Assembly: GCA_964386715.1 (NCBI GenBank)
Contig: CAYLTD010000006.1
Span: 3,518 to 67,517 of the forward strand
Origin: an uncultured Bifidobacterium sp.
GTDB lineage: Bacteria; Acidobacteriota; Vicinamibacteria; Vicinamibacterales; CAVVIG01
Direction: 5' to 3'
Length of the DNA: 64,000 bases
Made by a program: the position numbers and the translations under genes. The notes below the pieces were generated by a model, which searched no databases, had not been told where the DNA came from, and saw only the letters and a list, made by a program, of their open reading frames with translations. Of this stretch, positions 1 to 64,000 are shown piece by piece. Numbering within the stretch: the stretch's first letter is position 1; every line of letters begins with the position of its first letter.

Positions 1-20
1 GCCGGTGTGCCGCCATGCAT

Positions 21-26
21 TAGAAT
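21..26 (+). promoter_or_regulatory. candidate -10 box TAGAAT upstream of gltS
   Basis: TAGAAT lies 21 nt upstream of the ATG at 48. The same hexamer recurs upstream of ggt and aceE. Confidence 0.3.
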
Positions 27-47
27 CCGCCCACGGCGTGCACTGAC

Positions 48-1277
48 ATGGTCACACTCGATTTCGTGAACACGGTCGCCTTCGGCGGCCTGGTGCTGTT
101 CGGAGGCCACGGCGTGCGGCGCGCCGTTCCGCCGCTGGCGCGCTACAACGTGCCGGCTCCCGTCATCGGCGGGCTGATCGTGGCCACCATCATCACCCTG
201 CTGCGCGCCCGGGGCGTCGACCTGGTCGCGTTCGACACCCGCCTGCAGACGCCGCTGATGATCGCGTTCTTCACGACCATCGGGTTCGGCGCCAGCCTGT
301 CACTCCTGCGCGTCGGCGGTCCGCAGATGCTCGTGTTCACCGTCATCTGCACCGTACTCGCCCTGCTCCAGAACGTCATCGGCGCGCTCGTCGCCTCGCT
401 GCTCGGACTGCCCCCGCTGTTCGGCGTGCTGAATGGTTCGGTCACTCTGACGGGTGGCCCGGCCACCGGCCTGGCGTTCGCACCGCTGTTCGAGCAGGCG
501 GGCGTAGCGGGCGCGTCCACCGTCGCGGTGGCGGCGGCGATGGTCGGCATCGTGTCGGGCGGCCTCATTGGCGGTCCGGTCGGTACGCTGCTGGTGTCGC
601 GCCTCCAGCGTCCGCGGCTGCAGCCGGAGGGACACAGCGCCCCCGTCGTCGCCGCGCACATCGTGGAGGAGCAACTGGCCGATCCGGTGGCCGCGACGCC
701 GGCGGGCGAGGACAAGGAGTCCTACGCCATCCTCAAGGCGCTGGTGGTCATCCTTGCGGCCATGTGGGCCGGCTCGTGGGTCAGCGCCCAGTTCGCGGCA
801 GCGGGACTCACGCTGCCGGCGTACATCGGCGCGATGCTCGTGGCCTCGGTGGTCAGGAACGTGGACGACGCGACGGGCTGGGTGGGGCTGTCGCAGCAGA
901 CGATCGACGATCTCGGCAACGTGGCGCTGGCCCTGTTCCTCGTGCTCGCGCTGATGACGCTGCGGCTGTGGGAACTGGCGGGACTGGCGCTGCCGATGGT
1001 GATCATCCTGGTCGTGCAGGTCGCGCTGATCGCCGCGGTCTGCTTCTGGCCCGTGTTCCCCGCGATGGGCCGTGACTACGACGCGGCGGTCATCAGCGGG
1101 GGCCTCTGCGGGTTCATGCTGGGCACCACCGCGAACGCCATGGCCAACATGGAGGCGCTCACGGATCGGTATGGGCCGGCGCCCCGCGCCTTTCTGGTCG
1201 TGCCGATGGTCGGCGCGTTCTTCATCGACTTCATCAACGCGGTGCTCATCACCGTCTGCCTGAACCTATGGACCTGA
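48..1277 (+). CDS. gltS: sodium/glutamate symporter (GltS family)
   Basis: 409-aa polytopic membrane ORF. The N-terminal region (FGGLVLFGG...VPAPVIGGLI...GFGASL) and the length fit GltS as I recall the family. Confidence 0.75.
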   Translation: MVTLDFVNTVAFGGLVLFGGHGVRRAVPPLARYNVPAPVIGGLIVATIITLLRARGVDLVAFDTRLQTPLMIAFFTTIGFGASLSLLRVGGPQMLVFTVICTVLALLQNVIGALVASLLGLPPLFGVLNGSVTLTGGPATGLAFAPLFEQAGVAGASTVAVAAAMVGIVSGGLIGGPVGTLLVSRLQRPRLQPEGHSAPVVAAHIVEEQLADPVAATPAGEDKESYAILKALVVILAAMWAGSWVSAQFAAAGLTLPAYIGAMLVASVVRNVDDATGWVGLSQQTIDDLGNVALALFLVLALMTLRLWELAGLALPMVIILVVQVALIAAVCFWPVFPAMGRDYDAAVISGGLCGFMLGTTANAMANMEALTDRYGPAPRAFLVVPMVGAFFIDFINAVLITVCLNLWT

Positions 1278-1837
1278 GACGCGAGCGTGCGTGGGCGCTG
1301 CTGACCGAGTACACACAGGGCGACAGCCTGCTCAAGCACGCCCTCGCCGTCGAGGCGGCCGTGCGGGGATACGCCAGGCAGTTCGGTGCGAACGAGGAAG
1401 AGTGGGCCGTGGTCGCACTCCTGCACGACTTTGACTACGAGCGCTGGCCCAGCCTGGACGACCACCCCTACAAGGGCGTCGCCATCCTCAGCGGGCTGGG
1501 GTACCCGGAGTGGGTCACGCGCGCGATCCTGTCGCACGCCGACTACACCGGGGTATCCCGCGAGTCCCCCCTGGAGAAGACCCTGTTCGCGTGCGACGAG
1601 ATGGCGGGCTTCGTGACGGCCGCCGCGCTCGTGCGCCCGAGCCGGAGCGTGCTCGATCTCGAGCCGGCCTCCGTGATCAAGCGGATGAAGGACAAGGCGT
1701 TCGCGCGCGCGGTCAGCCGCGACGATCTCCGGGCCGGCGCCGAGCTTCTCGGCCTGCCGCTGGAGCAGCACATCGGCAACGTCATCGCCGCCATGCGCGC
1801 CGAGGCCGATGCGCTGGGGCTGCGCGGCTCCCTCTGA
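1268..1837 (+). CDS. HD-domain metal-dependent phosphohydrolase
   Basis: H...HD signature (LLKHALAVE...ALLHDFDYERW). It overlaps the gltS stop by 10 nt. Confidence 0.7.
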   Translation: MDLRRERAWALLTEYTQGDSLLKHALAVEAAVRGYARQFGANEEEWAVVALLHDFDYERWPSLDDHPYKGVAILSGLGYPEWVTRAILSHADYTGVSRESPLEKTLFACDEMAGFVTAAALVRPSRSVLDLEPASVIKRMKDKAFARAVSRDDLRAGAELLGLPLEQHIGNVIAAMRAEADALGLRGSL

Positions 1838-1876
1838 ACGGACCTTTTCCCCAGCCGCATCCGTCTATGAACTGCA

Positions 1877-2809
1877 ATGGCTGACGCGGCGCCGGTGGTG
1901 ACCCTGGAGGGGGTGACGGTGGCCTACGGCGCCCACCTGGCGCTGCGGGACGTGACGGCCACGTTCGCGGCAGGCGCAGTCGGGCTGCTCGGTCCCAACG
2001 GCGCAGGCAAGAGCACGATGATCAAGGCGCTGCTCGGCTTCGTCACGCCCAGCCGCGGGCGCATGCACGTGATGGGTCTCGACGTCACGCAGGCTCCGCT
2101 CGACATCCGTCGTCGGGTCGGCTACATGCCGGAGAACGACGCACACATCCCCGGGATGAACGCCGTCTCCTTCGTGGCCTACTGCGGCGAACTGTCCGGG
2201 TTGCCGCGTGTGGACGCGATGCAGCGAGCCCACGAGGTGCTGTTCTACGTCGGTCTCGGCGAGGCGCGATATCGCAACGTCGAGACGTACTCGACGGGCA
2301 TGAAGCAACGTATCAAGCTGGCCCAGGCCCTCGTCCACGATCCCGATCTCCTCTTCCTCGACGAGCCGACCAACGGCATGGATCCCCGCGGGCGCGACGA
2401 GATGCTCGAACTCGTGCGCGACCTCGCCCACGCGAAGGGGGTCCGCGTCATCGTCTCGTCGCACCTGTTGCCCGACATCGAGTACACGTGCGACCAGGTC
2501 GTCGTGATGGACAAGGGCCAGGTGGCGACCAGCGGTCCGATCGACGGGCTCAAGCAGCCGCGCGGCCAGGTGTTCGAGCTGCGGGTGAAGGCGCCGGATG
2601 GTCTGGCCGCGTTCGTCACCACGCTCCGCACGGCCGGCCTCGAGTGCCACGCCACCGAGGACGACATCATGCGGGTGTTCGTGCCGGGGGAGGAAGGGGC
2701 GCGGCGGCTCTTCACCATCGCTGCATCGGAGGGCGTGCAGGTGCGGCATCTCCGGCAGAGCGTGCCGACACTCGAGGACGTCTTCGCGCAGGCGGTGGGT
2801 GAGGAGTAG
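1877..2809 (+). CDS. ABC transporter ATP-binding protein
   Basis: Walker A GPNGAGKST, signature YSTGMKQR and Walker B LLFLDEP. Confidence 0.88.
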   Translation: MADAAPVVTLEGVTVAYGAHLALRDVTATFAAGAVGLLGPNGAGKSTMIKALLGFVTPSRGRMHVMGLDVTQAPLDIRRRVGYMPENDAHIPGMNAVSFVAYCGELSGLPRVDAMQRAHEVLFYVGLGEARYRNVETYSTGMKQRIKLAQALVHDPDLLFLDEPTNGMDPRGRDEMLELVRDLAHAKGVRVIVSSHLLPDIEYTCDQVVVMDKGQVATSGPIDGLKQPRGQVFELRVKAPDGLAAFVTTLRTAGLECHATEDDIMRVFVPGEEGARRLFTIAASEGVQVRHLRQSVPTLEDVFAQAVGEE

Positions 2810-2812
2810 GCG

Positions 2813-3652
2813 ATGCCCATCCACGACCAGGGCTACCGACGCTACGCCGGAGTCCGGGCCCCATCCGGGCGGGCCTGGGCGGTGATCGCCGCGGCCGGCA
2901 TACGGACGCTCATCGCCAGGCGCGCGTTCGTCGGCCTGCTGCTCCTCGCCTGGGTGCCCTTCCTCGTCCGCGCCGTGCAGATCTACGCGGCGGCGAATCT
3001 CCCGCAAGCGCAGTTCCTCAGGCCAGACGCCCAGCTGTTCCGGCAGTTCCTCGAACAACAGGACATTTTCCTGTTCTTCATCACCGTATACGCCGGCACC
3101 GGGCTCATCGCGAACGACAGGCGCGCGAATGCGCTCCAGATCTACCTGTCGAAGCCGCTGACGCGCCTGGAATACATCTTCGGCAAGTTCGCCATCCTGC
3201 TCACGCTCCTGTTGCTGGTCACCTGGGTGCCGGCCCTGCTCCTGCTGGTCATCCAGGTGCTGTTCAGCGGCAGCGTCGCCTTCGTCCTCGAGAACCTGTA
3301 CCTCGTGCCGGCGATCACGCTGTATTCCCTCATCCAGGTCACTGCCGTGGGCTCGACGATGCTGGCGTTGTCGTCGCTGTCGAGGAGCAGCCGGTACGTC
3401 GGCGTGCTGTATGCGGGGCTGATCTTCTTCTCCCAGGCGATCTACGGCATCGTGCGCGGCATCACGCGGGACTCGTCGATGGCCTGGCTGTCCATGCCGC
3501 TGGACCTGGCGCAGATCGGTGACGTCATCTTCCGCCTGGAGCCGCGTTACGACATGCCAGCCTGGAGTGCCTTCCTGTGCGTGGGGCTGCTCATTGCGGC
3601 GTCCGCGCTGGTGCTGGACCGGCGGGTGCGGGGCGTGGAGGTGGTGGCGTGA
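2813..3652 (+). CDS. ABC transporter permease-like membrane protein
   Basis: Multi-TM ORF starting 4 nt after the upstream ATPase. Its stop overlaps the next ATPase start. Confidence 0.6.
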   Translation: MPIHDQGYRRYAGVRAPSGRAWAVIAAAGIRTLIARRAFVGLLLLAWVPFLVRAVQIYAAANLPQAQFLRPDAQLFRQFLEQQDIFLFFITVYAGTGLIANDRRANALQIYLSKPLTRLEYIFGKFAILLTLLLLVTWVPALLLLVIQVLFSGSVAFVLENLYLVPAITLYSLIQVTAVGSTMLALSSLSRSSRYVGVLYAGLIFFSQAIYGIVRGITRDSSMAWLSMPLDLAQIGDVIFRLEPRYDMPAWSAFLCVGLLIAASALVLDRRVRGVEVVA

Positions 3653-4569
3653 GCGCCATCGTCGTGGCAGAACACGTCTCGAAGTGGTACGGGCAGGTGA
3701 TCGGCCTGAACGACGTCACCCTGTCGGTGCCGCCGGGCATCACCGGCCTGCTTGGTCCCAATGGTGCCGGGAAGTCCACGTTCATGAAGCTCATCACGGG
3801 TCAGCTCAAGCCGAGCAAGGGCGCGCTGACCGTACTCGGCGAGCCGATCTGGCAGAACCCGCCGCTGTACTTCCGCATCGGCTTCTGCCCGGAGCAGGAT
3901 GCGTTCTATGAGCGGATGACCGGTCTGGAGTGGGTCGGCGCCCTCGTGCGGCTGAACGGGATGACGGAAGCCGAGGCGACGGCCTGTGCCCGGCGGGCAC
4001 TCGACATGGTCGATCTCGCGGACGCCGCCGGCAAGAAGATTGGCGCGTACAGCAAGGGGATGCGCCAGCGCGTGAAGATGGCGCAGGCCCTGGCGCACGA
4101 CCCGGAACTGCTGATCCTGGACGAACCGCTGTCTGGCATGGACCCCATCGCCCGGCGCAAGACCATCCGGCTCATTCGTGAATGGGGCCGTTCCGGGCGC
4201 AGCGTCATCGTCTCCAGCCATATCCTGCACGAGATCGAGTCGATGACGTCGAACATCCTCCTGATCAACCAGGGGCGGATCCTGGCCGAGGGCGACGTGC
4301 ACCAGATCCGCGACCTGATCGACGAGCACCCCCACACCGTGCACATCCGGGCCGAGCATCCCCGCGCGCTGGCCCGCGAGTTCCTCGCCGAGAGCGACGT
4401 GATCAGCCTCCGGTTCGAGGAGGATGCGCTGGTCGTGCAGACCGCCCGTCCCGATGCGTTCTACGCCCGCCTGACGGCGCTGGCCGCATCGGGGGAGCAG
4501 GGGGCCATCCGGGAAGTGACCTCTCCCGACGACAACCTGCAGGCCGTCTTCCAGTACCTGGTGAAGTGA
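3649..4569 (+). CDS. ABC transporter ATP-binding protein (second cassette)
   Basis: GTG at 3649 is in frame and overlaps the upstream TGA (GTGA). Walker A GPNGAGKST, signature YSKGMRQR and Walker B LLILDEP. Confidence 0.88.
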   Translation: MSAIVVAEHVSKWYGQVIGLNDVTLSVPPGITGLLGPNGAGKSTFMKLITGQLKPSKGALTVLGEPIWQNPPLYFRIGFCPEQDAFYERMTGLEWVGALVRLNGMTEAEATACARRALDMVDLADAAGKKIGAYSKGMRQRVKMAQALAHDPELLILDEPLSGMDPIARRKTIRLIREWGRSGRSVIVSSHILHEIESMTSNILLINQGRILAEGDVHQIRDLIDEHPHTVHIRAEHPRALAREFLAESDVISLRFEEDALVVQTARPDAFYARLTALAASGEQGAIREVTSPDDNLQAVFQYLVK

Positions 4570-5411
4570 TGGTCACCCCTGACACCCGGCAGGCACCAGG
4601 CTTCGGCGCGGCCGTCCTGCGCATCTTCGACCTGTCCCTCGGTGAGATGCTCTGGTCGCGCCGCTCCGTGTTCCTCGGGCTGGTGGTCGGCGGTCCCGTC
4701 GCACTGGCGGTCATCACGCGCGTGGTGTTGGCGGTCACGTCCGACTCGGTGCGCATCAACGGCGAATCGGTCAGCGGCGCCGCCATCTTCGGCCTGATGA
4801 TCTGGTTGCTCTACCTGCGCTTCATCGTCCCGGTGCTCGGGGTGTTCTATGGGACGGCGCTGATCGCCGACGAAGTGGAGGACCGCACGATTACGTATCT
4901 GTTCACGCGGCCGGTGCGTCGGGGCGCCGTGCTGGTGGGCAAGTACCTCGCGTATCTCGCCTGCACGGTGCTGCTGATCCTCCCCTCGGTGGTCCTCGTG
5001 TTCTTCCTGATCGTCCCACTGGGCGGCGGCTCGGTCGGGGAGCAGTTTCCCGCCCTGCTGTCGGACCTGGCGATGATCGCGCTCGGGCTGGCGGCATACG
5101 GTGCCCTGTTCGCCCTCGTTGGCGCGCGGATTCGCCGCCCGCTGGTGGCCGGGCTGGTCTTCTCCCTGGGCTGGGAGCCTGGGGTTTTGCTGTTCCCTGG
5201 GTACCTGAAGCGCTTGACGGTGGCCTACTACCTGCAGTCCCTGGTTCCGCACGCGATGCCGCAGGATTCTTCGATCAACGTCCTGCTGCAGGTCTTCGCC
5301 GAGGTGCCGGGCCTTGCCAGCAGCCTCACGGCGCTGCTCGCCATCACCGGGACCGCGCTCTGGGCGGCGAGCCGGACCGTTGAAGACCGGGAATACGTGC
5401 TGGAACAGTAG
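4569..5411 (+). CDS. ABC-2 type permease
   Basis: ATG at 4569 overlaps the upstream TGA (ATGA-type coupling). Six-TM-like hydrophobic profile. Confidence 0.65.
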   Translation: MVTPDTRQAPGFGAAVLRIFDLSLGEMLWSRRSVFLGLVVGGPVALAVITRVVLAVTSDSVRINGESVSGAAIFGLMIWLLYLRFIVPVLGVFYGTALIADEVEDRTITYLFTRPVRRGAVLVGKYLAYLACTVLLILPSVVLVFFLIVPLGGGSVGEQFPALLSDLAMIALGLAAYGALFALVGARIRRPLVAGLVFSLGWEPGVLLFPGYLKRLTVAYYLQSLVPHAMPQDSSINVLLQVFAEVPGLASSLTALLAITGTALWAASRTVEDREYVLEQ

Positions 5412-5425
5412 AATCCCGTACTCCG

Positions 5426-5431
5426 TATACT
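5426..5431 (+). promoter_or_regulatory. candidate -10 box TATACT
   Basis: TATACT lies 15 nt upstream of the ATG at 5447, with a GAGGG SD-like element in between. Confidence 0.3.
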
Positions 5432-5446
5432 GTCACTGAGGGTTGG

Positions 5447-6454
5447 ATGACCACGAGAACGCGCTACTTCGTGATCGCTTCGCTGCTGACGCTCTCGGTC
5501 GGACTTGGAACCGGGCTGGTCGCCTATTTCAGCGGCTCAGCCACGAGCGCCTTCGCCGGGGCGGGCGGGCCTGAAGAACTCCAGTTCGTTCCCGCCGATG
5601 CCGCTCTGGTCGCCTACGCCGACGTGCGCGACATCATGACGTCGGACCTCCGCCAGAAGCTCCGCTCCGCGGTTCCAATGTCCGGGGACGGCCAGCAGGA
5701 ATTCCAGACCCAGACCGGTATCAACATCGAAACCGACATCGACCACGTCATCGCCGCCGTCGTCCCGCGGTCGGACGGGGCGCCCAGCGCCGGACCCAAC
5801 GTGCCGGGGTCGATGATCGTGCTGGCACGTGGCCGTTTCGATCAGGTGCGCATCGAGGCGCTGATGCGCGAGCGCGGTGCCCGCGTCGAGGACTACAAGG
5901 GCAGCCGCCTCATCGTCGGCGAGAGCGGGGATGAACGTGCGTCCGTATCGCTCGCGTTCCTGCAGCCGGGGCTGGTAGCCGTGGGCACCAGCGGCCTGGT
6001 CCGCGGCGCGGTCGACCTGAAGGGCGGCGGCGCCAGCATCGCCACGAACGAGGAGATGACGAAGCTTATAGGCTCCATCGACTCGGGCAACGCGTGGGCC
6101 GCAGGACGGTTCGACGCGCTCACTGCCCGCGCCAACCTGCCGGGCGGCATGGCCGAGCGCCTGCCGGCCCTCACCTATTTCTCAGCCTCGGCCAACATCG
6201 ACAGCGGCATCCGCGGCGTCCTTCGTGCCGAGGCGCGCGACGATGAGTCGGCGAACAATTTCCGGGATGTGCTGCGCGGCTTCCTCGCATTGGCCAAGAT
6301 GCAGTCGTCCGCCCGCCCCGAGTTCCAGTTTGCGCTCCAGTCGCTTCAGCTGACGGGGACCGGTACGACGGTGGCGCTGTCGTTCGACCTGCCTCCGGCA
6401 GCGATCGACGCACTCGGCGTCCTCGGCCGTTCTCGCGAACGCACGCCGCAGTAA
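5447..6454 (+). CDS. N-terminally anchored exported protein of unknown function (last gene of the ABC operon)
   Basis: Single N-terminal TM segment (YFVIASLLTLSVGLGTGLVAYF) followed by a soluble domain. No family recognised with confidence. Confidence 0.5.
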   Translation: MTTRTRYFVIASLLTLSVGLGTGLVAYFSGSATSAFAGAGGPEELQFVPADAALVAYADVRDIMTSDLRQKLRSAVPMSGDGQQEFQTQTGINIETDIDHVIAAVVPRSDGAPSAGPNVPGSMIVLARGRFDQVRIEALMRERGARVEDYKGSRLIVGESGDERASVSLAFLQPGLVAVGTSGLVRGAVDLKGGGASIATNEEMTKLIGSIDSGNAWAAGRFDALTARANLPGGMAERLPALTYFSASANIDSGIRGVLRAEARDDESANNFRDVLRGFLALAKMQSSARPEFQFALQSLQLTGTGTTVALSFDLPPAAIDALGVLGRSRERTPQ

Positions 6455-6601
6455 GCGGCCCCGGCGGCCGACCGACGGTCGCCGCGCGCAGACAGAGACA
6501 CACAGGCGCCCCTGATGGCAGGTGGCGCCGCCCCCTCGGTTTCCTTCCGTAAACGGATCCGGTAAGCTGGCCGTAATTCTCGACGCCGGCCCCGAATCCG
6601 C

Positions 6602-7003
6602 ATGACCGATCTGGTGTTCTTCTACGGCACGTTGATGAGCGGCTTCCGCCGCGCCGGACGTGCGCGCCTCGATACCTCGTTGAAGGCTGTCGGGCGGGGC
6701 TCGATCACGGCCGCGCTCTTCGACCTCGGAATCTACCCGGCCGCGGTGCCGGCCAGCGACAGCCGTGTGTGGGGCGAGGTGCACCAGATGCTCGATCCCG
6801 ATGCCGTCCTGGCGACGCTCGACGAGATCGAGGGCTACAGCGCGTCCGAGCCTGACACCAGCCTGTATCGCCGTGTGGAAGCGCCGGTGGTCTTCGAGGA
6901 TGGGCGGACGGGGAGCGCGTGGGTTTACTTCTACAACGCGCCGCTGGGTCGGGCGGAGCGGATCGCCTCAGGCGACTACCTGCAGCACCTGAAAATCCGG
7001 TAG
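6602..7003 (+). CDS. gamma-glutamylcyclotransferase family protein (AIG2/GGCT-like)
   Basis: N-terminal FFYGTLM motif and the ...GEV...LDEIEGY pattern typical of the GGCT fold. Confidence 0.75.
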   Translation: MTDLVFFYGTLMSGFRRAGRARLDTSLKAVGRGSITAALFDLGIYPAAVPASDSRVWGEVHQMLDPDAVLATLDEIEGYSASEPDTSLYRRVEAPVVFEDGRTGSAWVYFYNAPLGRAERIASGDYLQHLKIR

Positions 7004-7007
7004 TGCG

Positions 7008-7382
7008 CTACGGCGCACCCCGCCGGCCGCCCTTGACGTGCTCCACGAACCGATCGACCACGAGCCGCGTGCGTTCCGGCGGCTCGACGAACTCCAGACC
7101 CGAGCGATAGCTGACGAATTCCTGGTCCATGTCCGCGATGGCGCAGTGGACCACGCGCGCCTTCAGGACGACAGCCACGTCGTCCAGCGTGAGGCGCATG
7201 TCGTGCAGTGATTCAGGCGACAGGGGGAACGCGGTCTCGACCTGGATGCCGTCCGTGCTGATGTCGCGGACGGCGACCGGCTGATACACCATGACCTCGC
7301 CGTGCAAGTGCGCGAGGATGGGCAGGCGCTCGAGCCGCCGCCTGTCCGCGGCATCGGAGGAGGGGGCCGGCGGCTCCGCCAT
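7008..7382 (-). CDS. PilZ domain protein (c-di-GMP binding)
   Basis: RxxxR (RRLER) and DxSxxG (DISTDG) motifs at PilZ spacing. Confidence 0.75.
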   Translation of the reverse strand: MAEPPAPSSDAADRRRLERLPILAHLHGEVMVYQPVAVRDISTDGIQVETAFPLSPESLHDMRLTLDDVAVVLKARVVHCAIADMDQEFVSYRSGLEFVEPPERTRLVVDRFVEHVKGGRRGAP

Positions 7383-7389
7383 GCGGCGG

Positions 7390-7395
7390 ACTATA
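7390..7395 (-). promoter_or_regulatory. extended -10 box TGgTATAGT; predicted leaderless start for the PilZ gene
   Basis: The minus strand reads TGGTATAGT-ccgccgc-ATG(7382). The box sits between the receiver stop (7401) and the PilZ start. Confidence 0.5.
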
Positions 7396-7400
7396 CCACG

Positions 7401-7790
7401 TCAGTTCATCAACCCGGCCGGGCGCTCGGCGAAGATCGGCGCCCCGGTGTCCTCGTCGGTGTCCTCATCATCGGGCACCAGCTGGCTGGTGTAGGTGAGC
7501 ACCGGCACGTCCCTGGTGCCGGGATCCAGCTTCAGCATCGAGAGCACCTGGAGACTCTCGGGTTCGTCCATGCGGACACAGAGGATCACCAGGTCCGGCT
7601 GCACACGCTTGATCTGCGAGTAGGCATGATGGCTCGACTCGACGAAGACCACGTCGTAGTGGCCGGCATCGAGCACCGGCTCGAGCATCTCGAGCACCTC
7701 GCTGTCGCCGTTCACGATCAGCACGGTCTGCGCGGCGCGCGAAACGCTTCGGGCGGCGCTGGTGCTCGTTGAGGTGGCGTGTGTCAGCAT
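7401..7790 (-). CDS. single-domain response-regulator receiver (degenerate; Cys at the phospho-acceptor position)
   Basis: CheY-like layout (VLIVNGD...DLVILCVRMD...VPVLTYT). GGGAGA SD upstream. Confidence 0.7.
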   Translation of the reverse strand: MLTHATSTSTSAARSVSRAAQTVLIVNGDSEVLEMLEPVLDAGHYDVVFVESSHHAYSQIKRVQPDLVILCVRMDEPESLQVLSMLKLDPGTRDVPVLTYTSQLVPDDEDTDEDTGAPIFAERPAGLMN

Positions 7791-8103
7791 CGGTGTCCGT
7801 CTCCCGCTCGCCCCCCATGATTCACGTCGCGTGCCACGTTCGAGGGGCCGCGGGTGGCGTAAGGAGGGCCGGAATGCCTCTCTTTCGCCGGTGGCTGCCG
7901 AGGAGGTGACACCCGCAGGGGGCAGTGCCCTCCCGGGTCGTCGCGGAAGCTCCTAACTGTAATGACGCCGGCGGGCTCACGCGGTTTCGCTGTGGGACTA
8001 CCGGCGGGCTGAATGCTTTATCGGCCGTTGAGTTGGTGGCATGGGGCGATTTGGCCGCAGCACCTGCACAACGTTGAGCACACCGGCGCGGAAAAAACGA
8101 GAG

Positions 8104-8787
8104 CTAGCGCAGCGACGTGAGGCGGGCGGCGGCCTTGTGCTTGAAGTCCTCGTCCTCCGGCACCCACTCCGGATTGAGAGGGGCGTCGAGCACCTGCTGA
8201 AGGACGGTGCGCGCCTCCGCGGTGCGGCGGGCATCGATGAGCAGTTCGGCGAGAAAGTACAACGACACGGTGCTGCGCGGGTCGTAGGCAAGCGAGGCGC
8301 GCAGGTGCTGTTCGGCGAGGGTGCGGCTGCCGCCGAGGACACCCGGCACCTTGTGGTAGTAGCGGCCGAGCGCACGGTCGGCAGACCCCTGCATGAACGA
8401 CGGGTCGAGCCTCAGGACCGTTTCGAGCGCCTCGCGAATCGGTTTTCGGTATTTCAAACCGGCGCGCATGCCGAAACGCTCCGCGAGCGCGCCCATGTTC
8501 GCTGCTGCCCAGAAGTGTCCTTCCGGGCGAAGGGGCATGAGACGACGCGCCCGCTCGCCGGCCGCGATCCCCTGCTCGATGTACCCGCGCTGGTCGCGTG
8601 CGGGCGCCCGCTCACCGAGGAAGTAACACACGCGGGCGAACTTCCAGGCAGCCTCGAAGTTGGCAGGCTCGCGGCGGGAGATGTCGGCCCAGGCCTCGGC
8701 CGCACGCGCGGCATTGCCCGGTACCGCGCGCTCCGCGTACAGGCTGTCGGGCGACTGCGCCGCGAGGAGAGCCGCGAGAAGCGGCAT
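8104..8787 (-). CDS. secreted TPR-like helical repeat protein
   Basis: The start was chosen at [13 protein letters not shown] (signal-like). The helical repeat sequence is reminiscent of TatT-type TPR proteins. The longer 8946 start would run across folE. Confidence 0.55.
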
Positions 8788-8788
8788 G

Positions 8789-8794
8789 TACAAT
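8789..8794 (+). promoter_or_regulatory. -10 box TACAAT; predicted leaderless folE
   Basis: TACAAT-agacag-ATG(8801). Confidence 0.5.
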
Positions 8795-8800
8795 AGACAG

Positions 8801-9403
8801 ATGCAGGATCTGGTGAAGAACTTGCTCGCGGCGCTCGGTGAAGACCCGGAGCGGGAAGGGCTGGTCAACACGCCGAAGCGCGTCGAAAAGGCGCTCAGGT
8901 TCCTCACGAGCGGGTACAACGCGGACATCGACGAGGTGCTCAACAACGCGTTGTTCTCCGTCGATTATAGCGAGATGGTGATCGTCAAGGACATCGACTT
9001 CTACAGCCTCTGCGAGCACCACATGCTGCCGTTCTTCGGGAAGTGCCACGTGGCGTATCTCCCGAACAAGAAGGTGATCGGCCTCAGCAAGATTCCGAGG
9101 CTCGTGGATGTCTTCAGCCGCCGCCTGCAGGTCCAGGAGCGCATGACGAGCCAGATTGCCGAGACCATCCGCGAGAAGATCTCGCCCCTCGGCGTCGCCG
9201 TCGTCGTCGAGGGCACGCACATGTGCATGTCGATGCGCGGGGTGCAGAAGCAGAACTCCTTTGCGGTGACGAGTGCGATGCTCGGGGCCTTTCGCCAGGA
9301 TGCACGGACCAGGATGGAATTCCTGGAACTGATCAAGCTGCGGGGCGCCGTCTCGCTGCGCGAGCCGTCGGCGGCTGCCCGCGCGGACTGCCTGGACGAG
9401 TAA
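8801..9403 (+). CDS. folE: GTP cyclohydrolase I
   Basis: GLVNTPKRV...[14 protein letters not shown]...VEGTHMCM motifs are diagnostic of FolE type I. An alternative ATG lies at 8786. Confidence 0.92.
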
Positions 9404-9416
9404 CCCCATCGGCACG

Positions 9417-10604
9417 TTGATTTTCGTCGCCGCCTACGCGGCGATCGCCGTCGGCCCGTTGCCCTTCTTCCGGCTCGACCGGAGCGGGGCGGCGCTTCTC
9501 GGCGCGGCGCTGATGGTGATGATCGGCGTCCTGCCGTTCAGCGAGGCGGTACGTGCCATCGACGGCGCGACGCTGGTCCTGCTGTTCAGCATGATGGTCA
9601 TCGTCGCGCACCTGCGGCTGGCCGGCGGGCTCGACCTGCTCGCACGCACCGTCGGATCGCGCGTGGTGCATCCCGCGGCGCTGCTGGTGCTCGTCGTTGT
9701 CGCGGCCGGCGTGCTCCCGGCCGTGTTCATCAACGACACGGTCTGCCTGGTGTTCACGCCACTCGTCCTGGACATGGCCGAGGCGCGGCGCGTCAGGCCA
9801 ACGCCGTTCCTGCTCGCGTTGGCGACGGCGTCCAATGTCGGCAGCGCCGCCACACCGACCGGCAATCCGCAGAACATCCTGATTGGAAGCCTGTCGGGGC
9901 TCACGTTCACGCGCTTCGTGGCGGCGCTGGGGCCCGTGTCAGTCGCCGGGCTCGTGGTGGTCGTGGCAACGGTGTGGCTGCTGTTCCGCAGGGAACTGGT
10001 CGTGCCCAGGGCCCTCGTCTCGGCGCGCGCGCCGCGGGTTCACCGATCCCTGCTGCTGAAGACCCTTCTCGTCATGACGGGTGTGCTGGCCGGTTTCGTG
10101 GCTGGCTACCCGACTGCGATCGTCGCGGCGACGGGGGCCGCGGTCCTGCTGGCGACGCGCCGCATCCGGCCGCGCCGCGTCTACACGGCCATCGACTGGG
10201 ATCTGCTCCTGCTGTTTGCCGGCCTGTTCGTGATCGTGGCCGGCGGGGAACGCGCCGGCGTGGACGACCGGCTGTTCGCCTGGCTGGCTCCCCTCGGCGT
10301 GTCCACCGTCGCGGGCCTCAGCGCGACCACGGCGGTGTTGTCGAATGCCGTCAGCAACGTGCCTGCCGTGATGCTGCTGACGCGTATCGTCCCGCGCCTG
10401 CCGGACCCGGCGACCGCGTGGCTCGCGCTGGCCATGTCGAGCACGCTGTCGGGCAACCTGACCGTGATCGGATCCATTGCCAACCTGATCGTGATCGAAG
10501 GGGCGCGGCGTCGCGGTGTCGCGATCGGCTTCGGTGAGTACGCGCGGGTGGGAATCCCGATCACGCTGGTGACGCTGGCGTGCGGCGTCTGGTGGCTGTC
10601 GTAG
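9417..10604 (+). CDS. ArsB/NhaD-superfamily (citrate-transporter-like) anion permease
   Basis: 395-aa polytopic protein with family-like repeats (NDTVCLVFTP..., SNVPAVMLL). TTG start. Confidence 0.65.
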   Translation: MIFVAAYAAIAVGPLPFFRLDRSGAALLGAALMVMIGVLPFSEAVRAIDGATLVLLFSMMVIVAHLRLAGGLDLLARTVGSRVVHPAALLVLVVVAAGVLPAVFINDTVCLVFTPLVLDMAEARRVRPTPFLLALATASNVGSAATPTGNPQNILIGSLSGLTFTRFVAALGPVSVAGLVVVVATVWLLFRRELVVPRALVSARAPRVHRSLLLKTLLVMTGVLAGFVAGYPTAIVAATGAAVLLATRRIRPRRVYTAIDWDLLLLFAGLFVIVAGGERAGVDDRLFAWLAPLGVSTVAGLSATTAVLSNAVSNVPAVMLLTRIVPRLPDPATAWLALAMSSTLSGNLTVIGSIANLIVIEGARRRGVAIGFGEYARVGIPITLVTLACGVWWLS

Positions 10605-10608
10605 AGGC

Positions 10609-10614
10609 TATACT
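10609..10614 (+). promoter_or_regulatory. -10 box TATACT; predicted leaderless transcript
   Basis: TATACT-ggccgc-ATG(10621). Confidence 0.5.
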
Positions 10615-10620
10615 GGCCGC

Positions 10621-11316
10621 ATGCGTGCGACGGCCATCCTGCTGAGTTGCGTGGTGCTCGCGAGCAGCGTGGTGTCCGCCCAGACACGGCGCCAGGCGCC
10701 CGCGCGGCGGGCGCCCGCGGCTCCCGCGGTGAAGGTGGAGACGCCCGAGATGCGCTGCCCGGCGCCGCTCGGCACCGGCGTCCGCACCAAGCGCGAGTTC
10801 TGCGACATCCTGACGCGCCGGGTGCCGGCGGCCGGTTTGATCATCACCATTCCGCCTCACCGGGGACCGGTCACGCTCACCTTCGACCTGCACAACCGGC
10901 ACACCTACTCGGAAGAGCAGATGAAGGACCCGCGCGCGGCCTTCGCGCGCTACACGGCAGTCATCGGCGCGCTGACGGCGGACAACACGCTGATCAGCCG
11001 AGCGGCCATCCAGAGCGAGTTCCGGAGTGCCTCGGACCTCGTCGATCGGGTGTCGGGCGGAGCAGGTCCCACTGGCGTGAAGGCGGTCGCTCCGACAGGC
11101 ACCGAGTCGATCACCATCACCATTCCCGAGGAAGAAGACGAGGTGTCGCTGCTCGGCGAGAAACTGACCGTCGAACGGGCCGAAGGCAGTGCCACCTACA
11201 CGTCGGAAGGCCGGCCGATTGCCGTGGTCAGCAACGTGAAGATCGAGTATCGTCCGGCCCCGCCCCCGCGGCCGGCTCCGGCCCGACGGCCCACCAGCAA
11301 GCGGCCCGCCCGCTGA
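10621..11316 (+). CDS. secreted hypothetical protein with Pro/Arg-rich tail
   Basis: Sec signal MRATAILLSCVVLASSVVSAQ. No family recognised. Confidence 0.55.
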   Translation: MRATAILLSCVVLASSVVSAQTRRQAPARRAPAAPAVKVETPEMRCPAPLGTGVRTKREFCDILTRRVPAAGLIITIPPHRGPVTLTFDLHNRHTYSEEQMKDPRAAFARYTAVIGALTADNTLISRAAIQSEFRSASDLVDRVSGGAGPTGVKAVAPTGTESITITIPEEEDEVSLLGEKLTVERAEGSATYTSEGRPIAVVSNVKIEYRPAPPPRPAPARRPTSKRPAR

Positions 11317-11340
11317 TCCCGCGCCCCGGGCTCCGCGGTG

Positions 11341-11703
11341 TCAGAACGCCGCGACCGCGAGCGCGATCCAGCCCACGAGGAAGGCGACGCCGCCTATCGG
11401 CGTAATCGCCCCGAGAATGGTGATGCCCGTGAGCGCGAGGGCGTAGAGGCTGCCCGAGAAGATGAAGATGCCGGCCACGAAACTCCAGCCGGCGACAAGG
11501 GCCGAGCGTGTCTCCCACCGCGCCATGAGGGCGGCCGTCGTGAGCAGTGCCAGGGCGTGGTACATGTGATACCGCACACCGGTCTCGAAGACAGCCAGCA
11601 TGTCCGGCGAGAGGCGTCCCTTCAGGCCGTGCGCGCCGAATGCGCCAAGGCCCACTCCCACACACCCCATCAGTGCCCCGATGAACATGAACGTCCGGTC
11701 CAT
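11341..11703 (-). CDS. DUF423 family membrane protein
   Basis: GLGAFGAHGL...YHMYHALALL motifs and four TM segments. Confidence 0.8.
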   Translation of the reverse strand: MDRTFMFIGALMGCVGVGLGAFGAHGLKGRLSPDMLAVFETGVRYHMYHALALLTTAALMARWETRSALVAGWSFVAGIFIFSGSLYALALTGITILGAITPIGGVAFLVGWIALAVAAF

Positions 11704-11709
11704 CTGCCG

Positions 11710-11715
11710 ATCTTA
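11710..11715 (-). promoter_or_regulatory. -10 box TAAGAT; predicted leaderless DUF423 gene
   Basis: The minus strand reads TTAAGAT-cggcag-ATG(11703). Confidence 0.45.
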
Positions 11716-11859
11716 ACGGAGGAGTGTCCGCCCCGGGTCTGCGGGCGCCCGCGGACGGCGCGGTCGCGGGGCCGAACGGCCCCAGTCTCCAGGGTGCCTT
11801 CGGCAGGGCGCCGGACCCACCGGGCGGTGCGGCCACGTGACGTGAGCCGACGCCGGCGG

Positions 11860-13536
11860 CTAGTACCCGACCGCCTTGCCTGCGGCCGAGCGGCCGTCCG
11901 ACGCCCCCTGCAGCCAGCCGCCGTCGTTCAGGATGGCTGCTGTCTGCGCCAGCACCACGCCCGGCGAATAATCCACGTCGTAGCCGCGCGACTTCAGCAG
12001 GTCCACGGTATCGGGCGAGATGCCCCGCTCGAGCGAGAGGCGGTCCGGCAGCCACTGGTGGTGCACGCGCGGCGCATCGACGGCATCCTGGATGCTCATG
12101 CCAAAGTCGACCACATTGAGGATGACCTGCAGCACCGCGGTCGAGATGCGCGAGCCGCCTGGCGCCCCCACGGTCATGAACAGCGAGCCGTCCTTCACCA
12201 GCATCGTCGGCGTCATCGAGGACAGCGGCCGCTTGCCGGGCGCGATCGCGTTCCGCTCGCCCTGCACCAGGCCGAACATGTTCGGTGCGCCCGGCTTCGC
12301 CGAGAAGTCATCCATCTCGTTGTTCAGGAGGAATCCCAGCCCAGGAACCGTGATGCCGTTGCCGTAGCCGCCGTTGAGGGTGTAAGTGACGGCGACCGCG
12401 TTGCCCTGTGCATCCACCACTGAATAGTGCGTGGTTTCCATCTTCTCGGATCCGGCGGGCTGCCCCGGCTTGACCTCGGCGCTTGGGGTCGCCCGCACCG
12501 GGTCGATCCGCGCGCGCAGCCTGGCGTGGTAGGCGGGGTCGAGCAGGCCCGCGAGCGGGACCTTCACGAATTCCGGATCGCCAAGGTACTCGTTCCGGTC
12601 GGCGTAGGCGAGCCGCATCGCCTCGGCGACGTAGTGGAGGGCGGACGCGGAGCCGAAGCCAGCCTTCTCATAGCCGGTGCCCTCGAGGATACCCAGCATC
12701 TCCAGCAGCGCCACGCCTCCTGAACTCGAGGGCGGCGCGGTGATGACCGTGTAGCCCTTGTAGCGGCCCTGCAGCGGTGTACGCTCGATCGCCTTGTAGT
12801 CCCTCAGATCCGCAAGGGTGATGAGGCCACCGTGCTTCGACATCTCCTCGGCGAAGCGCCGCGCGGTCTCGCCTTCATAGAACTCGCGGGCCCCGTTCGC
12901 GGCGATCCGCTGCAGGGTGCGACCGAGGTCGGGCTGGACCAGGGTCTCGCCGACGTCGAAGAACCGTCCATCGCGCTGGAAGATCCGGCGGGACTCCGGG
13001 TCGCGGGCCAGGCTGCCCGAACCCTTCAGGCCCTCGGCGAGCGCATAGGACACGGGGAATCCCCTGGCAGCCAGTTCGACCGCCGGCGCCAGGTTCTCGG
13101 CCCAGGATCGCTTCCCGTACTTGCTGTTGGCGAGTTCGAACCCGCGTACCGAACCCGGTACGCCCGAGGAGCGCCAGCCCTGGATGCTGTCGCGCGTAGG
13201 ATTTCCCTGCGCGTCGAGATACATGTCGCGCGTGGCGGCGCCAGGCGCGCGCTCGCGGAAGTCGATGAAGGTGGTCGTCCCGTCCGCAAGGCGGATGAGC
13301 ATGTACCCGCCGCCGCCGATGTTGCCCGCGAAGGGATGCGTCGCCGCCATGGCGAACCCCATGGCAACCGCCGCATCCACCGCGTTCCCCCCTTTCTGGA
13401 GCACGCCGACGCCGACATCCGCGGCGATGGCCTCCATCGCGACGGCCATGCCCTGGCGACCGCGCACCGGCTGGCGCGTGGCGTGCGCGGGAAGGATCAG
13501 TACGAAGCAGAGCAGAAGGGGCAGCAGACGTCGCAT
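11860..13536 (-). CDS. ggt: gamma-glutamyltranspeptidase
   Basis: Signal peptide, GGGGYML, the autoprocessing TTHYSVVD site and the SSMTPT motif. Confidence 0.92.
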   Translation of the reverse strand: MRRLLPLLLCFVLILPAHATRQPVRGRQGMAVAMEAIAADVGVGVLQKGGNAVDAAVAMGFAMAATHPFAGNIGGGGYMLIRLADGTTTFIDFRERAPGAATRDMYLDAQGNPTRDSIQGWRSSGVPGSVRGFELANSKYGKRSWAENLAPAVELAARGFPVSYALAEGLKGSGSLARDPESRRIFQRDGRFFDVGETLVQPDLGRTLQRIAANGAREFYEGETARRFAEEMSKHGGLITLADLRDYKAIERTPLQGRYKGYTVITAPPSSSGGVALLEMLGILEGTGYEKAGFGSASALHYVAEAMRLAYADRNEYLGDPEFVKVPLAGLLDPAYHARLRARIDPVRATPSAEVKPGQPAGSEKMETTHYSVVDAQGNAVAVTYTLNGGYGNGITVPGLGFLLNNEMDDFSAKPGAPNMFGLVQGERNAIAPGKRPLSSMTPTMLVKDGSLFMTVGAPGGSRISTAVLQVILNVVDFGMSIQDAVDAPRVHHQWLPDRLSLERGISPDTVDLLKSRGYDVDYSPGVVLAQTAAILNDGGWLQGASDGRSAAGKAVGY

Positions 13537-13543
13537 GAGCGAG

Positions 13544-13549
13544 ATTCTA
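13544..13549 (-). promoter_or_regulatory. -10 box TAGAAT; predicted leaderless ggt
   Basis: The minus strand reads TAGAAT-ctcgctc-ATG(13536). Confidence 0.45.
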
Positions 13550-13611
13550 GCCCGGCCAGGTCGAGGGAACGCCCGACAGTTCTGTCGACCTCGCCGGCCG
13601 GTGCCGCGGGC

Positions 13612-14334
13612 TCAGAGGTGCTCGCCCAGCCACTCGTAGGTCACGTCCCAGGCCCGGTCCGACGATCGCTGGTGGAAGGCCGCGCGCTCGTCGCACGCGA
13701 ACCCATGACCGCCCTCCGGCAGCGTGACCACGTCGTGGTCCTTTCCGAGTTCCGTCAGGCGCGCGTCCACCGCATGGACGTCGTCCGCCGGGATCGACTG
13801 GTCCTTGCCGCCGAACACGAGAAGGAGCGGCCCGCGAATCAGGTGCGCATCGTCGATCAGCGGCGTGAGGGCGATATTGGGACGGGGGCGGACGATGCCG
13901 CCCGCATAGAAGGCGACGAAGGCGCGCGCATCGGTGTGCTCCGCTGCCAGGAACGCGGTGAAGCCCCCAACGCAGAACCCGATCACCCCCACGCGCGCGG
14001 CGTCCACGCGCGCGTCGGTTTCGAGCGCGGCGAGGCCGGCGCGCACATCCATGAGCAGCCCACCGTTGGTCAGTGCCGTGAAGTGGGGCATCACCTTCGC
14101 CATGTCGTCGTACGGGAGCTCGACGCCTTGGCCGGTGCGGTGAAAGAGTTCGGGCGCCAGCGCCACGTAGCCTCGAGCCGACAGGCGCCTGCAGACGTTC
14201 CGGATGTGCGAGTTGACGCCGAACGCCTCCTGAATCACGAGGAGGGCCGGACGCCGGTCCGTGCCTGCCGGTGCCGTGCGGAACGCCCGCATGGGCCCAT
14301 CCGACGTGTCGAGGCTGATTACGGTTTCCATCAT
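13612..14334 (-). CDS. dienelactone hydrolase family protein
   Basis: The start was chosen at MMETV, 7 nt after the upstream stop. LVIQEAFG..., nucleophile elbow GFCVGG and C-terminal GHGF. Confidence 0.8.
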   Translation of the reverse strand: MMETVISLDTSDGPMRAFRTAPAGTDRRPALLVIQEAFGVNSHIRNVCRRLSARGYVALAPELFHRTGQGVELPYDDMAKVMPHFTALTNGGLLMDVRAGLAALETDARVDAARVGVIGFCVGGFTAFLAAEHTDARAFVAFYAGGIVRPRPNIALTPLIDDAHLIRGPLLLVFGGKDQSIPADDVHAVDARLTELGKDHDVVTLPEGGHGFACDERAAFHQRSSDRAWDVTYEWLGEHL

Positions 14335-14341
14335 GGAACCC

Positions 14342-15205
14342 TCACCGGGATGGGTCGCGCGGTATCGCAAGGGCGCCCATGTCCTTGTCACCATGGCCAT
14401 CGGCGAGTGCTGCATCCATGCGCGCAGCGATGGCGGGCCACACCGTCAGTTCCTGACCCGCCGCGGCTTCGAGCATCAGGCGCATGTCCTTCCGGGCCAT
14501 CGTCAATTCGAACGAGGCGGTGTAGTCGCCCGCGGCCATCTTCGCACCGCGTACGTTGATCATGTTGCCGACCGGGAACTTCTGGAAGAGGCCCACCGCG
14601 TCCACCGGGTCGATCTCCTGTGCGCGTGCCAGCGCGAACACGTCGGCCAGTCCGGCCGCCAGCACGAACAGCATCGAGTTGCCAATGAGCTTGAAGATCG
14701 CCGCCCGCTCGAGCCGCTCGCCGAGATAGACGACCGAGCCGGTCATCTCGGCCAGCAGTGGCTGCAGCGCGTCCGCCGTCGCCGTCGGCCCGGAGGTCAG
14801 CATCAGGCCGGTCGCCTCGCGTGCATTCTGCGGGCCCATGAACACGGGGACGTGTACGAAGCGGACGCCGGCCGCCTGCAGGCGCTCGTAGCGCGCACGG
14901 GTGCCGGCGGGTGAGGTGGTGGTGTGATCGATCACCCACGCGTCGCGCCCCACCACACGGGCGATGTGGTCGAGGACAGGATCGACGGCGGCGTCGTCTG
15001 ACAGTGCGAGGTGGACGCGTGCGGCGCCCACGACGGCGTCCTCGGGCGTCGCGGCCACGCGCGCGCCCAGCGGTTCGAGCGCCAGGGCCTTGGACACCGT
15101 CCGGTTCCAGGCGGTCACCGCGTGTCCTTTCTTGAGGAGGTTTTCCACCATGCCCGAGCCCAGTAGCCCGGTGCCGAGAAAAGCGATATGTGCCATACGC
15201 TCCAT
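14342..15205 (-). CDS. NAD(P)-dependent beta-hydroxyacid dehydrogenase family oxidoreductase
   Basis: Rossmann motif IAFLGTGLLGSGM and 6PGDH/HIBADH-like C-terminal half. An alternative start lies at 15196. Confidence 0.8.
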   Translation of the reverse strand: MERMAHIAFLGTGLLGSGMVENLLKKGHAVTAWNRTVSKALALEPLGARVAATPEDAVVGAARVHLALSDDAAVDPVLDHIARVVGRDAWVIDHTTTSPAGTRARYERLQAAGVRFVHVPVFMGPQNAREATGLMLTSGPTATADALQPLLAEMTGSVVYLGERLERAAIFKLIGNSMLFVLAAGLADVFALARAQEIDPVDAVGLFQKFPVGNMINVRGAKMAAGDYTASFELTMARKDMRLMLEAAAGQELTVWPAIAARMDAALADGHGDKDMGALAIPRDPSR

Positions 15206-15245
15206 CCTGAAGGTCGCCGCAGCACCGGCCCTGCCGTGCAGTCTG

Positions 15246-16181
15246 TCAGCGGTCGTGCCCGGGTGTCACAGCAGACCGGGTTCGTCCGGGCTTCGCGTCC
15301 GGTGCGGCTGGCAGGCGCCGCAGGACCGACAACGGATCGACGCGTGCGCCCTGCACGCGCATGGCCCAATGCAGGTGCGGCCCCGTGACGCGCCCGGTGG
15401 CGCCCACCAGGCCGACCACGGTGCCACGCGCGATTGCCGCGCCCTCGCGGACGTCGATCCGTGACAGGTGCGCGAGCATGGAGAAGAGGCCGCGCCCGTG
15501 GTCGATGATGACCGTATTGCCGCTGAAGAAGAGGTCGCGCGCTGCCACGACGCGGCCACCGCCGGGTGCATGAACGGGCGTGCCGCTGCCGCTCAGGAAG
15601 TCGGTTCCCGCATGGGGGCTCCGCGCCTCGCCGTTGAACACACTCCGCGTGCCGAAGCTGCTGTTCGCGGGTCCGGGTACCGGCCGCGCGAACCCCTCGG
15701 CCCACGCGGCATCCATGGTGCTCGACGCGTACACGTGGTCGACGAAGTGCGATTCGGCTGCGATCCGCGCGGTGAGTTCGGGTGGCGGGTTGACGTACTC
15801 GGGCGCGACGGTCAGCACGCGGCGCCGGAACCGGCGGGCGCCGACCTGGAGCGCCGCCTCGATCCGGGAGGCATCCGCCCCGGCCCCCTCGGTCATCACG
15901 GTCACGGGATAACGACCCGGTTCGCGGTCGAGATCCACGCCGATGACGACGGTCCAGTCCGCCGCGCTGCGTCGCAGGGCTGGCCACGACTGGCCGAAGG
16001 CCTCGACGGTGAGGGTGCGAGTGGCTTCGGACGCGTGTATGGACAGCACGCTCACGCTGCCCACCGACACCGGCGTTTCGAGCCCGCCGATGCGGACATC
16101 CTCCGCCGTGAGGTGGCCCCCGCCGGTCAGCAGGAGCACGCCGCCCACGGCGGCCCAGGTCCGCCACCCTCGGTTGCGCAT
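15246..16181 (-). CDS. M23 family metallopeptidase
   Basis: HAGTDF...IIDHG...GPHLHW motifs. ATG at 16181 overlaps the upstream TGA (TGATG). An alternative start lies at 16196. Confidence 0.8.
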   Translation of the reverse strand: MRNRGWRTWAAVGGVLLLTGGGHLTAEDVRIGGLETPVSVGSVSVLSIHASEATRTLTVEAFGQSWPALRRSAADWTVVIGVDLDREPGRYPVTVMTEGAGADASRIEAALQVGARRFRRRVLTVAPEYVNPPPELTARIAAESHFVDHVYASSTMDAAWAEGFARPVPGPANSSFGTRSVFNGEARSPHAGTDFLSGSGTPVHAPGGGRVVAARDLFFSGNTVIIDHGRGLFSMLAHLSRIDVREGAAIARGTVVGLVGATGRVTGPHLHWAMRVQGARVDPLSVLRRLPAAPDAKPGRTRSAVTPGHDR

Positions 16182-17065
16182 CAGGCCTCCTGCCACGCGC
16201 GCCCCGGCCAGATGACCTCGAGGTAGGTCGTCAGGGCTGCCCCGAACTCGGCCATCGACTCGTAGCGCTTTGTGCGATCGTGATCGACCGCAGAGAGCAG
16301 GATGGCCCTGAGCGGGTCATCCAGCTCGGTATCGCGGGCTACCGAGCGGGTGATGTCGTCCCGCCACGTCCAGCCGTACCCGGCCATGAGCGTATACAGC
16401 ACCGCACCGAGCGAGAAGATGTCGGCGCGCGCGTCCGGCCGTTCCGCTGGAATCTCCGGGGCGGAGTAGCCCGGCGTAGTCGGCGGGTCGTAGTGCGCCG
16501 AAGGACCGTGACGGTGGGGCTCGAACGAGGACTCGAAGTCGACCACCCGGATCACCGGGCCTCCACGCTCCGTCCGGTAGAGGATGTTCATCGGGTTGAG
16601 GTCGACGTGAATGACCGGCACGCGGTGGAGTTCGGCCACGACCCGCGACGCGGCGACGGCCGTGCGCAGGTGCGACACCAGGCGGCCCGACGCACGCTCC
16701 GCCCCGATGGTCGTGGCCAGCGGGAACTCGTCGAACAGGGTGGTGATGAGGAAGACGCGCCCGTCGCGAAGCCGGCCGTGGTCGAGGACGAGCGGGAAGT
16801 GGCGCGAGTCGGGCAGCGCCCGATTGATCGAGGTGAGGCTCGCGATCTCGTTGTTGATGTTCTGCTCGTAGAACAGGCCAGGCCGGGCTGTCACCTTGAC
16901 CAGCGCCGGGACGTTGGTGCGGCGGTCGACGGCGGCGTAGAGCTGGTGTCGTGCGTGCGCGTCGGGCGCCCGTCCGCTGCGCGCCGTCGCCAGCGGGCGA
17001 ATGGCCTTGTAGTGCTCGAAGGGCGCAGACCGGGTGTCGAGTTCGACTCGCTCGGTGGGCGGCAT
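16181..17065 (-). CDS. atypical (non-RD, degenerate) Ser/Thr protein-kinase-like protein
   Basis: Kinase-fold landmarks: VKV lysine, catalytic loop HVDLNPMN (16586-16609), DFE (16532-16540) in place of DFG, then SAPE. No Gly-rich loop. Confidence 0.6.
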   Translation of the reverse strand: MPPTERVELDTRSAPFEHYKAIRPLATARSGRAPDAHARHQLYAAVDRRTNVPALVKVTARPGLFYEQNINNEIASLTSINRALPDSRHFPLVLDHGRLRDGRVFLITTLFDEFPLATTIGAERASGRLVSHLRTAVAASRVVAELHRVPVIHVDLNPMNILYRTERGGPVIRVVDFESSFEPHRHGPSAHYDPPTTPGYSAPEIPAERPDARADIFSLGAVLYTLMAGYGWTWRDDITRSVARDTELDDPLRAILLSAVDHDRTKRYESMAEFGAALTTYLEVIWPGRAWQEA

Positions 17066-17095
17066 GGTGCCGGACCTCGGGAGGCGCCGCTGCGC

Positions 17096-17299
17096 TTAGT
17101 GGACGACCTCGCCGTAGTCGAGCTCAACCTCGAGGTGGGGAATCTCGAGTTCGGCGACAGCCTTGACTGCGACCGCCAGTGCCTGATCCACGTCTTCGCC
17201 GCACTGCGCATCGCGCATGACACGCCGCAGCTGCCGCAGCGTGCGCAGCACCTGCGCGCGATCGAATCGTTGTCCCTCACAGTGCGTGCAGAATCCCAT
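17096..17299 (-). CDS. small CxxC hypothetical protein (67 aa)
   Basis: Strong SD GGAGGG 5 nt upstream of the ATG at 17299. It ends 30 nt before the kinase-like gene. No family recognised. Confidence 0.4.
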   Translation of the reverse strand: MGFCTHCEGQRFDRAQVLRTLRQLRRVMRDAQCGEDVDQALAVAVKAVAELEIPHLEVELDYGEVVH

Positions 17300-17442
17300 C
17301 GAGTCCCTCCGATACGCCGGATCGTACTTCAGCCAGCGCGCGAGTCGACGAAAAAGCCGGCTCCCGGCGAGCCGCCGGGCGGGCGCACCCGCCCGGGCGG
17401 GCCGCTCCGCGCTTTGCGGGCCACGGCCGTGGCATCGTGATC

Positions 17443-17448
17443 TAAGCT
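17443..17448 (+). promoter_or_regulatory. -10 box TAAGCT; predicted leaderless PQQ dehydrogenase gene
   Basis: TAAGCT-cagcgc-ATG(17455). Confidence 0.45.
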
Positions 17449-17454
17449 CAGCGC

Positions 17455-19404
17455 ATGTATCGCCCGACCCTCGCACTGGCTGCAACCGCGCTGCTCACCG
17501 CCGTGACGCTCGCCCAGCGGTCGCCCTCCTCGGCTGCGCTCGGCGAATGGCGCCACTACGGCGGAGACGCCGCCAGCAGCAAGTACTCGCCGCTCGACCA
17601 GATCACACGCGCCAACGTGTCGCGGCTCGACGTGGCCTGGCGCTGGAGTTCCGCCGACAACGAGATCGTCAAGGGCAACCCGGCGCGGCCGGGCGCGTAC
17701 CAGGACACGCCGATCATGGTCAACGGCGTGCTCTACACGACGACGTCGCTCGGGGTCTACGTGGCGATCGATCCCACGACGGGGCGGACACTGTGGAAGT
17801 ACGACCCGGAGATCTGGCGGCTTGGGCGGCCCACGAACCTCGGGTTCACCCATCGGGGGACGGCATTCTGGACCGATGGCACGCGGCGGCGTCTGATCAG
17901 CGGTACCCATGACGCGCACCTCGTGTCCATCGATGCGGAGACCGGGAAACCGGACCCCACCTTCGGCGACAGCGGGCGCGTGGACGTCATCGCAGACATG
18001 CCGTATGCGGAGCGCGTGCGGAACTACGCCATCAACTCCACGCCAGTGGTCGTGAGGGACGTCGTGATCGCCGGGGCAAACATCGTCGATCGCCCGCTCG
18101 TGAAGGAGCAGCCGCGCGGGGACATCTTCGGCTTCGACGTCCGCACGGGCCGGAAACTCTGGACGTTCCACGCCATCCCGCAGAAGGGCGAATTCGGATA
18201 CGACACGTGGGAAGACGGGTCCGCGGAGTACACCGGCAACACGAACGTCTGGTCGCTGATGACCGTCGACGAAGACACCGGCTACGTCTACCTGCCCTTC
18301 GGCACGCCCACCAACGATTTCTACGGCGGACACCGGCCCGGCAACAATCTGTTCGCCGAAAGCCTCGTGTGCCTCGATGCGACGACGGGTAGACGCGTCT
18401 GGCACTTCCAGGCGGTGCATCACGGACTCTGGGACTACGACTTCCCCGCGGCGCCCAACCTGATCGAAATCACGGTCAACGGCCGTCGGGTAAAGGCCGT
18501 GGCACAGGTGAGCAAGCAGGGTTTCGTCTACGTGTTCGACCGCGCGACGGGCGAGCCGATCTGGCCAATCGAGGAGCGGCCGGTCCCACAATCCGACGTG
18601 CCTGGCGAGCGTACCTCGCGCACACAGCCGGTTCCCACGAAGCCGCCTGCCTTCGAGCGGCAGGGCTTCACCGACGCCGACGTGGTGGATTTCACGCCGG
18701 AACTCCGCGCGCAGGCGCTGACCGTCCTCGGACAGTGGAACCGCGGGCCGCTCTTCACACCGCCATCGGAGCGCGGAACCGTCCAGTTGCCCGGCGATGT
18801 CGGCGGTGCCGACTGGGGCGGCGCCGGCGTGGACCCTGAAACCGGATTCCTCTACGTTCCGTCTCTGACCAGCCCGATCATCGTGCAGCTCGAAAAGGGT
18901 GACGCCGCGCCGGGCAACATGCGGTACCGGCGGGGTCCGCTGGCGAACCTGCCGACCCTGGACGGCATCCCTCTCTACAAGCCTCCGTATAGCCGGGTCA
19001 CGGCCTACGACCTGAATACCGGCACGATCGCCTGGCAGATCCCGATTGGCGATGGACCCCGCAACCATCCACTGATCAAGGACCAGAACCTGGGACCGCT
19101 CGGCAACGGCACTCGCGCAAGCCCGCTCGTCACCAGGACGTTGCTCTTCGTGAGCCAGTTCTCCGGCGGGCTCGGCCGTGCCACCGGTCTGCCGGTCGGC
19201 GGCCGCCCCCTGACAGACCTGCCGCCCGAGCCGCCGCGCTTCCGGGCGTTCGACAAGCGCACCGGTGAGCTCGTCTGGGAGAAGGAACTGCCGCTCGGTC
19301 CGGCGGCGGCGCCGATGACGTACCTCGCGGGAGGACGCCAGTACGTCGTCCTCGCCATTGGTAGCGGCATCACCGCAGAACTGATCGCCTTCGCGTTGCG
19401 CTGA
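17455..19404 (+). CDS. PQQ-dependent (quinoprotein) dehydrogenase, glucose/quinate/shikimate-like
   Basis: Signal peptide, repeated W-motifs of an 8-bladed propeller and the GGDAASSKYSPL...YQDTPI start typical of quinoproteins. Confidence 0.85.
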   Translation: MYRPTLALAATALLTAVTLAQRSPSSAALGEWRHYGGDAASSKYSPLDQITRANVSRLDVAWRWSSADNEIVKGNPARPGAYQDTPIMVNGVLYTTTSLGVYVAIDPTTGRTLWKYDPEIWRLGRPTNLGFTHRGTAFWTDGTRRRLISGTHDAHLVSIDAETGKPDPTFGDSGRVDVIADMPYAERVRNYAINSTPVVVRDVVIAGANIVDRPLVKEQPRGDIFGFDVRTGRKLWTFHAIPQKGEFGYDTWEDGSAEYTGNTNVWSLMTVDEDTGYVYLPFGTPTNDFYGGHRPGNNLFAESLVCLDATTGRRVWHFQAVHHGLWDYDFPAAPNLIEITVNGRRVKAVAQVSKQGFVYVFDRATGEPIWPIEERPVPQSDVPGERTSRTQPVPTKPPAFERQGFTDADVVDFTPELRAQALTVLGQWNRGPLFTPPSERGTVQLPGDVGGADWGGAGVDPETGFLYVPSLTSPIIVQLEKGDAAPGNMRYRRGPLANLPTLDGIPLYKPPYSRVTAYDLNTGTIAWQIPIGDGPRNHPLIKDQNLGPLGNGTRASPLVTRTLLFVSQFSGGLGRATGLPVGGRPLTDLPPEPPRFRAFDKRTGELVWEKELPLGPAAAPMTYLAGGRQYVVLAIGSGITAELIAFALR

Positions 19405-19631
19405 GGCCGCGCGGCCCTCGGGCACGCCACGCTGCTGGCTCGTCCGGCCAGAGCCGGCGGCTGCCGCGGACGTCTGGACCCGGCTCCACACCTGGCGCAG
19501 CGTGGGCCGTATACTGGGCACGGTCTGATGGAAGCGCGCGTGCTACCCAACCTGCGGTGCCCCGTCGCGTGGGCGATGCTTCGTCGCGTGCCGGACTGTC
19601 CCTCTCGTCCCATCAGTTCCAAGGCGCTCAG

Positions 19632-20144
19632 GTGACGCGCCCTCGCTCGGTCCTGCGCCGCGGCCTGCTGCTCGCGGCCATGCTCCTCAGCACCGCGTGC
19701 GGCGCGGGTTCGGGAGCGTCAAAGGACGACCCGGCCGCCAGCGAGGCCGCGGTCCGTCGTGCACACGACGCCTATGTCGCCGCGATCAACAGCAACAAGG
19801 TCGACCAATGGCTGGGCTCGCTGTCCGACGATGTCGAGTATCTCGTGCCGAATCAACCGGCGATCGTCGGCAAGGAAGCGGTCGGTGCCTGGGCGTCGCG
19901 CTACCTCGAAGAAGTGAGCACGCACTGGACCAAGTCGGTCGAGCAGTGGAACGTCAGCGGAGGATGGGCGGTCGGGCGCTACGCGTACACCGCGAGCGAC
20001 TCGATCATCATCCGCGACCCATCGACCGAGGGCGGCGGCACGGCCAACGATACGGGGTGGGGACTGATTGTCTACCGCCGGCACGACGACGGGCGTTGGC
20101 TGGTAACACGCGAGGCCTGGGGGTCGGACCGACCGGCACGCTGA
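19632..20144 (+). CDS. SnoaL-like/DUF4440 (NTF2-fold) lipoprotein
   Basis: GTG at 19632 gives VTRPRSVLRRGLLLAAMLLSTAC, a lipobox-like signal. The remainder is NTF2-like (AYVAAINSNKVDQW...). The start is uncertain (19557, 19632 or 19680). Confidence 0.55.
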   Translation: MTRPRSVLRRGLLLAAMLLSTACGAGSGASKDDPAASEAAVRRAHDAYVAAINSNKVDQWLGSLSDDVEYLVPNQPAIVGKEAVGAWASRYLEEVSTHWTKSVEQWNVSGGWAVGRYAYTASDSIIIRDPSTEGGGTANDTGWGLIVYRRHDDGRWLVTREAWGSDRPAR

Positions 20145-20182
20145 CGCGAGGTCCGATGCCCAGGTCGTGCTCTGCAGGGCAG

Positions 20183-20209
20183 GGCGACTGACGGGATTCC
20201 GTCAGCGCC
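20183..20209 (+). terminator. GC-rich hairpin between the SnoaL-like and deacetylase genes
   Basis: GGCG(A)CTGACGG-gatt-CCGTCAGCGCC: 11 bp with one bulge. Only a weak T tract follows, and it ends 4 nt before the GTG at 20213. Confidence 0.3.
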
Positions 20210-20212
20210 CCG

Positions 20213-21130
20213 GTGTTTGCTCCCATGATCCGCGGCAACCATCGTGGTACCTGGTTTGCCCTTCTCTCGGGCAGGCCGGCCATGGCTCCGGTTCGTCGTG
20301 TGTCCCGCCCCGTGATCCTGTGCGCCGCCAATGCTGCAGCGGCGCGCCGGGTTCTGTGCGTCCTGGTGATTGGGCTTACTGTCGCGCCATTCGTGCGCGC
20401 CATCGGTCACGCCACCACCGATGCCGGCAGCCCGCCTGGTGTCGCGGTGCTCCTGTATCACCGCTTTGGTCCCTCGGCCTCGGATGCGATGACGGTGCGT
20501 ACGGCGACGTTCCGCTCCCAGCTCGAGTACCTGGCGCAGCACGATCGCCCGGTTGTTCCGCTGGGCCGTGTCGTCGATTGGCTCCAGGGCCGCACCGCCG
20601 CCCCGCCTCCCAACGCCGTGTGCATCACCGTGGACGATGGGCACGCGTCGGTGTTTCACGAGATGCTGCCTGCAGTCCGCGAGTATGGCGTGCCGGTGAC
20701 GCTCTTCGTCTACCCGTCGGCCATCTCGAACGCCTCCTACGCGATGACGTGGCCCGAGCTTCGGGCACTCTCCGGGACGGGCCTGTTCGACATCCAGTCG
20801 CACACCTTCTGGCATCCGCGTTTCGACGTCGAACGGCGCCGCCTGAGCCCCGCCGAATGGGAGGTGTTCGTGGCGCGACAGCTGGAGCGTCCCAGAATCG
20901 TGATTGCCGAGCGAGTGGAGACGCCGGCGCGGCTGCTGGCGTGGCCATTCGGGATCTACGACGCCGACCTGATGACGAGGGCGTCGCAGGCGGGGTACGT
21001 CGCGGCGTTCACGATGGACCGACGCGTGCTGACACGCGGCGACCCGATCATGGCGTTGCCGCGCCTGCTCGTCACCGACGCTGATGTCGGGCCGCGCTTC
21101 GCGTCGCTGCTGCCTCGGAGGCAACCATGA
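20213..21130 (+). CDS. polysaccharide deacetylase (CE4) family protein
   Basis: LLYHRF...ITVDDGHASV...TLFVYP...HTFWH motifs. N-terminal TM or signal segment. Confidence 0.8.
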   Translation: MFAPMIRGNHRGTWFALLSGRPAMAPVRRVSRPVILCAANAAAARRVLCVLVIGLTVAPFVRAIGHATTDAGSPPGVAVLLYHRFGPSASDAMTVRTATFRSQLEYLAQHDRPVVPLGRVVDWLQGRTAAPPPNAVCITVDDGHASVFHEMLPAVREYGVPVTLFVYPSAISNASYAMTWPELRALSGTGLFDIQSHTFWHPRFDVERRRLSPAEWEVFVARQLERPRIVIAERVETPARLLAWPFGIYDADLMTRASQAGYVAAFTMDRRVLTRGDPIMALPRLLVTDADVGPRFASLLPRRQP

Positions 21131-22380
21131 GCGTCCGGTTGGCGGTGGTATTCGTCGTCGCCTGCCAGGCTGCCGTCGCTGCCGCGGCCGATGGGCCGAT
21201 CCGGTCGACGGTTCGCGTCGTCGACGCGGCGTCGAGGAGGCCGATCCCGGGCGCGATCGTCACAGTGGGTGCTGTCGCCAGCCGCACCGGTCCGGATGGC
21301 CGCGCCACGGTCCTCCTCGATGGTGTGGCCGTCTTGAGGGCCCGTGCGGCGGGGTATCGCCGCGCCGATGCGCCACCGCGCGAGGCCGTCGATCGCGAGG
21401 TTGCGCTGACGCCCATCACGCCCAGGGCCGTGTACCTCTCGGTGTACGGCGTGGGCGACAGGCGCCTGCGGAACGCGGCCCTAGCCCTCATCGATCGCAC
21501 TGAACTCAACGCGCTCGTCATCGACGTGAAAGGCGACCGTGGCCTGGTGCCGTACCGCAGTGCGGTTGGCACGGCGTCGAGCATCGGTGCCCTGCAGGTC
21601 ATGACCGTGCCCGATCTGCCGGCTTTGGTGCAGTCCCTTCGTCAGCGCGGCGTGTACACCATCGCGCGCATTGTCACCTTCAAGGACACGCTGTTGGCGC
21701 ACGCGCGTCCGGACCTGGCGCTGCGGCGGCCCGACGGGACGCTGTACTTGGATCGGGAGGGGCTTGCCTGGACCAGTCCGTACAAGCCCGAGGTCTGGCG
21801 CTACAACATCGCGCTTGCGGTGGAGGCCGCTGCAGCCGGGTTCGACGAAATCCAGTTCGACTACGTGCGGCTGCCCGACACCACGCAGGTCGCGTACGAC
21901 GTGCCGTCGACCGAAGCGCAGAGGACGGCGGCCATCGACGGGTTCCTGGCCGAGGCCAGCCGGGCCCTCGTGTCCGCCAACGTCTTCCTGAGTGCGGACG
22001 TCTTCGGATACGTGTGCTGGAACAGCAACGACACGCGAATCGGACAGCAACTCGAGCACGTGGCCGCGATCGTCGACTACGTGTCTCCGATGCTGTATCC
22101 ATCGAGCTTCCAGTTCGGCATACCGGGATGCCGCAACCCCGTGCAGAATCCGTACGAGATCGTGCGGCGCTCGCTGGAGCATGCGCGGGAGCGCACGGGG
22201 TTGCCCGCGGTCCGCTTCAGGCCGTGGCTGCAGGCGTTCTCCGACTACGCGTTCGGAGGCGGGCGTTTCACCTCCGGCCAGGTTCGTGCGCAGATCCAGG
22301 CCGCCGAGGACTTCGGTGCCAACGGGTGGATGCTCTGGAACCCCCGCAACCGCTACGAGGCGGCCGACCTTCGCCCGTAA
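21127..22380 (+). CDS. putative TIM-barrel glycoside hydrolase (DUF4015/GHL-like) with N-terminal CarboxypepD_reg-like domain
   Basis: ATGA overlap with the deacetylase gene. NALVIDVKGDRG...ARIVTFKD...FDEIQFDYVR pattern as I recall DUF4015. Confidence 0.6.
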   Translation: MSVRLAVVFVVACQAAVAAAADGPIRSTVRVVDAASRRPIPGAIVTVGAVASRTGPDGRATVLLDGVAVLRARAAGYRRADAPPREAVDREVALTPITPRAVYLSVYGVGDRRLRNAALALIDRTELNALVIDVKGDRGLVPYRSAVGTASSIGALQVMTVPDLPALVQSLRQRGVYTIARIVTFKDTLLAHARPDLALRRPDGTLYLDREGLAWTSPYKPEVWRYNIALAVEAAAAGFDEIQFDYVRLPDTTQVAYDVPSTEAQRTAAIDGFLAEASRALVSANVFLSADVFGYVCWNSNDTRIGQQLEHVAAIVDYVSPMLYPSSFQFGIPGCRNPVQNPYEIVRRSLEHARERTGLPAVRFRPWLQAFSDYAFGGGRFTSGQVRAQIQAAEDFGANGWMLWNPRNRYEAADLRP

Positions 22381-22457
22381 GCGCCACCGATGAACGGGCG
22401 GCGGCTCGTACCGGGCGCGCGGAGTCCCACAGCGGTGGCGGGGCTGGTGGTGACGTC

Positions 22458-24011
22458 ATGGTGTCGCGGTCGATCGATCAGGCCGAGGTGATCGCCTTCC
22501 TGGCGTCCCCGTCCACTCACGGCGGATCGCGGGTCGAGCGGATCGAGACGCACGCCTCGGTGGTGTTCCTCGCCGGCGATCGCGCGCTCAAGCTCAAACG
22601 CGCCGTGCACTACGACTATCTGGACTACTCGTCCGCGGCGCGACGGAAGGCGATGTGCGAGGCGGAACTGCGCATCAACCGGAGTGGGGCGCCTGGCCTG
22701 TATCGCGGCGTCGTGGCGGTCACACGCACCGCCGGCGGCACGCTCGCGCTCGGCGGGCCTGGTGAGCCCGTCGACTGGCTCGTCGAGATGACGCGCTTCG
22801 ACCAGGATCTGCTGTTCGAGCGGCTTGCTGCCCGGGGTGCGTTGCCCCTCGACCTGATGGGCCCGCTTGCCGCTGCCGTCGCACGCTTCCACGACGTCGC
22901 CGATCGCTGTCCCGGATACGGCGGCTCGGCCGGCATCCGGCGGGTGATCGAGGGCAACGCGCTGGGGTTTGCCGAACAGGGGGCGGTCGTGCTCGAGGCG
23001 TCGTCGTGCGCGGCTCTCTCGCGACACGCGATGGCCGCGCTGGACCGCCTCGGTCCGCGGCTCGACGCCCGGGAGCACGAGGGGTGTGTGCGGCGGTGCC
23101 ACGGCGACCTGCACCTGCGCAATATCGTCCTGCTCGACGGGCAGCCCAGGCTGTTCGATGCCATCGAGTTCAACGACGACATGGCCTGCATCGACGTGCT
23201 CTACGACCTGGCATTCCTGCTGATGGACCTGTGGCACCGGGGGCTGCGGCACCACGCCAACGCCGTGTGGAACGGCTATCTGTCGGCCGCGGGCCATCTC
23301 GACGCCGTCGCACTGCTGCCGCTGCTTCTTTCGTGCAGAGCAGCGATCCGGGCCAAGACGAGCACCACGGCGGCGCGCCTGCAGCCGGATCGGAGGGCCG
23401 CGAACGAACTCGCCCGCCAGGCGGAGGCGTACCTGACGCTCGCGCGGCAGCTGCTGAATCCTCCGGCGCCCTGCCTGGTCGCCATCGGTGGCTTCTCTGC
23501 GTCTGGCAAGTCGACCCTCGCCCGCTCCCTCGCGGCCCACATCGGTGCCGCCCCGGGCGCCGTCGTCATCCGGAGCGATGAGGTGCGTAAGCGTCTGTGC
23601 GGCGTGGATCCGCTCCAGCGCCTGGGGCCCGAGGGCTATGCGCCCGAGGTGTCAAGGCGCGTCTATGCCACGATCGCGGATCAGGCGAGACAGGTGGCGG
23701 CGGGCGGGCACGCAGTGATCGTTGACGCCGTCTGTGCAAGGCCAGCCGATCGCGAGGCGGTGGCGCGCGCCGCGGCGACTGCGGGCGTACCGATGGTCGG
23801 GCTCTGGCTCGAGGCGGCGGAGCCGGTGCTCATCGAGCGTGCGGCGCACCGGGGCCCCGATGCCTCCGATGCCGATGCCGCCGTCATCCACCGCCAGTTC
23901 GCGGAGGAGACAGGATCGATTCCGTGGTCCCGGGTCGACGCCTCGAAGCCCTTCGACACCGTTCTGGCCGCGGCGACGGAGGTGCTGGCAGGGCAGTGCA
24001 TCCCGCGGTAG
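22458..24011 (+). CDS. bifunctional aminoglycoside-phosphotransferase-like / P-loop kinase (AAA) protein
   Basis: APH-type catalytic region CHGDLHLRNIVL...FDAIEF, followed by the P-loop GGFSASGKST. Confidence 0.7.
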   Translation: MVSRSIDQAEVIAFLASPSTHGGSRVERIETHASVVFLAGDRALKLKRAVHYDYLDYSSAARRKAMCEAELRINRSGAPGLYRGVVAVTRTAGGTLALGGPGEPVDWLVEMTRFDQDLLFERLAARGALPLDLMGPLAAAVARFHDVADRCPGYGGSAGIRRVIEGNALGFAEQGAVVLEASSCAALSRHAMAALDRLGPRLDAREHEGCVRRCHGDLHLRNIVLLDGQPRLFDAIEFNDDMACIDVLYDLAFLLMDLWHRGLRHHANAVWNGYLSAAGHLDAVALLPLLLSCRAAIRAKTSTTAARLQPDRRAANELARQAEAYLTLARQLLNPPAPCLVAIGGFSASGKSTLARSLAAHIGAAPGAVVIRSDEVRKRLCGVDPLQRLGPEGYAPEVSRRVYATIADQARQVAAGGHAVIVDAVCARPADREAVARAAATAGVPMVGLWLEAAEPVLIERAAHRGPDASDADAAVIHRQFAEETGSIPWSRVDASKPFDTVLAAATEVLAGQCIPR

Positions 24012-24303
24012 CTCCGGCGGTCCACGTTACGCCGCGAGCGTTGTCGGCGCGATCGTCGCCGGGGAGTCCATTACGCCTCGCCCGCAGTTCGTGCAGATAG
24101 CGCCACCGCGCTTCGATTTCGCTCAACCTCTCGCTGGCGTATTGCGAGGCGGCGGCCAGGATTTGCCGCGCGGCTTCGTCGCTGCGCGCGGCGAGGCCTT
24201 CGAGGGTATGGCCGGCGCCTGCCAGGTACGCCTGGATCAGGTGGACCTCGATGTCAGCGAGCGGGTCGTGCAGGGGCGCCTGTCCTTCCGTGTCGCGGCC
24301 CAT
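23884..24303 (-). CDS. hypothetical protein (uncertain; overlaps both neighbours)
   Basis: GGGAGA SD 6 nt upstream of the ATG at 24303. The first ~75 aa look helical, but the C-terminal half is low complexity and antisense to the upstream gene's 3' end. Confidence 0.3.
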   Translation of the reverse strand: MGRDTEGQAPLHDPLADIEVHLIQAYLAGAGHTLEGLAARSDEAARQILAAASQYASERLSEIEARWRYLHELRARRNGLPGDDRADNARGVTWTAGATAGCTALPAPPSPRPERCRRASRRRPGTTESILSPPRTGGG

Positions 24304-25169
24304 CGGCGGTCTCCCTTCGGGGTGTATCGTCGGTCGTCAGTGGCATCGCGGCATCGTGCCCGCGGACGATGCGCAGGCCCGCGGAGGCTTCCGCGTTCGG
24401 CAGTGATGACCGTGCACTGGTGTTCACCGTCGCTTCCGTCCCAGTAGATCACGACCCAGTCGCGCGACTTGCCCAGCCGGTGCGCGCGTGCGGTATTCGA
24501 GAAGAGGGCGGTGTAGTGACGCGCTCCCCGCGTCGTGTGCAGGATGGGCAGCCATGCCGCACGGTCGGGATTGAAACGGCGCGGGGCGATCAGTGGCAAC
24601 ATGCCGGCCAGTGCCTTTTCGCGGTACTCACGGTCCACGTCGAGCACTTCTGCCTGCGAAGGGCTGCGAGTCGGCTGCACGGGCGCCGGGGGCCTCACCC
24701 GCTGCAGCCGATAAGCGAGCGAGTCGCTGATGCCGGCCAGGCGCTTGGTGCCGAACCCCGCCAGGCGGCGCAGGCGGCCGTCGTGCGCGGCCGCCTCGAG
24801 GTCCTCGAGCGTGCTGATACCGAGGTCGTGGTGCAGGCGTTCTGCCGTTCGGCGTCCGATGCCAGGCACGGAAGCGAGCAGCGCCACCGGATCTCCTTCA
24901 CCGCGCAATCGATCGAGCATCGCGAGCCGGCCTCGCGTGAGCAGGTCCCGGATAGCCCGGCTCGTGGTCTCACCCACGTGGGGGAGCGCCTCCAGCCCAG
25001 CGAGACCAGCGGTGGTCAGGATCTCGGTGACGGGGCGATCCAACTGACGGATCGTCTGCGCGGCCAGCCCGTAGGCGCGTACCCGGAAGTGGTCGGCCCG
25101 CTGCTCGTCCAGCAGGCGTGCCACCTCCTCGAGTTTCCCGGCGACGTCGTCGTTGACCTGGATGCCCAT
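24237..25169 (-). CDS. helix-hairpin-helix DNA-binding protein (PolX N-terminal-like)
   Basis: FRVRAY..., two HhH motifs (LPHVGETTSRAI; VPGIGRRTAERL) and no polymerase palm. The start was chosen at MGIQV. The C-terminal frame is uncertain. Confidence 0.55.
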   Translation of the reverse strand: MGIQVNDDVAGKLEEVARLLDEQRADHFRVRAYGLAAQTIRQLDRPVTEILTTAGLAGLEALPHVGETTSRAIRDLLTRGRLAMLDRLRGEGDPVALLASVPGIGRRTAERLHHDLGISTLEDLEAAAHDGRLRRLAGFGTKRLAGISDSLAYRLQRVRPPAPVQPTRSPSQAEVLDVDREYREKALAGMLPLIAPRRFNPDRAAWLPILHTTRGARHYTALFSNTARAHRLGKSRDWVVIYWDGSDGEHQCTVITAERGSLRGPAHRPRARCRDATDDRRYTPKGDRRWAATRKDRRPCTTRSLTSRST

Positions 25170-25331
25170 GCCGTCGATTGTCCCGGTGCAACTGATCTGC
25201 CACGGGTGGCCCCAATTGTTCCGCGCGTGCGGCGGCACCGCCGCCGCGTGTCCGGCGGGGCGGTGCGTTTGCTGCAGACGTGAAACCAGCCCGCGCGCCG
25301 TACAGGCTGCCGGACACCGCGTCCACGACGG

Positions 25332-25745
25332 TTATGGCGCCGGCCATGCCGCGTTCTGCAACACGACCCTGTAGCCGTCGGGGTCTTCGAAGGTCCGGCC
25401 GAACCTGTCCCAGTACGGGTTGAAGGCGGTCACCGCTCGATGGCCCGCGGACTCGAGCCGGGTCAGAGCGCGCTGCCACGCCGCAGCGTCGGACAGGTAG
25501 AACACGAGGAGGTTGTCCTGCGTCGGCGCGCGACCGGCGTGGTGGCCAGCGCGACGCGTGAACTCGAGGTGGTATGCCGCGCCTCGGTGCCCGAGCATCA
25601 CGCCGTCGAACCCGTCGTGGTCCTGAAACTCGAACAGCACGTCGAAGCCCAGGCCGTTCCGGTAGAACGTCGTGACGGCATCGAGGTTGTCTGTGGGGCG
25701 AGCGATACGAAGATGCGCGACGGCCACGTCGGCAGTGTTCTCCAT
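25332..25745 (-). CDS. VOC (glyoxalase/bleomycin-resistance) family protein
   Basis: LRIARPTD...FYRNGLGF...HLEF pattern. GGAG SD. Confidence 0.8.
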   Translation of the reverse strand: MENTADVAVAHLRIARPTDNLDAVTTFYRNGLGFDVLFEFQDHDGFDGVMLGHRGAAYHLEFTRRAGHHAGRAPTQDNLLVFYLSDAAAWQRALTRLESAGHRAVTAFNPYWDRFGRTFEDPDGYRVVLQNAAWPAP

Positions 25746-25760
25746 GTTGTGCTCCGTTCG

Positions 25761-26750
25761 TCAGCGCTTCGTGAGCGGCATCGCGATCGGCCGGAAGGGC
25801 GCGGCAGATGCCCCGCGGAACTTGAGTGATGCGGCGACGAACGCGAACTCGAACAGGCGGGCCTGCGACAGCTCCTCCAGGTTCACCACTTCGATGATCG
25901 GGATACCACGCTGGGCGAGCAGGTACGTGTGGACCGGCACCCAGGTGCGGCCCGGTTCCACCGGGAAGTGCTCGAGGCTCAGGTTGTCCCCGCCAATCGC
26001 CATGACCTGCTGTTCCTCAGCCAGCCACCGCGCCGCCTCGAAGGACAGGCCCGGCTGATTGTCGACGTAGCGGTCCACATCGGGCCATGCCGTCATGCGT
26101 CCCCCACGGATGAGGACGACGTCACCTCGCGAGAGCGCAAGCTGCTGCGCACGCAGGGCTCCCTGCAGGTCGGCGACGGTGATGCCATAGCTGTCGGGCA
26201 GGCTGCGCACGCCCTTGAACGCAGCCACGTCCACGAGGACTCCGCGCGCGATGATCGGCGGAAAGGTCTCGACCCCGGCCTTCCGCCAGCCTCGGTCGCC
26301 GAGGTGCTCGTCTGCCTTGAAGCCGTTCCAGATCTCGCCGTGCAGGCCGAAGTGATTGAGGGCGTCGATGTGGGTGCCCGTGTGGGTGTACATCGAGATC
26401 GCATCGCCCGTGTAGGCGACCTCCTCGTTCCGGGACCGGCCCACGCCGGCCGGGTCGTCCACGGCCGTGCCTCGCGGTGTGTGCGTCAGCCAGAACTGAT
26501 AGCGGGGGTCGCCAAGGATGTGCCAGCTCGGCATGCCGACGAAGTAGTCGACGGCCAGATCGAACACCCGACTGGCATCGGCCCGCGACAGCACGGCCTG
26601 CCTGCTGGCGGCGGTCATCATGTTGAGCGTGCCGATCTCGTCGTCTGGCCCCCATGGGCTGCGGCCGACGCGCTCGGCGTGCGCCAGGGCATGGGCTGCC
26701 ATGACGATGGCCAGCCCACCCGCGGCCGCGATTCTTGTCGTCGTCTTCAT
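25761..26750 (-). CDS. cyclase family protein (kynurenine-formamidase-like), secreted
   Basis: HTGTHIDALNHF motif. Signal MKTTTRIAAAGGLAIVMAAHALA. AAGGAGAAG SD. Confidence 0.8.
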   Translation of the reverse strand: MKTTTRIAAAGGLAIVMAAHALAHAERVGRSPWGPDDEIGTLNMMTAASRQAVLSRADASRVFDLAVDYFVGMPSWHILGDPRYQFWLTHTPRGTAVDDPAGVGRSRNEEVAYTGDAISMYTHTGTHIDALNHFGLHGEIWNGFKADEHLGDRGWRKAGVETFPPIIARGVLVDVAAFKGVRSLPDSYGITVADLQGALRAQQLALSRGDVVLIRGGRMTAWPDVDRYVDNQPGLSFEAARWLAEEQQVMAIGGDNLSLEHFPVEPGRTWVPVHTYLLAQRGIPIIEVVNLEELSQARLFEFAFVAASLKFRGASAAPFRPIAMPLTKR

Positions 26751-26789
26751 CGGTCTTCTCCTTTGTGCGAGGGTCGAGTTGTAGACAAA

Positions 26790-26808
26790 ATATGTTTGCA
26801 ACACACAT
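26790..26808. promoter_or_regulatory. candidate MarR operator 1 (upstream of the cyclase gene)
   Basis: ATATGTTTGCAACACACAT is an imperfect dyad closely related to the site at 27318-27338. Confidence 0.4.
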
Positions 26809-26848
26809 GAGGCAGCCACGCCCAGGCTCTCCCGGGTCGCGGTGTCGG

Positions 26849-27304
26849 CTAGGACACCAGCTTGTCGAGCGTCTTGCCGAGCGCGCGGAGTTCCTCAGCC
26901 GAGAGCGGTGCGAGCACCTCGGCCTGGAACTGCGCCAGCCCGGGGTCGATTGTCTCCAGCACGCGCAGGCCCTTCGCGGTAATGCGTGCGACGGAGTGCC
27001 GCCGGTTGTCGGGCGACCAGCCCCGCTCGATGAGGTGTTCCCGCTCGAGGCGGTCGAGGATGCGAGTGACGTCCGGCGCCCGGCGTATGAGGCGACTGGC
27101 AATCTCGAATCTCGGATGGCCCGCCGGCGCGCCGCGCAGGATGCGAAGCACGTTGTATTGGGTGTGCGTGATGCCCTGCGCGCCGCACAGCTCGTCCAGG
27201 CGCTGATTCAGCCGTTCGGCCACGACGAGCAGGCCGACGAAGGCGGACTCGAGCGAGTTCCTGAACCGGGGCTGCTGCAGCCGCTCCTGTAGGTGCTTCT
27301 CCAT
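26849..27304 (-). CDS. MarR family transcriptional regulator
   Basis: Winged-helix region (THTQYNVLRIL...RLIRRAPDVTRILDRLEREHLIER). The ATG at 27304 is preferred over the GTG at 27334. Confidence 0.85.
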   Translation of the reverse strand: MEKHLQERLQQPRFRNSLESAFVGLLVVAERLNQRLDELCGAQGITHTQYNVLRILRGAPAGHPRFEIASRLIRRAPDVTRILDRLEREHLIERGWSPDNRRHSVARITAKGLRVLETIDPGLAQFQAEVLAPLSAEELRALGKTLDKLVS

Positions 27305-27317
27305 AATGACCACGACA

Positions 27318-27338
27318 ATATGTGTTTCAAACACACGT
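27318..27338. promoter_or_regulatory. candidate MarR operator 2 (marR / divergent operon control region)
   Basis: ATATGTGTTTCAAACACACGT contains the perfect 7-1-7 inverted repeat TGTGTTT-c-AAACACA (27321-27335), 17 nt upstream of the marR ATG. Confidence 0.45.
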
Positions 27339-27443
27339 TGTCAAGCCCCACCTGCAGGCCACATCGTCCCATGCCGCGGATCCCGGCGGTATGAGCTCCG
27401 TCCGGGGCTGTCACGTTTCCGCCCCCTCGTTCGTCATCCGATC

Positions 27444-27845
27444 ATGAACACGACACGCACACAGATCCGCTGGCTCGTCGGGATCGTTCTTGCGCACCTT
27501 GCGGTGTCGCTCGTCCACGGCGCGGCGCACACCGGCGCCCATGTGCCGCTCGGCCCCGCGGCCCACCTCTTTGTCGTCACCGTCATCCTGACAGGTCCAC
27601 TGGTGGGCATCGCGGCGATCCGTATGGCACGCCGCGTCGCCGCCCTGCTCGTCGCCGCCACCATGACTGGCGCGCTGCTCTTCGGAATCCTGAGTCACTT
27701 CGTTCTCGGGAGTCCCGACCACGTTGCGCAGGTCGACGTCGAATGGCGGCCGCTCTTCGCGGTGACGGCTGGCTTGCTGGCTGTCACCGAGGCACTGGGC
27801 GCCGGGCTCGCCATTCGCCTGTCGCGGCAGGAGCCGCTGTCATGA
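27444..27845 (+). CDS. small integral membrane protein, unknown function
   Basis: Four predicted TM helices. It is divergent from marR, and its stop overlaps the next start. Confidence 0.5.
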   Translation: MNTTRTQIRWLVGIVLAHLAVSLVHGAAHTGAHVPLGPAAHLFVVTVILTGPLVGIAAIRMARRVAALLVAATMTGALLFGILSHFVLGSPDHVAQVDVEWRPLFAVTAGLLAVTEALGAGLAIRLSRQEPLS

Positions 27846-28747
27846 AGGTCCTGGTTGCCGGAGGCACAGGAACGATCGGTCTTCCGCTGGTGCACGCGCT
27901 CGTCAGCAGCGGCCATCAGGTAACGGCGCTGTCCCGCTCGAAGACCCGCCATGCCCAGCTTCGCGACGCCGGGGCGACGGCGCTTGCGGTGGACGCACTC
28001 GATCCGAGTGCGATTCGCGCGGCGGTCGTTGAATCACGTCCGACACACGTCATCCACCAGCTGACGGCACTGCCGAAGGAGGGGCCGAAGCACAGCCGCG
28101 ACATCGAGGCGACGAATCGCCTGAGGATCGACGGGACCCGGAACCTGATCGAGGCATCCATTCAGGCCGGCGTCCAACGGCTCATCGTGGGATCCTTTGC
28201 GATACTGGCGCATGCCGCGGATGCCGGGGCGCAGGCCTCTGCGGCGGCCGACGCGGTCGCGTCGATGGAGCGGCAGGTTCTGGATGCGTCCGCGCGTGGC
28301 GCTCTCGAGGGGATCGTGCTCCGATACGGGATGTTCTACGGCAGCCAGGTGCCGTCCACGCAGGCACTCGTCGCCATGGTTCACCGTCGCCGCATGCCTG
28401 TCATCCGCAACGATGCGGGCCAGCTGCCGTTCGTGCACATCGACGATGCCGTGAACGCCACGGTACGCGCGCTCGACCGGGGGGCCCCTGGCACCGTGGT
28501 GGACGTCGTGGACGACCGGGCGGTCAGTTTCGCCGAATTCGTCGGGGCCATCGCTGCTGCCACAGGGGCGCCGAAACCACTCCGCGTGCCGGGCTGGGTC
28601 GCGCGGCTGCTGGCACCCGCGATGGCGAGGATGCTCGCGGTGCAGTTGCCCCTGGCGAACACCACGGCGCGAACCGAGCTCGGCTGGCGGCCAAACTACC
28701 CGACTATCGCCCACGGATTGACAGGGATGCTGAGGACGGCGGCGTAA
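27842..28747 (+). CDS. NAD(P)-dependent epimerase/dehydratase family (SDR) protein
   Basis: MKVLVAGGTGTIG Rossmann motif. ATGA overlap with the upstream gene. Confidence 0.8.
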   Translation: MKVLVAGGTGTIGLPLVHALVSSGHQVTALSRSKTRHAQLRDAGATALAVDALDPSAIRAAVVESRPTHVIHQLTALPKEGPKHSRDIEATNRLRIDGTRNLIEASIQAGVQRLIVGSFAILAHAADAGAQASAAADAVASMERQVLDASARGALEGIVLRYGMFYGSQVPSTQALVAMVHRRRMPVIRNDAGQLPFVHIDDAVNATVRALDRGAPGTVVDVVDDRAVSFAEFVGAIAAATGAPKPLRVPGWVARLLAPAMARMLAVQLPLANTTARTELGWRPNYPTIAHGLTGMLRTAA

Positions 28748-28749
28748 CC

Positions 28750-29643
28750 ATGGCTGACGACGTGTTCACCCGGGATCGGTCCCGGCTGTTCTCGATCGCG
28801 TACCGCATGCTGGGCAGCGCGTCCGATGCCGAGGACGTTCTCCAGGACGGCTGGTTGCGGTACCAGCGAGCGGACCATGCGACGATACGCTCGCCTGAGG
28901 CGTTTGCCACCACGATCGTCACGCGGCTGTGTCTCGATCGGCTGAAGTCCACGCGCGCGACCCGTGAGGAGTACATCGGTCCGTGGCTGCCCGAGCCGGT
29001 GCTGACGGCGGAGATCCAGACGCCGCAGGTGGCGGTCGAACGGGCCGAGTCGGTGACGCTGGCGTTCCTCGTGCTCCTGGAGACCCTCTCGGCGGAAGAG
29101 CGCGCGGTGTTCCTGCTGAAGGACGTGTTCGAGTACGACCACGCGGACATCGCACGCATGCTGGGGGTGTCGGCCGACAACTCGCGCCAGCTGCTGCATC
29201 GCGCCAAGGCCAGGCTTGCCGACAGGCGGCCCCGGCTGTCAGGGTCCGCGGAGTCACGCCGCGCGGCGGCAGAGCGCTTCGCGCGCGCGTTCGCGACCGG
29301 CGACGAGGCCGCGCTCACGGCGCTGCTGGCACCCGACGTGGGCATGTGGAGTGACGGCGGCGGCAAGGTGACCGCTGCGCGGCGTCCGTTGCGCGGCCGC
29401 GATCAGGTGAGGACCTTCCTGGTTGGCCTGCATCGCACGGCCCTGGCCGCAGGTCTGGCGAGCGACGTGTCGCTCTGGGTCGAGGACGTCAACTCGGAGC
29501 CCGCGGTCGTCATCCGCGTCGGTTCCCGGATCGAGGCGATCTTCGTGATGTCAATCGAGGAGCACGCCGTGACCGCCATCCGCGCCGTCCGAAATCCCGA
29601 CAAGCTCGCCCGGATTCAGCGGCAACTCTCGAAGCGCCACTGA
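28750..29643 (+). CDS. ECF-type RNA polymerase sigma-70 factor with SnoaL-like C-terminal extension (SigJ-like)
   Basis: Region 2 (LFSIAYRMLGSASDAEDVLQDGWLR), region 4 (VFLLKDVFEYDHADIARMLGVS) and a ~120-aa C-terminal domain. Confidence 0.85.
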   Translation: MADDVFTRDRSRLFSIAYRMLGSASDAEDVLQDGWLRYQRADHATIRSPEAFATTIVTRLCLDRLKSTRATREEYIGPWLPEPVLTAEIQTPQVAVERAESVTLAFLVLLETLSAEERAVFLLKDVFEYDHADIARMLGVSADNSRQLLHRAKARLADRRPRLSGSAESRRAAAERFARAFATGDEAALTALLAPDVGMWSDGGGKVTAARRPLRGRDQVRTFLVGLHRTALAAGLASDVSLWVEDVNSEPAVVIRVGSRIEAIFVMSIEEHAVTAIRAVRNPDKLARIQRQLSKRH

Positions 29644-29781
29644 CCGGGCCTGCGGGCGCGCCTCGTGAACCTGGCATGTCCAGCAACCGCGTCGGTGGTG
29701 CGACGAGATGCCTTCCACATCGCGCGCGGGTGGTTGTACGCTGGCCTCGCGATCGCCAGGCCTCCACACAGGATCTTCGCC

Positions 29782-30819
29782 ATGCCGTCCAGACGCGCCT
29801 TCCTGCACGCCGCCCTCGTGACGCCCGCGCTGACCCTTGCGGCGCGGGCCCAGCAGCCGGCCGTCCCACCGTCGCCGGTGCGGGACTGGTCCGGCCAGGC
29901 GCCGGTCCGCTACCCGGATCCGGATATCGTGGCCCTCGACCCGCGCTTCCGGCGCTACATGCTCGGCAACACGCCGATCCAGCGGCTGCACACCGGCACG
30001 CTGTGGGCGGAGGGGCCCGCGTGGAACGGCGTCGGCCGGTTCCTCGTCTGGAGCGACATTCCGAACAACCTTCAACTGCGCTGGGTGGAAGACGACGGGC
30101 GCGTGACCGTCTTCAGGAACCCCTCGGGCAACAGCAACGGCAACACCTTCGACCGCGAGGGACGGCAGCTCTCCTGCGAGCACGGGGGGCGAAGGGTGGT
30201 GCGCTACGAGCACGACGGCCGCGTGACGGTCATTGCCGAACGGTACCAGGGTAAGCGGCTGAACTCCCCGAACGATGCGGTGGCACACCAGGACGGCAGC
30301 ATCTGGTTCACGGATCCGATCTACGGCATCCGCGGCAACTATGAAGGCAACCGCGCGGAGTCAGAAATCCGGCCCGGCGTCTACCGCGCCGACCCGCAGT
30401 CGGGCCAAGTCTCGCTGATGACCGATGAACTGGGCGGACCCAACGGCCTCTGCTTCTCGCCCGACTACTCGCGGCTGTACGTGGCGGACACCGGCACCGG
30501 GCGAAGTCTGCGCGTCTTCGACGTCGACGGCGCGCGCGTCCGCAATCATCGGCAGCACGCCACGCTGACGGTCCCAGGCACGAACGAGCCCGCGGCGGCC
30601 GACGGCATCCGGAGCGACGTCGATGGCAACGTCTGGGCCGGGGCACGCCCCGGCGTGCAGGTCATCGCGCCGGACGGCGCCACCATCGGGATGATCCGGC
30701 TGCCCGAGAACTGCGCCAACGTGGCGTTCGGTGGGCGGAAGCGCAACCGTCTGTTCATGACGGCCAGCCAGTCGCTCTATGCCGTCTACGTGGACACCCA
30801 GGGCGCCGGGTTCGCCTGA
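29782..30819 (+). CDS. SMP-30/gluconolactonase/LRE family protein with Tat-type signal
   Basis: MPSRRAFLHAAL... signal. EGPAW, SNDIP, NSPND and PNGLCFSPD motifs of the six-bladed propeller. Confidence 0.85.
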   Translation: MPSRRAFLHAALVTPALTLAARAQQPAVPPSPVRDWSGQAPVRYPDPDIVALDPRFRRYMLGNTPIQRLHTGTLWAEGPAWNGVGRFLVWSDIPNNLQLRWVEDDGRVTVFRNPSGNSNGNTFDREGRQLSCEHGGRRVVRYEHDGRVTVIAERYQGKRLNSPNDAVAHQDGSIWFTDPIYGIRGNYEGNRAESEIRPGVYRADPQSGQVSLMTDELGGPNGLCFSPDYSRLYVADTGTGRSLRVFDVDGARVRNHRQHATLTVPGTNEPAAADGIRSDVDGNVWAGARPGVQVIAPDGATIGMIRLPENCANVAFGGRKRNRLFMTASQSLYAVYVDTQGAGFA

Positions 30820-31025
30820 ACGACCGCATGGACGGCGCCCGGGCCGTCACCGCAACTCCCTCGCGCGCGTGGTGATGATGCCAGCATGCCCATGCTGGAC
30901 GACATGCTTGGCGGCCTGCCGGCCAACTGCTGCGTCTTGATCACGCTGCCGCCGGCGTTGCCGGGATGTCGTCGGGTCTTCGGCCGGCGAGCGGTCGTGG
31001 ACGGCCCGGCGTTCGCGCAACGAGA

Positions 31026-31059
31026 AAGGGCCGGCAGTGCATGCACACTGCCGGCCCTT
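31026..31059 (-). terminator. intrinsic terminator hairpin (possibly bidirectional) between convergent genes
   Basis: AAGGGCCGGCAGTG-catgca-CACTGCCGGCCCTT is a perfect 14-bp stem. On the minus strand it is followed by TTTCTCG, 67 nt downstream of the radical-SAM stop. Confidence 0.65.
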
Positions 31060-31126
31060 GCGTTGACTCCGACTGGGCGCGAGGCGCGGTCCCAGGGGAC
31101 CTGCGTCCGCTGGAACGCGTGCTTGC

Positions 31127-33223
31127 CTACGCCTGCGGCTTGTCGTGCAGGACCTCCTGGACGTCCTGCTTCTTCTTGCCGCCGAGCCCCTGGATCTGGA
31201 TGGTCGGCTGCTCCTTGAGCACGTGCTGCGCGTAGAGCTTGGCCATCTCGGCGTGGTACTTCGGGTCGTGCTCCTTCTTGCGGGCCTGGAGCTTCTCCTC
31301 ACGGGCGTTCTTCGCGATGCCGAGCTCGTCGAGATCGGTCTGCGCGCCCTTGGCCACCGCTTCGGCGTTCAGCACCAGCGAGTGCTCGGTCGAGGCCAGC
31401 GGCACCTTCTTGTTGCCGGCGAAGATCTCGTGACGGCCGTGCTCCTCGTACCACTTGGTGAGGGTGGCCGTCATGTGCATCTTCTCGATGATGTTGCGCC
31501 AGCCGATGCCGGTGTTGTAGGCGCAGAACGAGATCTCGCCCTGCTGCGTGGCATACGGGATGATGCACATCTCGGTGCGGCGGAAGTCGTAGTTGAACAG
31601 ATCCTGGAACCACATGCCCGCGATGAATAGGAAGTTCCAGCGGTCCGAGCGCCGCTTCGCGATGTCGTCCTTGGTGATGTTTCCGCTGGTCTTGCCGTAC
31701 TTGCCCTTTTCGGCCGCCTTGGTTGCGCCGAAGGTCTTGTCGAACTTCTTCAGCAGGTCGCCGATCTTGAAGTGCGTCGGCGCCTTGAACGGGTCGTAAT
31801 TCCGCATCAGGGCGAGGGCCATGCCCAGCACCGAGAGGCTGCGGCTCCGGCCGCCGTCAGTGACCGCCGCCACGTCCTTGGCGAGCTGCTCGGCATTGAG
31901 GAACGCGGTGACCGGCACGGCCTCCTTCGTTTCCTTGTCGATCATCACGGCCATGCCGACGCCGCAGTTCGGGTGGCAGCCGCACGTGAGCTGACCCCAG
32001 TCCTTGTCTGGGCCGTGGACGACGTCCGCCCAGTCGGTGAAGGTGGACATGAACGAGATCGGGAACCAGTCGCGGGTGGGCTCGCCCAGGCCGGTCTGGT
32101 TCTTCACGTCGTGCGCGAGGTGCGACAGGGTGTAGCGCTGCGCGGCCCGCCGCTCGGGCGTGACCTCCTCGTCTCGGCCGGTGAACGACACCGGCTGGAA
32201 CGAGAGGAAGTTGATCTTCTTCGGGTTGTCGAGCGCGAACTCGACCACGCGGCCGACCTGCTCGTTGTTCACGCCATTGACGATCGTGATGACCGGGACG
32301 ATGTCGACGCCGGCGCTGTGCAGGTTCTCGATCGCGCGCAGCTTGACGTCGAACAGGTTGCCCACGCGCCGGTGCGAGTTGGCGGCGTTGCCGATGCCGT
32401 CGAACTGCAGGTACGCGTAGCGCAGGCCGGCCTCGGCAGCCGCCTTCGCGAACTCCGGATCCTTGGCGAACTCGATGCCGTTGGTCGCCGCCTGCACGCT
32501 GGCGTAGCCGACCTTGCGTGCATAGCGGACCGCGTCCAGGAAGTACGGCGAAATCGTGGGCTCACCACCCGAGAACTGCACCGACATCTGCCGCTTCGGC
32601 TTGATGCTGATCGCGTTGTCGAGCACCTGCTTGATGTCGTCCCAGGTCAGCTCGTGCACGAACCCAACCTGGTTCGCGTCCATGAAGCAGGGGTCGCACA
32701 TCATGTTGCAGCGGTTGGTGAGGTCCACGGTGAGCACCGAGCCCCGGCCGTGCAGGATGGTGCTGCTGCCGTGGTTGTGCAGCTTCTCGTCGTTGTGCGC
32801 GCGGATGTCACGACCCGGGAACACCTGCTCGAGGTGCTTGAAGAACTCCGTGTCGATCGCCATCACGTCCTCGAAATGGCCGTGGATCGGGCAGTCCTTC
32901 ACCATCAGGATCTTGCCGTCGCGCTCGAGGATCGTGGCCTTGATCTCGCCGACCTTGTCGTTGAGCAGGACGCTGACATCCTTCTTGCCGTCGAGAATCT
33001 CCTGGCGCGCCTCCCGGACGCACACCGGGCACAGCGAATCGGTCTCACGCGGCCAGCCGAGCGGCGGCTTGCTCTTCTGATACGACTTCTGCAGCGGCTT
33101 GTCCGACCACTTCGGAGTGAACGACGGGCGCTGATTCACCTTGTTCAGCGCGTTGAACACCACCCAGGCGCCGTTCGCGGCGTAGGACAGCCCTTTCTCG
33201 AAGTACTTGATGGGCGCGTGCAT
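31127..33223 (-). CDS. radical SAM protein, Tes/GDGT-MAS (MJ0619)-family-like putative membrane-spanning-lipid synthase
   Basis: CNMMCDPC (Cx3Cx2C, 32687-32710), N-terminal CPVC...CPIHGH ribbon, extra Cys clusters (CGCHPNC) and an AGGAGA SD. The family assignment is from memory of the family layout and was not searched. Confidence 0.7.
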   Translation of the reverse strand: MHAPIKYFEKGLSYAANGAWVVFNALNKVNQRPSFTPKWSDKPLQKSYQKSKPPLGWPRETDSLCPVCVREARQEILDGKKDVSVLLNDKVGEIKATILERDGKILMVKDCPIHGHFEDVMAIDTEFFKHLEQVFPGRDIRAHNDEKLHNHGSSTILHGRGSVLTVDLTNRCNMMCDPCFMDANQVGFVHELTWDDIKQVLDNAISIKPKRQMSVQFSGGEPTISPYFLDAVRYARKVGYASVQAATNGIEFAKDPEFAKAAAEAGLRYAYLQFDGIGNAANSHRRVGNLFDVKLRAIENLHSAGVDIVPVITIVNGVNNEQVGRVVEFALDNPKKINFLSFQPVSFTGRDEEVTPERRAAQRYTLSHLAHDVKNQTGLGEPTRDWFPISFMSTFTDWADVVHGPDKDWGQLTCGCHPNCGVGMAVMIDKETKEAVPVTAFLNAEQLAKDVAAVTDGGRSRSLSVLGMALALMRNYDPFKAPTHFKIGDLLKKFDKTFGATKAAEKGKYGKTSGNITKDDIAKRRSDRWNFLFIAGMWFQDLFNYDFRRTEMCIIPYATQQGEISFCAYNTGIGWRNIIEKMHMTATLTKWYEEHGRHEIFAGNKKVPLASTEHSLVLNAEAVAKGAQTDLDELGIAKNAREEKLQARKKEHDPKYHAEMAKLYAQHVLKEQPTIQIQGLGGKKKQDVQEVLHDKPQA

Positions 33224-33456
33224 TCGTGTCGTCTCCTGTAAATGACGAGGTGTCGGGTCGACGGACCCTGAATTGCCGTAAATCATAGACCGGAAAAGGC
33301 TTGGCATACATCGCTTATCGGCGAGCTGGCGTACGGCGGGGCTGAGTGGGCAGATCGCCCGGTTGAGAGGGCAGCGGCGGCTCCAACGGCCGGGCTGCCT
33401 TCCCGGTGCACGGCGCTTCCGGGTGGCCCGACCGGGTGCCCCCCGCCAGCGACATC

Positions 33457-33462
33457 TACAAT
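33457..33462 (+). promoter_or_regulatory. -10 box TACAAT; predicted leaderless ypdA-like gene
   Basis: TACAAT-caggct-ATG(33469). Confidence 0.5.
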
Positions 33463-33468
33463 CAGGCT

Positions 33469-34464
33469 ATGGCCCTCCACGACCTCCTCATCATCGGCGC
33501 CGGCCCCGCAGGCCTGGCGGTCGCCATCGCGGCGGCAGAAGCCGGCGTCGATTACGTGGTGGTGGAGAAGGGCGTCCTGGTGAACTCCATCTTCAACTTC
33601 CCGCCGGGTATGACCTTCTTCACCACCCCCGACCTGCTCGAGATCGGACGCCTGCCCTTCGTCACGCCCTACGAGAAGCCAACGCGAGGCGAGGCGCTCC
33701 GCTACTACCGGCGGGTGGCCGACACCTATCGCCTGCGCATCGTGTTTGGCGAGGAGGTGCTCGGCATTACACGCGAGGAAATCGAGGGGCGCACGCAGTT
33801 CGTGGTGGATTCACGGTCCGACAGAGGAGTGCGGCAGGGTCGCCGCGCGCGAGCCGTGGTCTTCGCCGTCGGGTACTACGACCAGCCAAACCGCCTCGGC
33901 ATTCCCGGGGAGGACTTCCCGCACGTCGCGCACTACTACGGCGACCCGCACGAACACTACCGCCGGAACGTGCTCGTCGTCGGCGGCAAGAACTCGGCGG
34001 CCATTGCCTCGCTCGAGCTGTACCGCGCCGGCGCGTCTGTCACGCTGGTCCACCGGGGCCAGACGCTCTCGGACCGCATCAAGTACTGGATCCGTCCGGA
34101 CATCGAGAACCGGATCAAGGAAGGATCCGTCATCGCCTACTTCCAGGCCTGCGTCACCGAGATCCGCCCGACCTCGGCGCTCGTGCGGCTCGCCTCGGAC
34201 GACGTGCGCGAGGTCCCCGCTGACGCGGTCCTGCTGCTCACCGGCTATCACCCCGACTTCGCCCTGCTCACCGGAGCCGGCGTTGCGCTCGGACCCCGCC
34301 GCGAGCCGGTGTTCGACCCGGAAACCATGGAGACCAACGTCCCCGGCGTCTTCGTGGCGGGCGGCCTCGTGGGCGGCCTCGACACCGGGGCGATCTTCAT
34401 CGAGAATGGCCGGTTTCACGGCGAGCAGATCGTGAAGCGGCTCCGATACATCCTCTCCAGCTGA
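33469..34464 (+). CDS. ypdA: YpdA-family FAD/NAD(P)-dependent oxidoreductase (putative bacillithiol-disulfide reductase type)
   Basis: DLLIIGAGPAGLAVA...VNSIFNFPPGMTFFTTPDLLEIG..PF...KPTRGEALRYYRRV closely follows the YpdA N-terminal pattern. Confidence 0.75.
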   Translation: MALHDLLIIGAGPAGLAVAIAAAEAGVDYVVVEKGVLVNSIFNFPPGMTFFTTPDLLEIGRLPFVTPYEKPTRGEALRYYRRVADTYRLRIVFGEEVLGITREEIEGRTQFVVDSRSDRGVRQGRRARAVVFAVGYYDQPNRLGIPGEDFPHVAHYYGDPHEHYRRNVLVVGGKNSAAIASLELYRAGASVTLVHRGQTLSDRIKYWIRPDIENRIKEGSVIAYFQACVTEIRPTSALVRLASDDVREVPADAVLLLTGYHPDFALLTGAGVALGPRREPVFDPETMETNVPGVFVAGGLVGGLDTGAIFIENGRFHGEQIVKRLRYILSS

Positions 34465-34579
34465 GACCCCCGATGCGGCGATGCGCCGCCGCGCTCCTGT
34501 TCGCGGGTGCCTCCGGTTCGCGCTTGGCCATCGCGTCCTGGCTCAGTCTGGATTCGCCTGTGGCGGCGATGGTCCGGCC

Positions 34580-34924
34580 TCACCGCCGATCGTTGCGCCG
34601 GTCCTCCCGCCGATCGCGCCGGTCTTCGCGGCGGTCCCGTGTATCTTCCGCCCGGTCGCGCCGGTCTTCATGCCGGTCGCGCACGTCCTCGCGCCGGTCT
34701 CGAGCGCCGCCGTCGTGGCGGGCGTCCCATCGATCTTCGCGGCGGTCACGTACGTCCTCGCGGCGGTCGCGTCGGTCCTCGCGTGCGTCGCGTGCGTCTT
34801 CGCGGCGATCGCGCCTGTCCTCGATCCGGTCGCGCCTGTCGCGATTGGTGGACGCCGGCGCCTGCGCCAGTACCGGTGCGCTCACCATCGCCAGCAGTGC
34901 AATCGTGCTGAATGTCCTGAACAT
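34580..34924 (-). CDS. exported low-complexity protein composed of RDRRED-type charged heptads
   Basis: GGAGGAG SD and Sec signal MFRTFSTIALLAMVSAPVLAQA. The remaining ~87 aa are almost exclusively R, D and E. Confidence 0.55.
   Translation of the reverse strand: MFRTFSTIALLAMVSAPVLAQAPASTNRDRRDRIEDRRDRREDARDAREDRRDRREDVRDRREDRWDARHDGGARDRREDVRDRHEDRRDRAEDTRDRREDRRDRREDRRNDRR
34583..34843 (-). repeat. imperfect ~21-bp tandem repeat encoding (R-D-R-R-E-D-x)n
   Basis: About 11-12 degenerate heptad units can be read in the translated ORF. The same periodicity creates spurious Arg/Ser ORFs on the opposite strand. Confidence 0.7.
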
Positions 34925-35194
34925 GCGGCTCCTCCGTCGCTGAGTTCCCCGCATCGGCCCGACCGCCGGACCGCTGCGCTGCGAGGCGGATGAGCAAGCG
35001 CTGCGCCGGAGAGCGGCGCAGGTCTGTGACAGGTCTGTGACATCGACGGGCTGGCCCACACGAGTGTCGGGGAGCAGCTGGCCCCGGCGCAGGTGAGGGT
35101 CGCCTCGGCGGGCCTCGTGAACACGGCGCCACGGCGCCGGCTTGCCGCGGTTCTCGTGCTGATCCCGGTGGTAGGATCCGTGTGGCATTGTTCA

Positions 35195-38100
35195 ATGACC
35201 TGCCCGCGCTGCGGCACCGAGTACTCTGATTCGTCGACGAGCTGTCCCGCCTGCTCGGCAGCGGCGCCGGACGACGGCGCCACGCTCGTCCACACGCCTG
35301 CGCCGGGCGAGCGTGCCGAGTTCGTCATCGACGCGGAGCAGACACTCGCACCGCCGTCGCCTCTTGATGCGGGCCAGACGCTGCCGCCCCCGCCCTTCGA
35401 TCCGGACGTCACGCTGCTCGGGGAGCCAGCCGATGCGGACATGACGCTGGCTGCGCCGCCACGCCAGGCGACGACGCGCAGTGGGAACCGGGCGGGTGCC
35501 GGCAGCCGCGCGACTGGCGCCACCGGGCCCCTGGCCGTCGGGCAGACCTTCGGCACCCGGTACCACATCATCAAGGTCCTCGGCGTGGGTGGCATGGGGG
35601 CCGTCTATCAGGCGTGGGATGCGGAACTGGGCGAGGCCGTCGCAATCAAGGTCATCCGGCCTGAGGCGATGGAGAACCCGGGCGCTGCCCTCGAACTCGA
35701 GAAACGGTTCAAGCGAGAGCTCCTGCTGGCACGCCAGGTCACCCACAAGAACGTCGTACGCATCCACGATCTCGGCGAGATCGACGGCATCAAGTACATC
35801 ACGATGTCGTACGTCGAGGGCACCGAGCTCGCCTCGATGCTGCGCGAGGAGGGGAAACTCAGCGTCGAGCGGACGCTCGTGATCATCCGGTCCATCGTGG
35901 AGGGGTTGCTGGCCGCGCACGCTGCCGGCATCGTGCACCGCGACCTGAAGCCGGCGAACATCATGATCCGGGAGGACGGCGAGGCGCTCATCATGGACTT
36001 CGGCATTGCCCGGTCCACGAGCGGGCCGTCCGAGAAGGCGGTCGCCGCCTCGGTGGCGTCACTGCCCGCGCGCCTCCGGAACGCCGCCACGAACTACACC
36101 GAGGCCACGATCGCGGGCTCCATCGTCGGCACCGTCCAGTACATGGCCCCCGAGCAGGCACGTGGCGAGGAGGTCGATCAGCGGACCGACATCTACGCTC
36201 TCGGGCTCATCGTCTACGACATGCTCGCCGGGCGGCACCGATCGGAGCACGCCGAGAGTGCGATTCAGGAACTGCGCACCCGGATGGAGCGCTCGCCGGT
36301 GCCCATCCAGACGATTGTGCCCTCCGTCCCGGGGCCGCTGAACGAGTTCGTCTCGCGCTGCATCGAGGTGGATCGTGACAAGCGCTTCGCGTCGACCCAG
36401 GACATGGCCGCGGCGCTGGCGCGGCTGGACGAGCACGGCAACCTCCGCCGCATCCGCCGGGTCGTCGGGCTGCCCCTGCTGGCCGCCGTCGTCCTGCTCC
36501 TGCTGCTGGGATCCGGAGGCATCGTCTACTACCAGCGCCAGCTGATTCCCGAAGCGCCGCACGATCCCGTGTCGGTGGTCCTCGCCGACATCGAGAACCG
36601 GACCGGGGATCCGACGTTCGACAACACGCTCGAGCCCCAGATCAAGCGCGCGCTCGAAGGCGCGGGCTTCATCACCGCGTACGACCGCACCGGCATCAGT
36701 CGCACCCTCGGCGTAAAGCCGCCAGAGAAGCTCGACGAGAACGTGGCGCGTGAAGTGGCCGTGAAGCAGGGTCTCGGTGTCGTGGTGTCCGGCGCCATCG
36801 CACCGGCCGGGAACGGCTACGAGGTGTCCATCAAGGCCACGCGCACCGTCAGCGGCGACGTCATCACTGCGGCTCGCGCGAGAGCGGGCAGCCGGGACCG
36901 CGTGCTCGAGACCGCCAACCGCCTGGTGACGAACGTCCGCCAGGCTCTCGGTGACAAGGCGTCCGAGTCCGAGCAGATGTTCGCGATGGCCAGCCTGTCG
37001 GCCACTTCGCTCGAGGTGGTCCGCTACTACGGCCAGGCGATGGAAGCCCAGTCGAAGAACGACTTCGAGCAGGCTCGCGAGAACTTCCTGAAGACGGTCG
37101 AACTCGACCCCAGGTTCGGCATCGGCTACCAGGGGCTGTCCGTGATCTCGCGGAACCTCGGCCGGCTCGATGATGCCGACAAGTACATCAAGCAGGCGCT
37201 GCAGTACCTCGACGGCATGACCGAGCGTGAGCGGTTCGTGACCCGCGGGATGTACTACCGCGTCAGCGGCGATTACGAGCAGTGCGTGAAGGAGTACGGC
37301 GAGCTGGTGTCGCGCTATGCCGGTGATGCGGTTGGCCACAATCAGCGGGCACTCTGCCTGTCGAAACTTCGTGACCTGAAGGGTGCCACCGAGGACATGC
37401 GGCAGGTGGTGCAGCTGCTGCCACGGCGTGCCGTGTTCCGCGACAACCTGGCCCTCTATGCGAACTACGCCAGCGACTTCCAGACCGCCGAGAAGGAGGC
37501 GCTGGCGGTCGAGGAACCCGACGCGTATGCGGTGCTGGCGCTGGCATTCGCGCAGTTCGGGCAGGGGCGCGTGCAGGAGGCGACCGCCACCTACACGCGG
37601 CTCGCCGGGATGGGCCGCCTTGGAGCGACCATGTCGGCGTCCGGGCTCGCCGACATCGCGCTGTACGAGGGCCGCCTGTCGGACGCGATCCAGGGCTTCG
37701 AGGCGGGCGCCGCCGCGGATCTGGCAGCGAAGAACGGGGACAAGGCTGCGATGAAGCTGACGTCGGTGGCCTATGCGAACCTGCTGATGGGTCGGCCGCG
37801 CCCGGCGGCCGCTGCCGCTGAACGGGCGCTGGCCCACAGCAAGGCGGTGGCGATCCAGTTCCTCGCGGGCAGGACGTTTGTCGCGGCCGGCGTCACGGAG
37901 CGGGCGAGGGAGCTCTCTGCGGGGCTCTCGCAGGGGCTCCAGTCCGAGCCTCAGGCCTACGCCAGGATCATCGAAGGCGAACTCGCCCTCAAGGCCGGTA
38001 ACGCTCGCGAGGCCGTGAAGGCCTTCACGGAAGCCAACAACCTCCTCGACACCTGGCTGGGCCACTACGACCTCGGCCTCGCCTACCTGGCGCTGGAGGC

Positions 38101-38344
38101 CTACCCGCAGGCGGACTCCGAGTTCGATCGGTGCATCAAGCGGAAGGGCGAAGCGCTGTCGCTCTTCGTCGACGAGGAGCCGACGCTCGGCTATTTCCCG
38201 GGCGTGTACTACTACCAGGGCCGCGTGCGGGAAGGCCTGAACAGTGCGGGATTCGCCGACCTCTATCGCGAGTACCTGAACATCCGCGGCACGTCGACCG
38301 AAGATCCGCTCCTGCCCGACATCCGCCGCCGACTCGCGAACTGA
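35195..38344 (+). CDS. Ser/Thr protein kinase with N-terminal zinc ribbon, one TM segment and extracytoplasmic TPR region
   Basis: CPRCG...CPAC ribbon; kinase motifs GGMGAVY, AIKV, HRDLKPANIM, DFGIA and APE; TM LPLLAAVVLLLLLGSGGIVYY; C-terminal TPR-like repeats. Confidence 0.88.
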   Translation: MTCPRCGTEYSDSSTSCPACSAAAPDDGATLVHTPAPGERAEFVIDAEQTLAPPSPLDAGQTLPPPPFDPDVTLLGEPADADMTLAAPPRQATTRSGNRAGAGSRATGATGPLAVGQTFGTRYHIIKVLGVGGMGAVYQAWDAELGEAVAIKVIRPEAMENPGAALELEKRFKRELLLARQVTHKNVVRIHDLGEIDGIKYITMSYVEGTELASMLREEGKLSVERTLVIIRSIVEGLLAAHAAGIVHRDLKPANIMIREDGEALIMDFGIARSTSGPSEKAVAASVASLPARLRNAATNYTEATIAGSIVGTVQYMAPEQARGEEVDQRTDIYALGLIVYDMLAGRHRSEHAESAIQELRTRMERSPVPIQTIVPSVPGPLNEFVSRCIEVDRDKRFASTQDMAAALARLDEHGNLRRIRRVVGLPLLAAVVLLLLLGSGGIVYYQRQLIPEAPHDPVSVVLADIENRTGDPTFDNTLEPQIKRALEGAGFITAYDRTGISRTLGVKPPEKLDENVAREVAVKQGLGVVVSGAIAPAGNGYEVSIKATRTVSGDVITAARARAGSRDRVLETANRLVTNVRQALGDKASESEQMFAMASLSATSLEVVRYYGQAMEAQSKNDFEQARENFLKTVELDPRFGIGYQGLSVISRNLGRLDDADKYIKQALQYLDGMTERERFVTRGMYYRVSGDYEQCVKEYGELVSRYAGDAVGHNQRALCLSKLRDLKGATEDMRQVVQLLPRRAVFRDNLALYANYASDFQTAEKEALAVEEPDAYAVLALAFAQFGQGRVQEATATYTRLAGMGRLGATMSASGLADIALYEGRLSDAIQGFEAGAAADLAAKNGDKAAMKLTSVAYANLLMGRPRPAAAAAERALAHSKAVAIQFLAGRTFVAAGVTERARELSAGLSQGLQSEPQAYARIIEGELALKAGNAREAVKAFTEANNLLDTWLGHYDLGLAYLALEAYPQADSEFDRCIKRKGEALSLFVDEEPTLGYFPGVYYYQGRVREGLNSAGFADLYREYLNIRGTSTEDPLLPDIRRRLAN

Positions 38345-38353
38345 TCCGGCGAC

Positions 38354-38911
38354 CTACGGCAGCGTGGGGTTGGACGGCTGCAGCAGGTCGATCACGTACG
38401 AATGACTGGCGTGGAGCGAGGGCAGCTCGCCGTCCCAGACATCGACGAACACGTAACGCGGGCTGCCATTGAGCACCGCCTGCTGAACCATGCCGTTGAG
38501 CGCCACCGCGCCCGTCTGTCCGTCCACCGTGATGACGTTCTGTCGCGACACCAGCTGGTCGAAGGTCACGGTGAACACCGTGGCCGACGAGGTGCCGGCG
38601 CATGAGGGGTCCAGCGCCGTGAGCCGGATCGACGCACCGGGTCCCGGGTCGAAGGCGAGCCCGACGTTGATGGCGACCGAGCCGGACCCACCCGAGACAA
38701 ACGCACCGGCCCCGTAGCCGAAGGCAGTGGCGCCGTCCTCCAGCGGCATGTCGGGAATCGGGTGCAGGTCGGGATTGGCGAGCGCGGCGTCGCACGCCGT
38801 GGCCGGCACCGCCACCTGGGCGGAGACGGCGGAGGGTAGCGACAGCGCGGTCGCGCAGAGACCGGCTGCCACCGACTGACGGACCGTGAACGCGCGAAGA
38901 AGCCTGCTCAT
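38354..38911 (-). CDS. secreted hypothetical protein (185 aa) downstream of the giant surface protein
   Basis: Signal MSRLLRAFTVRQSVAAGLCATALSLPSAVSAQ. GAGG SD. 110 nt downstream of the giant gene on the same strand. Confidence 0.5.
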   Translation of the reverse strand: MSRLLRAFTVRQSVAAGLCATALSLPSAVSAQVAVPATACDAALANPDLHPIPDMPLEDGATAFGYGAGAFVSGGSGSVAINVGLAFDPGPGASIRLTALDPSCAGTSSATVFTVTFDQLVSRQNVITVDGQTGAVALNGMVQQAVLNGSPRYVFVDVWDGELPSLHASHSYVIDLLQPSNPTLP

Positions 38912-39021
38912 GACGGAGTAAACCTCGCTTCGAGAGTGACCGGAGCCAGGGTCGGCACCGCAAGAAGCAGCGGCCGACCGGGACCCCGTACGCGCATGGG
39001 CACCAGGATCCAAGACATGCA

Positions 39022-42000
39022 TCACGGGCCAGCGGTCACCGTCAGGCTGACTGTGGCCTGGGTGCTGTCGAGGGGCGTCACGCCACTCGCTTCCCGGGCG
39101 ACGTAGGTGAAGCTGTCCACGCCGACGAACCCGGCAGCTGGCCGGTAGATGAACCCGCCTTCCGGGGTCAGCGTGAGCGTGCCGTTCGCCGTGGGCGAAG
39201 CGAGCACCGCGATAAGCGGATCGTTCTCGACGTCGGTGTCGTTGGCCAGGACGCCGCCATACGACGACGCGGCGTACACGGCCTGCAGCTCCGTGATGGT
39301 CAAGGCGCGGTTGAAGAGCAGCACCTGGTCGACGCTGCCAACCAGCGACGCGCCAGGCACGAGAAGCGTGGTCGCCCGCGCACCGATGAGCACGGGTTCT
39401 CCGGGCGTCAGAACCGGCGTGCCGGTGGTGGTGATGACAGCGCACCCGTCCTGCACGCCGTCGAGGTACACGCACAGCGTCCTGGTGCTGTCGTCATACA
39501 CGCCTGCCACGTTGTGCCACGTGCCGCCGCTCACGGTGGACGCACCGCCGACGACGCACGTGCCGCCCTCGTCGCACGCCACGTAGGCGCTGCTGTCCCA
39601 GTACGCCGGCGTGAGCGAACCGCTCGCTGCGGCATCGGTGAATGCCACGCCCAGCTGGACCCTGCCGCCCTGCACCTGGAGCCGGTAGTTCGTCAGCGTG
39701 CCGTCCTTGCTGACGACGGTGTTCTCCGCGTACCGGTCGGTCAGGTTGACCCAGGCGCCGATCGAGAAGCTGCCCGGCTGGGCGAGCGAGGGGCCATCCG
39801 GGATGGACACAGCGCTCGACCCGTCGAGCACGAAGGCCTGGCCGTACTTGCCCGCGCCGTAGCTCACGCTTCCGAGGGCGGACCCGTCGTTCGTGCCCTT
39901 GCTGTCCTGTGCATTCCCGTCACCGCGCCACCAGCCCGTGAGCCCGGCGGGCGGTCCGGCCACGACGACATCGGAGGCGCCGACGTAGGACCAGTTGAGG
40001 ATGTCGGCATTCTCGACTGCGCCACCGGTGCCGGCCGTGAAGCCGACGAAGGCGTCCGAGCCACCCAGGGTGCTCGGGATGTCGATCGCGTAGGCGAGGG
40101 TCGCGTCCGCCGGACGCTCCGATGTCCGACTCAGGCGCACGGCAAGCGTTGCGCCGTCGTACTCCACCCAGGCGTACCAGAGCGCTCCGTCCTTGAGCGA
40201 TCCGAGCGGAGAGACGTCGGCGGTCTGCACCGAGACCATCGAGCCGTTGACGTCCACGCCGATGTGGTTGTCGTTCGGATCGTAGAAGTTGGGGAACGTG
40301 TCGAACTCCACGGCCACGCTCGGCGAGATCTTCGCACCCTGGCAGGGGGTCTCGACGCCGCACAGGCTCGGGTCCGGGAACTCGCCGAGCCCGAGGTTCT
40401 CGCCGCGCGCGCCGAGCTGTGTTGGCCCGACCGGCTGCAGCACGAAGGCGAACCCGTCGCCTCCGCCTTCCGAGGGCGCGAGCCTGAAGGTGAAGGCGGT
40501 GGAGAACCGTGTGACGTTGCGGGTCAGCGACGTGAACGCGCTGCCCCGCTGGCCGAAGTCTGCCGGAACGACCCGCAGCACCGTTCCGTCCGTCGTCGTC
40601 ACGGCCGCAGCCGGTCCGTTGAGCGTCAGTCCGTCGGTGGATGCGAAATCGGCGAAGGACACGGGCGGGCCGACCCTCGTGGCGTAGCTGTCGTCCGTGG
40701 GGACCGGGGGATCGTTCACCGGCGTGACGTCGATCGTGACCGTCGCCGGGGTGCTGGTGATCGCCGCCGCGCAGAGCGTCGCCACCGCGCCGCAGTTGTC
40801 CGGATCGCCCCTGTCCGTGATGGTGAACACGAAGCTGTCGGGGCCGAAGTAGTTGGCGTCGGGCGTGTAGGCCAGGTTCGGCAGCGTGCCCGTGAGCGTG
40901 CCGTGCTGCGGAGGCGTGGTGATCTGGAACGTCAAGGTCGCACCGGACGTTTCCAGGTCGGAGCCCGACAACGTCAGTGGCACCGGCGTGGCGCATGAAG
41001 CCGCCGGCGAGCTGCTGCAGTCCTCGAACAGCGTCAGGACCTGCGGCGTGGCGGTGGGCGGGTCGTTGACCGGCAGCACCGTCACCGTGACGGTCGCCGC
41101 CCCGCTGGGGAGCGCGCCCGCACAGCCCTGCGGTGGGGGCGCCCCTGCCGCGCAGGAGTCCGGGTCGCCGCGATCGGTCACCGTGAAGGTGAACGTATCC
41201 ACGCCGTTCCAGTTTGCGGCCGGCGTGTAGGTGGCGGTCCGCCCGGACAGGAGCAGCGTTCCGCCCGCCGGTGACGTGCCCACGGCATAGGCGAGGTCGT
41301 CGGGACTGATGGTCTCGACGTCAGCGCCCGACAGCGTCATCACCACCGCGCCGCTGTCCTCCGTGATGGTGATCGGGTCCGGCGCGATGGCCGTCGGCTG
41401 GTCGTTCACCGCGCGCACCGTGATCGTGAACGTGACGGGCGGCGTGCTCGTGTCGATCCCGCCGAAGGCCGTGCCGCCGTTGTCCCGAATCTGCACCGTC
41501 ACGGTCGCGACGCCGTTGGCATTCGGTGCCGGCGTGTAGGTGAGCACGCCGGACGGCGAGATCGCCGGTTGCCCGGCGCCCGCCGTGAACAGCCCGCTGT
41601 TGTTGTTCGAGACGAGGAAGGCCAGCACCTGTCCGCACACCGACGGCACCGCACCAGGTTCGGCACATGAGGTGCCGTCCGTCTCGTTGAGCGGTCCGGC
41701 GCTGAGGACCGAGGCCCACCCCACTGAGCGAGTTCCCGAGTCTTCATCCACCGAATCGTTTCCGCCTGCAACGAACGACGGCACGTCATTGACGGGGTTC
41801 ACGGTGATGGTCACCTTCGCCACGTTCGAATCCGGGCTGAGCGGGGTGACCCCGTTCCACAGGGGCGCCTTGATCTTGTAGGTGAACGACACCGTGCCGT
41901 AGTAGTTGCCGGCTGGCGCGAAGGTGAACGACCCGTTGTCGTTCAGCACCAGGATGCCGGCCGACGGATTGGAGAGACCGGTGACCAGCAACACGCCGGC

Positions 42001-45000
42001 CGCCGGCTTCGGGCTGTCGGGGTCGGTGTCGTTCAGGAGCACGCCCGTCGCGGCTGAGACGCTCAGCAACGGCGTGTCCTCGTTCACGCTGTAGAAGTCG
42101 TCATTCGCGGACGCCTGCGCGTTGAACGGCGGGATCGCGGATGCCGCGTCGTTCACCGCGGTGACGGTCACGAAGTTCGAGGGGCTGCTGACGTCGGCCG
42201 CGCTGGTGAACTCCGCGATGGCCCAGTAGGTGAACTCGACCCCGTTCGGCAGTTCCTCCTGATCGACGAGGCTGAACGTCGAGCCGTTCGGCGTGCGCCC
42301 GACCAGCACCTTGGCTGCCGTCGTGGTCGCGTTGATGGCCGTCCCCGTGATCCGGTACACCGCGTAACTGGTGACCTGGTCCCCGCCGACGTTCGGCACC
42401 TCCCAGCGCAGCAGGTTCCGGTGGAGCGGCGCAATCGGAGGCGTGGTCGAGGCCTGCACGCACCCGGGTGTGCCGATCACGCACACGGTCAACCGGTTCG
42501 GCGGCGTGTGGCTCAGGGCCGACGACGTCTCGTAGTCGATCTCCTGGCCGCCGCCGAAGTCGATGCCGCCGCCGAAATCGATGCCGCCGCCGAAATCGAT
42601 GCCGCCACCGAAGTCGATGCCGCCGCCGAAGTCGATGCCACCACCGAAATCGATGCCGCCGCCGAAGTCGATGCCGCCGCCGTAGTCGATGCCGCCGCCG
42701 TAGTCGATGCCGCCACCGTAGTCGATGCCGCCGCCGTAGTCGATGCCGCCGCCGAAGTCGATGCCGCCGCTGAAATCAATGCCGCCGCCGAAATCGATCC
42801 CGCCGCCGAAATCGATGCCGCCGCCGTAGTCGATGCCGCCGCCGAAATCGATGCCCGCCGAGAAGCCGGCCATGTTCGGCGTGGCGCCCATCTGGTTGAG
42901 GCGCACGTTCGCCCATTCGTTGAAGCCGGTCAGCGGCGACAGGCTGCCGTCGAAGTTGACGTCCTGGGACATCAGGCCACCGGGATCGAGGCCGGTCGTG
43001 TTCCAGTCGATGACGCCCGACATCGGACCATCGAAACGGGCCGTCGGCACCCACCCCGCCGGAAGCGGATTGGGGAACGTCGCGCCGTTGCAGTACTTCT
43101 TGGCCGGCGTCAGCCCGAGGTTGGCGGCCAGCGAGCCGGGCACGAGCGGCACGAACCAGGCCGCGCGGTAGATCGCCCCTTCACCCGGCATGCCGGCATC
43201 CCGCAGAGCGCCCTCGGTCAGCGTCGGCCGCTGGCCGCGGCCGTAGTCCAGCACCTGCTGGTTCGTGTAGTCGAGCAATCCGTGCGTCTGATACAGGTAG
43301 CTCATTACGCTCGGGATGTTCGGCTTGCAGTTCGGCTCGTACTTCACCGTCACGCGGCCGTTCGGGTTCGCGGTGTATGTCGCCGGAGCCCCGCCGTGCC
43401 ACAACTCCAGGTTGTGACCCAGTTCGTGCATCGTCGTCGACGCCTGCGCGAACGATGTGCCCACGAAGTTGTCCCAGAGGCCGAGCGTCACCATCAGGTT
43501 GCCGCCGGGCAGCGTGCTCACGCCCGAACTGCTCTTCGGCACGTGGTAGTCGGGTGAGTTCGGATCGGTGGACTTCGGGATGCCGCGGGCGTGCGCGTAG
43601 AGCAGGTAGTGGAACAGGCCCTGCCGTTCGTGATCGAACCTCCGGCGGCAGGGATTGCTGGCGCGGCCCGGAGCCTCGCAGGCGTCCTGGTCGGCTGCGT
43701 TCAGTTCCTGGCCCGCTGGTCCGACCGGCGCGTCGCGCAGGATCTGGTAGCCGATCTGGAAGCTGACCGTACCTGGGAAATCGGGGAACTGGCAGGGTGC
43801 GCCGCCCGCCGTCGTGCATGCGGTCTCCCGCATGGTCTCTCCCCCACGGGCATACGCGGGATCCACGAGATAGTCCCTGGCTGGCGTGTCAGCGCCGTAG
43901 CCTGGCAGCCCGCGGTAGTCGCCGACATCGAAGTGGATGTTGATGCCCGGTGTGTTGTCCGGGTTGCTCACGGGGGCGTTCCTGTACGCCTCGCCCAGCA
44001 TCCGGAACACCTCGGGCTTGGGCAGGTGACTATGGCCGGCCGCATCGACGACGCGTGCCGTCGTGGCGTTCACCGGGGCAGCCGCGGAGCCGTACGCGGT
44101 TCCGGGGTCGGCGGTCATGGCGCCGACCTCCACGAAGATGTCCTTGTGCCTCGAACTGGCGCCCATCGCCTTGAGGTTCGGGAGCGGCTCCCAGTTCGGC
44201 TGTCGCAGCGTCCCCGTCGCATCTTCGATGCGGTCGGGGATGCCGTCGTTGTCGACGTCCTTCACGGTGGTGGAGAACGCGATGGCCGCCCACGCGAGAC
44301 AGTCGTACTGGCTCGAGTTCGTATGGTCGATCGTGGTGACCACTTCTTCGCCGAAGCCGCCCCCGCCCGGCGCCGCATCGCGTCCTGGCAGCTGCGCGGT
44401 CACGTCGAAGGTCGGGTTCGACCAGCCACGGTCCGAGTTGCCCCCCTGGCCCGTGTTGACGAACTTGTCGCCGCCGAGCAGCGTCGGCGCGTTCGAGCGG
44501 AGATTGTTGAACCAGACGCGGTCGGTCTTGTTCTGGCGTCCGCTCGCGACGATGTGCGTGAGCTTGGCGACGTGGGTGCTCGACGACTGGAAGAACCCGC
44601 GCAGTTCCTGGGAGGTGACGGCGTTCGGTGGCTCGAGGTAGGCGCCGTCATACAGCACGATCTGGGTGAGCGGCTGCGACGGGTCGCGATAGACGACGAA
44701 CAGCGACGCGCCGGCGCTCACTGGGACGGCATTAGTGGAGGGCGGCGCGTCCGGCAGCTTGACGCTGTGCAGCGGTAGGCCTGCCCTGGCGAGGTCCGTG
44801 TCATTGACGAGGCGCTTGCCAGTGGGCTTGCCGTTCGTGTCCAGTTGCAGCGGCAGCAGGCGCAGCACGTCGGCGCGGTACATCGTCAGCGTCGGCTGCG
44901 GTCCCGCGCTGAAGCAGGACGCGGTGGCCGGGGTCGGCCTCACGCGCGATGCCTTGACCGTGGTGACCGGTTGCCCGCGGAACGTCACGCCGTCGGCCTG

Positions 45001-45285
45001 CTCTCTGATGATCGACGAGCCCGTGATGGTTTCCCAGTAGAGGAACGCCGCGATGATGTCCGCATTGGCCGGTACGCCCGTCATCGGGATGTTGCCCGTG
45101 ACGAAGGCCGAACTCCCGGCTGCCTTCGGCAGGTCCACGCCCCCGACGGCGTAGTTGCCCGTCAGCAGATAGCTCTTCGAGAACGGCAGCGCGTCCCTGA
45201 GCGGCGCCTGCGCCTGGCCGCCCGTCCAGGCGAACGCGAACGCGAGGGCCACGGCGAGCAGGGCGGCACGAGCCGTGACACGCAT
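39022..45285 (-). CDS. giant secreted multidomain surface protein (metzincin-like module, GGGID[F/Y] array, cadherin/Ig-like repeats, legume-type lectin, LamG)
   Basis: Signal MRVTARAALLAVALAFAFAWTGGQAQA. HELGHNLELWH at 43396-43428. Repeats ending in VNDxP/NDTD. Lectin signature VAVEFDTFPN..DPNDNHIGVDVN at ~39985-40665. LamG-like region at ~39300-39945. An alternative upstream ATG at 45375 has a GAGG SD. Confidence 0.8.
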   Translation of the reverse strand: MRVTARAALLAVALAFAFAWTGGQAQAPLRDALPFSKSYLLTGNYAVGGVDLPKAAGSSAFVTGNIPMTGVPANADIIAAFLYWETITGSSIIREQADGVTFRGQPVTTVKASRVRPTPATASCFSAGPQPTLTMYRADVLRLLPLQLDTNGKPTGKRLVNDTDLARAGLPLHSVKLPDAPPSTNAVPVSAGASLFVVYRDPSQPLTQIVLYDGAYLEPPNAVTSQELRGFFQSSSTHVAKLTHIVASGRQNKTDRVWFNNLRSNAPTLLGGDKFVNTGQGGNSDRGWSNPTFDVTAQLPGRDAAPGGGGFGEEVVTTIDHTNSSQYDCLAWAAIAFSTTVKDVDNDGIPDRIEDATGTLRQPNWEPLPNLKAMGASSRHKDIFVEVGAMTADPGTAYGSAAAPVNATTARVVDAAGHSHLPKPEVFRMLGEAYRNAPVSNPDNTPGINIHFDVGDYRGLPGYGADTPARDYLVDPAYARGGETMRETACTTAGGAPCQFPDFPGTVSFQIGYQILRDAPVGPAGQELNAADQDACEAPGRASNPCRRRFDHERQGLFHYLLYAHARGIPKSTDPNSPDYHVPKSSSGVSTLPGGNLMVTLGLWDNFVGTSFAQASTTMHELGHNLELWHGGAPATYTANPNGRVTVKYEPNCKPNIPSVMSYLYQTHGLLDYTNQQVLDYGRGQRPTLTEGALRDAGMPGEGAIYRAAWFVPLVPGSLAANLGLTPAKKYCNGATFPNPLPAGWVPTARFDGPMSGVIDWNTTGLDPGGLMSQDVNFDGSLSPLTGFNEWANVRLNQMGATPNMAGFSAGIDFGGGIDYGGGIDFGGGIDFGGGIDFSGGIDFGGGIDYGGGIDYGGGIDYGGGIDYGGGIDFGGGIDFGGGIDFGGGIDFGGGIDFGGGIDFGGGIDFGGGQEIDYETSSALSHTPPNRLTVCVIGTPGCVQASTTPPIAPLHRNLLRWEVPNVGGDQVTSYAVYRITGTAINATTTAAKVLVGRTPNGSTFSLVDQEELPNGVEFTYWAIAEFTSAADVSSPSNFVTVTAVNDAASAIPPFNAQASANDDFYSVNEDTPLLSVSAATGVLLNDTDPDSPKPAAGVLLVTGLSNPSAGILVLNDNGSFTFAPAGNYYGTVSFTYKIKAPLWNGVTPLSPDSNVAKVTITVNPVNDVPSFVAGGNDSVDEDSGTRSVGWASVLSAGPLNETDGTSCAEPGAVPSVCGQVLAFLVSNNNSGLFTAGAGQPAISPSGVLTYTPAPNANGVATVTVQIRDNGGTAFGGIDTSTPPVTFTITVRAVNDQPTAIAPDPITITEDSGAVVMTLSGADVETISPDDLAYAVGTSPAGGTLLLSGRTATYTPAANWNGVDTFTFTVTDRGDPDSCAAGAPPPQGCAGALPSGAATVTVTVLPVNDPPTATPQVLTLFEDCSSSPAASCATPVPLTLSGSDLETSGATLTFQITTPPQHGTLTGTLPNLAYTPDANYFGPDSFVFTITDRGDPDNCGAVATLCAAAITSTPATVTIDVTPVNDPPVPTDDSYATRVGPPVSFADFASTDGLTLNGPAAAVTTTDGTVLRVVPADFGQRGSAFTSLTRNVTRFSTAFTFRLAPSEGGGDGFAFVLQPVGPTQLGARGENLGLGEFPDPSLCGVETPCQGAKISPSVAVEFDTFPNFYDPNDNHIGVDVNGSMVSVQTADVSPLGSLKDGALWYAWVEYDGATLAVRLSRTSERPADATLAYAIDIPSTLGGSDAFVGFTAGTGGAVENADILNWSYVGASDVVVAGPPAGLTGWWRGDGNAQDSKGTNDGSALGSVSYGAGKYGQAFVLDGSSAVSIPDGPSLAQPGSFSIGAWVNLTDRYAENTVVSKDGTLTNYRLQVQGGRVQLGVAFTDAAASGSLTPAYWDSSAYVACDEGGTCVVGGASTVSGGTWHNVAGVYDDSTRTLCVYLDGVQDGCAVITTTGTPVLTPGEPVLIGARATTLLVPGASLVGSVDQVLLFNRALTITELQAVYAASSYGGVLANDTDVENDPLIAVLASPTANGTLTLTPEGGFIYRPAAGFVGVDSFTYVAREASGVTPLDSTQATVSLTVTAGP
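42532..42858 (-). repeat. 18-bp tandem repeat, 17 near-identical units plus 1 degenerate unit, encoding G-G-G-I-D-[F/Y]
   Basis: Units such as gccgccgccgaaatcgat, gccgccgccgaagtcgat and gccgccgccgtagtcgat are read directly, in frame within the giant ORF. Confidence 0.9.
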
Positions 45286-45638
45286 CGTCGACACCGGGCT
45301 GACTGGGCATGCGCTCGGGTCGCCTGGCCCGGTGAGGGCAGCATGGGTGTGCGCGACGTGATCGATCCTTCGCATCGAGGCCTCGAATGTGTGCGCGCAG
45401 CGCCCGAGCGAGATGGTGTGATGCCTGGGGGCTCAGGCAGCCCGCGCCCCGATGATACGGCCGAACGCGGCGGCGTCAGCGGCCTTGTCGAGATCTTTAG
45501 CTGTCCGGTTACGCGGATGTTACGAAAGGGCCGCTGCCAGGTCGCACGGCCCACGGACTTGTTGACTGCTGGTCACGCGCCTGCCGAAACCCCGCTGCAC
45601 CTCTGCTCCAGCCCGGCCGCGACTGCCAGCGCCTGGAG

Positions 45639-46688
45639 CTAGCTGCGATCGGTGAGGAGGGCGAGGTCCGCGATGAGCTGGTCGACCGCGTGCGGCTGCG
45701 TGCCGTTGTAGACGCCACGCAGGTGCCCCTCGCCGTCAACGAGCAGCAGCTTTTCCGTGTGCAGGAACGCAGTTGGGTCGCCCGGATCAAGGCGGCTGTC
45801 GTCGGCGAAGTAGGACGCCCGGGCGAGCCCGTAAATCGTGCGCTTGCTGCCGGTCACGAGCGACCAGCGGGCGGCGTCGATGCCGCCGTCGCGCGCAAAC
45901 AGTGACAGCTGCTGCGGCGTATCCGCGTCCGGCATCACCGAGAACGAGACGATGTGAGCCGTGCCCGGCTCGATGGCGCGCTGCACCCGCGCGAGCTGGC
46001 GCACGATGAGCGGACACAGCGCCGCGCACTGCGTGTAGATGAAGCTGGCGACGTACGGGCGCCCGCGCAGCGACGTACTCGAGATCGCCTGGCCCGACTG
46101 CGTGGTCAACGAGAAGTCGGCAACCACGTGCTCCACCGGTCGCCACGTCGGCGTGAAGGCAGGCGCGTCGTAGTAAGGAAGCGTGGTGCGAGCGGCAGTT
46201 TCTGCCTGCTGCTTCCCAGCCAGATCCTGCGCCCGCGGGTCCGAGTCTCCGGCAGCGGAGCCTCCCTCGGCCACGGGACCCCGCCGTCTGTCCACGACGT
46301 CGGCGCCGGCGGCGACGGGCTCACAGGGGGCGGCGTTCACGAGGCCGAATCGACGGCCGCCGCTGACCTCGTAGTTCAAGTAGAGGGTACCGGCCTCGGT
46401 CCACGCCTGCTGGGTGCCCTCCTCGCGGCCGTTGCGATAGTGCTTCCGTTCGTACGGACGCCCGCTGGCGTACCAGGTGCGGTACTCGCCTTCGTACGCA
46501 TCGGCGTGGTAGGTGGCGTCGGCCTTCAGGCCGCCGTCCGGCCAGTACTGAAGCACGCGACCGTTGCGGGCTCCGCTGCCTGACGCAGACGAAGAGCCGG
46601 GCGCAGCGTAGCGCAGGAGCGCAGGGACCGCGGCGGCCAGCGTCAGCGTAACCGTCGTGAGCACGAGAGGCCGGATGCGCGGAGTCAT
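45639..46688 (-). CDS. SCO1/SenC-family thiol-disulfide (copper chaperone) protein with N-terminal MORN-variant repeats
   Basis: TM or signal MTPRIRPLVLTTVTLTLAAAV. YWPDGGLKA..YRTWYASGRPYERKHYRNGREEG (MORN_2-like). SCO motif FIYTQCAALCP with the downstream His in FLHTEK. Confidence 0.75.
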   Translation of the reverse strand: MTPRIRPLVLTTVTLTLAAAVPALLRYAAPGSSSASGSGARNGRVLQYWPDGGLKADATYHADAYEGEYRTWYASGRPYERKHYRNGREEGTQQAWTEAGTLYLNYEVSGGRRFGLVNAAPCEPVAAGADVVDRRRGPVAEGGSAAGDSDPRAQDLAGKQQAETAARTTLPYYDAPAFTPTWRPVEHVVADFSLTTQSGQAISSTSLRGRPYVASFIYTQCAALCPLIVRQLARVQRAIEPGTAHIVSFSVMPDADTPQQLSLFARDGGIDAARWSLVTGSKRTIYGLARASYFADDSRLDPGDPTAFLHTEKLLLVDGEGHLRGVYNGTQPHAVDQLIADLALLTDRS

Positions 46689-47386
46689 CAGCCGGCCACC
46701 GTGCCAGGTGCCCCGCGGAAGCATCCGGAGATGTAAGGCGGTGCTGACGTCACGTGGTAGTGGTAGACGCCGGCGGGGTAGTCGGCGGTGGGTGCGACGT
46801 GCCCGTTGCAGCTGTCGAGATCGACCGGCGCCACGCCGCTCTCGTCGATCGTGCCGTACACGGGGTAGCCGTCGAGGAGGACGCCAAGGTACGCCGCCTT
46901 GCCGCGGGCTTCGGTCAACCACAGGGGTTCGACGTGATAGTGATACTGGTTCGACGGCGACGGGTGCCCGTTGAAGCGATCGAACGACAGGATCTCGCTG
47001 GTGAGCGGCATCCGCTGCGCCGCGTACTGGTTGAAGAAGACGACGCCGTTCACCGCGACGCCGATCGGGCCGAGCGGCGTGTCGGACGGGGTGGTGCTGG
47101 CCGGCGCCGCCGGTATGCGGAAGACGATGTTCTGCGCGGCGATGCGGTGCGGGTTCACCTGCATGCCTGCATGGGGAGCCTCGTAGCTGGCGTGCCCGGC
47201 GCCGAAGTACGGACTCCTGTGGTCCGGGACGTTGGTGGTCCGGATCACCACGGTGCCACCCTCCATCGTGACGGTGGCGCTGCCGCCAAAGCGCGCATAA
47301 GGCCGCGGGCAGCGTTCCGGTTCCGCTGGTGACGGCAGTGGAGGCGGCGGGCGTGGGTGAGGTCGGGGTCGTCGCGTCGGAACCAC
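46688..47386 (-). CDS. YHYH-domain protein (the domain frame has no signal peptide and is probably frameshifted relative to a lipoprotein start at 47453)
   Basis: NQYHYHVEP and GVYHYHVTS motifs. Its stop overlaps the SCO start (ATGA). See the finding on frame discordance. Confidence 0.6.
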   Translation of the reverse strand: MVPTRRPRPHPRPPPPLPSPAEPERCPRPYARFGGSATVTMEGGTVVIRTTNVPDHRSPYFGAGHASYEAPHAGMQVNPHRIAAQNIVFRIPAAPASTTPSDTPLGPIGVAVNGVVFFNQYAAQRMPLTSEILSFDRFNGHPSPSNQYHYHVEPLWLTEARGKAAYLGVLLDGYPVYGTIDESGVAPVDLDSCNGHVAPTADYPAGVYHYHVTSAPPYISGCFRGAPGTVAG

Positions 47387-47459
47387 CGCACATCGCGCTG
47401 GCGAGCGCGGCGGCCGCCGCGCACGCCGTTCGGGCGAGCATCAGTCGTGTCATGGGGTC

Positions 47460-47465
47460 ACTATA
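47460..47465 (-). promoter_or_regulatory. -10 box TATAGT; predicted leaderless start at 47453
   Basis: The minus strand reads TATAGT-gacccc-ATG(47453). That ATG opens a canonical lipoprotein signal, MTRLMLARTACAAAAALASAMCGG. Confidence 0.45.
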
Positions 47466-47540
47466 GCGACCGGACCGAGCGGCCGCCGTGACACGTTCGC
47501 AGCGCGGGTGTGAAAAATCCGTGGACGCCGGGGCCGGCGG

Positions 47541-48173
47541 TCAGTGCGCGATCGGCGAGCCGCCTGATGTCTTCGACATCAGCACCTTCATCTCCAGCAG
47601 TTCGGCCAGGGCCCTGGCACGGGCGACCACGTCGGGCTGCTCGAGCAGCGCCTGCTTCTCGATGGGCGCGAGGTCGAGGTACTGGGCCAACGCGTTCACC
47701 AGGTCGTCGTCGCTCATGGCCGCGGCGGCGCGCGGATCGAGCCCGGCCTCGAATTCCGACGGGGCGAGCAGGGCCTCGAGTCGGGCCCGGTGCGCGCGCA
47801 GCCGCAGACGGTCCTGGGCGGAGAGGTCGGGTTCCGCGAGCGGCTGGATTTCGGCGCGCCGATAGGGCCGGGCGTGGTCTTCGGCAACGATCCTGAAGCG
47901 CTCGACCCCCCGCAGGATGATGTTGTAGCGACCGTCGGGCAACTGCTCGCAGTGCGTGATGACGCCGCTGCAGCCCACGGTGTAGATCGCCGGCCGGCCC
48001 TCGTATTCGTTCTCCCACCCGTCGCGCAGCAGCGTCATGCCGATCAGGCGGTCGCTCGCCAGCGCGTCGGCGACCATGGCGCGGTACCGCGGCTCGAAGA
48101 TGTGCAGCGGCAGGAACACGCCAGGGAAGAGCACCACCGTGGGCAGCGGAAAGAGGGGCAGCAGATCGGACAT
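47541..48173 (-). CDS. LON substrate-binding (Lon N-terminal) domain protein
   Basis: LPLFPLPTVVLFPGVFLPLHIFEPRYRAMV is the classic Lon-N start. There is no ATPase or protease domain. Confidence 0.78.
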   Translation of the reverse strand: MSDLLPLFPLPTVVLFPGVFLPLHIFEPRYRAMVADALASDRLIGMTLLRDGWENEYEGRPAIYTVGCSGVITHCEQLPDGRYNIILRGVERFRIVAEDHARPYRRAEIQPLAEPDLSAQDRLRLRAHRARLEALLAPSEFEAGLDPRAAAAMSDDDLVNALAQYLDLAPIEKQALLEQPDVVARARALAELLEMKVLMSKTSGGSPIAH

Positions 48174-48340
48174 ACGTCGATTCAGTTGAATGCCTGAAGG
48201 CTGAGCGACGTGGTGACGCCGTGACTCATCGACGTGGTGACCTGGTGAACTGGCGACCCGGTGGACTCGGTCTTGGCGAGTTCCTGATCCGCCGCCAACT
48301 GCCATCCCGCCGCTTCACCCCTTCGCCACCTCACCCCTCC

Positions 48341-49621
48341 CTAGTGGATCGTTTTCGTCTTCTTGTCCATGTAGTCCATGAGGACGTACTGGCCGAGGGT
48401 GTACGGCGTGGTGAAGTACGCCTTGCCCTTGCAGATGTCCGCGACCCGCCGGACGAAGCTGACCAGGTCGTAGTCGCGCGCCAGCATGAACGTGTTGATC
48501 ATGATGTTGCTCTTGCGGCAGGCCGCGACCTCGCGAAGCGTCTCGGTGACGACGAACGGATCCAGCCCGAAGGCGTTCTTGTAGATGCGGCCGTCGGGCT
48601 GCGTGAGGGCCGACGGCTTGCCGTCGGTGATCATGATGATCTGCCGCATGTCCTTGCGCTGCCGGTCGAGGATGCGGCGCGCCAGCCTGAGGCCTTCGCG
48701 CGTGTTCGTGTAGTAGGGGCCGACGCGCGTGCGACCGAGTTCGGACAGCGGGATCTCCTCGGCCGAGTCGTGGAAGAGCACGACGTTGAGGGCGTCACCC
48801 GGGTACTGGTTCTTGATCAGCTGTGCGAGCGCGAGCGCCACGCGCTTGGCCGGCGTGAAGCGGTCCTCGCCGTAGAGGATCATGCTGTGGCTGCAGTCGA
48901 GCATCAGGACCGTGGCGCACGAACTCTGGTACTCGCCCTGCGCCACCATCAGGTCCTCGTGTTCGACGGTGATGCGCCTCGACGCCGCGCGCGACTCCGC
49001 CCGCGCCAGGCGCCATTCGCGCTGGGCGGCGTTGAGCAGCGTGCTGGCCGGGTCGATGTTCAGGGTGTCGCCGAACTCGTACGGCTTGGGCGCGCCCGTG
49101 GTCTCCACGCCCGTCGCCTGCTCCCGGGTGTCGTGACGGCCGTAGCTGCTCTTGCCGAGCGATCCGAGCAGGTCGCGCAGCGCGCGGTACCCGAGGAAAT
49201 CCAGGGCCTTGTCGGTCACCTGGAACGTGTTTGGCGGCTGGTCGGGCCCCTGCCCGCCGCCGCGGCCCGCCCGGCGTTCGCGTTCGGCCTCGAGGTCGGG
49301 CGGCAGTGTGATGTAACCCTCCTCGCCCATGCGCTCGATGATCTGCTGGATCAGTTCCTCGAGGGCGTTCCGCGCTTCCTCGCGGTCGCCGTCCTGTGAA
49401 TCGAGCAGCCGCTCGAGCGTCTCCTCGGGCAGCACGCCGCCGTTGAAGAGCGCGTCGAGGATCGCGTCGTGGAGCGCCTGCATCGTACGCTCCTCGGCGT
49501 CCATGTTGCGGGGATCACCGAATCCGCTCGACAGCAGCAGGTCCGACAGCTTCGAGACCAGGTCCTCGAGATCGAGGTCGTCGAGGATGTCGCCGGTGAA
49601 CTTCGTGTAGCGGTATTTCAT
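48341..49621 (-). CDS. von Willebrand factor A (VWA) domain protein
   Basis: MIDAS DCSHS in [11 protein letters not shown] long acidic helical N-terminal region. GAGG SD. Confidence 0.75.
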
Positions 49622-49679
49622 GGCACGGCCTCGGGGCGCTCCGATGCGACGGCTGGGCGAGGCCCACGGCCTCCGCTTC

Positions 49680-51194
49680 TCAGTTGTAGTACTTCTTCTT
49701 GCGGTTCGGCATCTCGAAGTCGTCCCCGTCGGTCGGCGGCTCGTCGCGCCGCATCGGCCGACGCTGGCCGCCCTCCTGCCCCGCCATGTATCCGCGCTCC
49801 TCGCTGCGGCTGATCTTCCGCTGTGCCGTGAGGCCCTCGAGCACGAAGTCGATCGCCGACGCCACCGCGCCCGCCGGCGCGCCGGGCGCCAGCCCGGTCC
49901 GCTCCGCCAGGTCGCGCAGCCCCTGGACGCCTTTCGCCTGCTGGATCACGTCGGCGGCCGAGGTGTTGTCGCTCAGTGGCAGCGAGCCGCCCAGGTCGAA
50001 CCACTCGACGACCTTCTTCGTGTCGACCCCATCGAACCGCTGGGCGAAGACGGCGCCGACCGCCGAGCGGATCAGGTCGCGGGCCACCTGCTCCGCGCCC
50101 CGCATCTCACCCTCGTACTCCAGCTCGAACTTGCCGGTGATCGACGGCAGCGCGGCGTACAGATCGGTGACGCGCGGCACCGCCACCTTCTCGCCGCTCA
50201 GCAGCGCCCGGCGCTCGGCGTTGGACACCACCAGTTCCAGCGTCGTGATCGGCAGGCGCTGGCTGACGCCGGACCGCTTGTCGATCTTGCGGTCGGCACG
50301 TGCCTGGAACGCCACCTCCTCGACCACGTCGCGGACGTAGTCCGGGATGTCGGCCTTCAGCGCGCCGGCGCGCTCCGTCCACGCCTCCTGGGCGGTGATC
50401 GCCAAGGCATTCTCGCGCGACGCCGGGTAGTGCGTGCGGATCTCGGAGCCGATGCGGTCCTTCAGCGGCGTGATGATCTTGCCCCGCGCCGTGTAGTCCT
50501 CGGGGTTGGCCGTGAACACCAGCATGACGTCGAGCTGCAGGCGAACCGGGTAGCCCTTGATCTGGACGTCGCCCTCCTGCAGGATGTTGAAGAGCCCCAC
50601 CTGAATCTTGCCGGCCAGATCCGGCAGCTCGTTGATGGCGAAGATGCCGCGGTTGGCGCGCGGCAGCAGCCCATAGTGCATCGTGAGCTCGTCGGCGAGG
50701 TTCAGCCCCGCCTGGGCGGCCTTGATCGGATCGATGTCGCCCACGATGTCCGCGATCGTGACGTCGGGGGTGGCCAGCTTCTCGACGTACCGTTCGTCGC
50801 GCGACAGCCAGCCGATTGGCAGGCTGTCACCCTCGGCGGCCACACGCGCACGGCACGCGCCGCAGATCGGATCCAGCGGGTCGTCGTGAATCTCGCAGCC
50901 GGGTACGACCGGGATCTGCTCGTCCAGCAAATCGATCAGGCTGCGGAGGATCCGGCTCTTGGCCTGTCCGCGCAGGCCCAGCAGGATGAAGTTGTGCTGC
51001 GAGAGGATGGCGTTCACGAGCTGGGGAATGACGGTGTCGTCGTACCCGATGACGCCAGGAAACAGCTTCTCGCCCGCCTGGAGCTTCCGCACCAGGTTGT
51101 CCCGGATTTCCTGTTTGACGGTGCGCGGCTTGGCGCCTGCACGCTCGCGGAGTTCGCCCAGAGTGCGGATGCTTGCGGACATGTGATGGATCAT
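49680..51194 (-). CDS. AAA+ ATPase, Mg-chelatase ChlI/BchI-like
   Basis: GVIGYDD...[16 protein letters not shown] (Walker A-like), INELPDL (Walker B-like) and a Cys-containing insertion. An alternative ATG lies at 51182. Confidence 0.7.
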
Positions 51195-51203
51195 ATCCCG
51201 ACT

Positions 51204-51209
51204 TAGACT
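51204..51209 (+). promoter_or_regulatory. candidate -10 box TAGACT upstream of the GDPD gene
   Basis: TAGACT-9 nt-GTG(51219), in the 24-bp divergent gap. Confidence 0.3.
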
Positions 51210-51218
51210 GGACCCCCG

Positions 51219-51959
51219 GTGCGACACCGCTTCTTCCATGCCTCTCGCCCGCTCGTCTTCGCGCACCGCGGCGGGGCGGCGCTTGCGCCGGAGAACACGC
51301 TGGCGGCGTTTGCCAACAGCGTCGCGCTCGGCGCGGACGGCATCGAGCTCGACGTGCGTGCGTCGCGCGATGGCCGGGTAGTCGTTCACCACGATGGGAC
51401 GCTGGATCGGACCACGCCGTTGCGAGGACCCGTCGCCTCCCGCACCGCGGCCGAACTGGCCCGGGTGGGGGTGCCCGAGCTGTCGACGGTCCTGCGCCAG
51501 TGCCCCGACGTCCGGGTCATCGTCGAGCTCAAGCTCGATGAGCCGTCATTTGGCAACGCCGTGCTGGAGGAGCTGAGGCGTGCCGACGCGGTCGATCGGG
51601 CGTGCGTCGGTGCCTTCGGCTGGCGGGTCCTGCGGACGATCCGCAGCCGGGAGCCGGCGCTCGCCACGAGCGCGGCGCGCGAGGAGGTGCGTTGGGCGCT
51701 TTACCGATCCTGGCTGGGGTGGCCCGTGACCCGTCCCCCGTGGCAGGGGTACCAGGTTCCCGAGCGGGCCGGGGCCATCCGCGTGGTCTCGCGACGCTTC
51801 ACCCGCCATGCTCACGGCGCGGGGCTCGGCGTGCAGGTGTGGACGGTCAACGACGAGGACACCGCCGCGCGCCTGCTGGACTGGGGTGTCGACGCACTGA
51901 TTACCGACCGGCCCGACATCATGGTGCCGCTCGTCCGTCTACGCAGCCGGCGTGAATGA
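51219..51959 (+). CDS. glycerophosphodiester phosphodiesterase family protein
   Basis: FAHRGG...ENTLAAF...GADGIELDV...HHD motifs. Confidence 0.82.
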
Positions 51960-52046
51960 CCGCACGGAGCGCCGTCACGTCGAAGCGCGCCAATACCGCG
52001 GAACCTCCGCACGCACCCAGCGGGCGCCGAACACCAGTCGGCGCTG

Positions 52047-52676
52047 TCAGCCCCCCTGCTGCCAGTGGCGCACCACGTCGATCGGGTGCAGCAGCATCAG
52101 GATGTTCAGAGAGAGGTTGTCTCGAATGGCGATGGCCAGGAGCACTTCGGTCGCCACCGCCAGGGCCACCGATGCCCACACGGGCAGCCGTCGCGCCAGC
52201 CAGAATCCCAGCATCATGGCGGCGACGTCTGAGACCGAGTTGAGGATGCTGTCGCCGTAATAGTCGTAGGAGATTGTCACGGCGCGATATCGGTCGATGA
52301 TGGCGGGCGAGTTCTCGACGACCTCCCAGATGCCCTCGATGGCGACGGCCACCAGCAGGCGGGCTCTGACTGGCATGCGCCGCGCGGCAACGGCGAGCGC
52401 AGCGTAGAAGAGCAGGCCATGCAGGACGTGGGTGAACGTGTACCAGTCGGTGACCTGCTGCGAGTTTTCGGCGCTGGCCACCACGCCGTGCCACAGCCTC
52501 ACGCGGCCGCAGGTGCACAGGAGGACCCGGCCCATCCACCACTCGGCGGCGGCCACACCGGCGAGCATCGTGATGACGATGACGGTCGTCGACACAGGCC
52601 CAGGCCGCCCCGCTTCAGGGGCTGGAGTCCTCGACCTCGCCGCGGTCGACAATGCAGGTGCGAGGGACATGCTCAC
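52047..52676 (-). CDS. DUF2585 (UPF0314) family membrane protein
   Basis: LWHGVV.S.ENSQ...DWYTFTH..HG, WE.VENS, YYGDSILNSVSD and IRDNL motifs as I recall the family. Confidence 0.72.
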   Translation of the reverse strand: MSMSLAPALSTAARSRTPAPEAGRPGPVSTTVIVITMLAGVAAAEWWMGRVLLCTCGRVRLWHGVVASAENSQQVTDWYTFTHVLHGLLFYAALAVAARRMPVRARLLVAVAIEGIWEVVENSPAIIDRYRAVTISYDYYGDSILNSVSDVAAMMLGFWLARRLPVWASVALAVATEVLLAIAIRDNLSLNILMLLHPIDVVRHWQQGG

Positions 52677-53365
52677 CTCCTCGACAGTCGGCGCGCGACG
52701 CGGAAGACGTCATCCATCATCGGGGCCGTCAAGCGGCCGGTGTTGGTGTTCTGCCGGCTCGGGTGGTAGCACCCGAGGAGCGTCTGTCCGTTCGGGAGGT
52801 GCGCGAGGCTCCCATGCCCGAAGACGGGGCGCGGGCGGACGACGATGCCCCGTTGCCGCGTCAGCTGGAGGTAGGCGTCGAATCCGATCCGCCCGAGCGC
52901 AACCACCACACGGACGTGGGGCAGGGCCCCGAGTTCGGCGTCCAGGTGGGGCAGGCAGCGCGCGATCTCGTCCGGTGTCGGCTTGTTGTCCGGTGGCGCG
53001 CACCGGACCGCTGCGGCGATGAACGCCCCGTCGAGCTGGAGCCCGTCGTCGACGTGCTGCGAGGTCGGGAGGTTGGCGAATCCGGCGCGGTGCAGGGCGG
53101 CCATCAGGAAGTCTCCCGAGCCCCCGACGCCGTCGCCCGTGAACACGCGCCCGGTGCGGTTGGCGCCATGTGCCGCCGGCGCCAGGCCCACGATGAGCAG
53201 GCGGGCCTCAGGGTCGCCGAAGCCGGGGACCGGACGGGCCCAGTACGTATCCGTGAGATAGGCCCGCCGCTTCTCGCGTCCTATACGTTGACAGTACGTC
53301 CGGAGGCGCGGGCAGCGCTCGCAGGTGACGATCTGCTGGCGGACCAGCTGCAGCGTGGCGGTCAT
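52673..53365 (-). CDS. uracil-DNA glycosylase, family 5 (UdgB-type)
   Basis: GLAPAAHGANRTGRVFTGD (motif A with Ala, not the GEAPG of family 4) and the HPS motif. 4-nt overlap with the DUF2585 gene. Confidence 0.8.
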   Translation of the reverse strand: MTATLQLVRQQIVTCERCPRLRTYCQRIGREKRRAYLTDTYWARPVPGFGDPEARLLIVGLAPAAHGANRTGRVFTGDGVGGSGDFLMAALHRAGFANLPTSQHVDDGLQLDGAFIAAAVRCAPPDNKPTPDEIARCLPHLDAELGALPHVRVVVALGRIGFDAYLQLTRQRGIVVRPRPVFGHGSLAHLPNGQTLLGCYHPSRQNTNTGRLTAPMMDDVFRVARRLSRR

Positions 53366-53462
53366 GATCAGGGCCGCGCGGTCGCGGCGGCGCTCGGCAG
53401 ACGAAAGTTCGGTGAATCGCGCCGGCCGGCCGCGCGTGTTCCCGTCCGCCGGGGCTCGTGGT

Positions 53463-53468
53463 TAGAAT
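53463..53468 (+). promoter_or_regulatory. candidate -10 box TAGAAT for the PDH operon
   Basis: TAGAAT lies 62 nt upstream of the aceE GTG. GAGGAG SD at 53513-53518. Confidence 0.4.
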
Positions 53469-53530
53469 AAGGGATTGGCCGCGAGGCCGCCTGTCGGTAC
53501 CCCGACACGCACGAGGAGCTTGGAGTTCCA

Positions 53531-56206
53531 GTGAGAAACATTGCCCCCAAGGATGCAGCCGAGCTCGACGCCATCGAACGGCGTGAGTGGCTCGAATCCC
53601 TCGATTATGTCCTCCAGAGCGGAGGGCCGGTCAAAGTTCAGCGCCTGCTCCGCGAGCTGACGCTCCACGCCACCGAGAACGGGGTGAAGATCCCGTTCAC
53701 CGCCAATACCCCCTACGTCAACACCATTTCGGTCGACGATGAGGCCCTGATGCCGGGCGATCGCGACCTCGAGCGCCGGATCAAGAGCCTGGTGCGCTGG
53801 AACGCGGCGGCGATGGTGGTGCGTGCCAACAAGGCCGAGGACGGGATCGGCGGGCACATCTCGACCTTCGCCTCGGCGGCCACGCTTTACGAGGTCGGCT
53901 TCAACCACTTTTTCCGCGGCCACGACAGCCCGGACGCCGACACGATCTTCTTCCAGGGTCACGCGGCCCCGGGCATCTACTCGCGGGCGTTCCTCGAGGG
54001 CCGGCTGACCGAGAAGCACCTCGAGAACTTCCGTCGCGAGATGAAGGAGGGGGGCGGCCTGTCGTCCTATCCTCACCCCTGGCTGATGCCGGAGTTCTGG
54101 GAGTACCCGACGGTGTCGATGGGCCTCGGCCCGATCATGGCGATCTACCAGGCGCGTTTCACGCGCTACCTGGAGGATCGCGGCCTGAAGCCGAAGTCGA
54201 ACTCCAAGGTCTGGGCGTTCCTCGGCGACGGCGAGACGGACGAACCCGAGTCGCTCGGAGCCATCACCCTCGCGTCGCGTGAAAAGCTGGACAACCTGAT
54301 CTTCGTGATCAACTGCAACCTGCAGCGCCTCGACGGACCGGTGCGCGGCAACGGGCAGATCATCCAGGAACTGGAAGCAGCATTCCGGGGCGCCGGCTGG
54401 AACGTGATCAAGGTGATCTGGGGGCGCGACTGGGACCCGCTGCTGGCCAAGGACCACGACGGCCTGCTGGTCAAGCGGATGGGCGAGATCGTGGACGGCC
54501 AGTATCAGAAGTACGCCGTCGAATCGGGCGCCTACATCCGTCAGCACTTCTGGGGTGCCGACCCGCGGCTGCTCGACATGGTGAAGCACCTCACCGACGA
54601 TCAGCTGAAGAAGCTGACGCTCGGCGGGCACGACCCCGTGAAGGTCTACAACGCTTACAAGGCCGCCACCGAGCACAAGGGAGCCCCCACGGTCATTCTC
54701 GCCCGCACCATCAAGGGGTACGGCCTGGGCGAGGCCGGTGAGGGCAAGAACATCACCCACCAGCAGAAGAAGATGAACGAGGACGAGCTGAAGGCGTTCC
54801 GGACGCGCTTCGGCCTCCCGCTCTCCGACTCCGACATCGCCAAGGCTCCCTTCTACCGACCCGCGGACGACAGCGAAGAACTCAAGTACATGCTCGAGCG
54901 GCGCGCGTCGCTCGGCGGCTTCGCGCCGCGGCGGCAGGTGAAGGTCTCGCCGATCAAGCCGGTGGCGGAGGAGGTGTTCGAGGAGTTCTACGCCGGCACG
55001 GACGGGCGCAAGGCGTCCACCACGATGGTGTTCGTCCGGCTGCTCTCGAAGCTGCTGCGCGACAAGGAGATCGGTGAACTCGTCGTGCCGATCGTGCCCG
55101 ACGAGGCGCGCACCTTCGGCATGGAAGCGCTGTTCCGGCAGGTCGGGATCTACGCGCACTCGGGTCAGGCGTACGAGCCGGTGGACATGGACACGCTCCT
55201 CTACTACAAGGAGGCGTCCGACGGGCAGATTCTCGAGGAAGGCATCAACGAGGCGGGCTCGCTCTCGTCGTTCATCGCCGCCGGCACGGCGTACGCCACC
55301 CACGGCGTCAACACCATCCCCTTCTTCATCTTCTACTCGATGTTCGGGTTCCAGCGGGTCGGCGACCTGATCTGGGCGGCGGCCGATTCGCGGACTCGTG
55401 GGTTCCTGCTCGGCGGCACCGCGGGCCGCACGACGCTCGCGGGCGAAGGGCTGCAGCACCAGGACGGCAACAGCCACCTCTACGCGCTGCCGTATCCGAA
55501 CGTGCTCTCCTACGACCCCGCATTCGCCTTCGAACTGGCGGTCATCATCAAGGACGGCATCCGGCGGATGTACGTCGAGGGCGAGAGCGTCTTCTACTAC
55601 CTCACGGTGATGAACGAGCAGTACGCCATGCCGAAGATGCCCGACGGCGCGATGGAGGGCATCCTCAAGGGGATGTACAAGTTCCGCTCCACCTCGCAGC
55701 CCAAGGCCAAGGCGCGTGCGCAGCTGTTCGGCAGCGGGGCGATCCTGCCCGAGGTAATCAAGGCCGCGGACCTGCTCGAAGAGAAGTACGGGGTCGGCGC
55801 CGACGTGTGGAGCGTCACGAGCTACCCGGAACTCTATCGCGAGGGGCACGCCTGCGAGCGCTGGAACATGCTGCACCCTGGCGAGACCGCGAAGGTGCCG
55901 TACGTGACGCAGTGCCTGAAGGACGCACCTGGCGTGTTCGTGGCGGCGTCGGACTACGTCAAGGCGCTGCCGGACTCGATCGATCGCTGGCTGCCGCGCC
56001 CGCTGGTGGCGCTCGGGACCGATGGGTTCGGCCGCAGCGAGGGCCGCTCGAGCCTGCGCGAGTTCTTCGAAGTGGATCACCGCTACGTGGTCCTCGCGAC
56101 CCTGACGGCGCTCCTCCGCGAGAAGAAGATCGATGCGGCGGTCGCGCAGCAGGCCATCAAGGATCTGAACATCAACCCGGACAAGCCGAACCCGGCGATT
56201 TCGTAG
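53531..56206 (+). CDS. aceE: pyruvate dehydrogenase E1 component (homodimeric type)
   Basis: 891 aa. ETxEW..SLD start, GGHISTFAS, GDGE.DEPES and transketolase-like domains. Confidence 0.93.
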   Translation: MRNIAPKDAAELDAIERREWLESLDYVLQSGGPVKVQRLLRELTLHATENGVKIPFTANTPYVNTISVDDEALMPGDRDLERRIKSLVRWNAAAMVVRANKAEDGIGGHISTFASAATLYEVGFNHFFRGHDSPDADTIFFQGHAAPGIYSRAFLEGRLTEKHLENFRREMKEGGGLSSYPHPWLMPEFWEYPTVSMGLGPIMAIYQARFTRYLEDRGLKPKSNSKVWAFLGDGETDEPESLGAITLASREKLDNLIFVINCNLQRLDGPVRGNGQIIQELEAAFRGAGWNVIKVIWGRDWDPLLAKDHDGLLVKRMGEIVDGQYQKYAVESGAYIRQHFWGADPRLLDMVKHLTDDQLKKLTLGGHDPVKVYNAYKAATEHKGAPTVILARTIKGYGLGEAGEGKNITHQQKKMNEDELKAFRTRFGLPLSDSDIAKAPFYRPADDSEELKYMLERRASLGGFAPRRQVKVSPIKPVAEEVFEEFYAGTDGRKASTTMVFVRLLSKLLRDKEIGELVVPIVPDEARTFGMEALFRQVGIYAHSGQAYEPVDMDTLLYYKEASDGQILEEGINEAGSLSSFIAAGTAYATHGVNTIPFFIFYSMFGFQRVGDLIWAAADSRTRGFLLGGTAGRTTLAGEGLQHQDGNSHLYALPYPNVLSYDPAFAFELAVIIKDGIRRMYVEGESVFYYLTVMNEQYAMPKMPDGAMEGILKGMYKFRSTSQPKAKARAQLFGSGAILPEVIKAADLLEEKYGVGADVWSVTSYPELYREGHACERWNMLHPGETAKVPYVTQCLKDAPGVFVAASDYVKALPDSIDRWLPRPLVALGTDGFGRSEGRSSLREFFEVDHRYVVLATLTALLREKKIDAAVAQQAIKDLNINPDKPNPAIS

Positions 56207-56296
56207 CCGCACCCATCAGCCGCGGACGCGGCCGGCGCGCTGGCCGGAGCAACGGCCACGCGCCCGGCGGCGTGTCCGCGGTGGAGACTCCTCAAC

Positions 56297-57760
56297 TTGG
56301 CGACAGACTTCACACTCCCCGAACTTGGCGAAAACGTCCCGGCGGGCGACGTGCTTCGTATCCTGGTGAAACCCGGCGACACGCTCGCCAAGGATCAGCC
56401 GGTCCTCGAACTCGAGACCGACAAGGCGACGATCGAAGTGCCGTCCAGCGTGGCGGGCACCGTCGTCGACGTGAAGGTGAAGGTTGGCGAGAAGGTCAAG
56501 GTGGGCCAGCCGATCCTCAGCGTCGAGGCAGGTGGTGGCGGCGCCGCAGCTCCAGCGCCCGCAGCGTCCGCGGCGGCTCCCGCCGAGGCACCAGCGGCGG
56601 CCAGCGGCGCGGACGAGTCCGCTGTGGGCGCGAACACCGCGAACAGGGTGACCGGCCACGAAGCGGGTCTCGAGCAGCATGTCGAGGGCCAGCGGCGGGA
56701 GCACGCCGACAAGCCCGGTGTCGCCGAGAATCCCGCTCCTGCGCCGGTGCAGCGCGCGGCAGCGCAGGTGGTCGACATCAACCGTGGCGCCCGCGTCGCC
56801 GCCGAACAGCCCCGCTCGGTCGATCAGCCCCGCGCTTCGGATCAGCCGGCTGCCCCGGCCTCGCCGTCCGTGCGCCGACTCGCGCGTGAACTCGGCGTGG
56901 ACATCAACCAGGTGCAGGGCAGCGGCCCCAGCGGGCGCATCTCGAATGACGACGTGAAGGCGCACGCGAAGCGGATCATCACCAGTGTCGCGCAGGGCGG
57001 CGGAACGGGCCTTGGCATTCCCACCGAGCCGCTGCCGGACTTCTCGAAGTGGGGCGAGATCGAGCGCGTGCCGATGCGCGCGGTGCGTCGCAAGACCGCC
57101 GAGCACCTGACGGCGGCCTGGCTGAATATCCCGCACGTCACCCAGCAGGAGTACGCCGACATCACGGGGCTCGAGGACCTGCGGCGCCGCTATCGCAAGC
57201 AGGTCGAAGCGGCAGGCGGCAACCTCACCGTGACGGCCGTTGCGGTGAAGATCGTCGCCCAGGCCCTGCGGCACTTCCCGCAGTTCAATGCCTCCATCGA
57301 CATGGCGTCGGGCGAGATCATCCAGAAGAAGTACATCCACATCGGCGTGGCCGTCGATACCGATCGGGGGCTGCTGGTTCCGGTGATCAGGGACGCCGAC
57401 CGAAAGAGCCTGATCCAGATCGCCGTGGATCTCTCCCAGCTGTCGGAGAAGGCGCGCACCCGGAAGATCACGGCCGAGGAGATGCAGGGCGGCTGCTTCA
57501 GCATCTCCAACCTGGGGGGCATCGGCGGCAATTTCTTCACGCCGATCGTCAACTCACCCGAAGTGGCCATCCTGGGGATCTCGCGCGGGCGGTTCACCCC
57601 CGTGTACAACGAGGAGACCAAGGAGTTCCAGGCACGCCAGCTGCTGCCGCTGTCACTCTCGTACGACCACCGCGTCATCGACGGTGCGGACGGCATTCGT
57701 TTCCTGCGCTGGATCGCCGAGGCGTTCGAGCAGCCGTTCCTGATGGCGCTGCACGGGTAA
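56297..57760 (+). CDS. aceF: dihydrolipoamide acetyltransferase E2 (one lipoyl domain, long Ala/Pro linker)
   Basis: LETDKATIEVPS lipoyl-Lys motif, PSVRRLARELGVD subunit-binding domain and C-terminal DHRVIDG catalytic motif. TTG start with GGAGAC SD. Confidence 0.9.
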   Translation: MATDFTLPELGENVPAGDVLRILVKPGDTLAKDQPVLELETDKATIEVPSSVAGTVVDVKVKVGEKVKVGQPILSVEAGGGGAAAPAPAASAAAPAEAPAAASGADESAVGANTANRVTGHEAGLEQHVEGQRREHADKPGVAENPAPAPVQRAAAQVVDINRGARVAAEQPRSVDQPRASDQPAAPASPSVRRLARELGVDINQVQGSGPSGRISNDDVKAHAKRIITSVAQGGGTGLGIPTEPLPDFSKWGEIERVPMRAVRRKTAEHLTAAWLNIPHVTQQEYADITGLEDLRRRYRKQVEAAGGNLTVTAVAVKIVAQALRHFPQFNASIDMASGEIIQKKYIHIGVAVDTDRGLLVPVIRDADRKSLIQIAVDLSQLSEKARTRKITAEEMQGGCFSISNLGGIGGNFFTPIVNSPEVAILGISRGRFTPVYNEETKEFQARQLLPLSLSYDHRVIDGADGIRFLRWIAEAFEQPFLMALHG

Positions 57761-57865
57761 CCATGGACGGTCAGGCAGGGTTGGTCGGGAAGCCGGGGTC
57801 GGCCAGGAGCCGCCCCGATCTTCGCGCCCGACCCTCCCGACCCGTCAGACCAACCAGGCGTTGAT

Positions 57866-59275
57866 ATGACCCAGACTCAACTCGTTGTAGTGGGCGGCGG
57901 GCCCGGCGGGTATGCAGCCGCGTTCTATGCGGCCGACCTCGGCCTGAGCACCACGTTGATCGACACGGAGCCGAATCCGGGCGGCGTGTGCGTCTACCGC
58001 GGCTGCATTCCGTCGAAGGCGCTGCTCCATGTCGCCAAGCTGATTGACGAATCGCGCCACGCGAAGGCATGGGGCGTGGAGTTCGCGGAGCCGAAGATCG
58101 ACCTCGGCAAGCTGCGTGACTTCAAGAACAGCGTCGTGAAGCGCCTCACCTCCGGCACGGGCCAGCTCGGCAAGGCGCGCAAGGTGAACTTCATCCAGGG
58201 GTTCGCCGAGATGCTCGATGCGCGCAGCCTGAAGGTGAAGAAGGTGGACGGCACCGAGGAGACCATCGGCTTCGAGCACGCCATCCTGGCACTCGGGTCG
58301 ACTCCGGCCGTCCCGCCCATGCTCAAGGTCGACGACCCGCGCGTCATGGATTCCACCGGCGCGCTCGACCTGCCTGACGTCCCCAAGTCGCTCCTCGTCG
58401 TCGGCGGCGGCTACATCGGCCTCGAACTCGGCTCGGTGTACGCGACGCTCGGCAGCGCGGTGACGGTGGTCGAGATGATGCCCGGTCTCCTGCCCGGCGC
58501 CGATCGCGACCTGGTGGACGTGCTGGCCAAGCGTATCAACGGGCTGATGAAGTCGGTGCTGCTGAACACCCGCGTGGTCAAGGTCGCACCGGAGAAGGCC
58601 GGCATCCGTGTGACGTTCGAAGGCGACGGCGCCGGCGAGCAGGTGTTCGATCGCGTGCTCGTCTCGGTCGGTCGCCGTCCCAATGGACGGTCCATGCCCG
58701 GCCTCGAGAAGACGCGGGTCAAGGTGACGGATCGCGGCTTCATCGAGGTGGACGAGCAGCTCCGGACCGCCGAGCCGTCAATCTTCGCGATCGGCGACGT
58801 GGTCGGCGAGCCGATGCTTGCCCACAAGGCGTCGCACGAGGGTCGCGTGGCGGTCGAGGTGATCGCCGGCGAGAACGTGGCCTTCGAGCCGAAGGCGATT
58901 CCTGCGGTGGTCTTCACCGATCCCGAGATCGCGTGGGCCGGCATCACCGAGTCGCAGGCCGAGAAGGAAGGCCGCAAGGTGGTGGTGGCGAAGTTTCCCT
59001 GGGGGGCCTCGGGCCGCGCCGTCACGCTCGATCGGACCGATGGCCTGACCAAGCTGATCCTCGATCCGGAGACGGAACGGATCCTCGGAGTCGGACTCGT
59101 CGGGCCCGGCGCGGGCGAACTGATCGCCGAGGGCGTGCTGGCCATCGAGATGGGCGCGAATGCGACCGACCTGAAGCTGTCGATCCATCCGCATCCGACG
59201 CTGACCGAAACGATGATGGAGTCGGCCGAAGTGTTCTTCGGCCACGCGACGCACGTTTACAGGCCGAAGCGCTGA
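57866..59275 (+). CDS. lpdA: dihydrolipoyl dehydrogenase (E3)
   Basis: GGGPGGY, redox-active [13 protein letters not shown] and the C-terminal HPHPT interface motif. Confidence 0.93.
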
Positions 59276-59296
59276 GGCGGCGGGCTGTCGTACAAG

Positions 59297-59337
59297 AGGG
59301 CGGGAGGCTCCGGAAGGGTCTTCCGCCCTTTTCGTTC
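59297..59337 (+). terminator. intrinsic terminator after lpdA
   Basis: AGGGCGGGAG...CTTCCGCCCT stem (10 bp with one G-U, extendable) followed by TTTTCGTT, 22 nt after the stop. Confidence 0.65.
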
Positions 59338-59382
59338 TACAGGGCGAACAGGCGTGCCGTGACGGCAGCGCCGTGTGGGGGA

Positions 59383-59574
59383 TTACGCCGCTCGCGTGAG
59401 CGCACCCGAGCGGGTCCACCGCAGGTGCGCGGCGCCCACCAGCCGGTCGACAATCGTTCGCGTCACGTCCGGCTCCAACCCGAAGAACCTCGCCGCTTCC
59501 GAAACCGTCAGCACCAGACCCGGGGCCTCGTCGAATTCCGCCCGCACACGCTCCGCAAGCCTCTCAACGTTCAT
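59383..59574 (-). CDS. small hypothetical protein (63 aa)
   Basis: GGAGG SD 12 nt upstream of the ATG at 59574. The composition is helical and winged-helix-like. No family recognised. Confidence 0.4.
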   Translation of the reverse strand: MNVERLAERVRAEFDEAPGLVLTVSEAARFFGLEPDVTRTIVDRLVGAAHLRWTRSGALTRAA

Positions 59575-59819
59575 CGCGCTGCCCTACCTCCAGTACCTCG
59601 GCTTTCAGCAAGATGCCGGCCACGCCGCGATACCGCGCCGGGTAGGGCTGCATCGCGTCGATTCGGGCCGGAAAATGGCGGAAGATCGGCTGAATCTGCT
59701 GAATCAAGCCCGCAACGCGTCGGGCATGCCGGCGTACAAGGAGGTCGGGGTCCCGGCAGGGCAGGACATTTTCGTCGACACCAGTGAGCGTCGGACTGCC
59801 CAGCGGATCCGGGGCCCGG

Positions 59820-60467
59820 TCAGAAGCGGTAACTCACGCCGCCGCCGAAGCGGCCGATGGTACGGTCGCGGGTGCCGAGCAGGGACAGGACGCGCAGGTC
59901 CGCGTCGAGCGACACGTGGTCGGAGAGCAGGAAGCTGGCCCCGCCACCGAGCGTCAGGACCATGCTGGTGCGCGAGTTCTCGATGAACGGCGGGCCGGGC
60001 AGGATCGACAGCGCGCGCCCCGGGTCCATGCCGGGACGGATCGATGGCAGGCCCGGCATGCGTCCGTCGATCGCCAGGTAGTTCACCTCGAACTCGCTCC
60101 GCACCGACGCGACGCCGCCGCCTCCGACGACGTAGGGCAGCACCCGCGCTGACAGGGTCGGAATCTCGAGCCGCACGTTCGTCGTGAACATGGTGGCGCG
60201 GGTGTCCCGTTCCAGGGTCAGCGCGTCAAAGCGTCCCCGGGCAGGCAGGTCGCCAGCAAGGTCCGGCATGTGGGTGAGCTCGACGCCGAGGCCGAACGAC
60301 CGGTTGAAGCGATAGGACACGGATGCCGCGAGCGCCGGGGAGGTGATGTCCTGGCTGACGGCAGCGGACGCCTGGCCAGACACGATCACCCCCTGTGCCT
60401 CCGCCGGCAGCGACGCGGCCCCGACCGACAGCGCAACGAGCCCCGCGAGAGCGAGTGCGTGCTTCAT
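59820..60467 (-). CDS. outer-membrane beta-barrel protein (OmpW/OmpA-beta-barrel-like)
   Basis: Signal MKHALALAGLVALSVGAASLPAEAQ, alternating beta-strand pattern and a terminal aromatic residue (SYRF). Confidence 0.6.
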   Translation of the reverse strand: MKHALALAGLVALSVGAASLPAEAQGVIVSGQASAAVSQDITSPALAASVSYRFNRSFGLGVELTHMPDLAGDLPARGRFDALTLERDTRATMFTTNVRLEIPTLSARVLPYVVGGGGVASVRSEFEVNYLAIDGRMPGLPSIRPGMDPGRALSILPGPPFIENSRTSMVLTLGGGASFLLSDHVSLDADLRVLSLLGTRDRTIGRFGGGVSYRF

Positions 60468-60471
60468 GGGA

Positions 60472-61377
60472 TCAGCCCTGTGCGGCCGCAACGTACGCGT
60501 CCGCCGTTTCGTGTGCATGGTACGAACTGCGGACGAGCGGACCCGACTCGACGTGCACGAAGCCCATGTCGAGCGCGATCTGCTTCAGTTCCGCGAACTC
60601 CGCGGGCGTGTAGTAGCGGACCATCGGTGTGTGGGCCTGCGTCGGGCGCAGGTACTGGCCGACGGTGAGGATCTGACAACCCACGTCGCGCAGGTCGCGA
60701 AACGTGGCGAGCAGTTCTTCCCGCTCCTCGCCCAGGCCGACCATCAGGCCGCTCTTGGTGGGGATGTGGGGCGCGATGCGGCGGGAGCGGTCGAGCAGTT
60801 CCAGTGTGCGGGGATATCGTCCGCCCGAGCGCGCCATGCGATAGAGCCGGGGCACCGTTTCGGTGTTGTGGTTCAGCACGTCGGGCCCGGCCTCGAGCAC
60901 GGTTCGCAGCGGCGCCTCGTCGCCCTTGAAGTCCGGGATGAGCACCTCGATGCGGCAGCCCGGGAGCCGCTTGCGCGTCTCGGTGATGACGCCGGCGAAG
61001 ATCGAGGCCCCGCCGTCCTTCACGTCGTCCCGATCCACGGACGTGATGACGACGTAGTTCAGGTCAAGCTGGGCGATCGCCTCGGCGACCCGTACCGGCT
61101 CGGCCTCGTCCACTGGCGCGGGCCGGCCGTGCGACACGGCGCAGTACGAACACGCGCGCGTGCACACGTCGCCGAGGATCATGAAGGTGGCGGTGCCGTG
61201 GTTCCAGCACTCGCCGATGTTCGGGCAGTGCGCCTCCTCGCAGACCGTGTGGAGGTTCAACTCACGCATGATGCCCTTCAGGCGCAGGTAGTTCGGCGAG
61301 CCGGGGGCTCGTACCTTCAGCCAGTCGGGCTTCGGCGGCCGGGGCTGCGCGGGCGTCAGCGGGATTACGCGAGGCAT
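60472..61377 (-). CDS. lipA: lipoyl synthase
   Basis: CEEAHCPNIGEC and CTRACSYC clusters. The ATG at 61377 is preferred over the TTG at 61386 because a TATAAT box overlaps the TTG. Confidence 0.93.
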   Translation of the reverse strand: MPRVIPLTPAQPRPPKPDWLKVRAPGSPNYLRLKGIMRELNLHTVCEEAHCPNIGECWNHGTATFMILGDVCTRACSYCAVSHGRPAPVDEAEPVRVAEAIAQLDLNYVVITSVDRDDVKDGGASIFAGVITETRKRLPGCRIEVLIPDFKGDEAPLRTVLEAGPDVLNHNTETVPRLYRMARSGGRYPRTLELLDRSRRIAPHIPTKSGLMVGLGEEREELLATFRDLRDVGCQILTVGQYLRPTQAHTPMVRYYTPAEFAELKQIALDMGFVHVESGPLVRSSYHAHETADAYVAAAQG

Positions 61378-61385
61378 GTCCTTCA

Positions 61386-61391
61386 ATTATA
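61386..61391 (-). promoter_or_regulatory. -10 box TATAAT; near-leaderless lipA
   Basis: The minus strand reads TATAAT-tgaaggac-ATG(61377). Confidence 0.5.
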
Positions 61392-61496
61392 GCGAGCCCG
61401 ACTCTGCCGGATCGGGTACAAGATCGCCAGCGACCGTGGCCCCAGACGGGCCGGCCTGCCGCCACCACCATCCACCATCCGACGGAGCCGCTGCGA

Positions 61497-62195
61497 ATGT
61501 CCCTGTCGTTCACCTGGCTCGGCCACAGCACGTTCCTGTTTCGTACGCCAGCGGGCAAGCGGGTCCTCCTTGACCCCTGGATTGCGACGAATCCGTCCTG
61601 TCCCGACCCGGCAAGGAAGGTCGGTCCGGTGGACCTGCTCCTCATCACGCACGGCCACTTCGACCACACCGCCGACGCCGTGGCGATCGGGCGGCAGACC
61701 GGTGCGCAGGTGGTGGGCGCCTACGAGCTGATCAAATGGCTGGAAGCGAAGGGGCTCAGGAACACGGTCGGCATGAACATCGGGGGCACACTGCGCACGC
61801 ACGGCCTCACGATCACGATGGTGCCCGCCCTGCACAGCAGTTCCATCGAAGAAGACGGCCGCACCGTGTACGCCGGCCCGGCTGCCGGCTACGTCATCAC
61901 CCTCGAAGACGGCCTCACGGTCTACTTCGCCGGCGACACGTCGGTCTTCGGCGACATGCGCCTCATCCGCGACCTGTACAAGCCGGCCATCGGGTTCCTG
62001 CCCATCGGCGACCTCTTCACGATGGGACCGGAGCAGGCGGCTATCGCCTGCGACCTCCTGGGCATCCGGCAGGTGGTTCCGATGCACTATGGGACCTTCC
62101 CGGCCCTGACGGGGACTCCCGCCCGACTGCGTGCGCTGGTGGAGCCGCGCGGCATCGAGGTGCTCGCGCTGCAGCCCGGCGAGTCGACCGAGTGA
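61497..62195 (+). CDS. metal-dependent hydrolase, MBL fold (UPF0173 family)
   Basis: TWLGHSTF...DLLLITHGHFDH motif and ~230 aa length. Confidence 0.8.
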   Translation: MSLSFTWLGHSTFLFRTPAGKRVLLDPWIATNPSCPDPARKVGPVDLLLITHGHFDHTADAVAIGRQTGAQVVGAYELIKWLEAKGLRNTVGMNIGGTLRTHGLTITMVPALHSSSIEEDGRTVYAGPAAGYVITLEDGLTVYFAGDTSVFGDMRLIRDLYKPAIGFLPIGDLFTMGPEQAAIACDLLGIRQVVPMHYGTFPALTGTPARLRALVEPRGIEVLALQPGESTE

Positions 62196-62231
62196 TCGGC
62201 GCCATGCCAGGCCGGTGCGACCGTGCCGCTG

Positions 62232-63476
62232 TCAGCGCTGGGTGACGAGCATCGCAACCGTGAGGCCGATCATCGTCACGACCGTGATCCAGGCCACGAT
62301 GTTGAAGCCGCGTGAGTTCACGTGCTCGCCCATCAGCTCGCGGTCGTTCGTGAGCAGCAGCATGAAGATCAGCACGAAGGGGAGGACGATGCCATTGACG
62401 ACCTGCGACAGCACCATGATGTGCGTCAGGGGGAAGTTGGGCACGAGGAGGACCCCGGCTCCGGCGACGATGAGCGCGGTGTACAGCCAGTAGAACACCG
62501 GCGCCTCGTGGAACTTCTTGTCCAGGCCCGATTCGAATCCAAGACCCTCGCACACGGCATACGACGTGGAGATGGGCAGGATCGAGGCGGCGAACAGGGA
62601 TGCATTGAACAGGCCGGCCGCGAACAGCAGGTAGGCGTACTCGCCGGCGAGCGGCCGCAGCGCCTGGGCGGCGTCGGCGGCGTCGCGAATCTGGGTCACA
62701 CCGGCCGTGTGCAGCGTGGCCGCGCAGGCCACGATGATGAACCACGCGACGATCGCGGCGAACAGGCAGCCGACGATGACGTCCCAGCGCGAGGCGCGGT
62801 ACTGCCGGATCGTGACGCCCTTCTCGACCACCGACGCCTGCAGATAGAACTGCATCCAGGGGGCGATCGTCGTGCCGACGAGTCCGATCAGCATGTAAAT
62901 GTAGCCGTAGGTCCGGATACCGTCGCCCTGCGGCCTCGACACGAGGGACAGCGTGGCCGTGCGCCAGTCCGGGTGGGCGAGCACCCCCGCCACGATGTAG
63001 CAGACGTAGAATCCCGACGCCAGCAGGAAGATCTTCTCCACGCTGGCGTAGGTGCCCTGGACCACCAGCAGCCATACCGCCGCCGCGGCCAGCGGGACGA
63101 CAATGTGCCGGGATATCCCGAAGAGTCCGAGGCTGCTGGCGACGCCGGCGAACTCCGCCATGATGTTGCCGAAGTTGGTGACGACCAGCGCCAGCATCAG
63201 CCAGAACGTGACGCGGAACCCGAACTCCTCGCGAATGAGATCGCTCAGGCCCTTACCGGTGACCGCGCCCATGCGCGAGGCCATTTCCTGCACGACCACC
63301 AGTGCGATGGTCGTGGGAATCATGGCCCACAGCAGGGAGTACCCGAACTGGGCGCCAGCGACCGAATAGGTCCAGATGCCGCCGGCGTCGTTGTCCACGT
63401 TGGCCGTGATGAAACCCGGCCCGACGACGGCAAGGAAGAGGACGACTCGAGCGCGCCATTGCCGGAGCGTCGCCAT
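62232..63476 (-). CDS. Nramp (SLC11) family transporter with NRMT-like (Mg2+-type) metal-site substitutions
   Basis: GPGFI...AGAQFGYSLLW Nramp TM1 context, but with DAGG (63378-63389) instead of DPGN and TTIAPW (62856-62873) instead of A.(V/I)MPH. Confidence 0.85.
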   Translation of the reverse strand: MATLRQWRARVVLFLAVVGPGFITANVDNDAGGIWTYSVAGAQFGYSLLWAMIPTTIALVVVQEMASRMGAVTGKGLSDLIREEFGFRVTFWLMLALVVTNFGNIMAEFAGVASSLGLFGISRHIVVPLAAAAVWLLVVQGTYASVEKIFLLASGFYVCYIVAGVLAHPDWRTATLSLVSRPQGDGIRTYGYIYMLIGLVGTTIAPWMQFYLQASVVEKGVTIRQYRASRWDVIVGCLFAAIVAWFIIVACAATLHTAGVTQIRDAADAAQALRPLAGEYAYLLFAAGLFNASLFAASILPISTSYAVCEGLGFESGLDKKFHEAPVFYWLYTALIVAGAGVLLVPNFPLTHIMVLSQVVNGIVLPFVLIFMLLLTNDRELMGEHVNSRGFNIVAWITVVTMIGLTVAMLVTQR

Positions 63477-63478
63477 CC

Positions 63479-64000
63479 TCAGGCCCGGAGCATCGAGATG
63501 ACGTCGTCGGCCGTGATGATGCCGACCAGACGGCCGTGCTCATCGGAGACGGCCAGGGTGAGCAGGTTGTACTTGTCGAACAGCTCGGCCACATCCCGCT
63601 CGGGCGTGTCGGGCGCGCACACGATAGGCTTCTCGCTGAGGCTGACCAGCGGAGTGTCGGGGGTTGCCGTGGCGATGCGTACCAGCGGCACGGCTCCCGT
63701 GATCACCTGCCCGGGCGAGAGCAGGTAGATCGTGGCGACCACCTCGCCCGAACCCTCGAAGGCGCGCAGCTCGGCCACCGCATCGGCCACCGTCCCGGCG
63801 TCGTCGACCGCGATGTACTCGGTGGTCATGCGGCCCGCCGCCGTGTGCTCGCCGAACTCGAGGAGCTGGCTGACTTCCTGCCGTTCCTCGGGCTCCATTT
63901 CCTTGAGGATCTCGCCCGACCGGTCTTCCGTGAGGTCTCCCAACAGGTCTGCCGCCGCGTCGGGGTCCATTTCCTCGACGATGTCGGCCGCTCGGTTGCT
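63479..64000 (-). CDS. MgtE N-terminal plus CBS-pair domain protein without a transporter domain (5' end beyond the window)
   Basis: EEMDPDAAADLL..L and QLLEF...AG.MTTEY patterns with CBS repeats. The frame stays open to position 64000. Its stop lies 3 nt before the Nramp start. Confidence 0.7.
   Translation of the reverse strand, partial: SNRAADIVEEMDPDAAADLLGDLTEDRSGEILKEMEPEERQEVSQLLEFGEHTAAGRMTTEYIAVDDAGTVADAVAELRAFEGSGEVVATIYLLSPGQVITGAVPLVRIATATPDTPLVSLSEKPIVCAPDTPERDVAELFDKYNLLTLAVSDEHGRLVGIITADDVISMLRA

What the first reader, a model, noticed from the sequence alone, without database searches (positions are those of the whole stretch)
31127..34464. Bacterial Tes/GDGT-MAS-like radical-SAM enzyme (candidate membrane-spanning-lipid synthase) divergently paired with a YpdA-like flavoprotein
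The 698-aa ORF carries the radical-SAM Cx3Cx2C motif (CNMMCDPC, 32687-32710). It is preceded by an N-terminal CPVC...(~40 aa)...CPIHGH ribbon and followed by further Cys clusters (CGCHPNC, FCAYN).

This is the arrangement I associate with the MJ0619/Tes (GDGT-MAS) family, which forms the C-C bonds of archaeal tetraether lipids. Bacterial homologues have been proposed as candidates for branched GDGT or other membrane-spanning lipids but, to my knowledge, remain biochemically uncharacterised.

Several features of the gene stand out:
- It is about 200 aa longer than the archaeal enzymes as I remember them, with a Lys-rich C-terminal tail.
- By eye it is strikingly Lys-rich in an otherwise Arg-rich proteome, which may indicate foreign origin or strong constraint.
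- It has its own strong SD and a perfect 14-bp terminator.
- It shares a 245-bp divergent control region with a leaderless ypdA-like pyridine-nucleotide-disulfide oxidoreductase gene, a conceivable reductant or thiol-redox partner.
Basis: partly seen in the sequence, partly recalled or inferred. Interest (0 to 1): 0.7.

Follow-up and report, generated by a model that had tools for sequence, protein, structure and literature searches.

The report
Acidobacterial Tes-like lipid-coupling radical-SAM enzyme
A soil acidobacterium (Vicinamibacterales) carries a distinctive, extremely conserved relative of the archaeal enzyme that welds two lipid tails into membrane-spanning lipids; it is a strong but untested candidate for the unknown enzyme behind the acidobacterial lipids used as palaeoclimate proxies, and its pairing with the neighbouring ypdA gene is incidental.

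Summary
Window 31127-33223 (-) encodes a 698-aa radical-SAM protein with every motif at the stated coordinates, a strong SD, a 14/15-bp hairpin and a 245-bp divergent spacer to a true YpdA-family gene.

The protein belongs to the Tes/GDGT-MAS fold family: 34% identity to MJ0619, and an AF2 model with TM 0.86-0.88 to 7TOL/7TOM. It keeps the rubredoxin-like Fe site, the SAM cluster, SAM-binding residues, Tyr459 and the catalytic C-terminal [4Fe-4S] (3 Cys + Met).

It is not an orthodox Tes. It lacks the N-terminal auxiliary [4Fe-4S] motif, scores 318 against NCBIfam's 450-bit cutoff, and falls in a separate N-cluster-less clade.

That clade is 75-93% identical to the window protein across Vicinamibacterales, Bryobacterales, Terriglobales and Blastocatellia. 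These are the subdivisions (1, 3, 4, 6) that make iso-diabolic acid and in which no Mss was found.

Lys-richness is a conserved family trait, not foreign origin. The ypdA pairing is not conserved: adjacent in 2 of 85 loci. Vicinamibacterales copies instead carry LytTR-type phased repeats upstream.

Most likely function: tail-to-tail C-C coupling of iso-C15 chains. This is inferred, not shown. The general idea was published in 2022; the distinct subfamily appears undescribed.

The parts
31127..33223 (-). Tes-like radical-SAM gene (698 aa, stop codon included). It belongs to the N-cluster-less acidobacterial clade of the Tes/GDGT-MAS family.
   Evidence: ORF and translation. Pfam Radical_SAM plus Zn_ribbon_HMPTM. 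NF045702 score 318 bits, below the 450 cutoff. PDB hit 7TOL, E 6e-67. AF2 model pLDDT 82.5; Foldseek 7TOL/7TOM TM 0.86-0.88.
33032..33223 (-). Clade-specific N-terminal extension (aa 1-64): a predicted helix at 3-29, then the conserved linker ...PPLGWPRETDSL. Lys 12.5%.
   Evidence: Canonical homologues vary here and lack this sequence. Conserved at 0.69-0.85 across 78 orthologues. Helix pLDDT 86-95. Lys content.
32882..33031 (-). Rubredoxin-like Fe site: C65-X2-C68-X42-C111-X2-H114. In MJ0619 the same site is C9-X2-C12-X20-C33-X2-H36.
   Evidence: Residue mapping. C111 and H114 are invariant, and C65 and C68 are at least 90% conserved, in 79 diverse homologues. A 42-residue spacer occurs only in this clade.
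32753..32785 (-). Segment that replaces the [4Fe-4S]N motif CPxxCGxCxxH (aa 147-157, KLHNHGSSTIL). No cysteines remain.
   Evidence: Mj C73/C77/C80/H83 align to K147/H151/S154/L157. All 64 canonical homologues in the alignment have the motif; all members of this clade and of the P0135 clade lack it.
32687..32710 (-). Radical-SAM cluster motif CNMMCDPC (C172, C176, C179), followed by F180.
   Evidence: Coordinates. Invariant in the 79- and 88-sequence alignments.
31523..31984 (-). C-terminal auxiliary-cluster domain. The ligand equivalents are C420, C553, C567 and M537 (Mj C338, C455, C470, Met439), plus Y557 (Mj Tyr459). C414 and C416 are additional cysteines, fixed in this clade and its sister; C416 also occurs in many canonical homologues.
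   Evidence: Mapping and column counts. C420, M537, C553, Y557 and C567 are invariant in A5. Ligand identities in MJ0619 from PMC9433317.
31130..31453 (-). C-terminal extension (aa 591-698), Lys 13%. Predicted helices at 620-669 have low confidence, and the last 23 aa are variable.
   Evidence: 117-139 aa follow the FCAYN motif here; canonical homologues have mostly 15-65 aa (typically about 30), and one long-form subgroup has 84-119 aa. Conservation is 0.60-0.74 for aa 601-675 and 0.38 for the final 23. pLDDT is below 50 at 630-639 and 667-698.
33233..33237 (-). Shine-Dalgarno AGGAG, 9 nt upstream of the ATG.
   Evidence: Read directly from the sequence.
33282..33287 (-). Conserved -10-like box TATGAT, within TCTATGATTTACGG. 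It predicts a leader of about 52 nt.
   Evidence: Aligned across Vicinamibacterales loci. In L002 and L003 the orthologue's ATG lies 6-7 nt after this box, a leaderless arrangement that fixes it as the promoter element.
33321..33372 (-). Three phased 10-nt direct repeats with a 21-bp period: GCCCTCTCAA, GCCCACTCAG, GCCAGCTCGC. The architecture is that of a LytTR response-regulator site.
   Evidence: The IUPAC pair is unique in the 64-kb window, with 0 expected. It is positionally homologous to GCCCGTTCGC repeats in 15 of 26 Vicinamibacterales-type loci, against 6 of 1160 control windows. The window copy is degenerate: 6 mismatches to the consensus pair. LytTR site rule from PMC4847170. The cognate LytS-type HK and LytTR RR are adjacent in L001 and L002 and absent from this window.
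31026..31059 (-). Perfect 14-bp GC-rich hairpin (15 pairs as folded) between the convergent Tes-like and gluconolactonase-like genes. Probably a terminator, but it has a weak U-tract.
   Evidence: Sequence. Fold -36.7 kcal/mol, z = -5.7. Not called by the consensus terminator scan.
33469..34464 (+). ypdA-family flavoprotein (331 aa), a divergent neighbour. It is listed for completeness and is not part of a conserved unit with the Tes-like gene.
   Evidence: TIGR04018 score 397 bits against a 340 cutoff; Pyr_redox_3. TACAAT at 33457-33462. The pairing is not conserved.

Best explanation
The gene encodes a peripheral-membrane radical-SAM enzyme of the Tes/GDGT-MAS family. It most likely joins the terminal (omega) carbons of two iso-branched C15 chains of membrane glycerolipids. 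The product would be the C30 iso-diabolic-acid skeleton of acidobacterial membrane-spanning lipids, which is also the alkyl skeleton of brGDGTs.

Inferred mechanism, by homology to MJ0619:
1. The C172/C176/C179 cluster reductively cleaves SAM.
2. The 5'-deoxyadenosyl radical abstracts H from a terminal methyl group held in a hydrophobic tunnel.
3. The substrate radical is parked on a sulfide of the C-terminal [4Fe-4S] cluster (C420, C553, C567, labile M537).
4. A second SAM generates the radical on the second chain, which attacks to form the C-C bond.

Electrons would enter through the retained rubredoxin-like Fe site, because the surface [4Fe-4S]N relay of canonical Tes is absent. The Lys-rich N- and C-terminal extensions plausibly dock the enzyme on anionic membranes.

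In Vicinamibacterales the gene has its own promoter preceded by LytTR-type repeats, so expression is probably controlled by a LytS/LytTR two-component system.

Shown here: family, fold, retained and lost metal ligands, conservation, distribution, absence of an operon, and the cis-element. Inferred: substrate, product, electron path, membrane docking and regulator.
For: 1. Family and fold. BLASTP gives 34% identity to MJ0619 (3e-73). phmmer to 7TOL gives 6e-67. The AF2 model (pLDDT 82.5, pTM 0.85) matches only GDGT-MAS over the full architecture, at TM 0.86-0.88, with the next hit at 0.53.

2. Catalytic apparatus retained. RS cysteines, F180, R286, Q343 and R350 (the SAM-binding equivalents) are present. 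C420, C553, C567 and M537 correspond to the [4Fe-4S]C that forms the substrate C-S intermediate, and Y557 corresponds to Tyr459. All are invariant or nearly so in 79-88 homologues (roles from PMC9433317).

3. Distribution. At least 592 family hits were found in GTDB species genomes. The best 80 are almost all labelled Acidobacteriota and span Vicinamibacterales, Bryobacterales/Solibacter, Terriglobales (including cultured Acidipila rosea DSM 103428) and Blastocatellia, at 74-89% identity. The literature places iso-diabolic acid in subdivisions 1, 3, 4 and 6, finds no Mss in these acidobacteria, and calls the enzyme unknown (PMC13159169, PMC10087280).

4. Constraint. Median pairwise identity across classes is 77%, and residues 526-600 are 97% conserved. 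GC3 of 0.947 would fit a highly expressed native gene.

5. MJ0619 binds ester-linked phosphatidic acid from E. coli (PMC9433317), so ester lipids fit this fold.

6. The Lys-rich extensions are clade-specific.
Against: - No biochemical or genetic data exist for any bacterial Tes homologue (PMC11868695, PMC13459092).
- Tes homology alone does not guarantee activity. MA_1114 gave only traces of product, and Halobacteria with homologues make no GDGT (PMC8941075).
- S. usitatus Ellin6076 makes brGDGTs but no detectable iso-diabolic acid (PMC10087280). A MAG labelled Ca. Solibacter usitatus carries this orthologue. Product and gene therefore do not map one-to-one, unless the enzyme accepts ether lipids.
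- Some Acidobacteria also have a canonical Tes (591 bits) next to an rSAM-SPASM gene. That enzyme could be the real coupling enzyme in those organisms.
- No lipid gene is a conserved neighbour.
- Absence from the non-producing classes (Holophagae, Thermoanaerobaculia) could not be tested.
- Loss of the [4Fe-4S]N cluster might signal different chemistry.
- Many hosts are aerobes, and the analogous Mss worked only anaerobically (PMC13159169).
Confidence: 0.5

Rival explanations
1. The enzyme performs a different radical modification of a hydrophobic or lipid substrate, while the canonical Tes paralogue or an unknown enzyme does the tail-to-tail coupling. Candidates include intrachain cross-linking, macrocyclisation within one lipid, cyclopentane formation or C-S chemistry.
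For: - It forms a deeply separated clade that lacks one cofactor and falls below the Tes equivalog cutoff.
- Canonical Tes coexists in Terriglobia in an operon-like pair with an rSAM-SPASM gene.
- S. usitatus was picked as a brGDGT producer through its canonical homologue, which is 40% identical to MA_1486 (bioRxiv 10.1101/2022.04.07.487437).
- MA_1114 shows functional divergence within the family (PMC8941075).
Against: - The residues tied to the coupling mechanism are all retained: [4Fe-4S]C with its labile Met, Tyr459 and the SAM site.
- Canonical Tes homologues appear to be patchy among iso-diabolic-acid producers. Only 3 of 14 genomes had any Tes homologue under strict criteria (PMC13159169), whereas this clade spans all four producing subdivisions.
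Confidence: 0.25
2. It acts on a non-lipid substrate, for example a cofactor or a peptide. MJ0619 was originally annotated this way, as a pterin methylase, and the related TrsS family is of unknown function.
For: - JGI still names many members '7,8-dihydro-6-hydroxymethylpterin dimethyltransferase'.
- The second-best NCBIfam hit is TrsS, at 212 bits.
- There is no lipid gene context.
Against: - The pterin-methylase annotation of MJ0619 was not reproducible and was displaced by the lipid-bound structure (PMC9433317).
- The whole-protein fold match is to GDGT-MAS, including the C-terminal lipid-pocket domain.
- The Tes score (318) exceeds the TrsS score (212).
- There is no adjacent precursor peptide or cofactor operon.
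Confidence: 0.1
3. The Tes-like enzyme and YpdA form a functional redox pair: YpdA supplies electrons or maintains thiols for the radical-SAM enzyme, under a shared divergent control region.
For: - The two genes are divergently adjacent here, with a 245-bp spacer, and in L007.
- ypdA lies within 8 kb in 9 Vicinamibacterales-type loci.
- Loss of the [4Fe-4S]N relay could call for a different reductant.
Against: - ypdA is absent within 8 kb in 76 of 85 loci, including every Bryobacterales, Terriglobales and Blastocatellia locus.
- In L001 a two-component system is inserted between the two genes, and ypdA sits beside egtB/egtD-like genes.
- The conserved promoter and repeats upstream of the Tes-like gene occur whether or not ypdA is present.
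- YpdA meets the bacillithiol-disulfide-reductase family cutoff, which points to a general thiol-redox role.
Confidence: 0.05
4. The gene is a recent horizontal acquisition, with Lys-richness as a foreign signature.
For: - K/(K+R) is 0.63 against 0.05-0.26 in neighbouring genes.
- GC1 and GC2 are lower than in neighbours.
Against: - GC3 of 0.947 is native or higher.
- Lys content is 6.5-8.2% in sampled orthologues whatever the locus GC, from 0.52 to 0.68.
- In the NJ tree the Vicinamibacterales copies group together, apart from those of the other classes.
- The gene sits in a partly syntenic Vicinamibacterales neighbourhood.
Confidence: 0.03

Closest known systems
GDGT-MAS / Tes of Methanocaldococcus jannaschii (MJ0619; PDB 7TOL, 7TOM)
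   Same: - Overall multi-domain fold, with TM 0.86-0.88.
- Rubredoxin-like 3Cys+His Fe site and RS CX3CX2C motif.
- SAM-binding residues.
- C-terminal [4Fe-4S] with 3 Cys plus a labile Met.
- The conserved active-site Tyr.
   Different: - 34% identity.
- No [4Fe-4S]N cluster ligands.
- Rubredoxin spacer of 42 residues rather than 20.
- A 64-aa conserved N-terminal extension and a roughly 100-aa Lys-rich C-terminal extension.
- Cysteines C414 and C416, which MJ0619 lacks.
- A bacterial host with iso-branched fatty-acyl lipids rather than phytanyl diethers.
Canonical bacterial Tes homologues (NCBIfam NF045702 members, e.g. Terriglobia P0291; the Koribacter and Solibacter homologues of Zeng et al. 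2022)
   Same: - Same family.
- Also found in Acidobacteriota.
- Also proposed, and also untested, for brGDGT synthesis.
   Different: - Only 35% identical to the window protein.
- They keep the CPxxCGLCxxH N-cluster motif and are about 540 aa.
- P0291, the member tested, scores 591 bits against 318 for the window protein.
- In the two Terriglobia contigs examined they precede an rSAM-SPASM gene.
- The window clade is stand-alone and far more conserved.
Mss, the membrane-spanning lipid synthase of Thermotoga maritima and Thermoanaerobacter ethanolicus (Sahonero-Canavesi et al. 2022)
   Same: - The proposed reaction type is the same: radical-SAM tail-to-tail coupling of fatty-acyl chains to diabolic or iso-diabolic acids.
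   Different: - It is a different radical-SAM lineage. The authors found no Tes homologue in those organisms and no Mss in iso-diabolic-acid-producing Acidobacteria (PMC13159169).
- Mss is reported only from anaerobes.
- No sequence comparison was run here, because no Mss sequence was available.
TrsS radical SAM (seleno)protein (NCBIfam NF045646)
   Same: - It is the second-best family model, at 212 bits, and shares the Tes-like core.
   Different: - The score is well below the 490-bit cutoff and below the Tes score.
- There is no selenocysteine context here.
LytS/LytTR (BtsS/BtsR-, LytSR-type) two-component regulation
   Same: - The upstream element consists of 10-nt direct repeats with 11-nt spacers, as described for LytTR regulators (PMC4847170).
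- A PF06580 kinase and a LytTR regulator sit directly upstream of the orthologue in several loci.
- The regulator's best model is BtsR, at 146 bits.
   Different: - The regulator is below the BtsR cutoff of 246 bits.
- The kinase is a short, roughly 350-aa form with about 4 N-terminal TM segments.
- The signal and the DNA binding are unknown.
- No such gene pair lies in this window.

Membership tests
Tes / GDGT-MAS (tetraether lipid synthase) | Radical-SAM CX3CX2C cluster and SAM-binding residues (Mj C98/C102/C105, F106, R210, Q268, R275) | tested here: met
   The window equivalents are C172/C176/C179, F180, R286, Q343 and R350. All are invariant or nearly invariant.
Tes / GDGT-MAS (tetraether lipid synthase) | N-terminal rubredoxin-like mononuclear Fe site, C-X2-C...C-X2-H | tested here: met
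   C65, C68, C111 and H114 are present, and the protein hits Pfam PF23545. The spacer is 42 residues rather than 20.
Tes / GDGT-MAS (tetraether lipid synthase) | N-terminal auxiliary [4Fe-4S]N cluster (Mj C73, C77, C80 and a conserved His) | tested here: not met
   The ligands are replaced by K147, H151, S154 and L157. The motif is present in 64 of 64 canonical homologues in the alignment and absent from this whole clade.
Tes / GDGT-MAS (tetraether lipid synthase) | C-terminal auxiliary [4Fe-4S]C cluster with 3 Cys plus labile Met439, and the conserved Tyr459 | tested here: met
   C420, C553, C567, M537 and Y557 are all invariant in A5.
Tes / GDGT-MAS (tetraether lipid synthase) | Overall multi-domain fold with a C-terminal lipid-pocket domain | tested here: met
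   Foldseek matches to 7TOL and 7TOM give TM 0.86-0.88 (target-normalised) at E about 1e-35.
Tes / GDGT-MAS (tetraether lipid synthase) | NCBIfam NF045702 equivalog score of at least 450 bits | tested here: not met
   The window protein scores 317.6 bits and the A. rosea orthologue 333. The canonical Terriglobia Tes scores 591.
Tes / GDGT-MAS (tetraether lipid synthase) | Catalyses Csp3-Csp3 coupling of two lipid tail termini | not testable with these tools
   This needs lipidomics after heterologous expression, or an in vitro assay.
Mss (bacterial membrane-spanning lipid synthase) | Sequence homology to the T. maritima or T. ethanolicus Mss | not tested
The literature reports no Mss homologues in iso-diabolic-acid-producing Acidobacteria (PMC13159169).
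YpdA family (putative bacillithiol disulfide reductase), for the neighbouring gene | TIGR04018 score of at least 339.9 bits and a Pyr_redox_3 architecture | tested here: met
   397.4 bits on TIGR04018; PF13738 at 1.6e-76.
Conserved Tes-like/ypdA gene pair | Adjacency conserved across genomes that carry the Tes-like gene | tested here: not met
   The two genes are adjacent in 2 of 85 loci, and within 8 kb in 9 of 85.
LytTR-regulated promoter | Two or more 9-11-nt repeats separated by 11-13 nt upstream of the promoter, with a cognate LytTR regulator | tested here: inconclusive
   The architecture is met: three repeats with a 21-bp period, conserved in 15 of 26 related loci against 0.5% of control windows. 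The window's copies are degenerate, the regulator gene is not in the window, and binding is untested.

The most novel reading that the evidence does not exclude
The most novel reading is that this N-cluster-less, roughly 700-aa clade is the long-sought acidobacterial iso-diabolic-acid (membrane-spanning-lipid) synthase. On this reading it is a streamlined two-[4Fe-4S]-plus-rubredoxin version of Tes that works on ester-linked (and possibly ether-linked) iso-C15 lipids in largely aerobic soil bacteria. It would then be the primary enzymatic source of the brGDGT carbon skeleton in soils. Genome screens with strict thresholds may have missed it because its identity to archaeal Tes is close to the 30% cut-off. 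In Vicinamibacterales its expression would be tuned by a membrane-embedded LytS/LytTR sensor.
Probability: 0.4. Interest if true: 0.8.

Novelty: new variant of a known kind. Interest (0 to 1): 0.6.

Why it matters
brGDGTs and iso-diabolic acid underpin widely used soil and lake palaeothermometers and pH proxies. The enzyme that couples the two iso-C15 chains in Acidobacteria, the main cultured producers, is still unidentified.

The literature leaves this open. Sahonero-Canavesi et al. (2022) concluded that acidobacteria must use an alternative pathway. Papers from 2025-2026 still call the bacterial Tes homologues unconfirmed.

This analysis defines a single stand-alone gene family that is ultra-conserved in subdivisions 1, 3, 4 and 6 and retains the catalytic cluster of GDGT-MAS. 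That gives a precise gene to express, delete and use as a marker for source attribution of these biomarkers in metagenomes.

The natural absence of the [4Fe-4S]N cluster is also a ready-made test of what that cofactor does in Tes, a role its discoverers left unexplained.

Tried and rejected
- **First AF2 run.** An MSA of 45 close homologues (85-95% identical) gave pLDDT 51 and was unusable. Mixing in 64 canonical homologues fixed it.
- **Exact look-up of the window protein in assemblies.** Nothing on record.
- **Naming cultured hosts.** The listing of cluster members returned almost no organism names. The supplement of PMC13159169 (Table S21, which lists the acidobacteria with Tes homologues) is not held. 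A gene-versus-lipid table for cultured strains could therefore not be built.
- **Non-producing classes.** Absence from Holophagae and Thermoanaerobaculia could not be checked.
- **RNA and defence searches.** Rfam found nothing in the window, so there is no riboswitch or leader RNA. PADLOC gave only generic radical-SAM similarity to pVip at 43 bits, so a defence role was rejected.
- **Consensus scans.** The promoter/terminator scan found neither the hairpin nor a sigma-70 promoter for either gene.
- **Neighbour clustering.** No conserved partner emerged. Pfam on surrounding genes found no lipid-synthesis genes.
- **Foreign origin.** Considered and rejected on GC3 and on family-wide Lys content.
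- **The single 10-nt repeat motif.** On its own it occurs at chance frequency in the window: 15 matches against 15.7 expected. Only the phased arrangement and its positional conservation carry weight.

Full report

Yes. Window 31127-33223 (- strand) is a 698-aa ORF.
- The ATG at 33223 is preceded by AGGAG at 33233-33237, with 9-nt spacing.
- The N-terminus MHxPIKYxEK is conserved in orthologues from four acidobacterial classes. The longer 726-aa reading is therefore spurious.
- CNMMCDPC maps exactly to 32687-32710.
- The protein has 11 Cys: C65/C68, C111 (CPIHGH), C172/176/179, C414/416/420 (CGCHPNC), C553 and C567 (FCAYN).

A perfect 14-bp hairpin lies 67 nt after the stop codon, at 31026-31059. 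It folds at -36.7 kcal/mol with z = -5.7. Only a weak U-tract follows, and the consensus terminator scan did not call it.

The spacer to the divergent gene is 245 bp (33224-33468). That gene starts at ATG 33469, with TACAAT 6 nt upstream and no SD. A leaderless transcript is plausible but unproven.

The Lys-richness is real: 8.2% K and 4.9% R, against 0.5-3.0% K in seven neighbouring genes. It is concentrated in aa 1-64, 65-122 and 591-698.

**2. Host and context**

The closest proteins, at 85-95% identity, come from Vicinamibacterales (Acidobacteriota subdivision 6) MAGs and soil metagenomes. The window is 65-70% GC.

Neighbouring genes are a MarR regulator, an NAD-epimerase, an ECF sigma factor with a SnoaL-like domain, an SMP-30/gluconolactonase-like protein, a YpdA-family flavoprotein, a Ser/Thr kinase and a giant cadherin/lectin adhesin. 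No lipid-synthesis gene is among them. Rfam finds nothing in the window.

**3. What the protein is**

- Pfam gives Radical_SAM plus the MJ0619-type zinc ribbon PF23545.
- The best solved relative is GDGT-MAS (7TOL), at E 6e-67 by phmmer and 34% identity by BLASTP.
- An AF2 model built on a deliberately diversified alignment reached pLDDT 82.5 and pTM 0.85.
- Foldseek against the PDB returns 7TOL/7TOM at TM 0.86-0.88 (target-normalised, E about 1e-35). Next is MoaA at 0.53, which covers only the RS core.

The protein therefore shares the multi-domain architecture of the tetraether synthase, not merely a radical-SAM barrel.

**4. Metal sites, residue by residue**

Ligands of MJ0619 are taken from Lloyd et al. 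2022 (PMC9433317). They were mapped through an 88-sequence alignment.

| MJ0619 feature | MJ0619 residues | Window equivalents | Status |
|---|---|---|---|
| Rubredoxin-like Fe | C9/C12/C33/H36 | C65/C68/C111/H114 | Retained; spacer is 42 residues, not 20 |
| RS cluster | C98/C102/C105 | C172/C176/C179 | Retained |
| SAM contacts | F106/R210/Q268/R275 | F180/R286/Q343/R350 | Retained |
| [4Fe-4S]C | C338/C455/C470 + Met439 | C420/C553/C567 + M537 | Retained |
| Active-site Tyr | Tyr459 | Y557 | Retained |
| [4Fe-4S]N | C73/C77/C80/His | K147/H151/S154/L157 | Lost |

- [4Fe-4S]C is the cluster whose sulfide captures the substrate radical in GDGT-MAS.
- C111, H114, the RS cysteines, C420, M537, C553, Y557 and C567 are invariant in 79 diverse homologues.
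- Among the sequences examined, all 64 canonical homologues, archaeal and bacterial, carry CPxxCGLCxxH. All members of the window's clade lack it.
- Lloyd et al. state that the roles of the rubredoxin site and the N cluster are unknown. Their loss or retention therefore does not by itself predict chemistry.

**5. A separate, slowly evolving clade**

NCBIfam's Tes equivalog model gives the window protein 318 bits and the Acidipila rosea orthologue 333, against a cutoff of 450. A canonical Terriglobia Tes scores 591.

The window protein is as far from that acidobacterial canonical Tes (35% identity) as from the archaeal enzyme (34%).

In an NJ tree all N-cluster-less proteins form one clade, apart from every canonical Tes including MJ0619. 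Within that clade the acidobacterial core group has strikingly short branches.

Clade-specific features:
- a conserved 64-aa N-terminal extension;
- the 42-residue ribbon spacer;
- C414 and C416, both fixed in this clade and its sister; C416 also occurs in many canonical homologues;
- a roughly 100-aa Lys-rich C-terminal extension.

**6. Distribution and conservation**

A scan of one genome per GTDB species found at least 592 family hits. The 80 best, at 74-89% identity over the full length, are almost all labelled Acidobacteriota. They include:
- Vicinamibacterales;
- Bryobacterales, including a Ca. Solibacter usitatus MAG;
- Terriglobales/Acidobacteriaceae, including cultured Acidipila rosea DSM 103428, Edaphobacter and Terracidiphilus;
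- Blastocatellia.

Across 78 orthologues the median pairwise identity is 77%, and residues 526-600 are 97% conserved.

Lys content stays at 6.5-8.2% in sampled orthologues across loci of 52-68% GC, and GC3 here is 0.947. The Lys-richness thus reflects conserved protein composition in a native gene, probably a highly expressed one. It is not a sign of foreign origin.

**7. The ypdA pairing**

The neighbour is a genuine YpdA-family protein (TIGR04018, 397 bits against a 340 cutoff). The pairing, however, is not conserved.
- ypdA lies within 8 kb in 9 of 85 loci, all Vicinamibacterales-type.
- It is directly divergent only in the window and in L007.
- In L001 a two-component system sits between the two genes, and ypdA is flanked by egtB/egtD-like genes.
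- Clustering all neighbours showed no family shared by more than 11 of 85 loci.

The Tes-like gene is in effect a stand-alone gene.

**8. What the control region contains instead**

Alignment of upstream regions from Vicinamibacterales loci reveals a conserved -10-like box, TCTATGATTTACGG (TATGAT = 33282-33287). In L002 and L003 the ATG follows this box by 6-7 nt, a leaderless arrangement. In the window, L001 and L007 a leader of about 52 nt with an SD intervenes.

Upstream lie phased 10-nt direct repeats with the consensus GCCCGTTCGC and a 20-21-bp period.
- The window has three degenerate copies at 33363-33372, 33342-33351 and 33321-33330.
- As an IUPAC pair, the two promoter-proximal repeats are unique in the 64-kb window, with 0 expected.
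- 15 of 26 related loci have a near-consensus pair, against 6 of 1160 control windows.
- The single motif alone occurs at chance frequency.

This is the architecture described for LytTR regulators (PMC4847170). A PF06580 (LytS-type) kinase with about 4 N-terminal TM segments and a LytTR regulator (best model BtsR) lie immediately upstream of the orthologue in L001 and L002, and nearby in L003, L004, L009 and L012. None lies in this window.

The element is absent upstream of subdivision 1, 3 and 4 orthologues.

Inference: in Vicinamibacterales the gene is regulated by a membrane-embedded two-component sensor.

**9. Comparison with the literature**

- Zeng et al. 2022 (PMC8941075) reported 456 bacterial Tes homologues and proposed a role in brGDGT synthesis. 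They noted a 32%-identical homologue in Edaphobacter aggregans and 40-42%-identical ones in Koribacter and Solibacter.
- Halamka et al. (PMC10087280) and Chen et al. (bioRxiv 10.1101/2022.04.07.487437) built on this for S. usitatus.
- Sahonero-Canavesi et al. 2022 (PMC13159169) found Mss in anaerobes but none in Acidobacteria. [quoted passage not shown]
- Papers from 2025-2026 still describe bacterial Tes homologues as unconfirmed (PMC11868695, PMC13459092, PMC13274423).
- I found no paper that distinguishes the N-cluster-less clade or characterises it.

What appears to be new:
- two Tes lineages coexist in Acidobacteriota;
- this one is conserved across the four iso-diabolic-acid-producing subdivisions, with a reduced cofactor set;
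- its identity to archaeal Tes (about 32-34%) sits close to the 30% threshold used in the earlier screen, which may explain the low count there.

**10. Most likely function**

Tail-to-tail Csp3-Csp3 coupling of iso-C15 chains, by the GDGT-MAS mechanism. This is inferred from the retained catalytic apparatus and from the match between the gene's distribution and that of iso-diabolic acid (subdivisions 1, 3, 4, 6; PMC13159169). I put it at about 0.5.

The main rival, at about 0.25, is a different lipid-tail modification. In that case the canonical Tes does the coupling in brGDGT-rich species; in the two Terriglobia contigs examined it precedes an rSAM-SPASM gene.

Cautions:
- S. usitatus Ellin6076 makes brGDGT but no iso-diabolic acid.
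- Some archaeal Tes paralogues are nearly inactive.
- Absence from non-producing classes could not be tested.
- No lipid genes are linked to the gene.

**11. Verdict**

- It is a Tes-fold enzyme and a credible candidate for the membrane-spanning-lipid synthase.
- It is a new variant, not an orthodox Tes.
- It is native, not foreign.
- It is not functionally paired with ypdA.

Interest is moderate to high, because the result turns an open biomarker-biosynthesis question into a single-gene experiment.

Noticed in passing
window 33282-33372 (- strand); L001-L027 upstream regions: A conserved promoter-like box (TCTATGATTTACGG) is preceded by phased GCCCGTTCGC-type direct repeats with a 21-bp period, upstream of the Tes-like gene in Vicinamibacterales. 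The architecture is that of a LytTR site. A LytS-type kinase and a LytTR regulator are adjacent in several loci but absent from this window.
   Followed up: partly
L002:7877-8000, L003:7700-8000 versus window 33224-33290: The same orthologous gene is leaderless in some Vicinamibacterales: its ATG lies 6-7 nt after the conserved TATGAT box. In the window, L001 and L007 it carries a leader of about 52 nt with an SD.
   Followed up: partly
L085:10001-13409, L087:10001-13366: In Terriglobia MAGs a canonical Tes (591 bits on NF045702, N-cluster present) is followed about 110 nt downstream by a 546-aa radical-SAM/SPASM gene (AhbD/NirJ-like), and is preceded by fatty-acid beta-oxidation genes. This may be a tetraether-modification module, distinct from the stand-alone clade studied here.
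   Followed up: partly
P0136 (Terriglobus roseus DSM 18391, WP_014786616.1): This divergent member of the N-cluster-less clade, 40% identical to the window protein, also lacks the cysteines that align with C420, C553 and C567. It may be an inactive or repurposed paralogue.
   Followed up: no
L001:4183-7843: In a 93%-identical Vicinamibacterales locus the ypdA homologue sits next to zf-UBP, EgtB-like (DinB_2 + FGE-sulfatase) and EgtD-like (Methyltransf_33) genes. This hints at a link between YpdA and ergothioneine or other low-molecular-weight-thiol metabolism, rather than the radical-SAM enzyme.
   Followed up: no
window 34580-35188 (-), tandem repeats 34595-34834: An ORF with a signal-peptide-like start (MFRTFSTIALLAMVSAPVLAQA) is followed by a highly charged RDRRED-type repeat tract, encoded by 21/42-bp tandem repeats. 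It has no Pfam hit and did not pass the GC3 coding filter.
   Followed up: partly
window 39022-45375 (-): A 2117-aa protein with Big_9, bacterial cadherin-like, legume-lectin and Laminin_G_3 domains. It is probably a giant surface adhesin.
   Followed up: no
window 26849-29643: A cluster comprising a MarR regulator, a small hydrophobic ORF, an NAD-dependent epimerase and an ECF-type sigma factor with a C-terminal SnoaL_2 domain. It lies upstream of an SMP-30/gluconolactonase-like gene (29665-30819).
   Followed up: no
L005, L014, L017, L084 (record titles): Contigs carrying 77-89%-identical copies of this acidobacterial gene are labelled Betaproteobacteria, 'uncultured proteobacterium', Bifidobacteriaceae and Bordetella MAGs. 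L014 also carries a Vicinamibacterales-type ypdA. This is probably mis-binning or mislabelling rather than transfer.
   Followed up: no

What the first reader, a model, noticed from the sequence alone, without database searches (positions are those of the whole stretch)
42532..42858. Seventeen near-identical GGGID[F/Y] hexapeptide units encoded by an 18-bp tandem repeat inside the giant surface protein
Read directly from the sequence: 17 consecutive in-frame 18-bp units plus one degenerate unit (QEIDY) encode G-G-G-I-D-F/Y. They differ only at synonymous positions or by F/Y and G/S changes.

- The period (6 aa) and the residue positions do not fit the RTX nonapeptide GGxGxDxUx or any other repeat family I can name.
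- The Gly3-hydrophobic-Asp-aromatic pattern suggests a regular solenoid: a beta-roll-like, possibly Ca2+-binding, structure or a polyglycine-II-type bundle.
- It sits as a spacer between the protease-like head and the Ig/cadherin stalk.
- The near-perfect DNA identity of the units implies recent expansion and makes the tract a likely copy-number-variable locus through slipped-strand events or recombination.
Basis: seen in the sequence. Interest (0 to 1): 0.65.

Follow-up and report, generated by a model that had tools for sequence, protein, structure and literature searches.

The report
Selected hexapeptide repeat module in adhesin
A giant secreted protein of an uncultured, probably acidobacterial, biofilm bacterium carries 17 near-identical six-residue units (GGGIDF/Y), and these are one version of a roughly 100-residue repeat module found at the same spot in over 100 relatives, where selection holds the peptide sequence and copy number fixed even though the repeat unit differs between lineages.

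Summary
An 18-bp array (window 42556-42861, minus strand) encodes 17 x [G/S][G/A]G-I-D-[F/Y] inside a 2117-aa secreted protein.

- **Same position in relatives.** In 109 homologues (40-50% identical heads), a homogeneous short repeat fills the same slot between a conserved N-cap (RNMAGFS-G) and C-cap (ELDY/F).
- **Period varies, length does not.** Periods are 5 (40 proteins), 8 (40), 7 (19) and 6 (2, including the window). Tract length stays near 104 aa.
- **Not a recent or unstable array.** In relatives, units are 100% identical as protein but scrambled at synonymous sites. Copy number was invariant in 35 of 36 complete tracts from four clusters of ≥90% identity. The window's DNA identity is mostly codon bias (0.78 observed, 0.65 expected).
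- **Fold is open.** AlphaFold2 gives no structure for the tract (pLDDT 24-36) and Pfam gives no hit. Yet the GGG + I-D-F pattern resembles hexapeptide beta-helix repeats.

Best reading (0.4): a selected, fixed-length, acidic, glycine-rich, non-globular connector or spring between a metzincin-like head and the stalk. Main rival (0.3): a capped beta-solenoid.

The parts
39022..45375 (-). Whole gene: 2117-aa secreted multidomain protein. The true start is probably Met31 at 45285.
   Evidence: ORF list and translation; Pfam and NCBIfam domains; a signal-peptide-like sequence starts at aa 31.
45205..45285 (-). Signal-peptide-like N-terminus MRVTARAALLAVALAFAFAWTGGQAQA (aa 31-57).
   Evidence: Read from the translation. 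The signal-peptide assignment is an inference from the hydrophobic core plus the AQA motif.
44389..44712 (-). DUF3344-like beta-sandwich part of the head (aa 222-329).
   Evidence: Pfam PF11824, E=1.6e-4 on the whole protein and 9e-6 on the segment, just below the cut-off. AlphaFold2 models it as beta-rich with pLDDT above 85.
44221..44259 (-). DxDxDGxxDxxE motif (DVDNDGIPDRIED, aa 373-385), TSP3-like and presumably Ca2+-binding.
   Evidence: The four motif acidic residues (aa 373, 377, 381, 384) are invariant columns of alignment A1, listed there as D317, D321, D325, E328. Weak TSP3_bac hit. Position.
43396..43428 (-). Zincin motif HELGHNLELWH (HExxHxxxxxH, aa 650-660).
   Evidence: H, E, H and H are at least 90% conserved in 86 sequences. 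The profile gives weak hits to adamalysin-type active-site helices in the PDB, E 0.005-0.06. Reprolysin_5 E=0.043, below cut-off.
42862..42963 (-). Conserved N-anchor and N-cap (DVNFDG...NEWANVRLNQMG-ATPNMAGF, aa 805-838).
   Evidence: Aligns in 109 homologues. N-cap consensus is R-N-M/A-A/V-G/K-F-S/Q-x-G, with F in 74 of 109.
42556..42861 (-). The repeat: 17 x 18 bp encoding [G/S][G/A]G-I-D-[F/Y] (aa 839-940).
   Evidence: AlphaFold2 pLDDT is 24-36 with no secondary structure. No Pfam family at E<=10.
42508..42555 (-). Conserved C-cap GGGQEIDYETSSALSH (aa 941-956).
   Evidence: An E-[LI]-D-[YF]-type motif occurs in the last 24 aa of the tract in 96 of 109 homologues. AlphaFold2 models a helix at model residues 892-897 (aa 948-953); the two 10-residue blocks containing it average pLDDT 86-90.
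42196..42507 (-). FN3/Ig-like beta-sandwich that starts the stalk (aa 957-1060).
   Evidence: AlphaFold2 gives beta strands with pLDDT mostly 80-95. The profile matches the Ig/FN3 region of titin, E=1.6e-6.
40651..42111 (-). Stalk of about 5-6 tandem-95 / Big_9 / cadherin-like domains (aa 1089-1575).
   Evidence: Pfam Big_9 2.4e-49, Cadherin_4 2.9e-42, Cadherin_5 7.6e-34. NCBIfam tand_rpt_95 3.6e-48.
39985..40635 (-). Legume-lectin-like domain (aa 1581-1797).
   Evidence: Pfam Lectin_legB, 3.3e-33.
39286..39825 (-). Laminin_G_3 / concanavalin-like domain (aa 1851-2030).
   Evidence: Pfam PF13385, 1.5e-18.
39034..39258 (-). C-terminal VCBS/cadherin-like domain (aa 2040-2114).
   Evidence: NCBIfam VCBS_repeat, 17.5 bits against a cut-off of 15.5.

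Best explanation
The GGGIDF/Y array is the local version of a conserved module in a large family of secreted multidomain proteins, mostly from Acidobacteriota. The module is a tract of about 100 residues made of one short unit repeated many times. It sits between a conserved N-cap and a conserved C-cap, directly after a metzincin-like head and directly before the FN3/cadherin-like stalk.

**Shown**
- The module's position, its caps and its typical length are conserved.
- The unit differs between clades (period 5, 6, 7 or 8).
- Within a clade, every residue and the copy number are held by purifying selection while synonymous sites drift.

**Inferred**
- The tract is non-globular: a glycine-rich polyanionic chain (47% Gly, one Asp and no basic residue per unit) with one aliphatic and one aromatic 'sticker' per unit.
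- It works as a fixed-length flexible or elastic tether, an entropic spring. The tether sets the reach and mechanical compliance of the head relative to the stalk.
- Its Asp residues may make it responsive to Ca2+ or pH.
- The units probably arose by slippage amplification of the seed motif G-(L/I)-D-(F/Y), which is still present in both caps. Selection then kept them.
For: **A family-wide module**
- 109 of 121 sequences (the window protein plus 120 listed homologues) have both anchors with a repeat tract between them.
- Relatives at 28-50% identity in Acidobacteriota, Solibacteraceae and Bryobacterales genomes also have one: GGGLDY, GSLATDA, DIGKS. One at 37% identity has GGLF[GA]D.

**Length is conserved, period is not**
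- Median tract length is 104 aa (IQR 93-112), for periods of 5 (n=40), 8 (n=40), 7 (n=19) and 6 (n=2).

**Common denominator is composition, not a fold pattern**
- Mean composition is Gly 25%, acidic 20%, basic 2%.
- Several classes (AEGTADA, GFEDQAD, GGEDF) have one or no large hydrophobic residue per unit, so they cannot build a hydrophobic solenoid core.

**Structure prediction**
- AlphaFold2 with an 86-sequence alignment models head and stalk well (pTM 0.88) but gives the tract pLDDT 24-36 and no secondary structure.
- No Pfam family matches at E<=10.
- The related GGLDF tract just reaches the Pfam model of lamprin, an elastomeric GGLGY-repeat protein (35.8 bits against a cut-off of 34).

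**The tract is not needed for the flanks to exist**
- P0012 has a single unit (34 aa) between the anchors, so the flanks do not require the tract.

**Selection**
- L008 encodes GLDFG x16 with 15 distinct DNA units and no amino-acid change.
- Its codon identity between units is 0.43, against 0.45 expected.
- Between orthologues P0014 and P0013, the tract is 80/80 aa identical with 39/80 codons identical. The flank is 95/120 aa identical.
- 24 GLDFG proteins have heads 43-91% identical and 12-16 copies of GLDFG, which stays their predominant unit.
Against: - A generic flexible linker does not explain why every residue of every unit, and the copy number, are conserved more strictly than the catalytic head.
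- The window's unit is one-third bulky hydrophobic residues (I, F/Y). That is atypical for soluble disordered regions.
- The unit has the small-small-small-hydrophobic-Asp-hydrophobic pattern of hexapeptide beta-helix repeats.
- Some orthologous tracts (GSTFE x14) pass Pfam Pentapeptide cut-offs.
- Irregular interruptions inside the arrays are conserved in position within clades, which suggests a defined architecture.
- The AlphaFold2 negative is weak. The alignment mixes different periods in this region, and the single-sequence run also failed on the neighbouring FN3 domain.
Confidence: 0.4

Rival explanations
1. The tract folds into a capped, regular beta-solenoid: a triangular hexapeptide beta-helix with three units per turn and about 5.7 turns. 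GGG forms the corners and I-D-F forms a short strand. Ile and Phe/Tyr fill the core, and Asp forms an external ladder that could bind Ca2+ or a periodic ligand. Other clades would build pentapeptide-type or other solenoids of similar rod length.
For: - An exhaustive phmmer search with the tract finds 488 proteins at E<=1e-3.
- The top hits are period-6/12 repeats such as VGGNVD-ISNNLD, x-G-x-L-D-V and GIDAGW.
- 4 of 9 tested pass the Pfam Bactofilin cut-off and 2 more hit below it. Bactofilin is a triangular beta-helix; that structural statement is from my own knowledge.
- One hit carries a phage tail-fibre chaperone domain.
- The only PDB sequence hit aligns the tract with the left-handed beta-helix hexapeptides of maltose O-acetyltransferase, E=0.078.
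- The orthologous GSTFE x14 tract passes three Pentapeptide Pfam cut-offs.
- Conserved caps at both ends are typical of solenoids; the solenoid generalisation is from my own knowledge.
- Residues, copy number and interruptions are strictly conserved.
- Total length is constant at about 100 aa, roughly 5 turns of 18-20 residues.
Against: - AlphaFold2 gives pLDDT 24-36 for the tract.
- The window tract has no Pfam Hexapep, Bactofilin, Pentapeptide or HemolysinCabind hit, even at E<=10.
- 47% glycine with triple-Gly corners is far above known beta-helices; that comparison is from my own knowledge.
- Natural solenoids usually have degenerate units, not identical ones (my own knowledge).
- Orthologous tracts with almost no hydrophobic residues (AEGTADA, GFEDQAD, GGEDF) cannot share this fold.
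- Switching among periods 5, 6, 7 and 8 would need a different solenoid geometry in each clade.
- E-values for low-complexity repeats are inflated.
Confidence: 0.3
2. The tract is an array of identical short linear motifs. Each unit of 5-8 residues is recognised by a co-evolving partner. The partner could be the protein's own metalloprotease, which would cleave the tract to release the head or to release many copies of one short peptide. It could also be its lectin/LamG domains on neighbouring molecules, or a modifying enzyme.
For: - Perfect identity of all units under purifying selection, with clade-specific 'dialects', is the pattern of multicopy peptide precursors and motif arrays. That comparison is from my own knowledge.
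- The unit size equals a protease-cleft footprint (my own knowledge).
- The tract directly follows a conserved zincin motif.
- It is predicted to be unstructured and therefore accessible.
Against: - No evidence of cleavage, of released peptides or of a modifying enzyme was found. The gene neighbourhood shows no such partner.
- The conserved total length, conserved interruptions and fixed copy number are not predicted by this model.
- Heads diverge to 43% identity while the unit stays the same.
Confidence: 0.12
3. The array is a recently expanded, hypermutable contingency locus whose copy number changes by slipped-strand mispairing.
For: - The window's units share more codons than codon bias predicts (0.783 against 0.652 +/- 0.047, P=0.007).
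- Four of the five Tyr units have identical DNA.
- The longest exact internal repeat is 35 nt.
- One relative in a 90% cluster lacks five units (P0296).
Against: - Most of the DNA identity is codon bias in a 68% G+C gene.
- Arrays in relatives are saturated at synonymous sites.
- Copy number is identical in 35 of 36 complete tracts from four clusters of >=90% identity. All members of a fifth cluster that carry the whole gene have the same length.
- Copy number is fixed within clades whose heads are only 60-87% identical.
Confidence: 0.04
4. The array, or its length, is an assembly artefact.
For: Short-read contigs of all four runs that hold the locus break inside the array, so 17 copies is not independently verified.
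Against: - Unitigs from four independent runs tile the whole array with no mismatch, including its unit-variant order.
- The reading frame is maintained and the flanks are conserved.
- The window's 123 aa between the anchors lies within the family range of 33-184.
Confidence: 0.03

Closest known systems
Hexapeptide beta-helix repeats: bactofilin domain PF04519, left-handed beta-helix 'Hexapep' PF00132, and phage tail-fibre hexapeptide regions
   Same: - Period 6.
- Pattern is small-small-small, hydrophobic, Asp/Asn, hydrophobic.
- The best phmmer hits of the tract are such proteins.
- The only PDB sequence hit is a left-handed beta-helix acetyltransferase.
   Different: - The window tract reaches no Pfam threshold.
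- It has 47% Gly and nearly identical units.
- It is extracellular and sits between a protease-like head and an adhesin stalk.
- AlphaFold2 predicts no fold.
Pentapeptide repeat family (PF00805 / PF13576 / PF13599), right-handed quadrilateral beta-helix
   Same: Orthologous tracts at the same position (GSTFE x14 in P0050 and P0055) pass the Pfam cut-offs. GGLDF gives weak hits.
   Different: The window's period is 6, not 5, and it has no Pentapeptide hit.
RTX nonapeptide beta-roll (GGxGxDxUx, HemolysinCabind)
   Same: Gly/Asp/hydrophobic composition, a secreted protein, and possible Ca2+ dependence (inference).
   Different: - Period is 6, not 9.
- There is no G at position 4 and no D at position 6 of a GGxGxD turn (read from the sequence).
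- No Pfam hit.
- The tract is internal, not near the C-terminus.
Elastomeric Gly-rich repeat proteins (lamprin GGLGY, abductin, elastin, flagelliform silk)
   Same: - Short (5-8 aa) Gly-rich units with one or two hydrophobic or aromatic residues.
- High homogeneity and predicted lack of fixed structure.
- The related GGLDF tract just passes the Lamprin model.
   Different: - Bacterial and strongly acidic.
- Only about 100 aa long, with conserved caps.
- No experimental evidence of elasticity.
- The Lamprin hit is a low-complexity match, not homology.
Ser-Asp repeat (R/SD) region of staphylococcal Clf/Sdr adhesins
   Same: An acidic low-complexity repeat encoded by 18-bp DNA units with synonymous variation. 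It acts as a spacer that projects a ligand-binding domain (my own knowledge).
   Different: - The SD unit is a dipeptide and is glycosylated.
- SD-region length varies between strains.
- Here the units are 5-8 aa, contain aromatic residues, and copy number is fixed.
FG-repeat domains of nucleoporins (GLFG, FxFG)
   Same: Many units contain an F-G dipeptide separated by Gly-rich spacers (GIDFGG, GLDFGG, GLFGDG). Predicted disorder, and the unit sequence differs between lineages.
   Different: - One acidic residue per unit.
- Perfect periodicity.
- Extracellular and bacterial.
- No evidence of cohesive or gel behaviour.

Membership tests
RTX / HemolysinCabind beta-roll | Nonapeptide GGxGxDxUx repeats detectable by PF00353 | tested here: not met
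   No PF00353 hit on the whole protein at E<=1 or on the tract at E<=10. The period is 6, and the residues at the turn positions do not fit.
Left-handed beta-helix hexapeptide repeat (PF00132) | [LIV]-[GAED]-x-x-[STAV]-x hexapeptides recognised by the Pfam model | tested here: not met
   No Hexapep hit at E<=10. There is only a non-significant PDB sequence match to maltose O-acetyltransferase, E=0.078. In the register F-G-G-G-I-D the consensus is only partly satisfied: F stands for [LIV] and I stands for [STAV].
Left-handed beta-helix / bactofilin-type beta-helix | Triangular beta-helical fold with about 18 residues per turn | tested here: inconclusive
   AlphaFold2 gives pLDDT 24-36 and no strands in the tract. 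The single-sequence run was uninformative because the FN3 control part also failed.
Bactofilin domain (PF04519) | Match to the Pfam model above 27.9 bits | tested here: not met
   The window tract has no hit. Of nine tract phmmer hits scanned, four pass the Bactofilin cut-off (36.9-50.7 bits) and two score below it.
Pentapeptide repeat (PF00805 clan) | Period-5 A(D/N)LxX units above the Pfam cut-off | tested here: not met
   The window tract has period 6 and no hit. The orthologous P0050 tract passes, with 67.3 / 50.5 / 44.3 bits against cut-offs of 27 / 20.2 / 38.
Metzincin (reprolysin/adamalysin-like) metallopeptidase, for the head | HExxHxxGxxH zinc motif | tested here: inconclusive
   HELGHNLELWH has the three His and the Glu, all at least 90% conserved. 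It has Glu in place of the motif Gly. Reprolysin_5 scores 14.5 bits against a cut-off of 27. PDB adamalysin hits have E 0.005-0.06.
Metzincin (reprolysin/adamalysin-like) metallopeptidase, for the head | Met-turn and zincin fold | not tested
   Foldseek on the whole 1004-residue model returned only weak beta-sandwich matches. The catalytic subdomain was not searched separately.
Fibrillar adhesin (head + repetitive stalk) | Secreted protein with a stalk of tandem Ig/cadherin-like domains and putative binding domains | tested here: met
   - Signal-peptide-like N-terminus.
- Big_9 / Cadherin_4/5 / tandem-95 stalk, lectin and LamG domains.
- DUF3344 is listed among head-domain clusters of predicted fibrillar adhesins (PMC9210967).
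- Adhesion itself is not testable here.
Contingency (phase- or size-variable) repeat locus | Copy-number polymorphism among close relatives, and DNA-level homogeneity of units | tested here: not met
   Relatives show 35 of 36 complete tracts with identical copy number in four 90% clusters, and saturated synonymous sites. The window's own population could not be tested because the contigs break in the array.

The most novel reading that the evidence does not exclude
The tract is a multicopy array of one exact peptide, and the adjacent cis-encoded metalloprotease cuts it to release about 17 identical hexapeptides. Other clades would release pentapeptides to octapeptides. The clade-specific units would then be signal or effector 'dialects'. 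This would explain the perfect amino-acid identity with scrambled codons, the disorder prediction and the position next to the protease. It would be a new kind of self-processing peptide-precursor adhesin.
Probability: 0.07. Interest if true: 0.85.

Novelty: new variant of a known kind. Interest (0 to 1): 0.6.

Why it matters
- **An unusual evolutionary pattern.** The same slot in more than 100 diverged proteins holds a repeat of about 100 residues. Its unit and period differ between clades. Within a clade the peptide and the copy number are more conserved than the catalytic head, while the DNA is codon-scrambled.
- **It separates two properties.** 'Repetitive' usually goes with 'unstable', and here it does not. 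Selection acts on repeat homogeneity itself.
- **It is a natural experiment.** The module could show what a short-period repeat connector must provide (length, charge, stickers, or a solenoid), and how a period-5 array can be replaced by period-6, -7 or -8 arrays.
- **A practical use.** It defines an unannotated family of large secreted Acidobacteriota proteins (head + capped repeat + stalk) for annotation and structural work.
- **A design lesson.** It offers natural examples of codon-scrambled perfect repeats, a trick used in synthetic repeat-protein genes.

Tried and rejected
- **Literature.** Searches for the peptide units (GGLDF, GDFLDFGS, GGGIDF, GGEDF, GGQDF), for the family context and for DUF3344 found nothing about this module. 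One adhesin survey lists DUF3344.
- **Word-indexed search with the tract alone.** It gave a single weak hit, so the exact unit is nearly unique. The exhaustive phmmer search was more informative.
- **The window's own genome.** An exact-DNA scan of the genome collection found nothing.
- **Close relatives.** The metagenome scan gave one 37% relative. No relative above 70% identity covering the tract was found, so copy number in the window's own species could not be compared.
- **Copy-number check with reads.** Only short-read contigs exist, and they break in the array.
- **Single-sequence AlphaFold2.** It was uninformative because the control FN3 part also failed.
- **Foldseek on the whole head model.** It gave only weak jelly-roll matches and no zincin hit.
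- **Even-copy-number / hairpin idea for GGLDF arrays.** Dropped, because the counts come from two or three clades only and many arrays are uninterrupted.
- **Unit-by-unit positional orthology between P0014 and P0013.** Not significant (12.4 against 12.0 identical nucleotides of 15, P=0.09).
- **Operon context.** The neighbours give no functional link: a Ser/Thr kinase with TPR repeats, SCO1/SenC, a Lon N-domain protein and a VWA protein.
Full report
**1. The observation**

Tandem Repeats Finder reports a single array in the right half of the window. It lies at 42547-42860, with period 18, 17.4 copies, 91% matches and no indels.

The array is coding on the minus strand, inside ORF 39022-45375 of 2117 aa. 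Laid out in frame, aa 839-940 (window 42556-42861) are 17 hexapeptides: SAGIDF followed by sixteen [G/S]GGID[F/Y]. GGG-QEIDY follows.

- 13 codons differ synonymously from the consensus.
- 8 codons differ non-synonymously: five F->Y, two G->S and one G->A.
- The tract is 47% Gly with 17 Ile, 17 Asp and 17 Phe/Tyr. It has no basic residue.

Only the G/A change in the first unit was missed.

Contigs from four independent biofilm-metagenome runs tile the array without a mismatch. All of them break inside it, so the exact number of 17 is not independently confirmed.

**2. The protein**

A signal-peptide-like sequence starts at Met31. Going from N- to C-terminus:

| Region (aa) | Feature | Evidence |
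|---|---|---|
| head | beta-rich, with a sub-threshold DUF3344 match | |
| 373-385 | DxDxDGxxDxxE motif whose four acidic residues are invariant | |
| 650-660 | zincin motif HELGHNLELWH, with His/Glu at least 90% conserved | |
| 839-940 | the repeat | |
| 957-1060 | FN3-like domain | |
| 1089-1575 | five or six Big_9 / cadherin-like / tandem-95 domains | |
| 1581-1797 | legume-lectin domain | |
| 1851-2030 | Laminin_G_3 domain | |
| 2040-2114 | terminal VCBS-like domain | |

The zincin motif shows only weak similarity to adamalysin/reprolysin active sites. The placement 'between a protease-like head and an Ig/cadherin stalk' is therefore right. The protease assignment rests on a motif alone.

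**3. What relatives show**

A search with aa 1-1060 returned 503 proteins. The best 120 have heads 38-54% identical; one N-terminal fragment reaches 67%. Nearly all come from metagenomes. The named sources in genome collections are mostly Acidobacteriota.

I anchored each homologue on the conserved sequence before the tract (…NEWANVRLNQ-G) and after it (the start of the FN3-like domain). 109 of 121 sequences, the window protein included, have both anchors with a repeat tract between them.

The unit is not conserved:

| Period | Proteins | Example units |
|---|---|---|
| 5 | 40 | GGLDF, GGQDF, GGEDF, GGYVD, GSTFE, GGLQW |
| 8 | 40 | GDFLDFGS, GDLLDFGS, GLDLEFFQ |
| 7 | 19 | GGELDLA, DLDFVGG, GFEDQAD, AEGTADA |
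| 6 | 2 | the window included |

- More distant genomic relatives also have a repeat at this position: GGGLDY x9 at 50% identity, GSLATDA x8 at 31% and DIGKS-type at 28%.
- A relative at 37% identity has GGLF[GA]D x~30.
- Tract length is conserved whatever the period: median 104 aa, IQR 93-112, range 33-184.
- The N-cap is conserved: R-N-M/A-A/V-G/K-F-S/Q-x-G.
- The C-cap is conserved: typically E-L-D-Y/F followed by a short helix; a looser form of the motif occurs in 96 of 109.
AlphaFold2 models its second half as a helix in a confidently predicted stretch.
- Both caps contain G-(L/I)-D-(F/Y). This looks like the seed from which the units were amplified (inference).
- P0012 has just one unit between the caps, so the flanks do not need the tract.

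**4. Recent and unstable, or old and selected?**

In relatives the answer is clear.

- In L008 (P0014), sixteen GLDFG units are encoded by 15 different DNA sequences with no amino-acid change.
- Codon identity between its units is 0.43, against 0.45 expected from the gene's own codon usage. That is saturation.
- GSTFE x14, GGGLDY x7 and GSLATDA x8 likewise show only synonymous variation.
- Between orthologues P0014 and P0013, the tract is 80/80 aa identical with only 39/80 codons identical. The 120 residues before it are 95/120 aa identical, with 56/95 shared codons. Synonymous divergence is similar in tract and flank, while non-synonymous divergence in the tract is zero.
- 24 GLDFG proteins have heads only 43-91% identical (median 57%), yet each carries 12-16 copies of GLDFG as its predominant unit.
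- Copy number is fixed within sub-clades: 16, 14, or 8+1+8.
- In four clusters of ≥90% identity, 35 of 36 complete tracts have the same copy number. The exception lacks five units. All members of a fifth cluster that carry the whole gene have the same length.

In the window itself, codon identity between units is 0.783, against 0.652 +/- 0.047 expected from codon bias (P=0.007). Most of the 'near-perfect DNA identity' is therefore codon bias in a 68% G+C gene. There is a modest excess: four of the five Tyr units are identical in DNA, which suggests some local duplication.

The inference of a recent, copy-number-variable locus is not supported. I could not test it directly on the window's own population.

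**5. Structure**

AlphaFold2 was run on aa 57-1060 with an 86-sequence alignment. It models the head and the FN3 domain well (mean pLDDT 82, pTM 0.88). The tract gets pLDDT 24-36 and no secondary structure. A single-sequence run on aa 800-1000 was uninformative, because the FN3 part failed too.

The window tract matches no Pfam family at E<=10. The GSTFE tract of an orthologue passes three Pentapeptide-repeat cut-offs, and GGLDF marginally passes Lamprin.

The exhaustive phmmer search gave a different signal. It returned 488 proteins at E<=1e-3.
- The best hits are period-6/12 repeat proteins of the type VGGNVD-ISNNLD and x-G-x-L-D-V.
- Four of nine tested pass the Pfam Bactofilin cut-off, and two more hit below it.
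- One carries a tail-fibre chaperone domain.
- The only PDB sequence hit is the hexapeptide region of a left-handed beta-helix acetyltransferase, at a non-significant E=0.078.

The pattern 'three small residues + hydrophobic-Asp-hydrophobic' is therefore the generic pattern of triangular hexapeptide beta-helices. Every formal membership test failed, however, and E-values for such low-complexity queries are inflated.

**6. Weighing the models**

These points favour a non-globular, fixed-length acidic tether or spring:
- The AlphaFold2 result.
- 47% Gly with triple-Gly runs.
- Conservation of length but not of period.
- Orthologous tracts with essentially no hydrophobic residues (AEGTADA, GFEDQAD, GGEDF). 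These cannot share a hydrophobic-core fold, yet they occupy the same capped slot.
- The tract is dispensable in P0012.

These points favour a solenoid:
- The hexapeptide pattern and the phmmer hits.
- Pentapeptide-family membership of some orthologous tracts.
- Conserved caps.
- Strict conservation of every residue, of copy number, and of the position of internal interruptions.

Neither model explains everything. In particular, per-residue selection combined with clade-specific units is also what an array of recognised or cleaved linear motifs would show. There is no direct evidence for that third model.

My estimates are: tether/spring 0.40, solenoid 0.30, motif or cleavage array 0.12, contingency locus 0.04 and assembly artefact 0.03. 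The remainder is unknown. Ca2+ or pH responsiveness of the Asp residues fits the first two models but is only an inference.

**7. Novelty**

No Pfam or NCBIfam model covers the tract. No paper in the searchable library mentions these units or this module.

Short Gly-rich repeat connectors and beta-helix repeats are known kinds. The new element is this combination:
- a capped, length-conserved, period-variable module;
- perfect peptide units maintained by selection over saturated synonymous sites;
- a large, unannotated, mostly acidobacterial protein family.

I rate it a new variant of a known kind, with interest 0.6.

Noticed in passing
window 34580-35188 (-), tandem array 34595-34834: 21/42-bp tandem repeats encode a small protein. 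It has an internal signal-peptide-like start (MFRTFSTIALLAMVSAPVLAQA) followed by about 13 highly charged heptads of the type DRREDxR.
   Followed up: partly
window 35093-38344 (+); contig of P0020: A Ser/Thr protein kinase with TPR repeats lies convergent to the 3' end of the giant gene in the window. A Pkinase+TPR gene sits in the same convergent position next to homologue P0020. This may be conserved synteny. It was not seen next to P0014.
   Followed up: partly
L012 3001-7092 and 7799-10092: Two paralogues of the family lie in tandem in one genome (1.7-Mb contig). Both have Pentapeptide-type Pfam hits on record, which in P0050 fall in the GSTFE repeat tract.
   Followed up: partly
window 45286-45375 (-): The longest ORF starts 30 codons upstream of a typical signal peptide. 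The real start is probably Met31 at 45285.
   Followed up: no
P0296 (member of the 90% cluster of P0077): This is the only copy-number variant seen among 36 complete tracts of close relatives. It lacks five GLQWG units (25 aa). It comes from a 3.9-kb contig, so an assembly collapse cannot be excluded.
   Followed up: no
L002 (contig CAZDLW010000008.1): A 35%-identical head is found in a MAG labelled Bifidobacteriaceae. That is an odd host for an otherwise mostly acidobacterial family. The ORF there is only 558 aa and lacks the HExxH motif. It may be a binning error or a broken gene.
   Followed up: no
window 42556-42861 (-): Inside the tract the rarer codon GAT is used for 7 of 17 Asp, against 20% in the rest of the gene. 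L008 shows a similar enrichment of minor Gly and Asp codons. This may reflect selection for DNA-level diversity of the units.
   Followed up: partly
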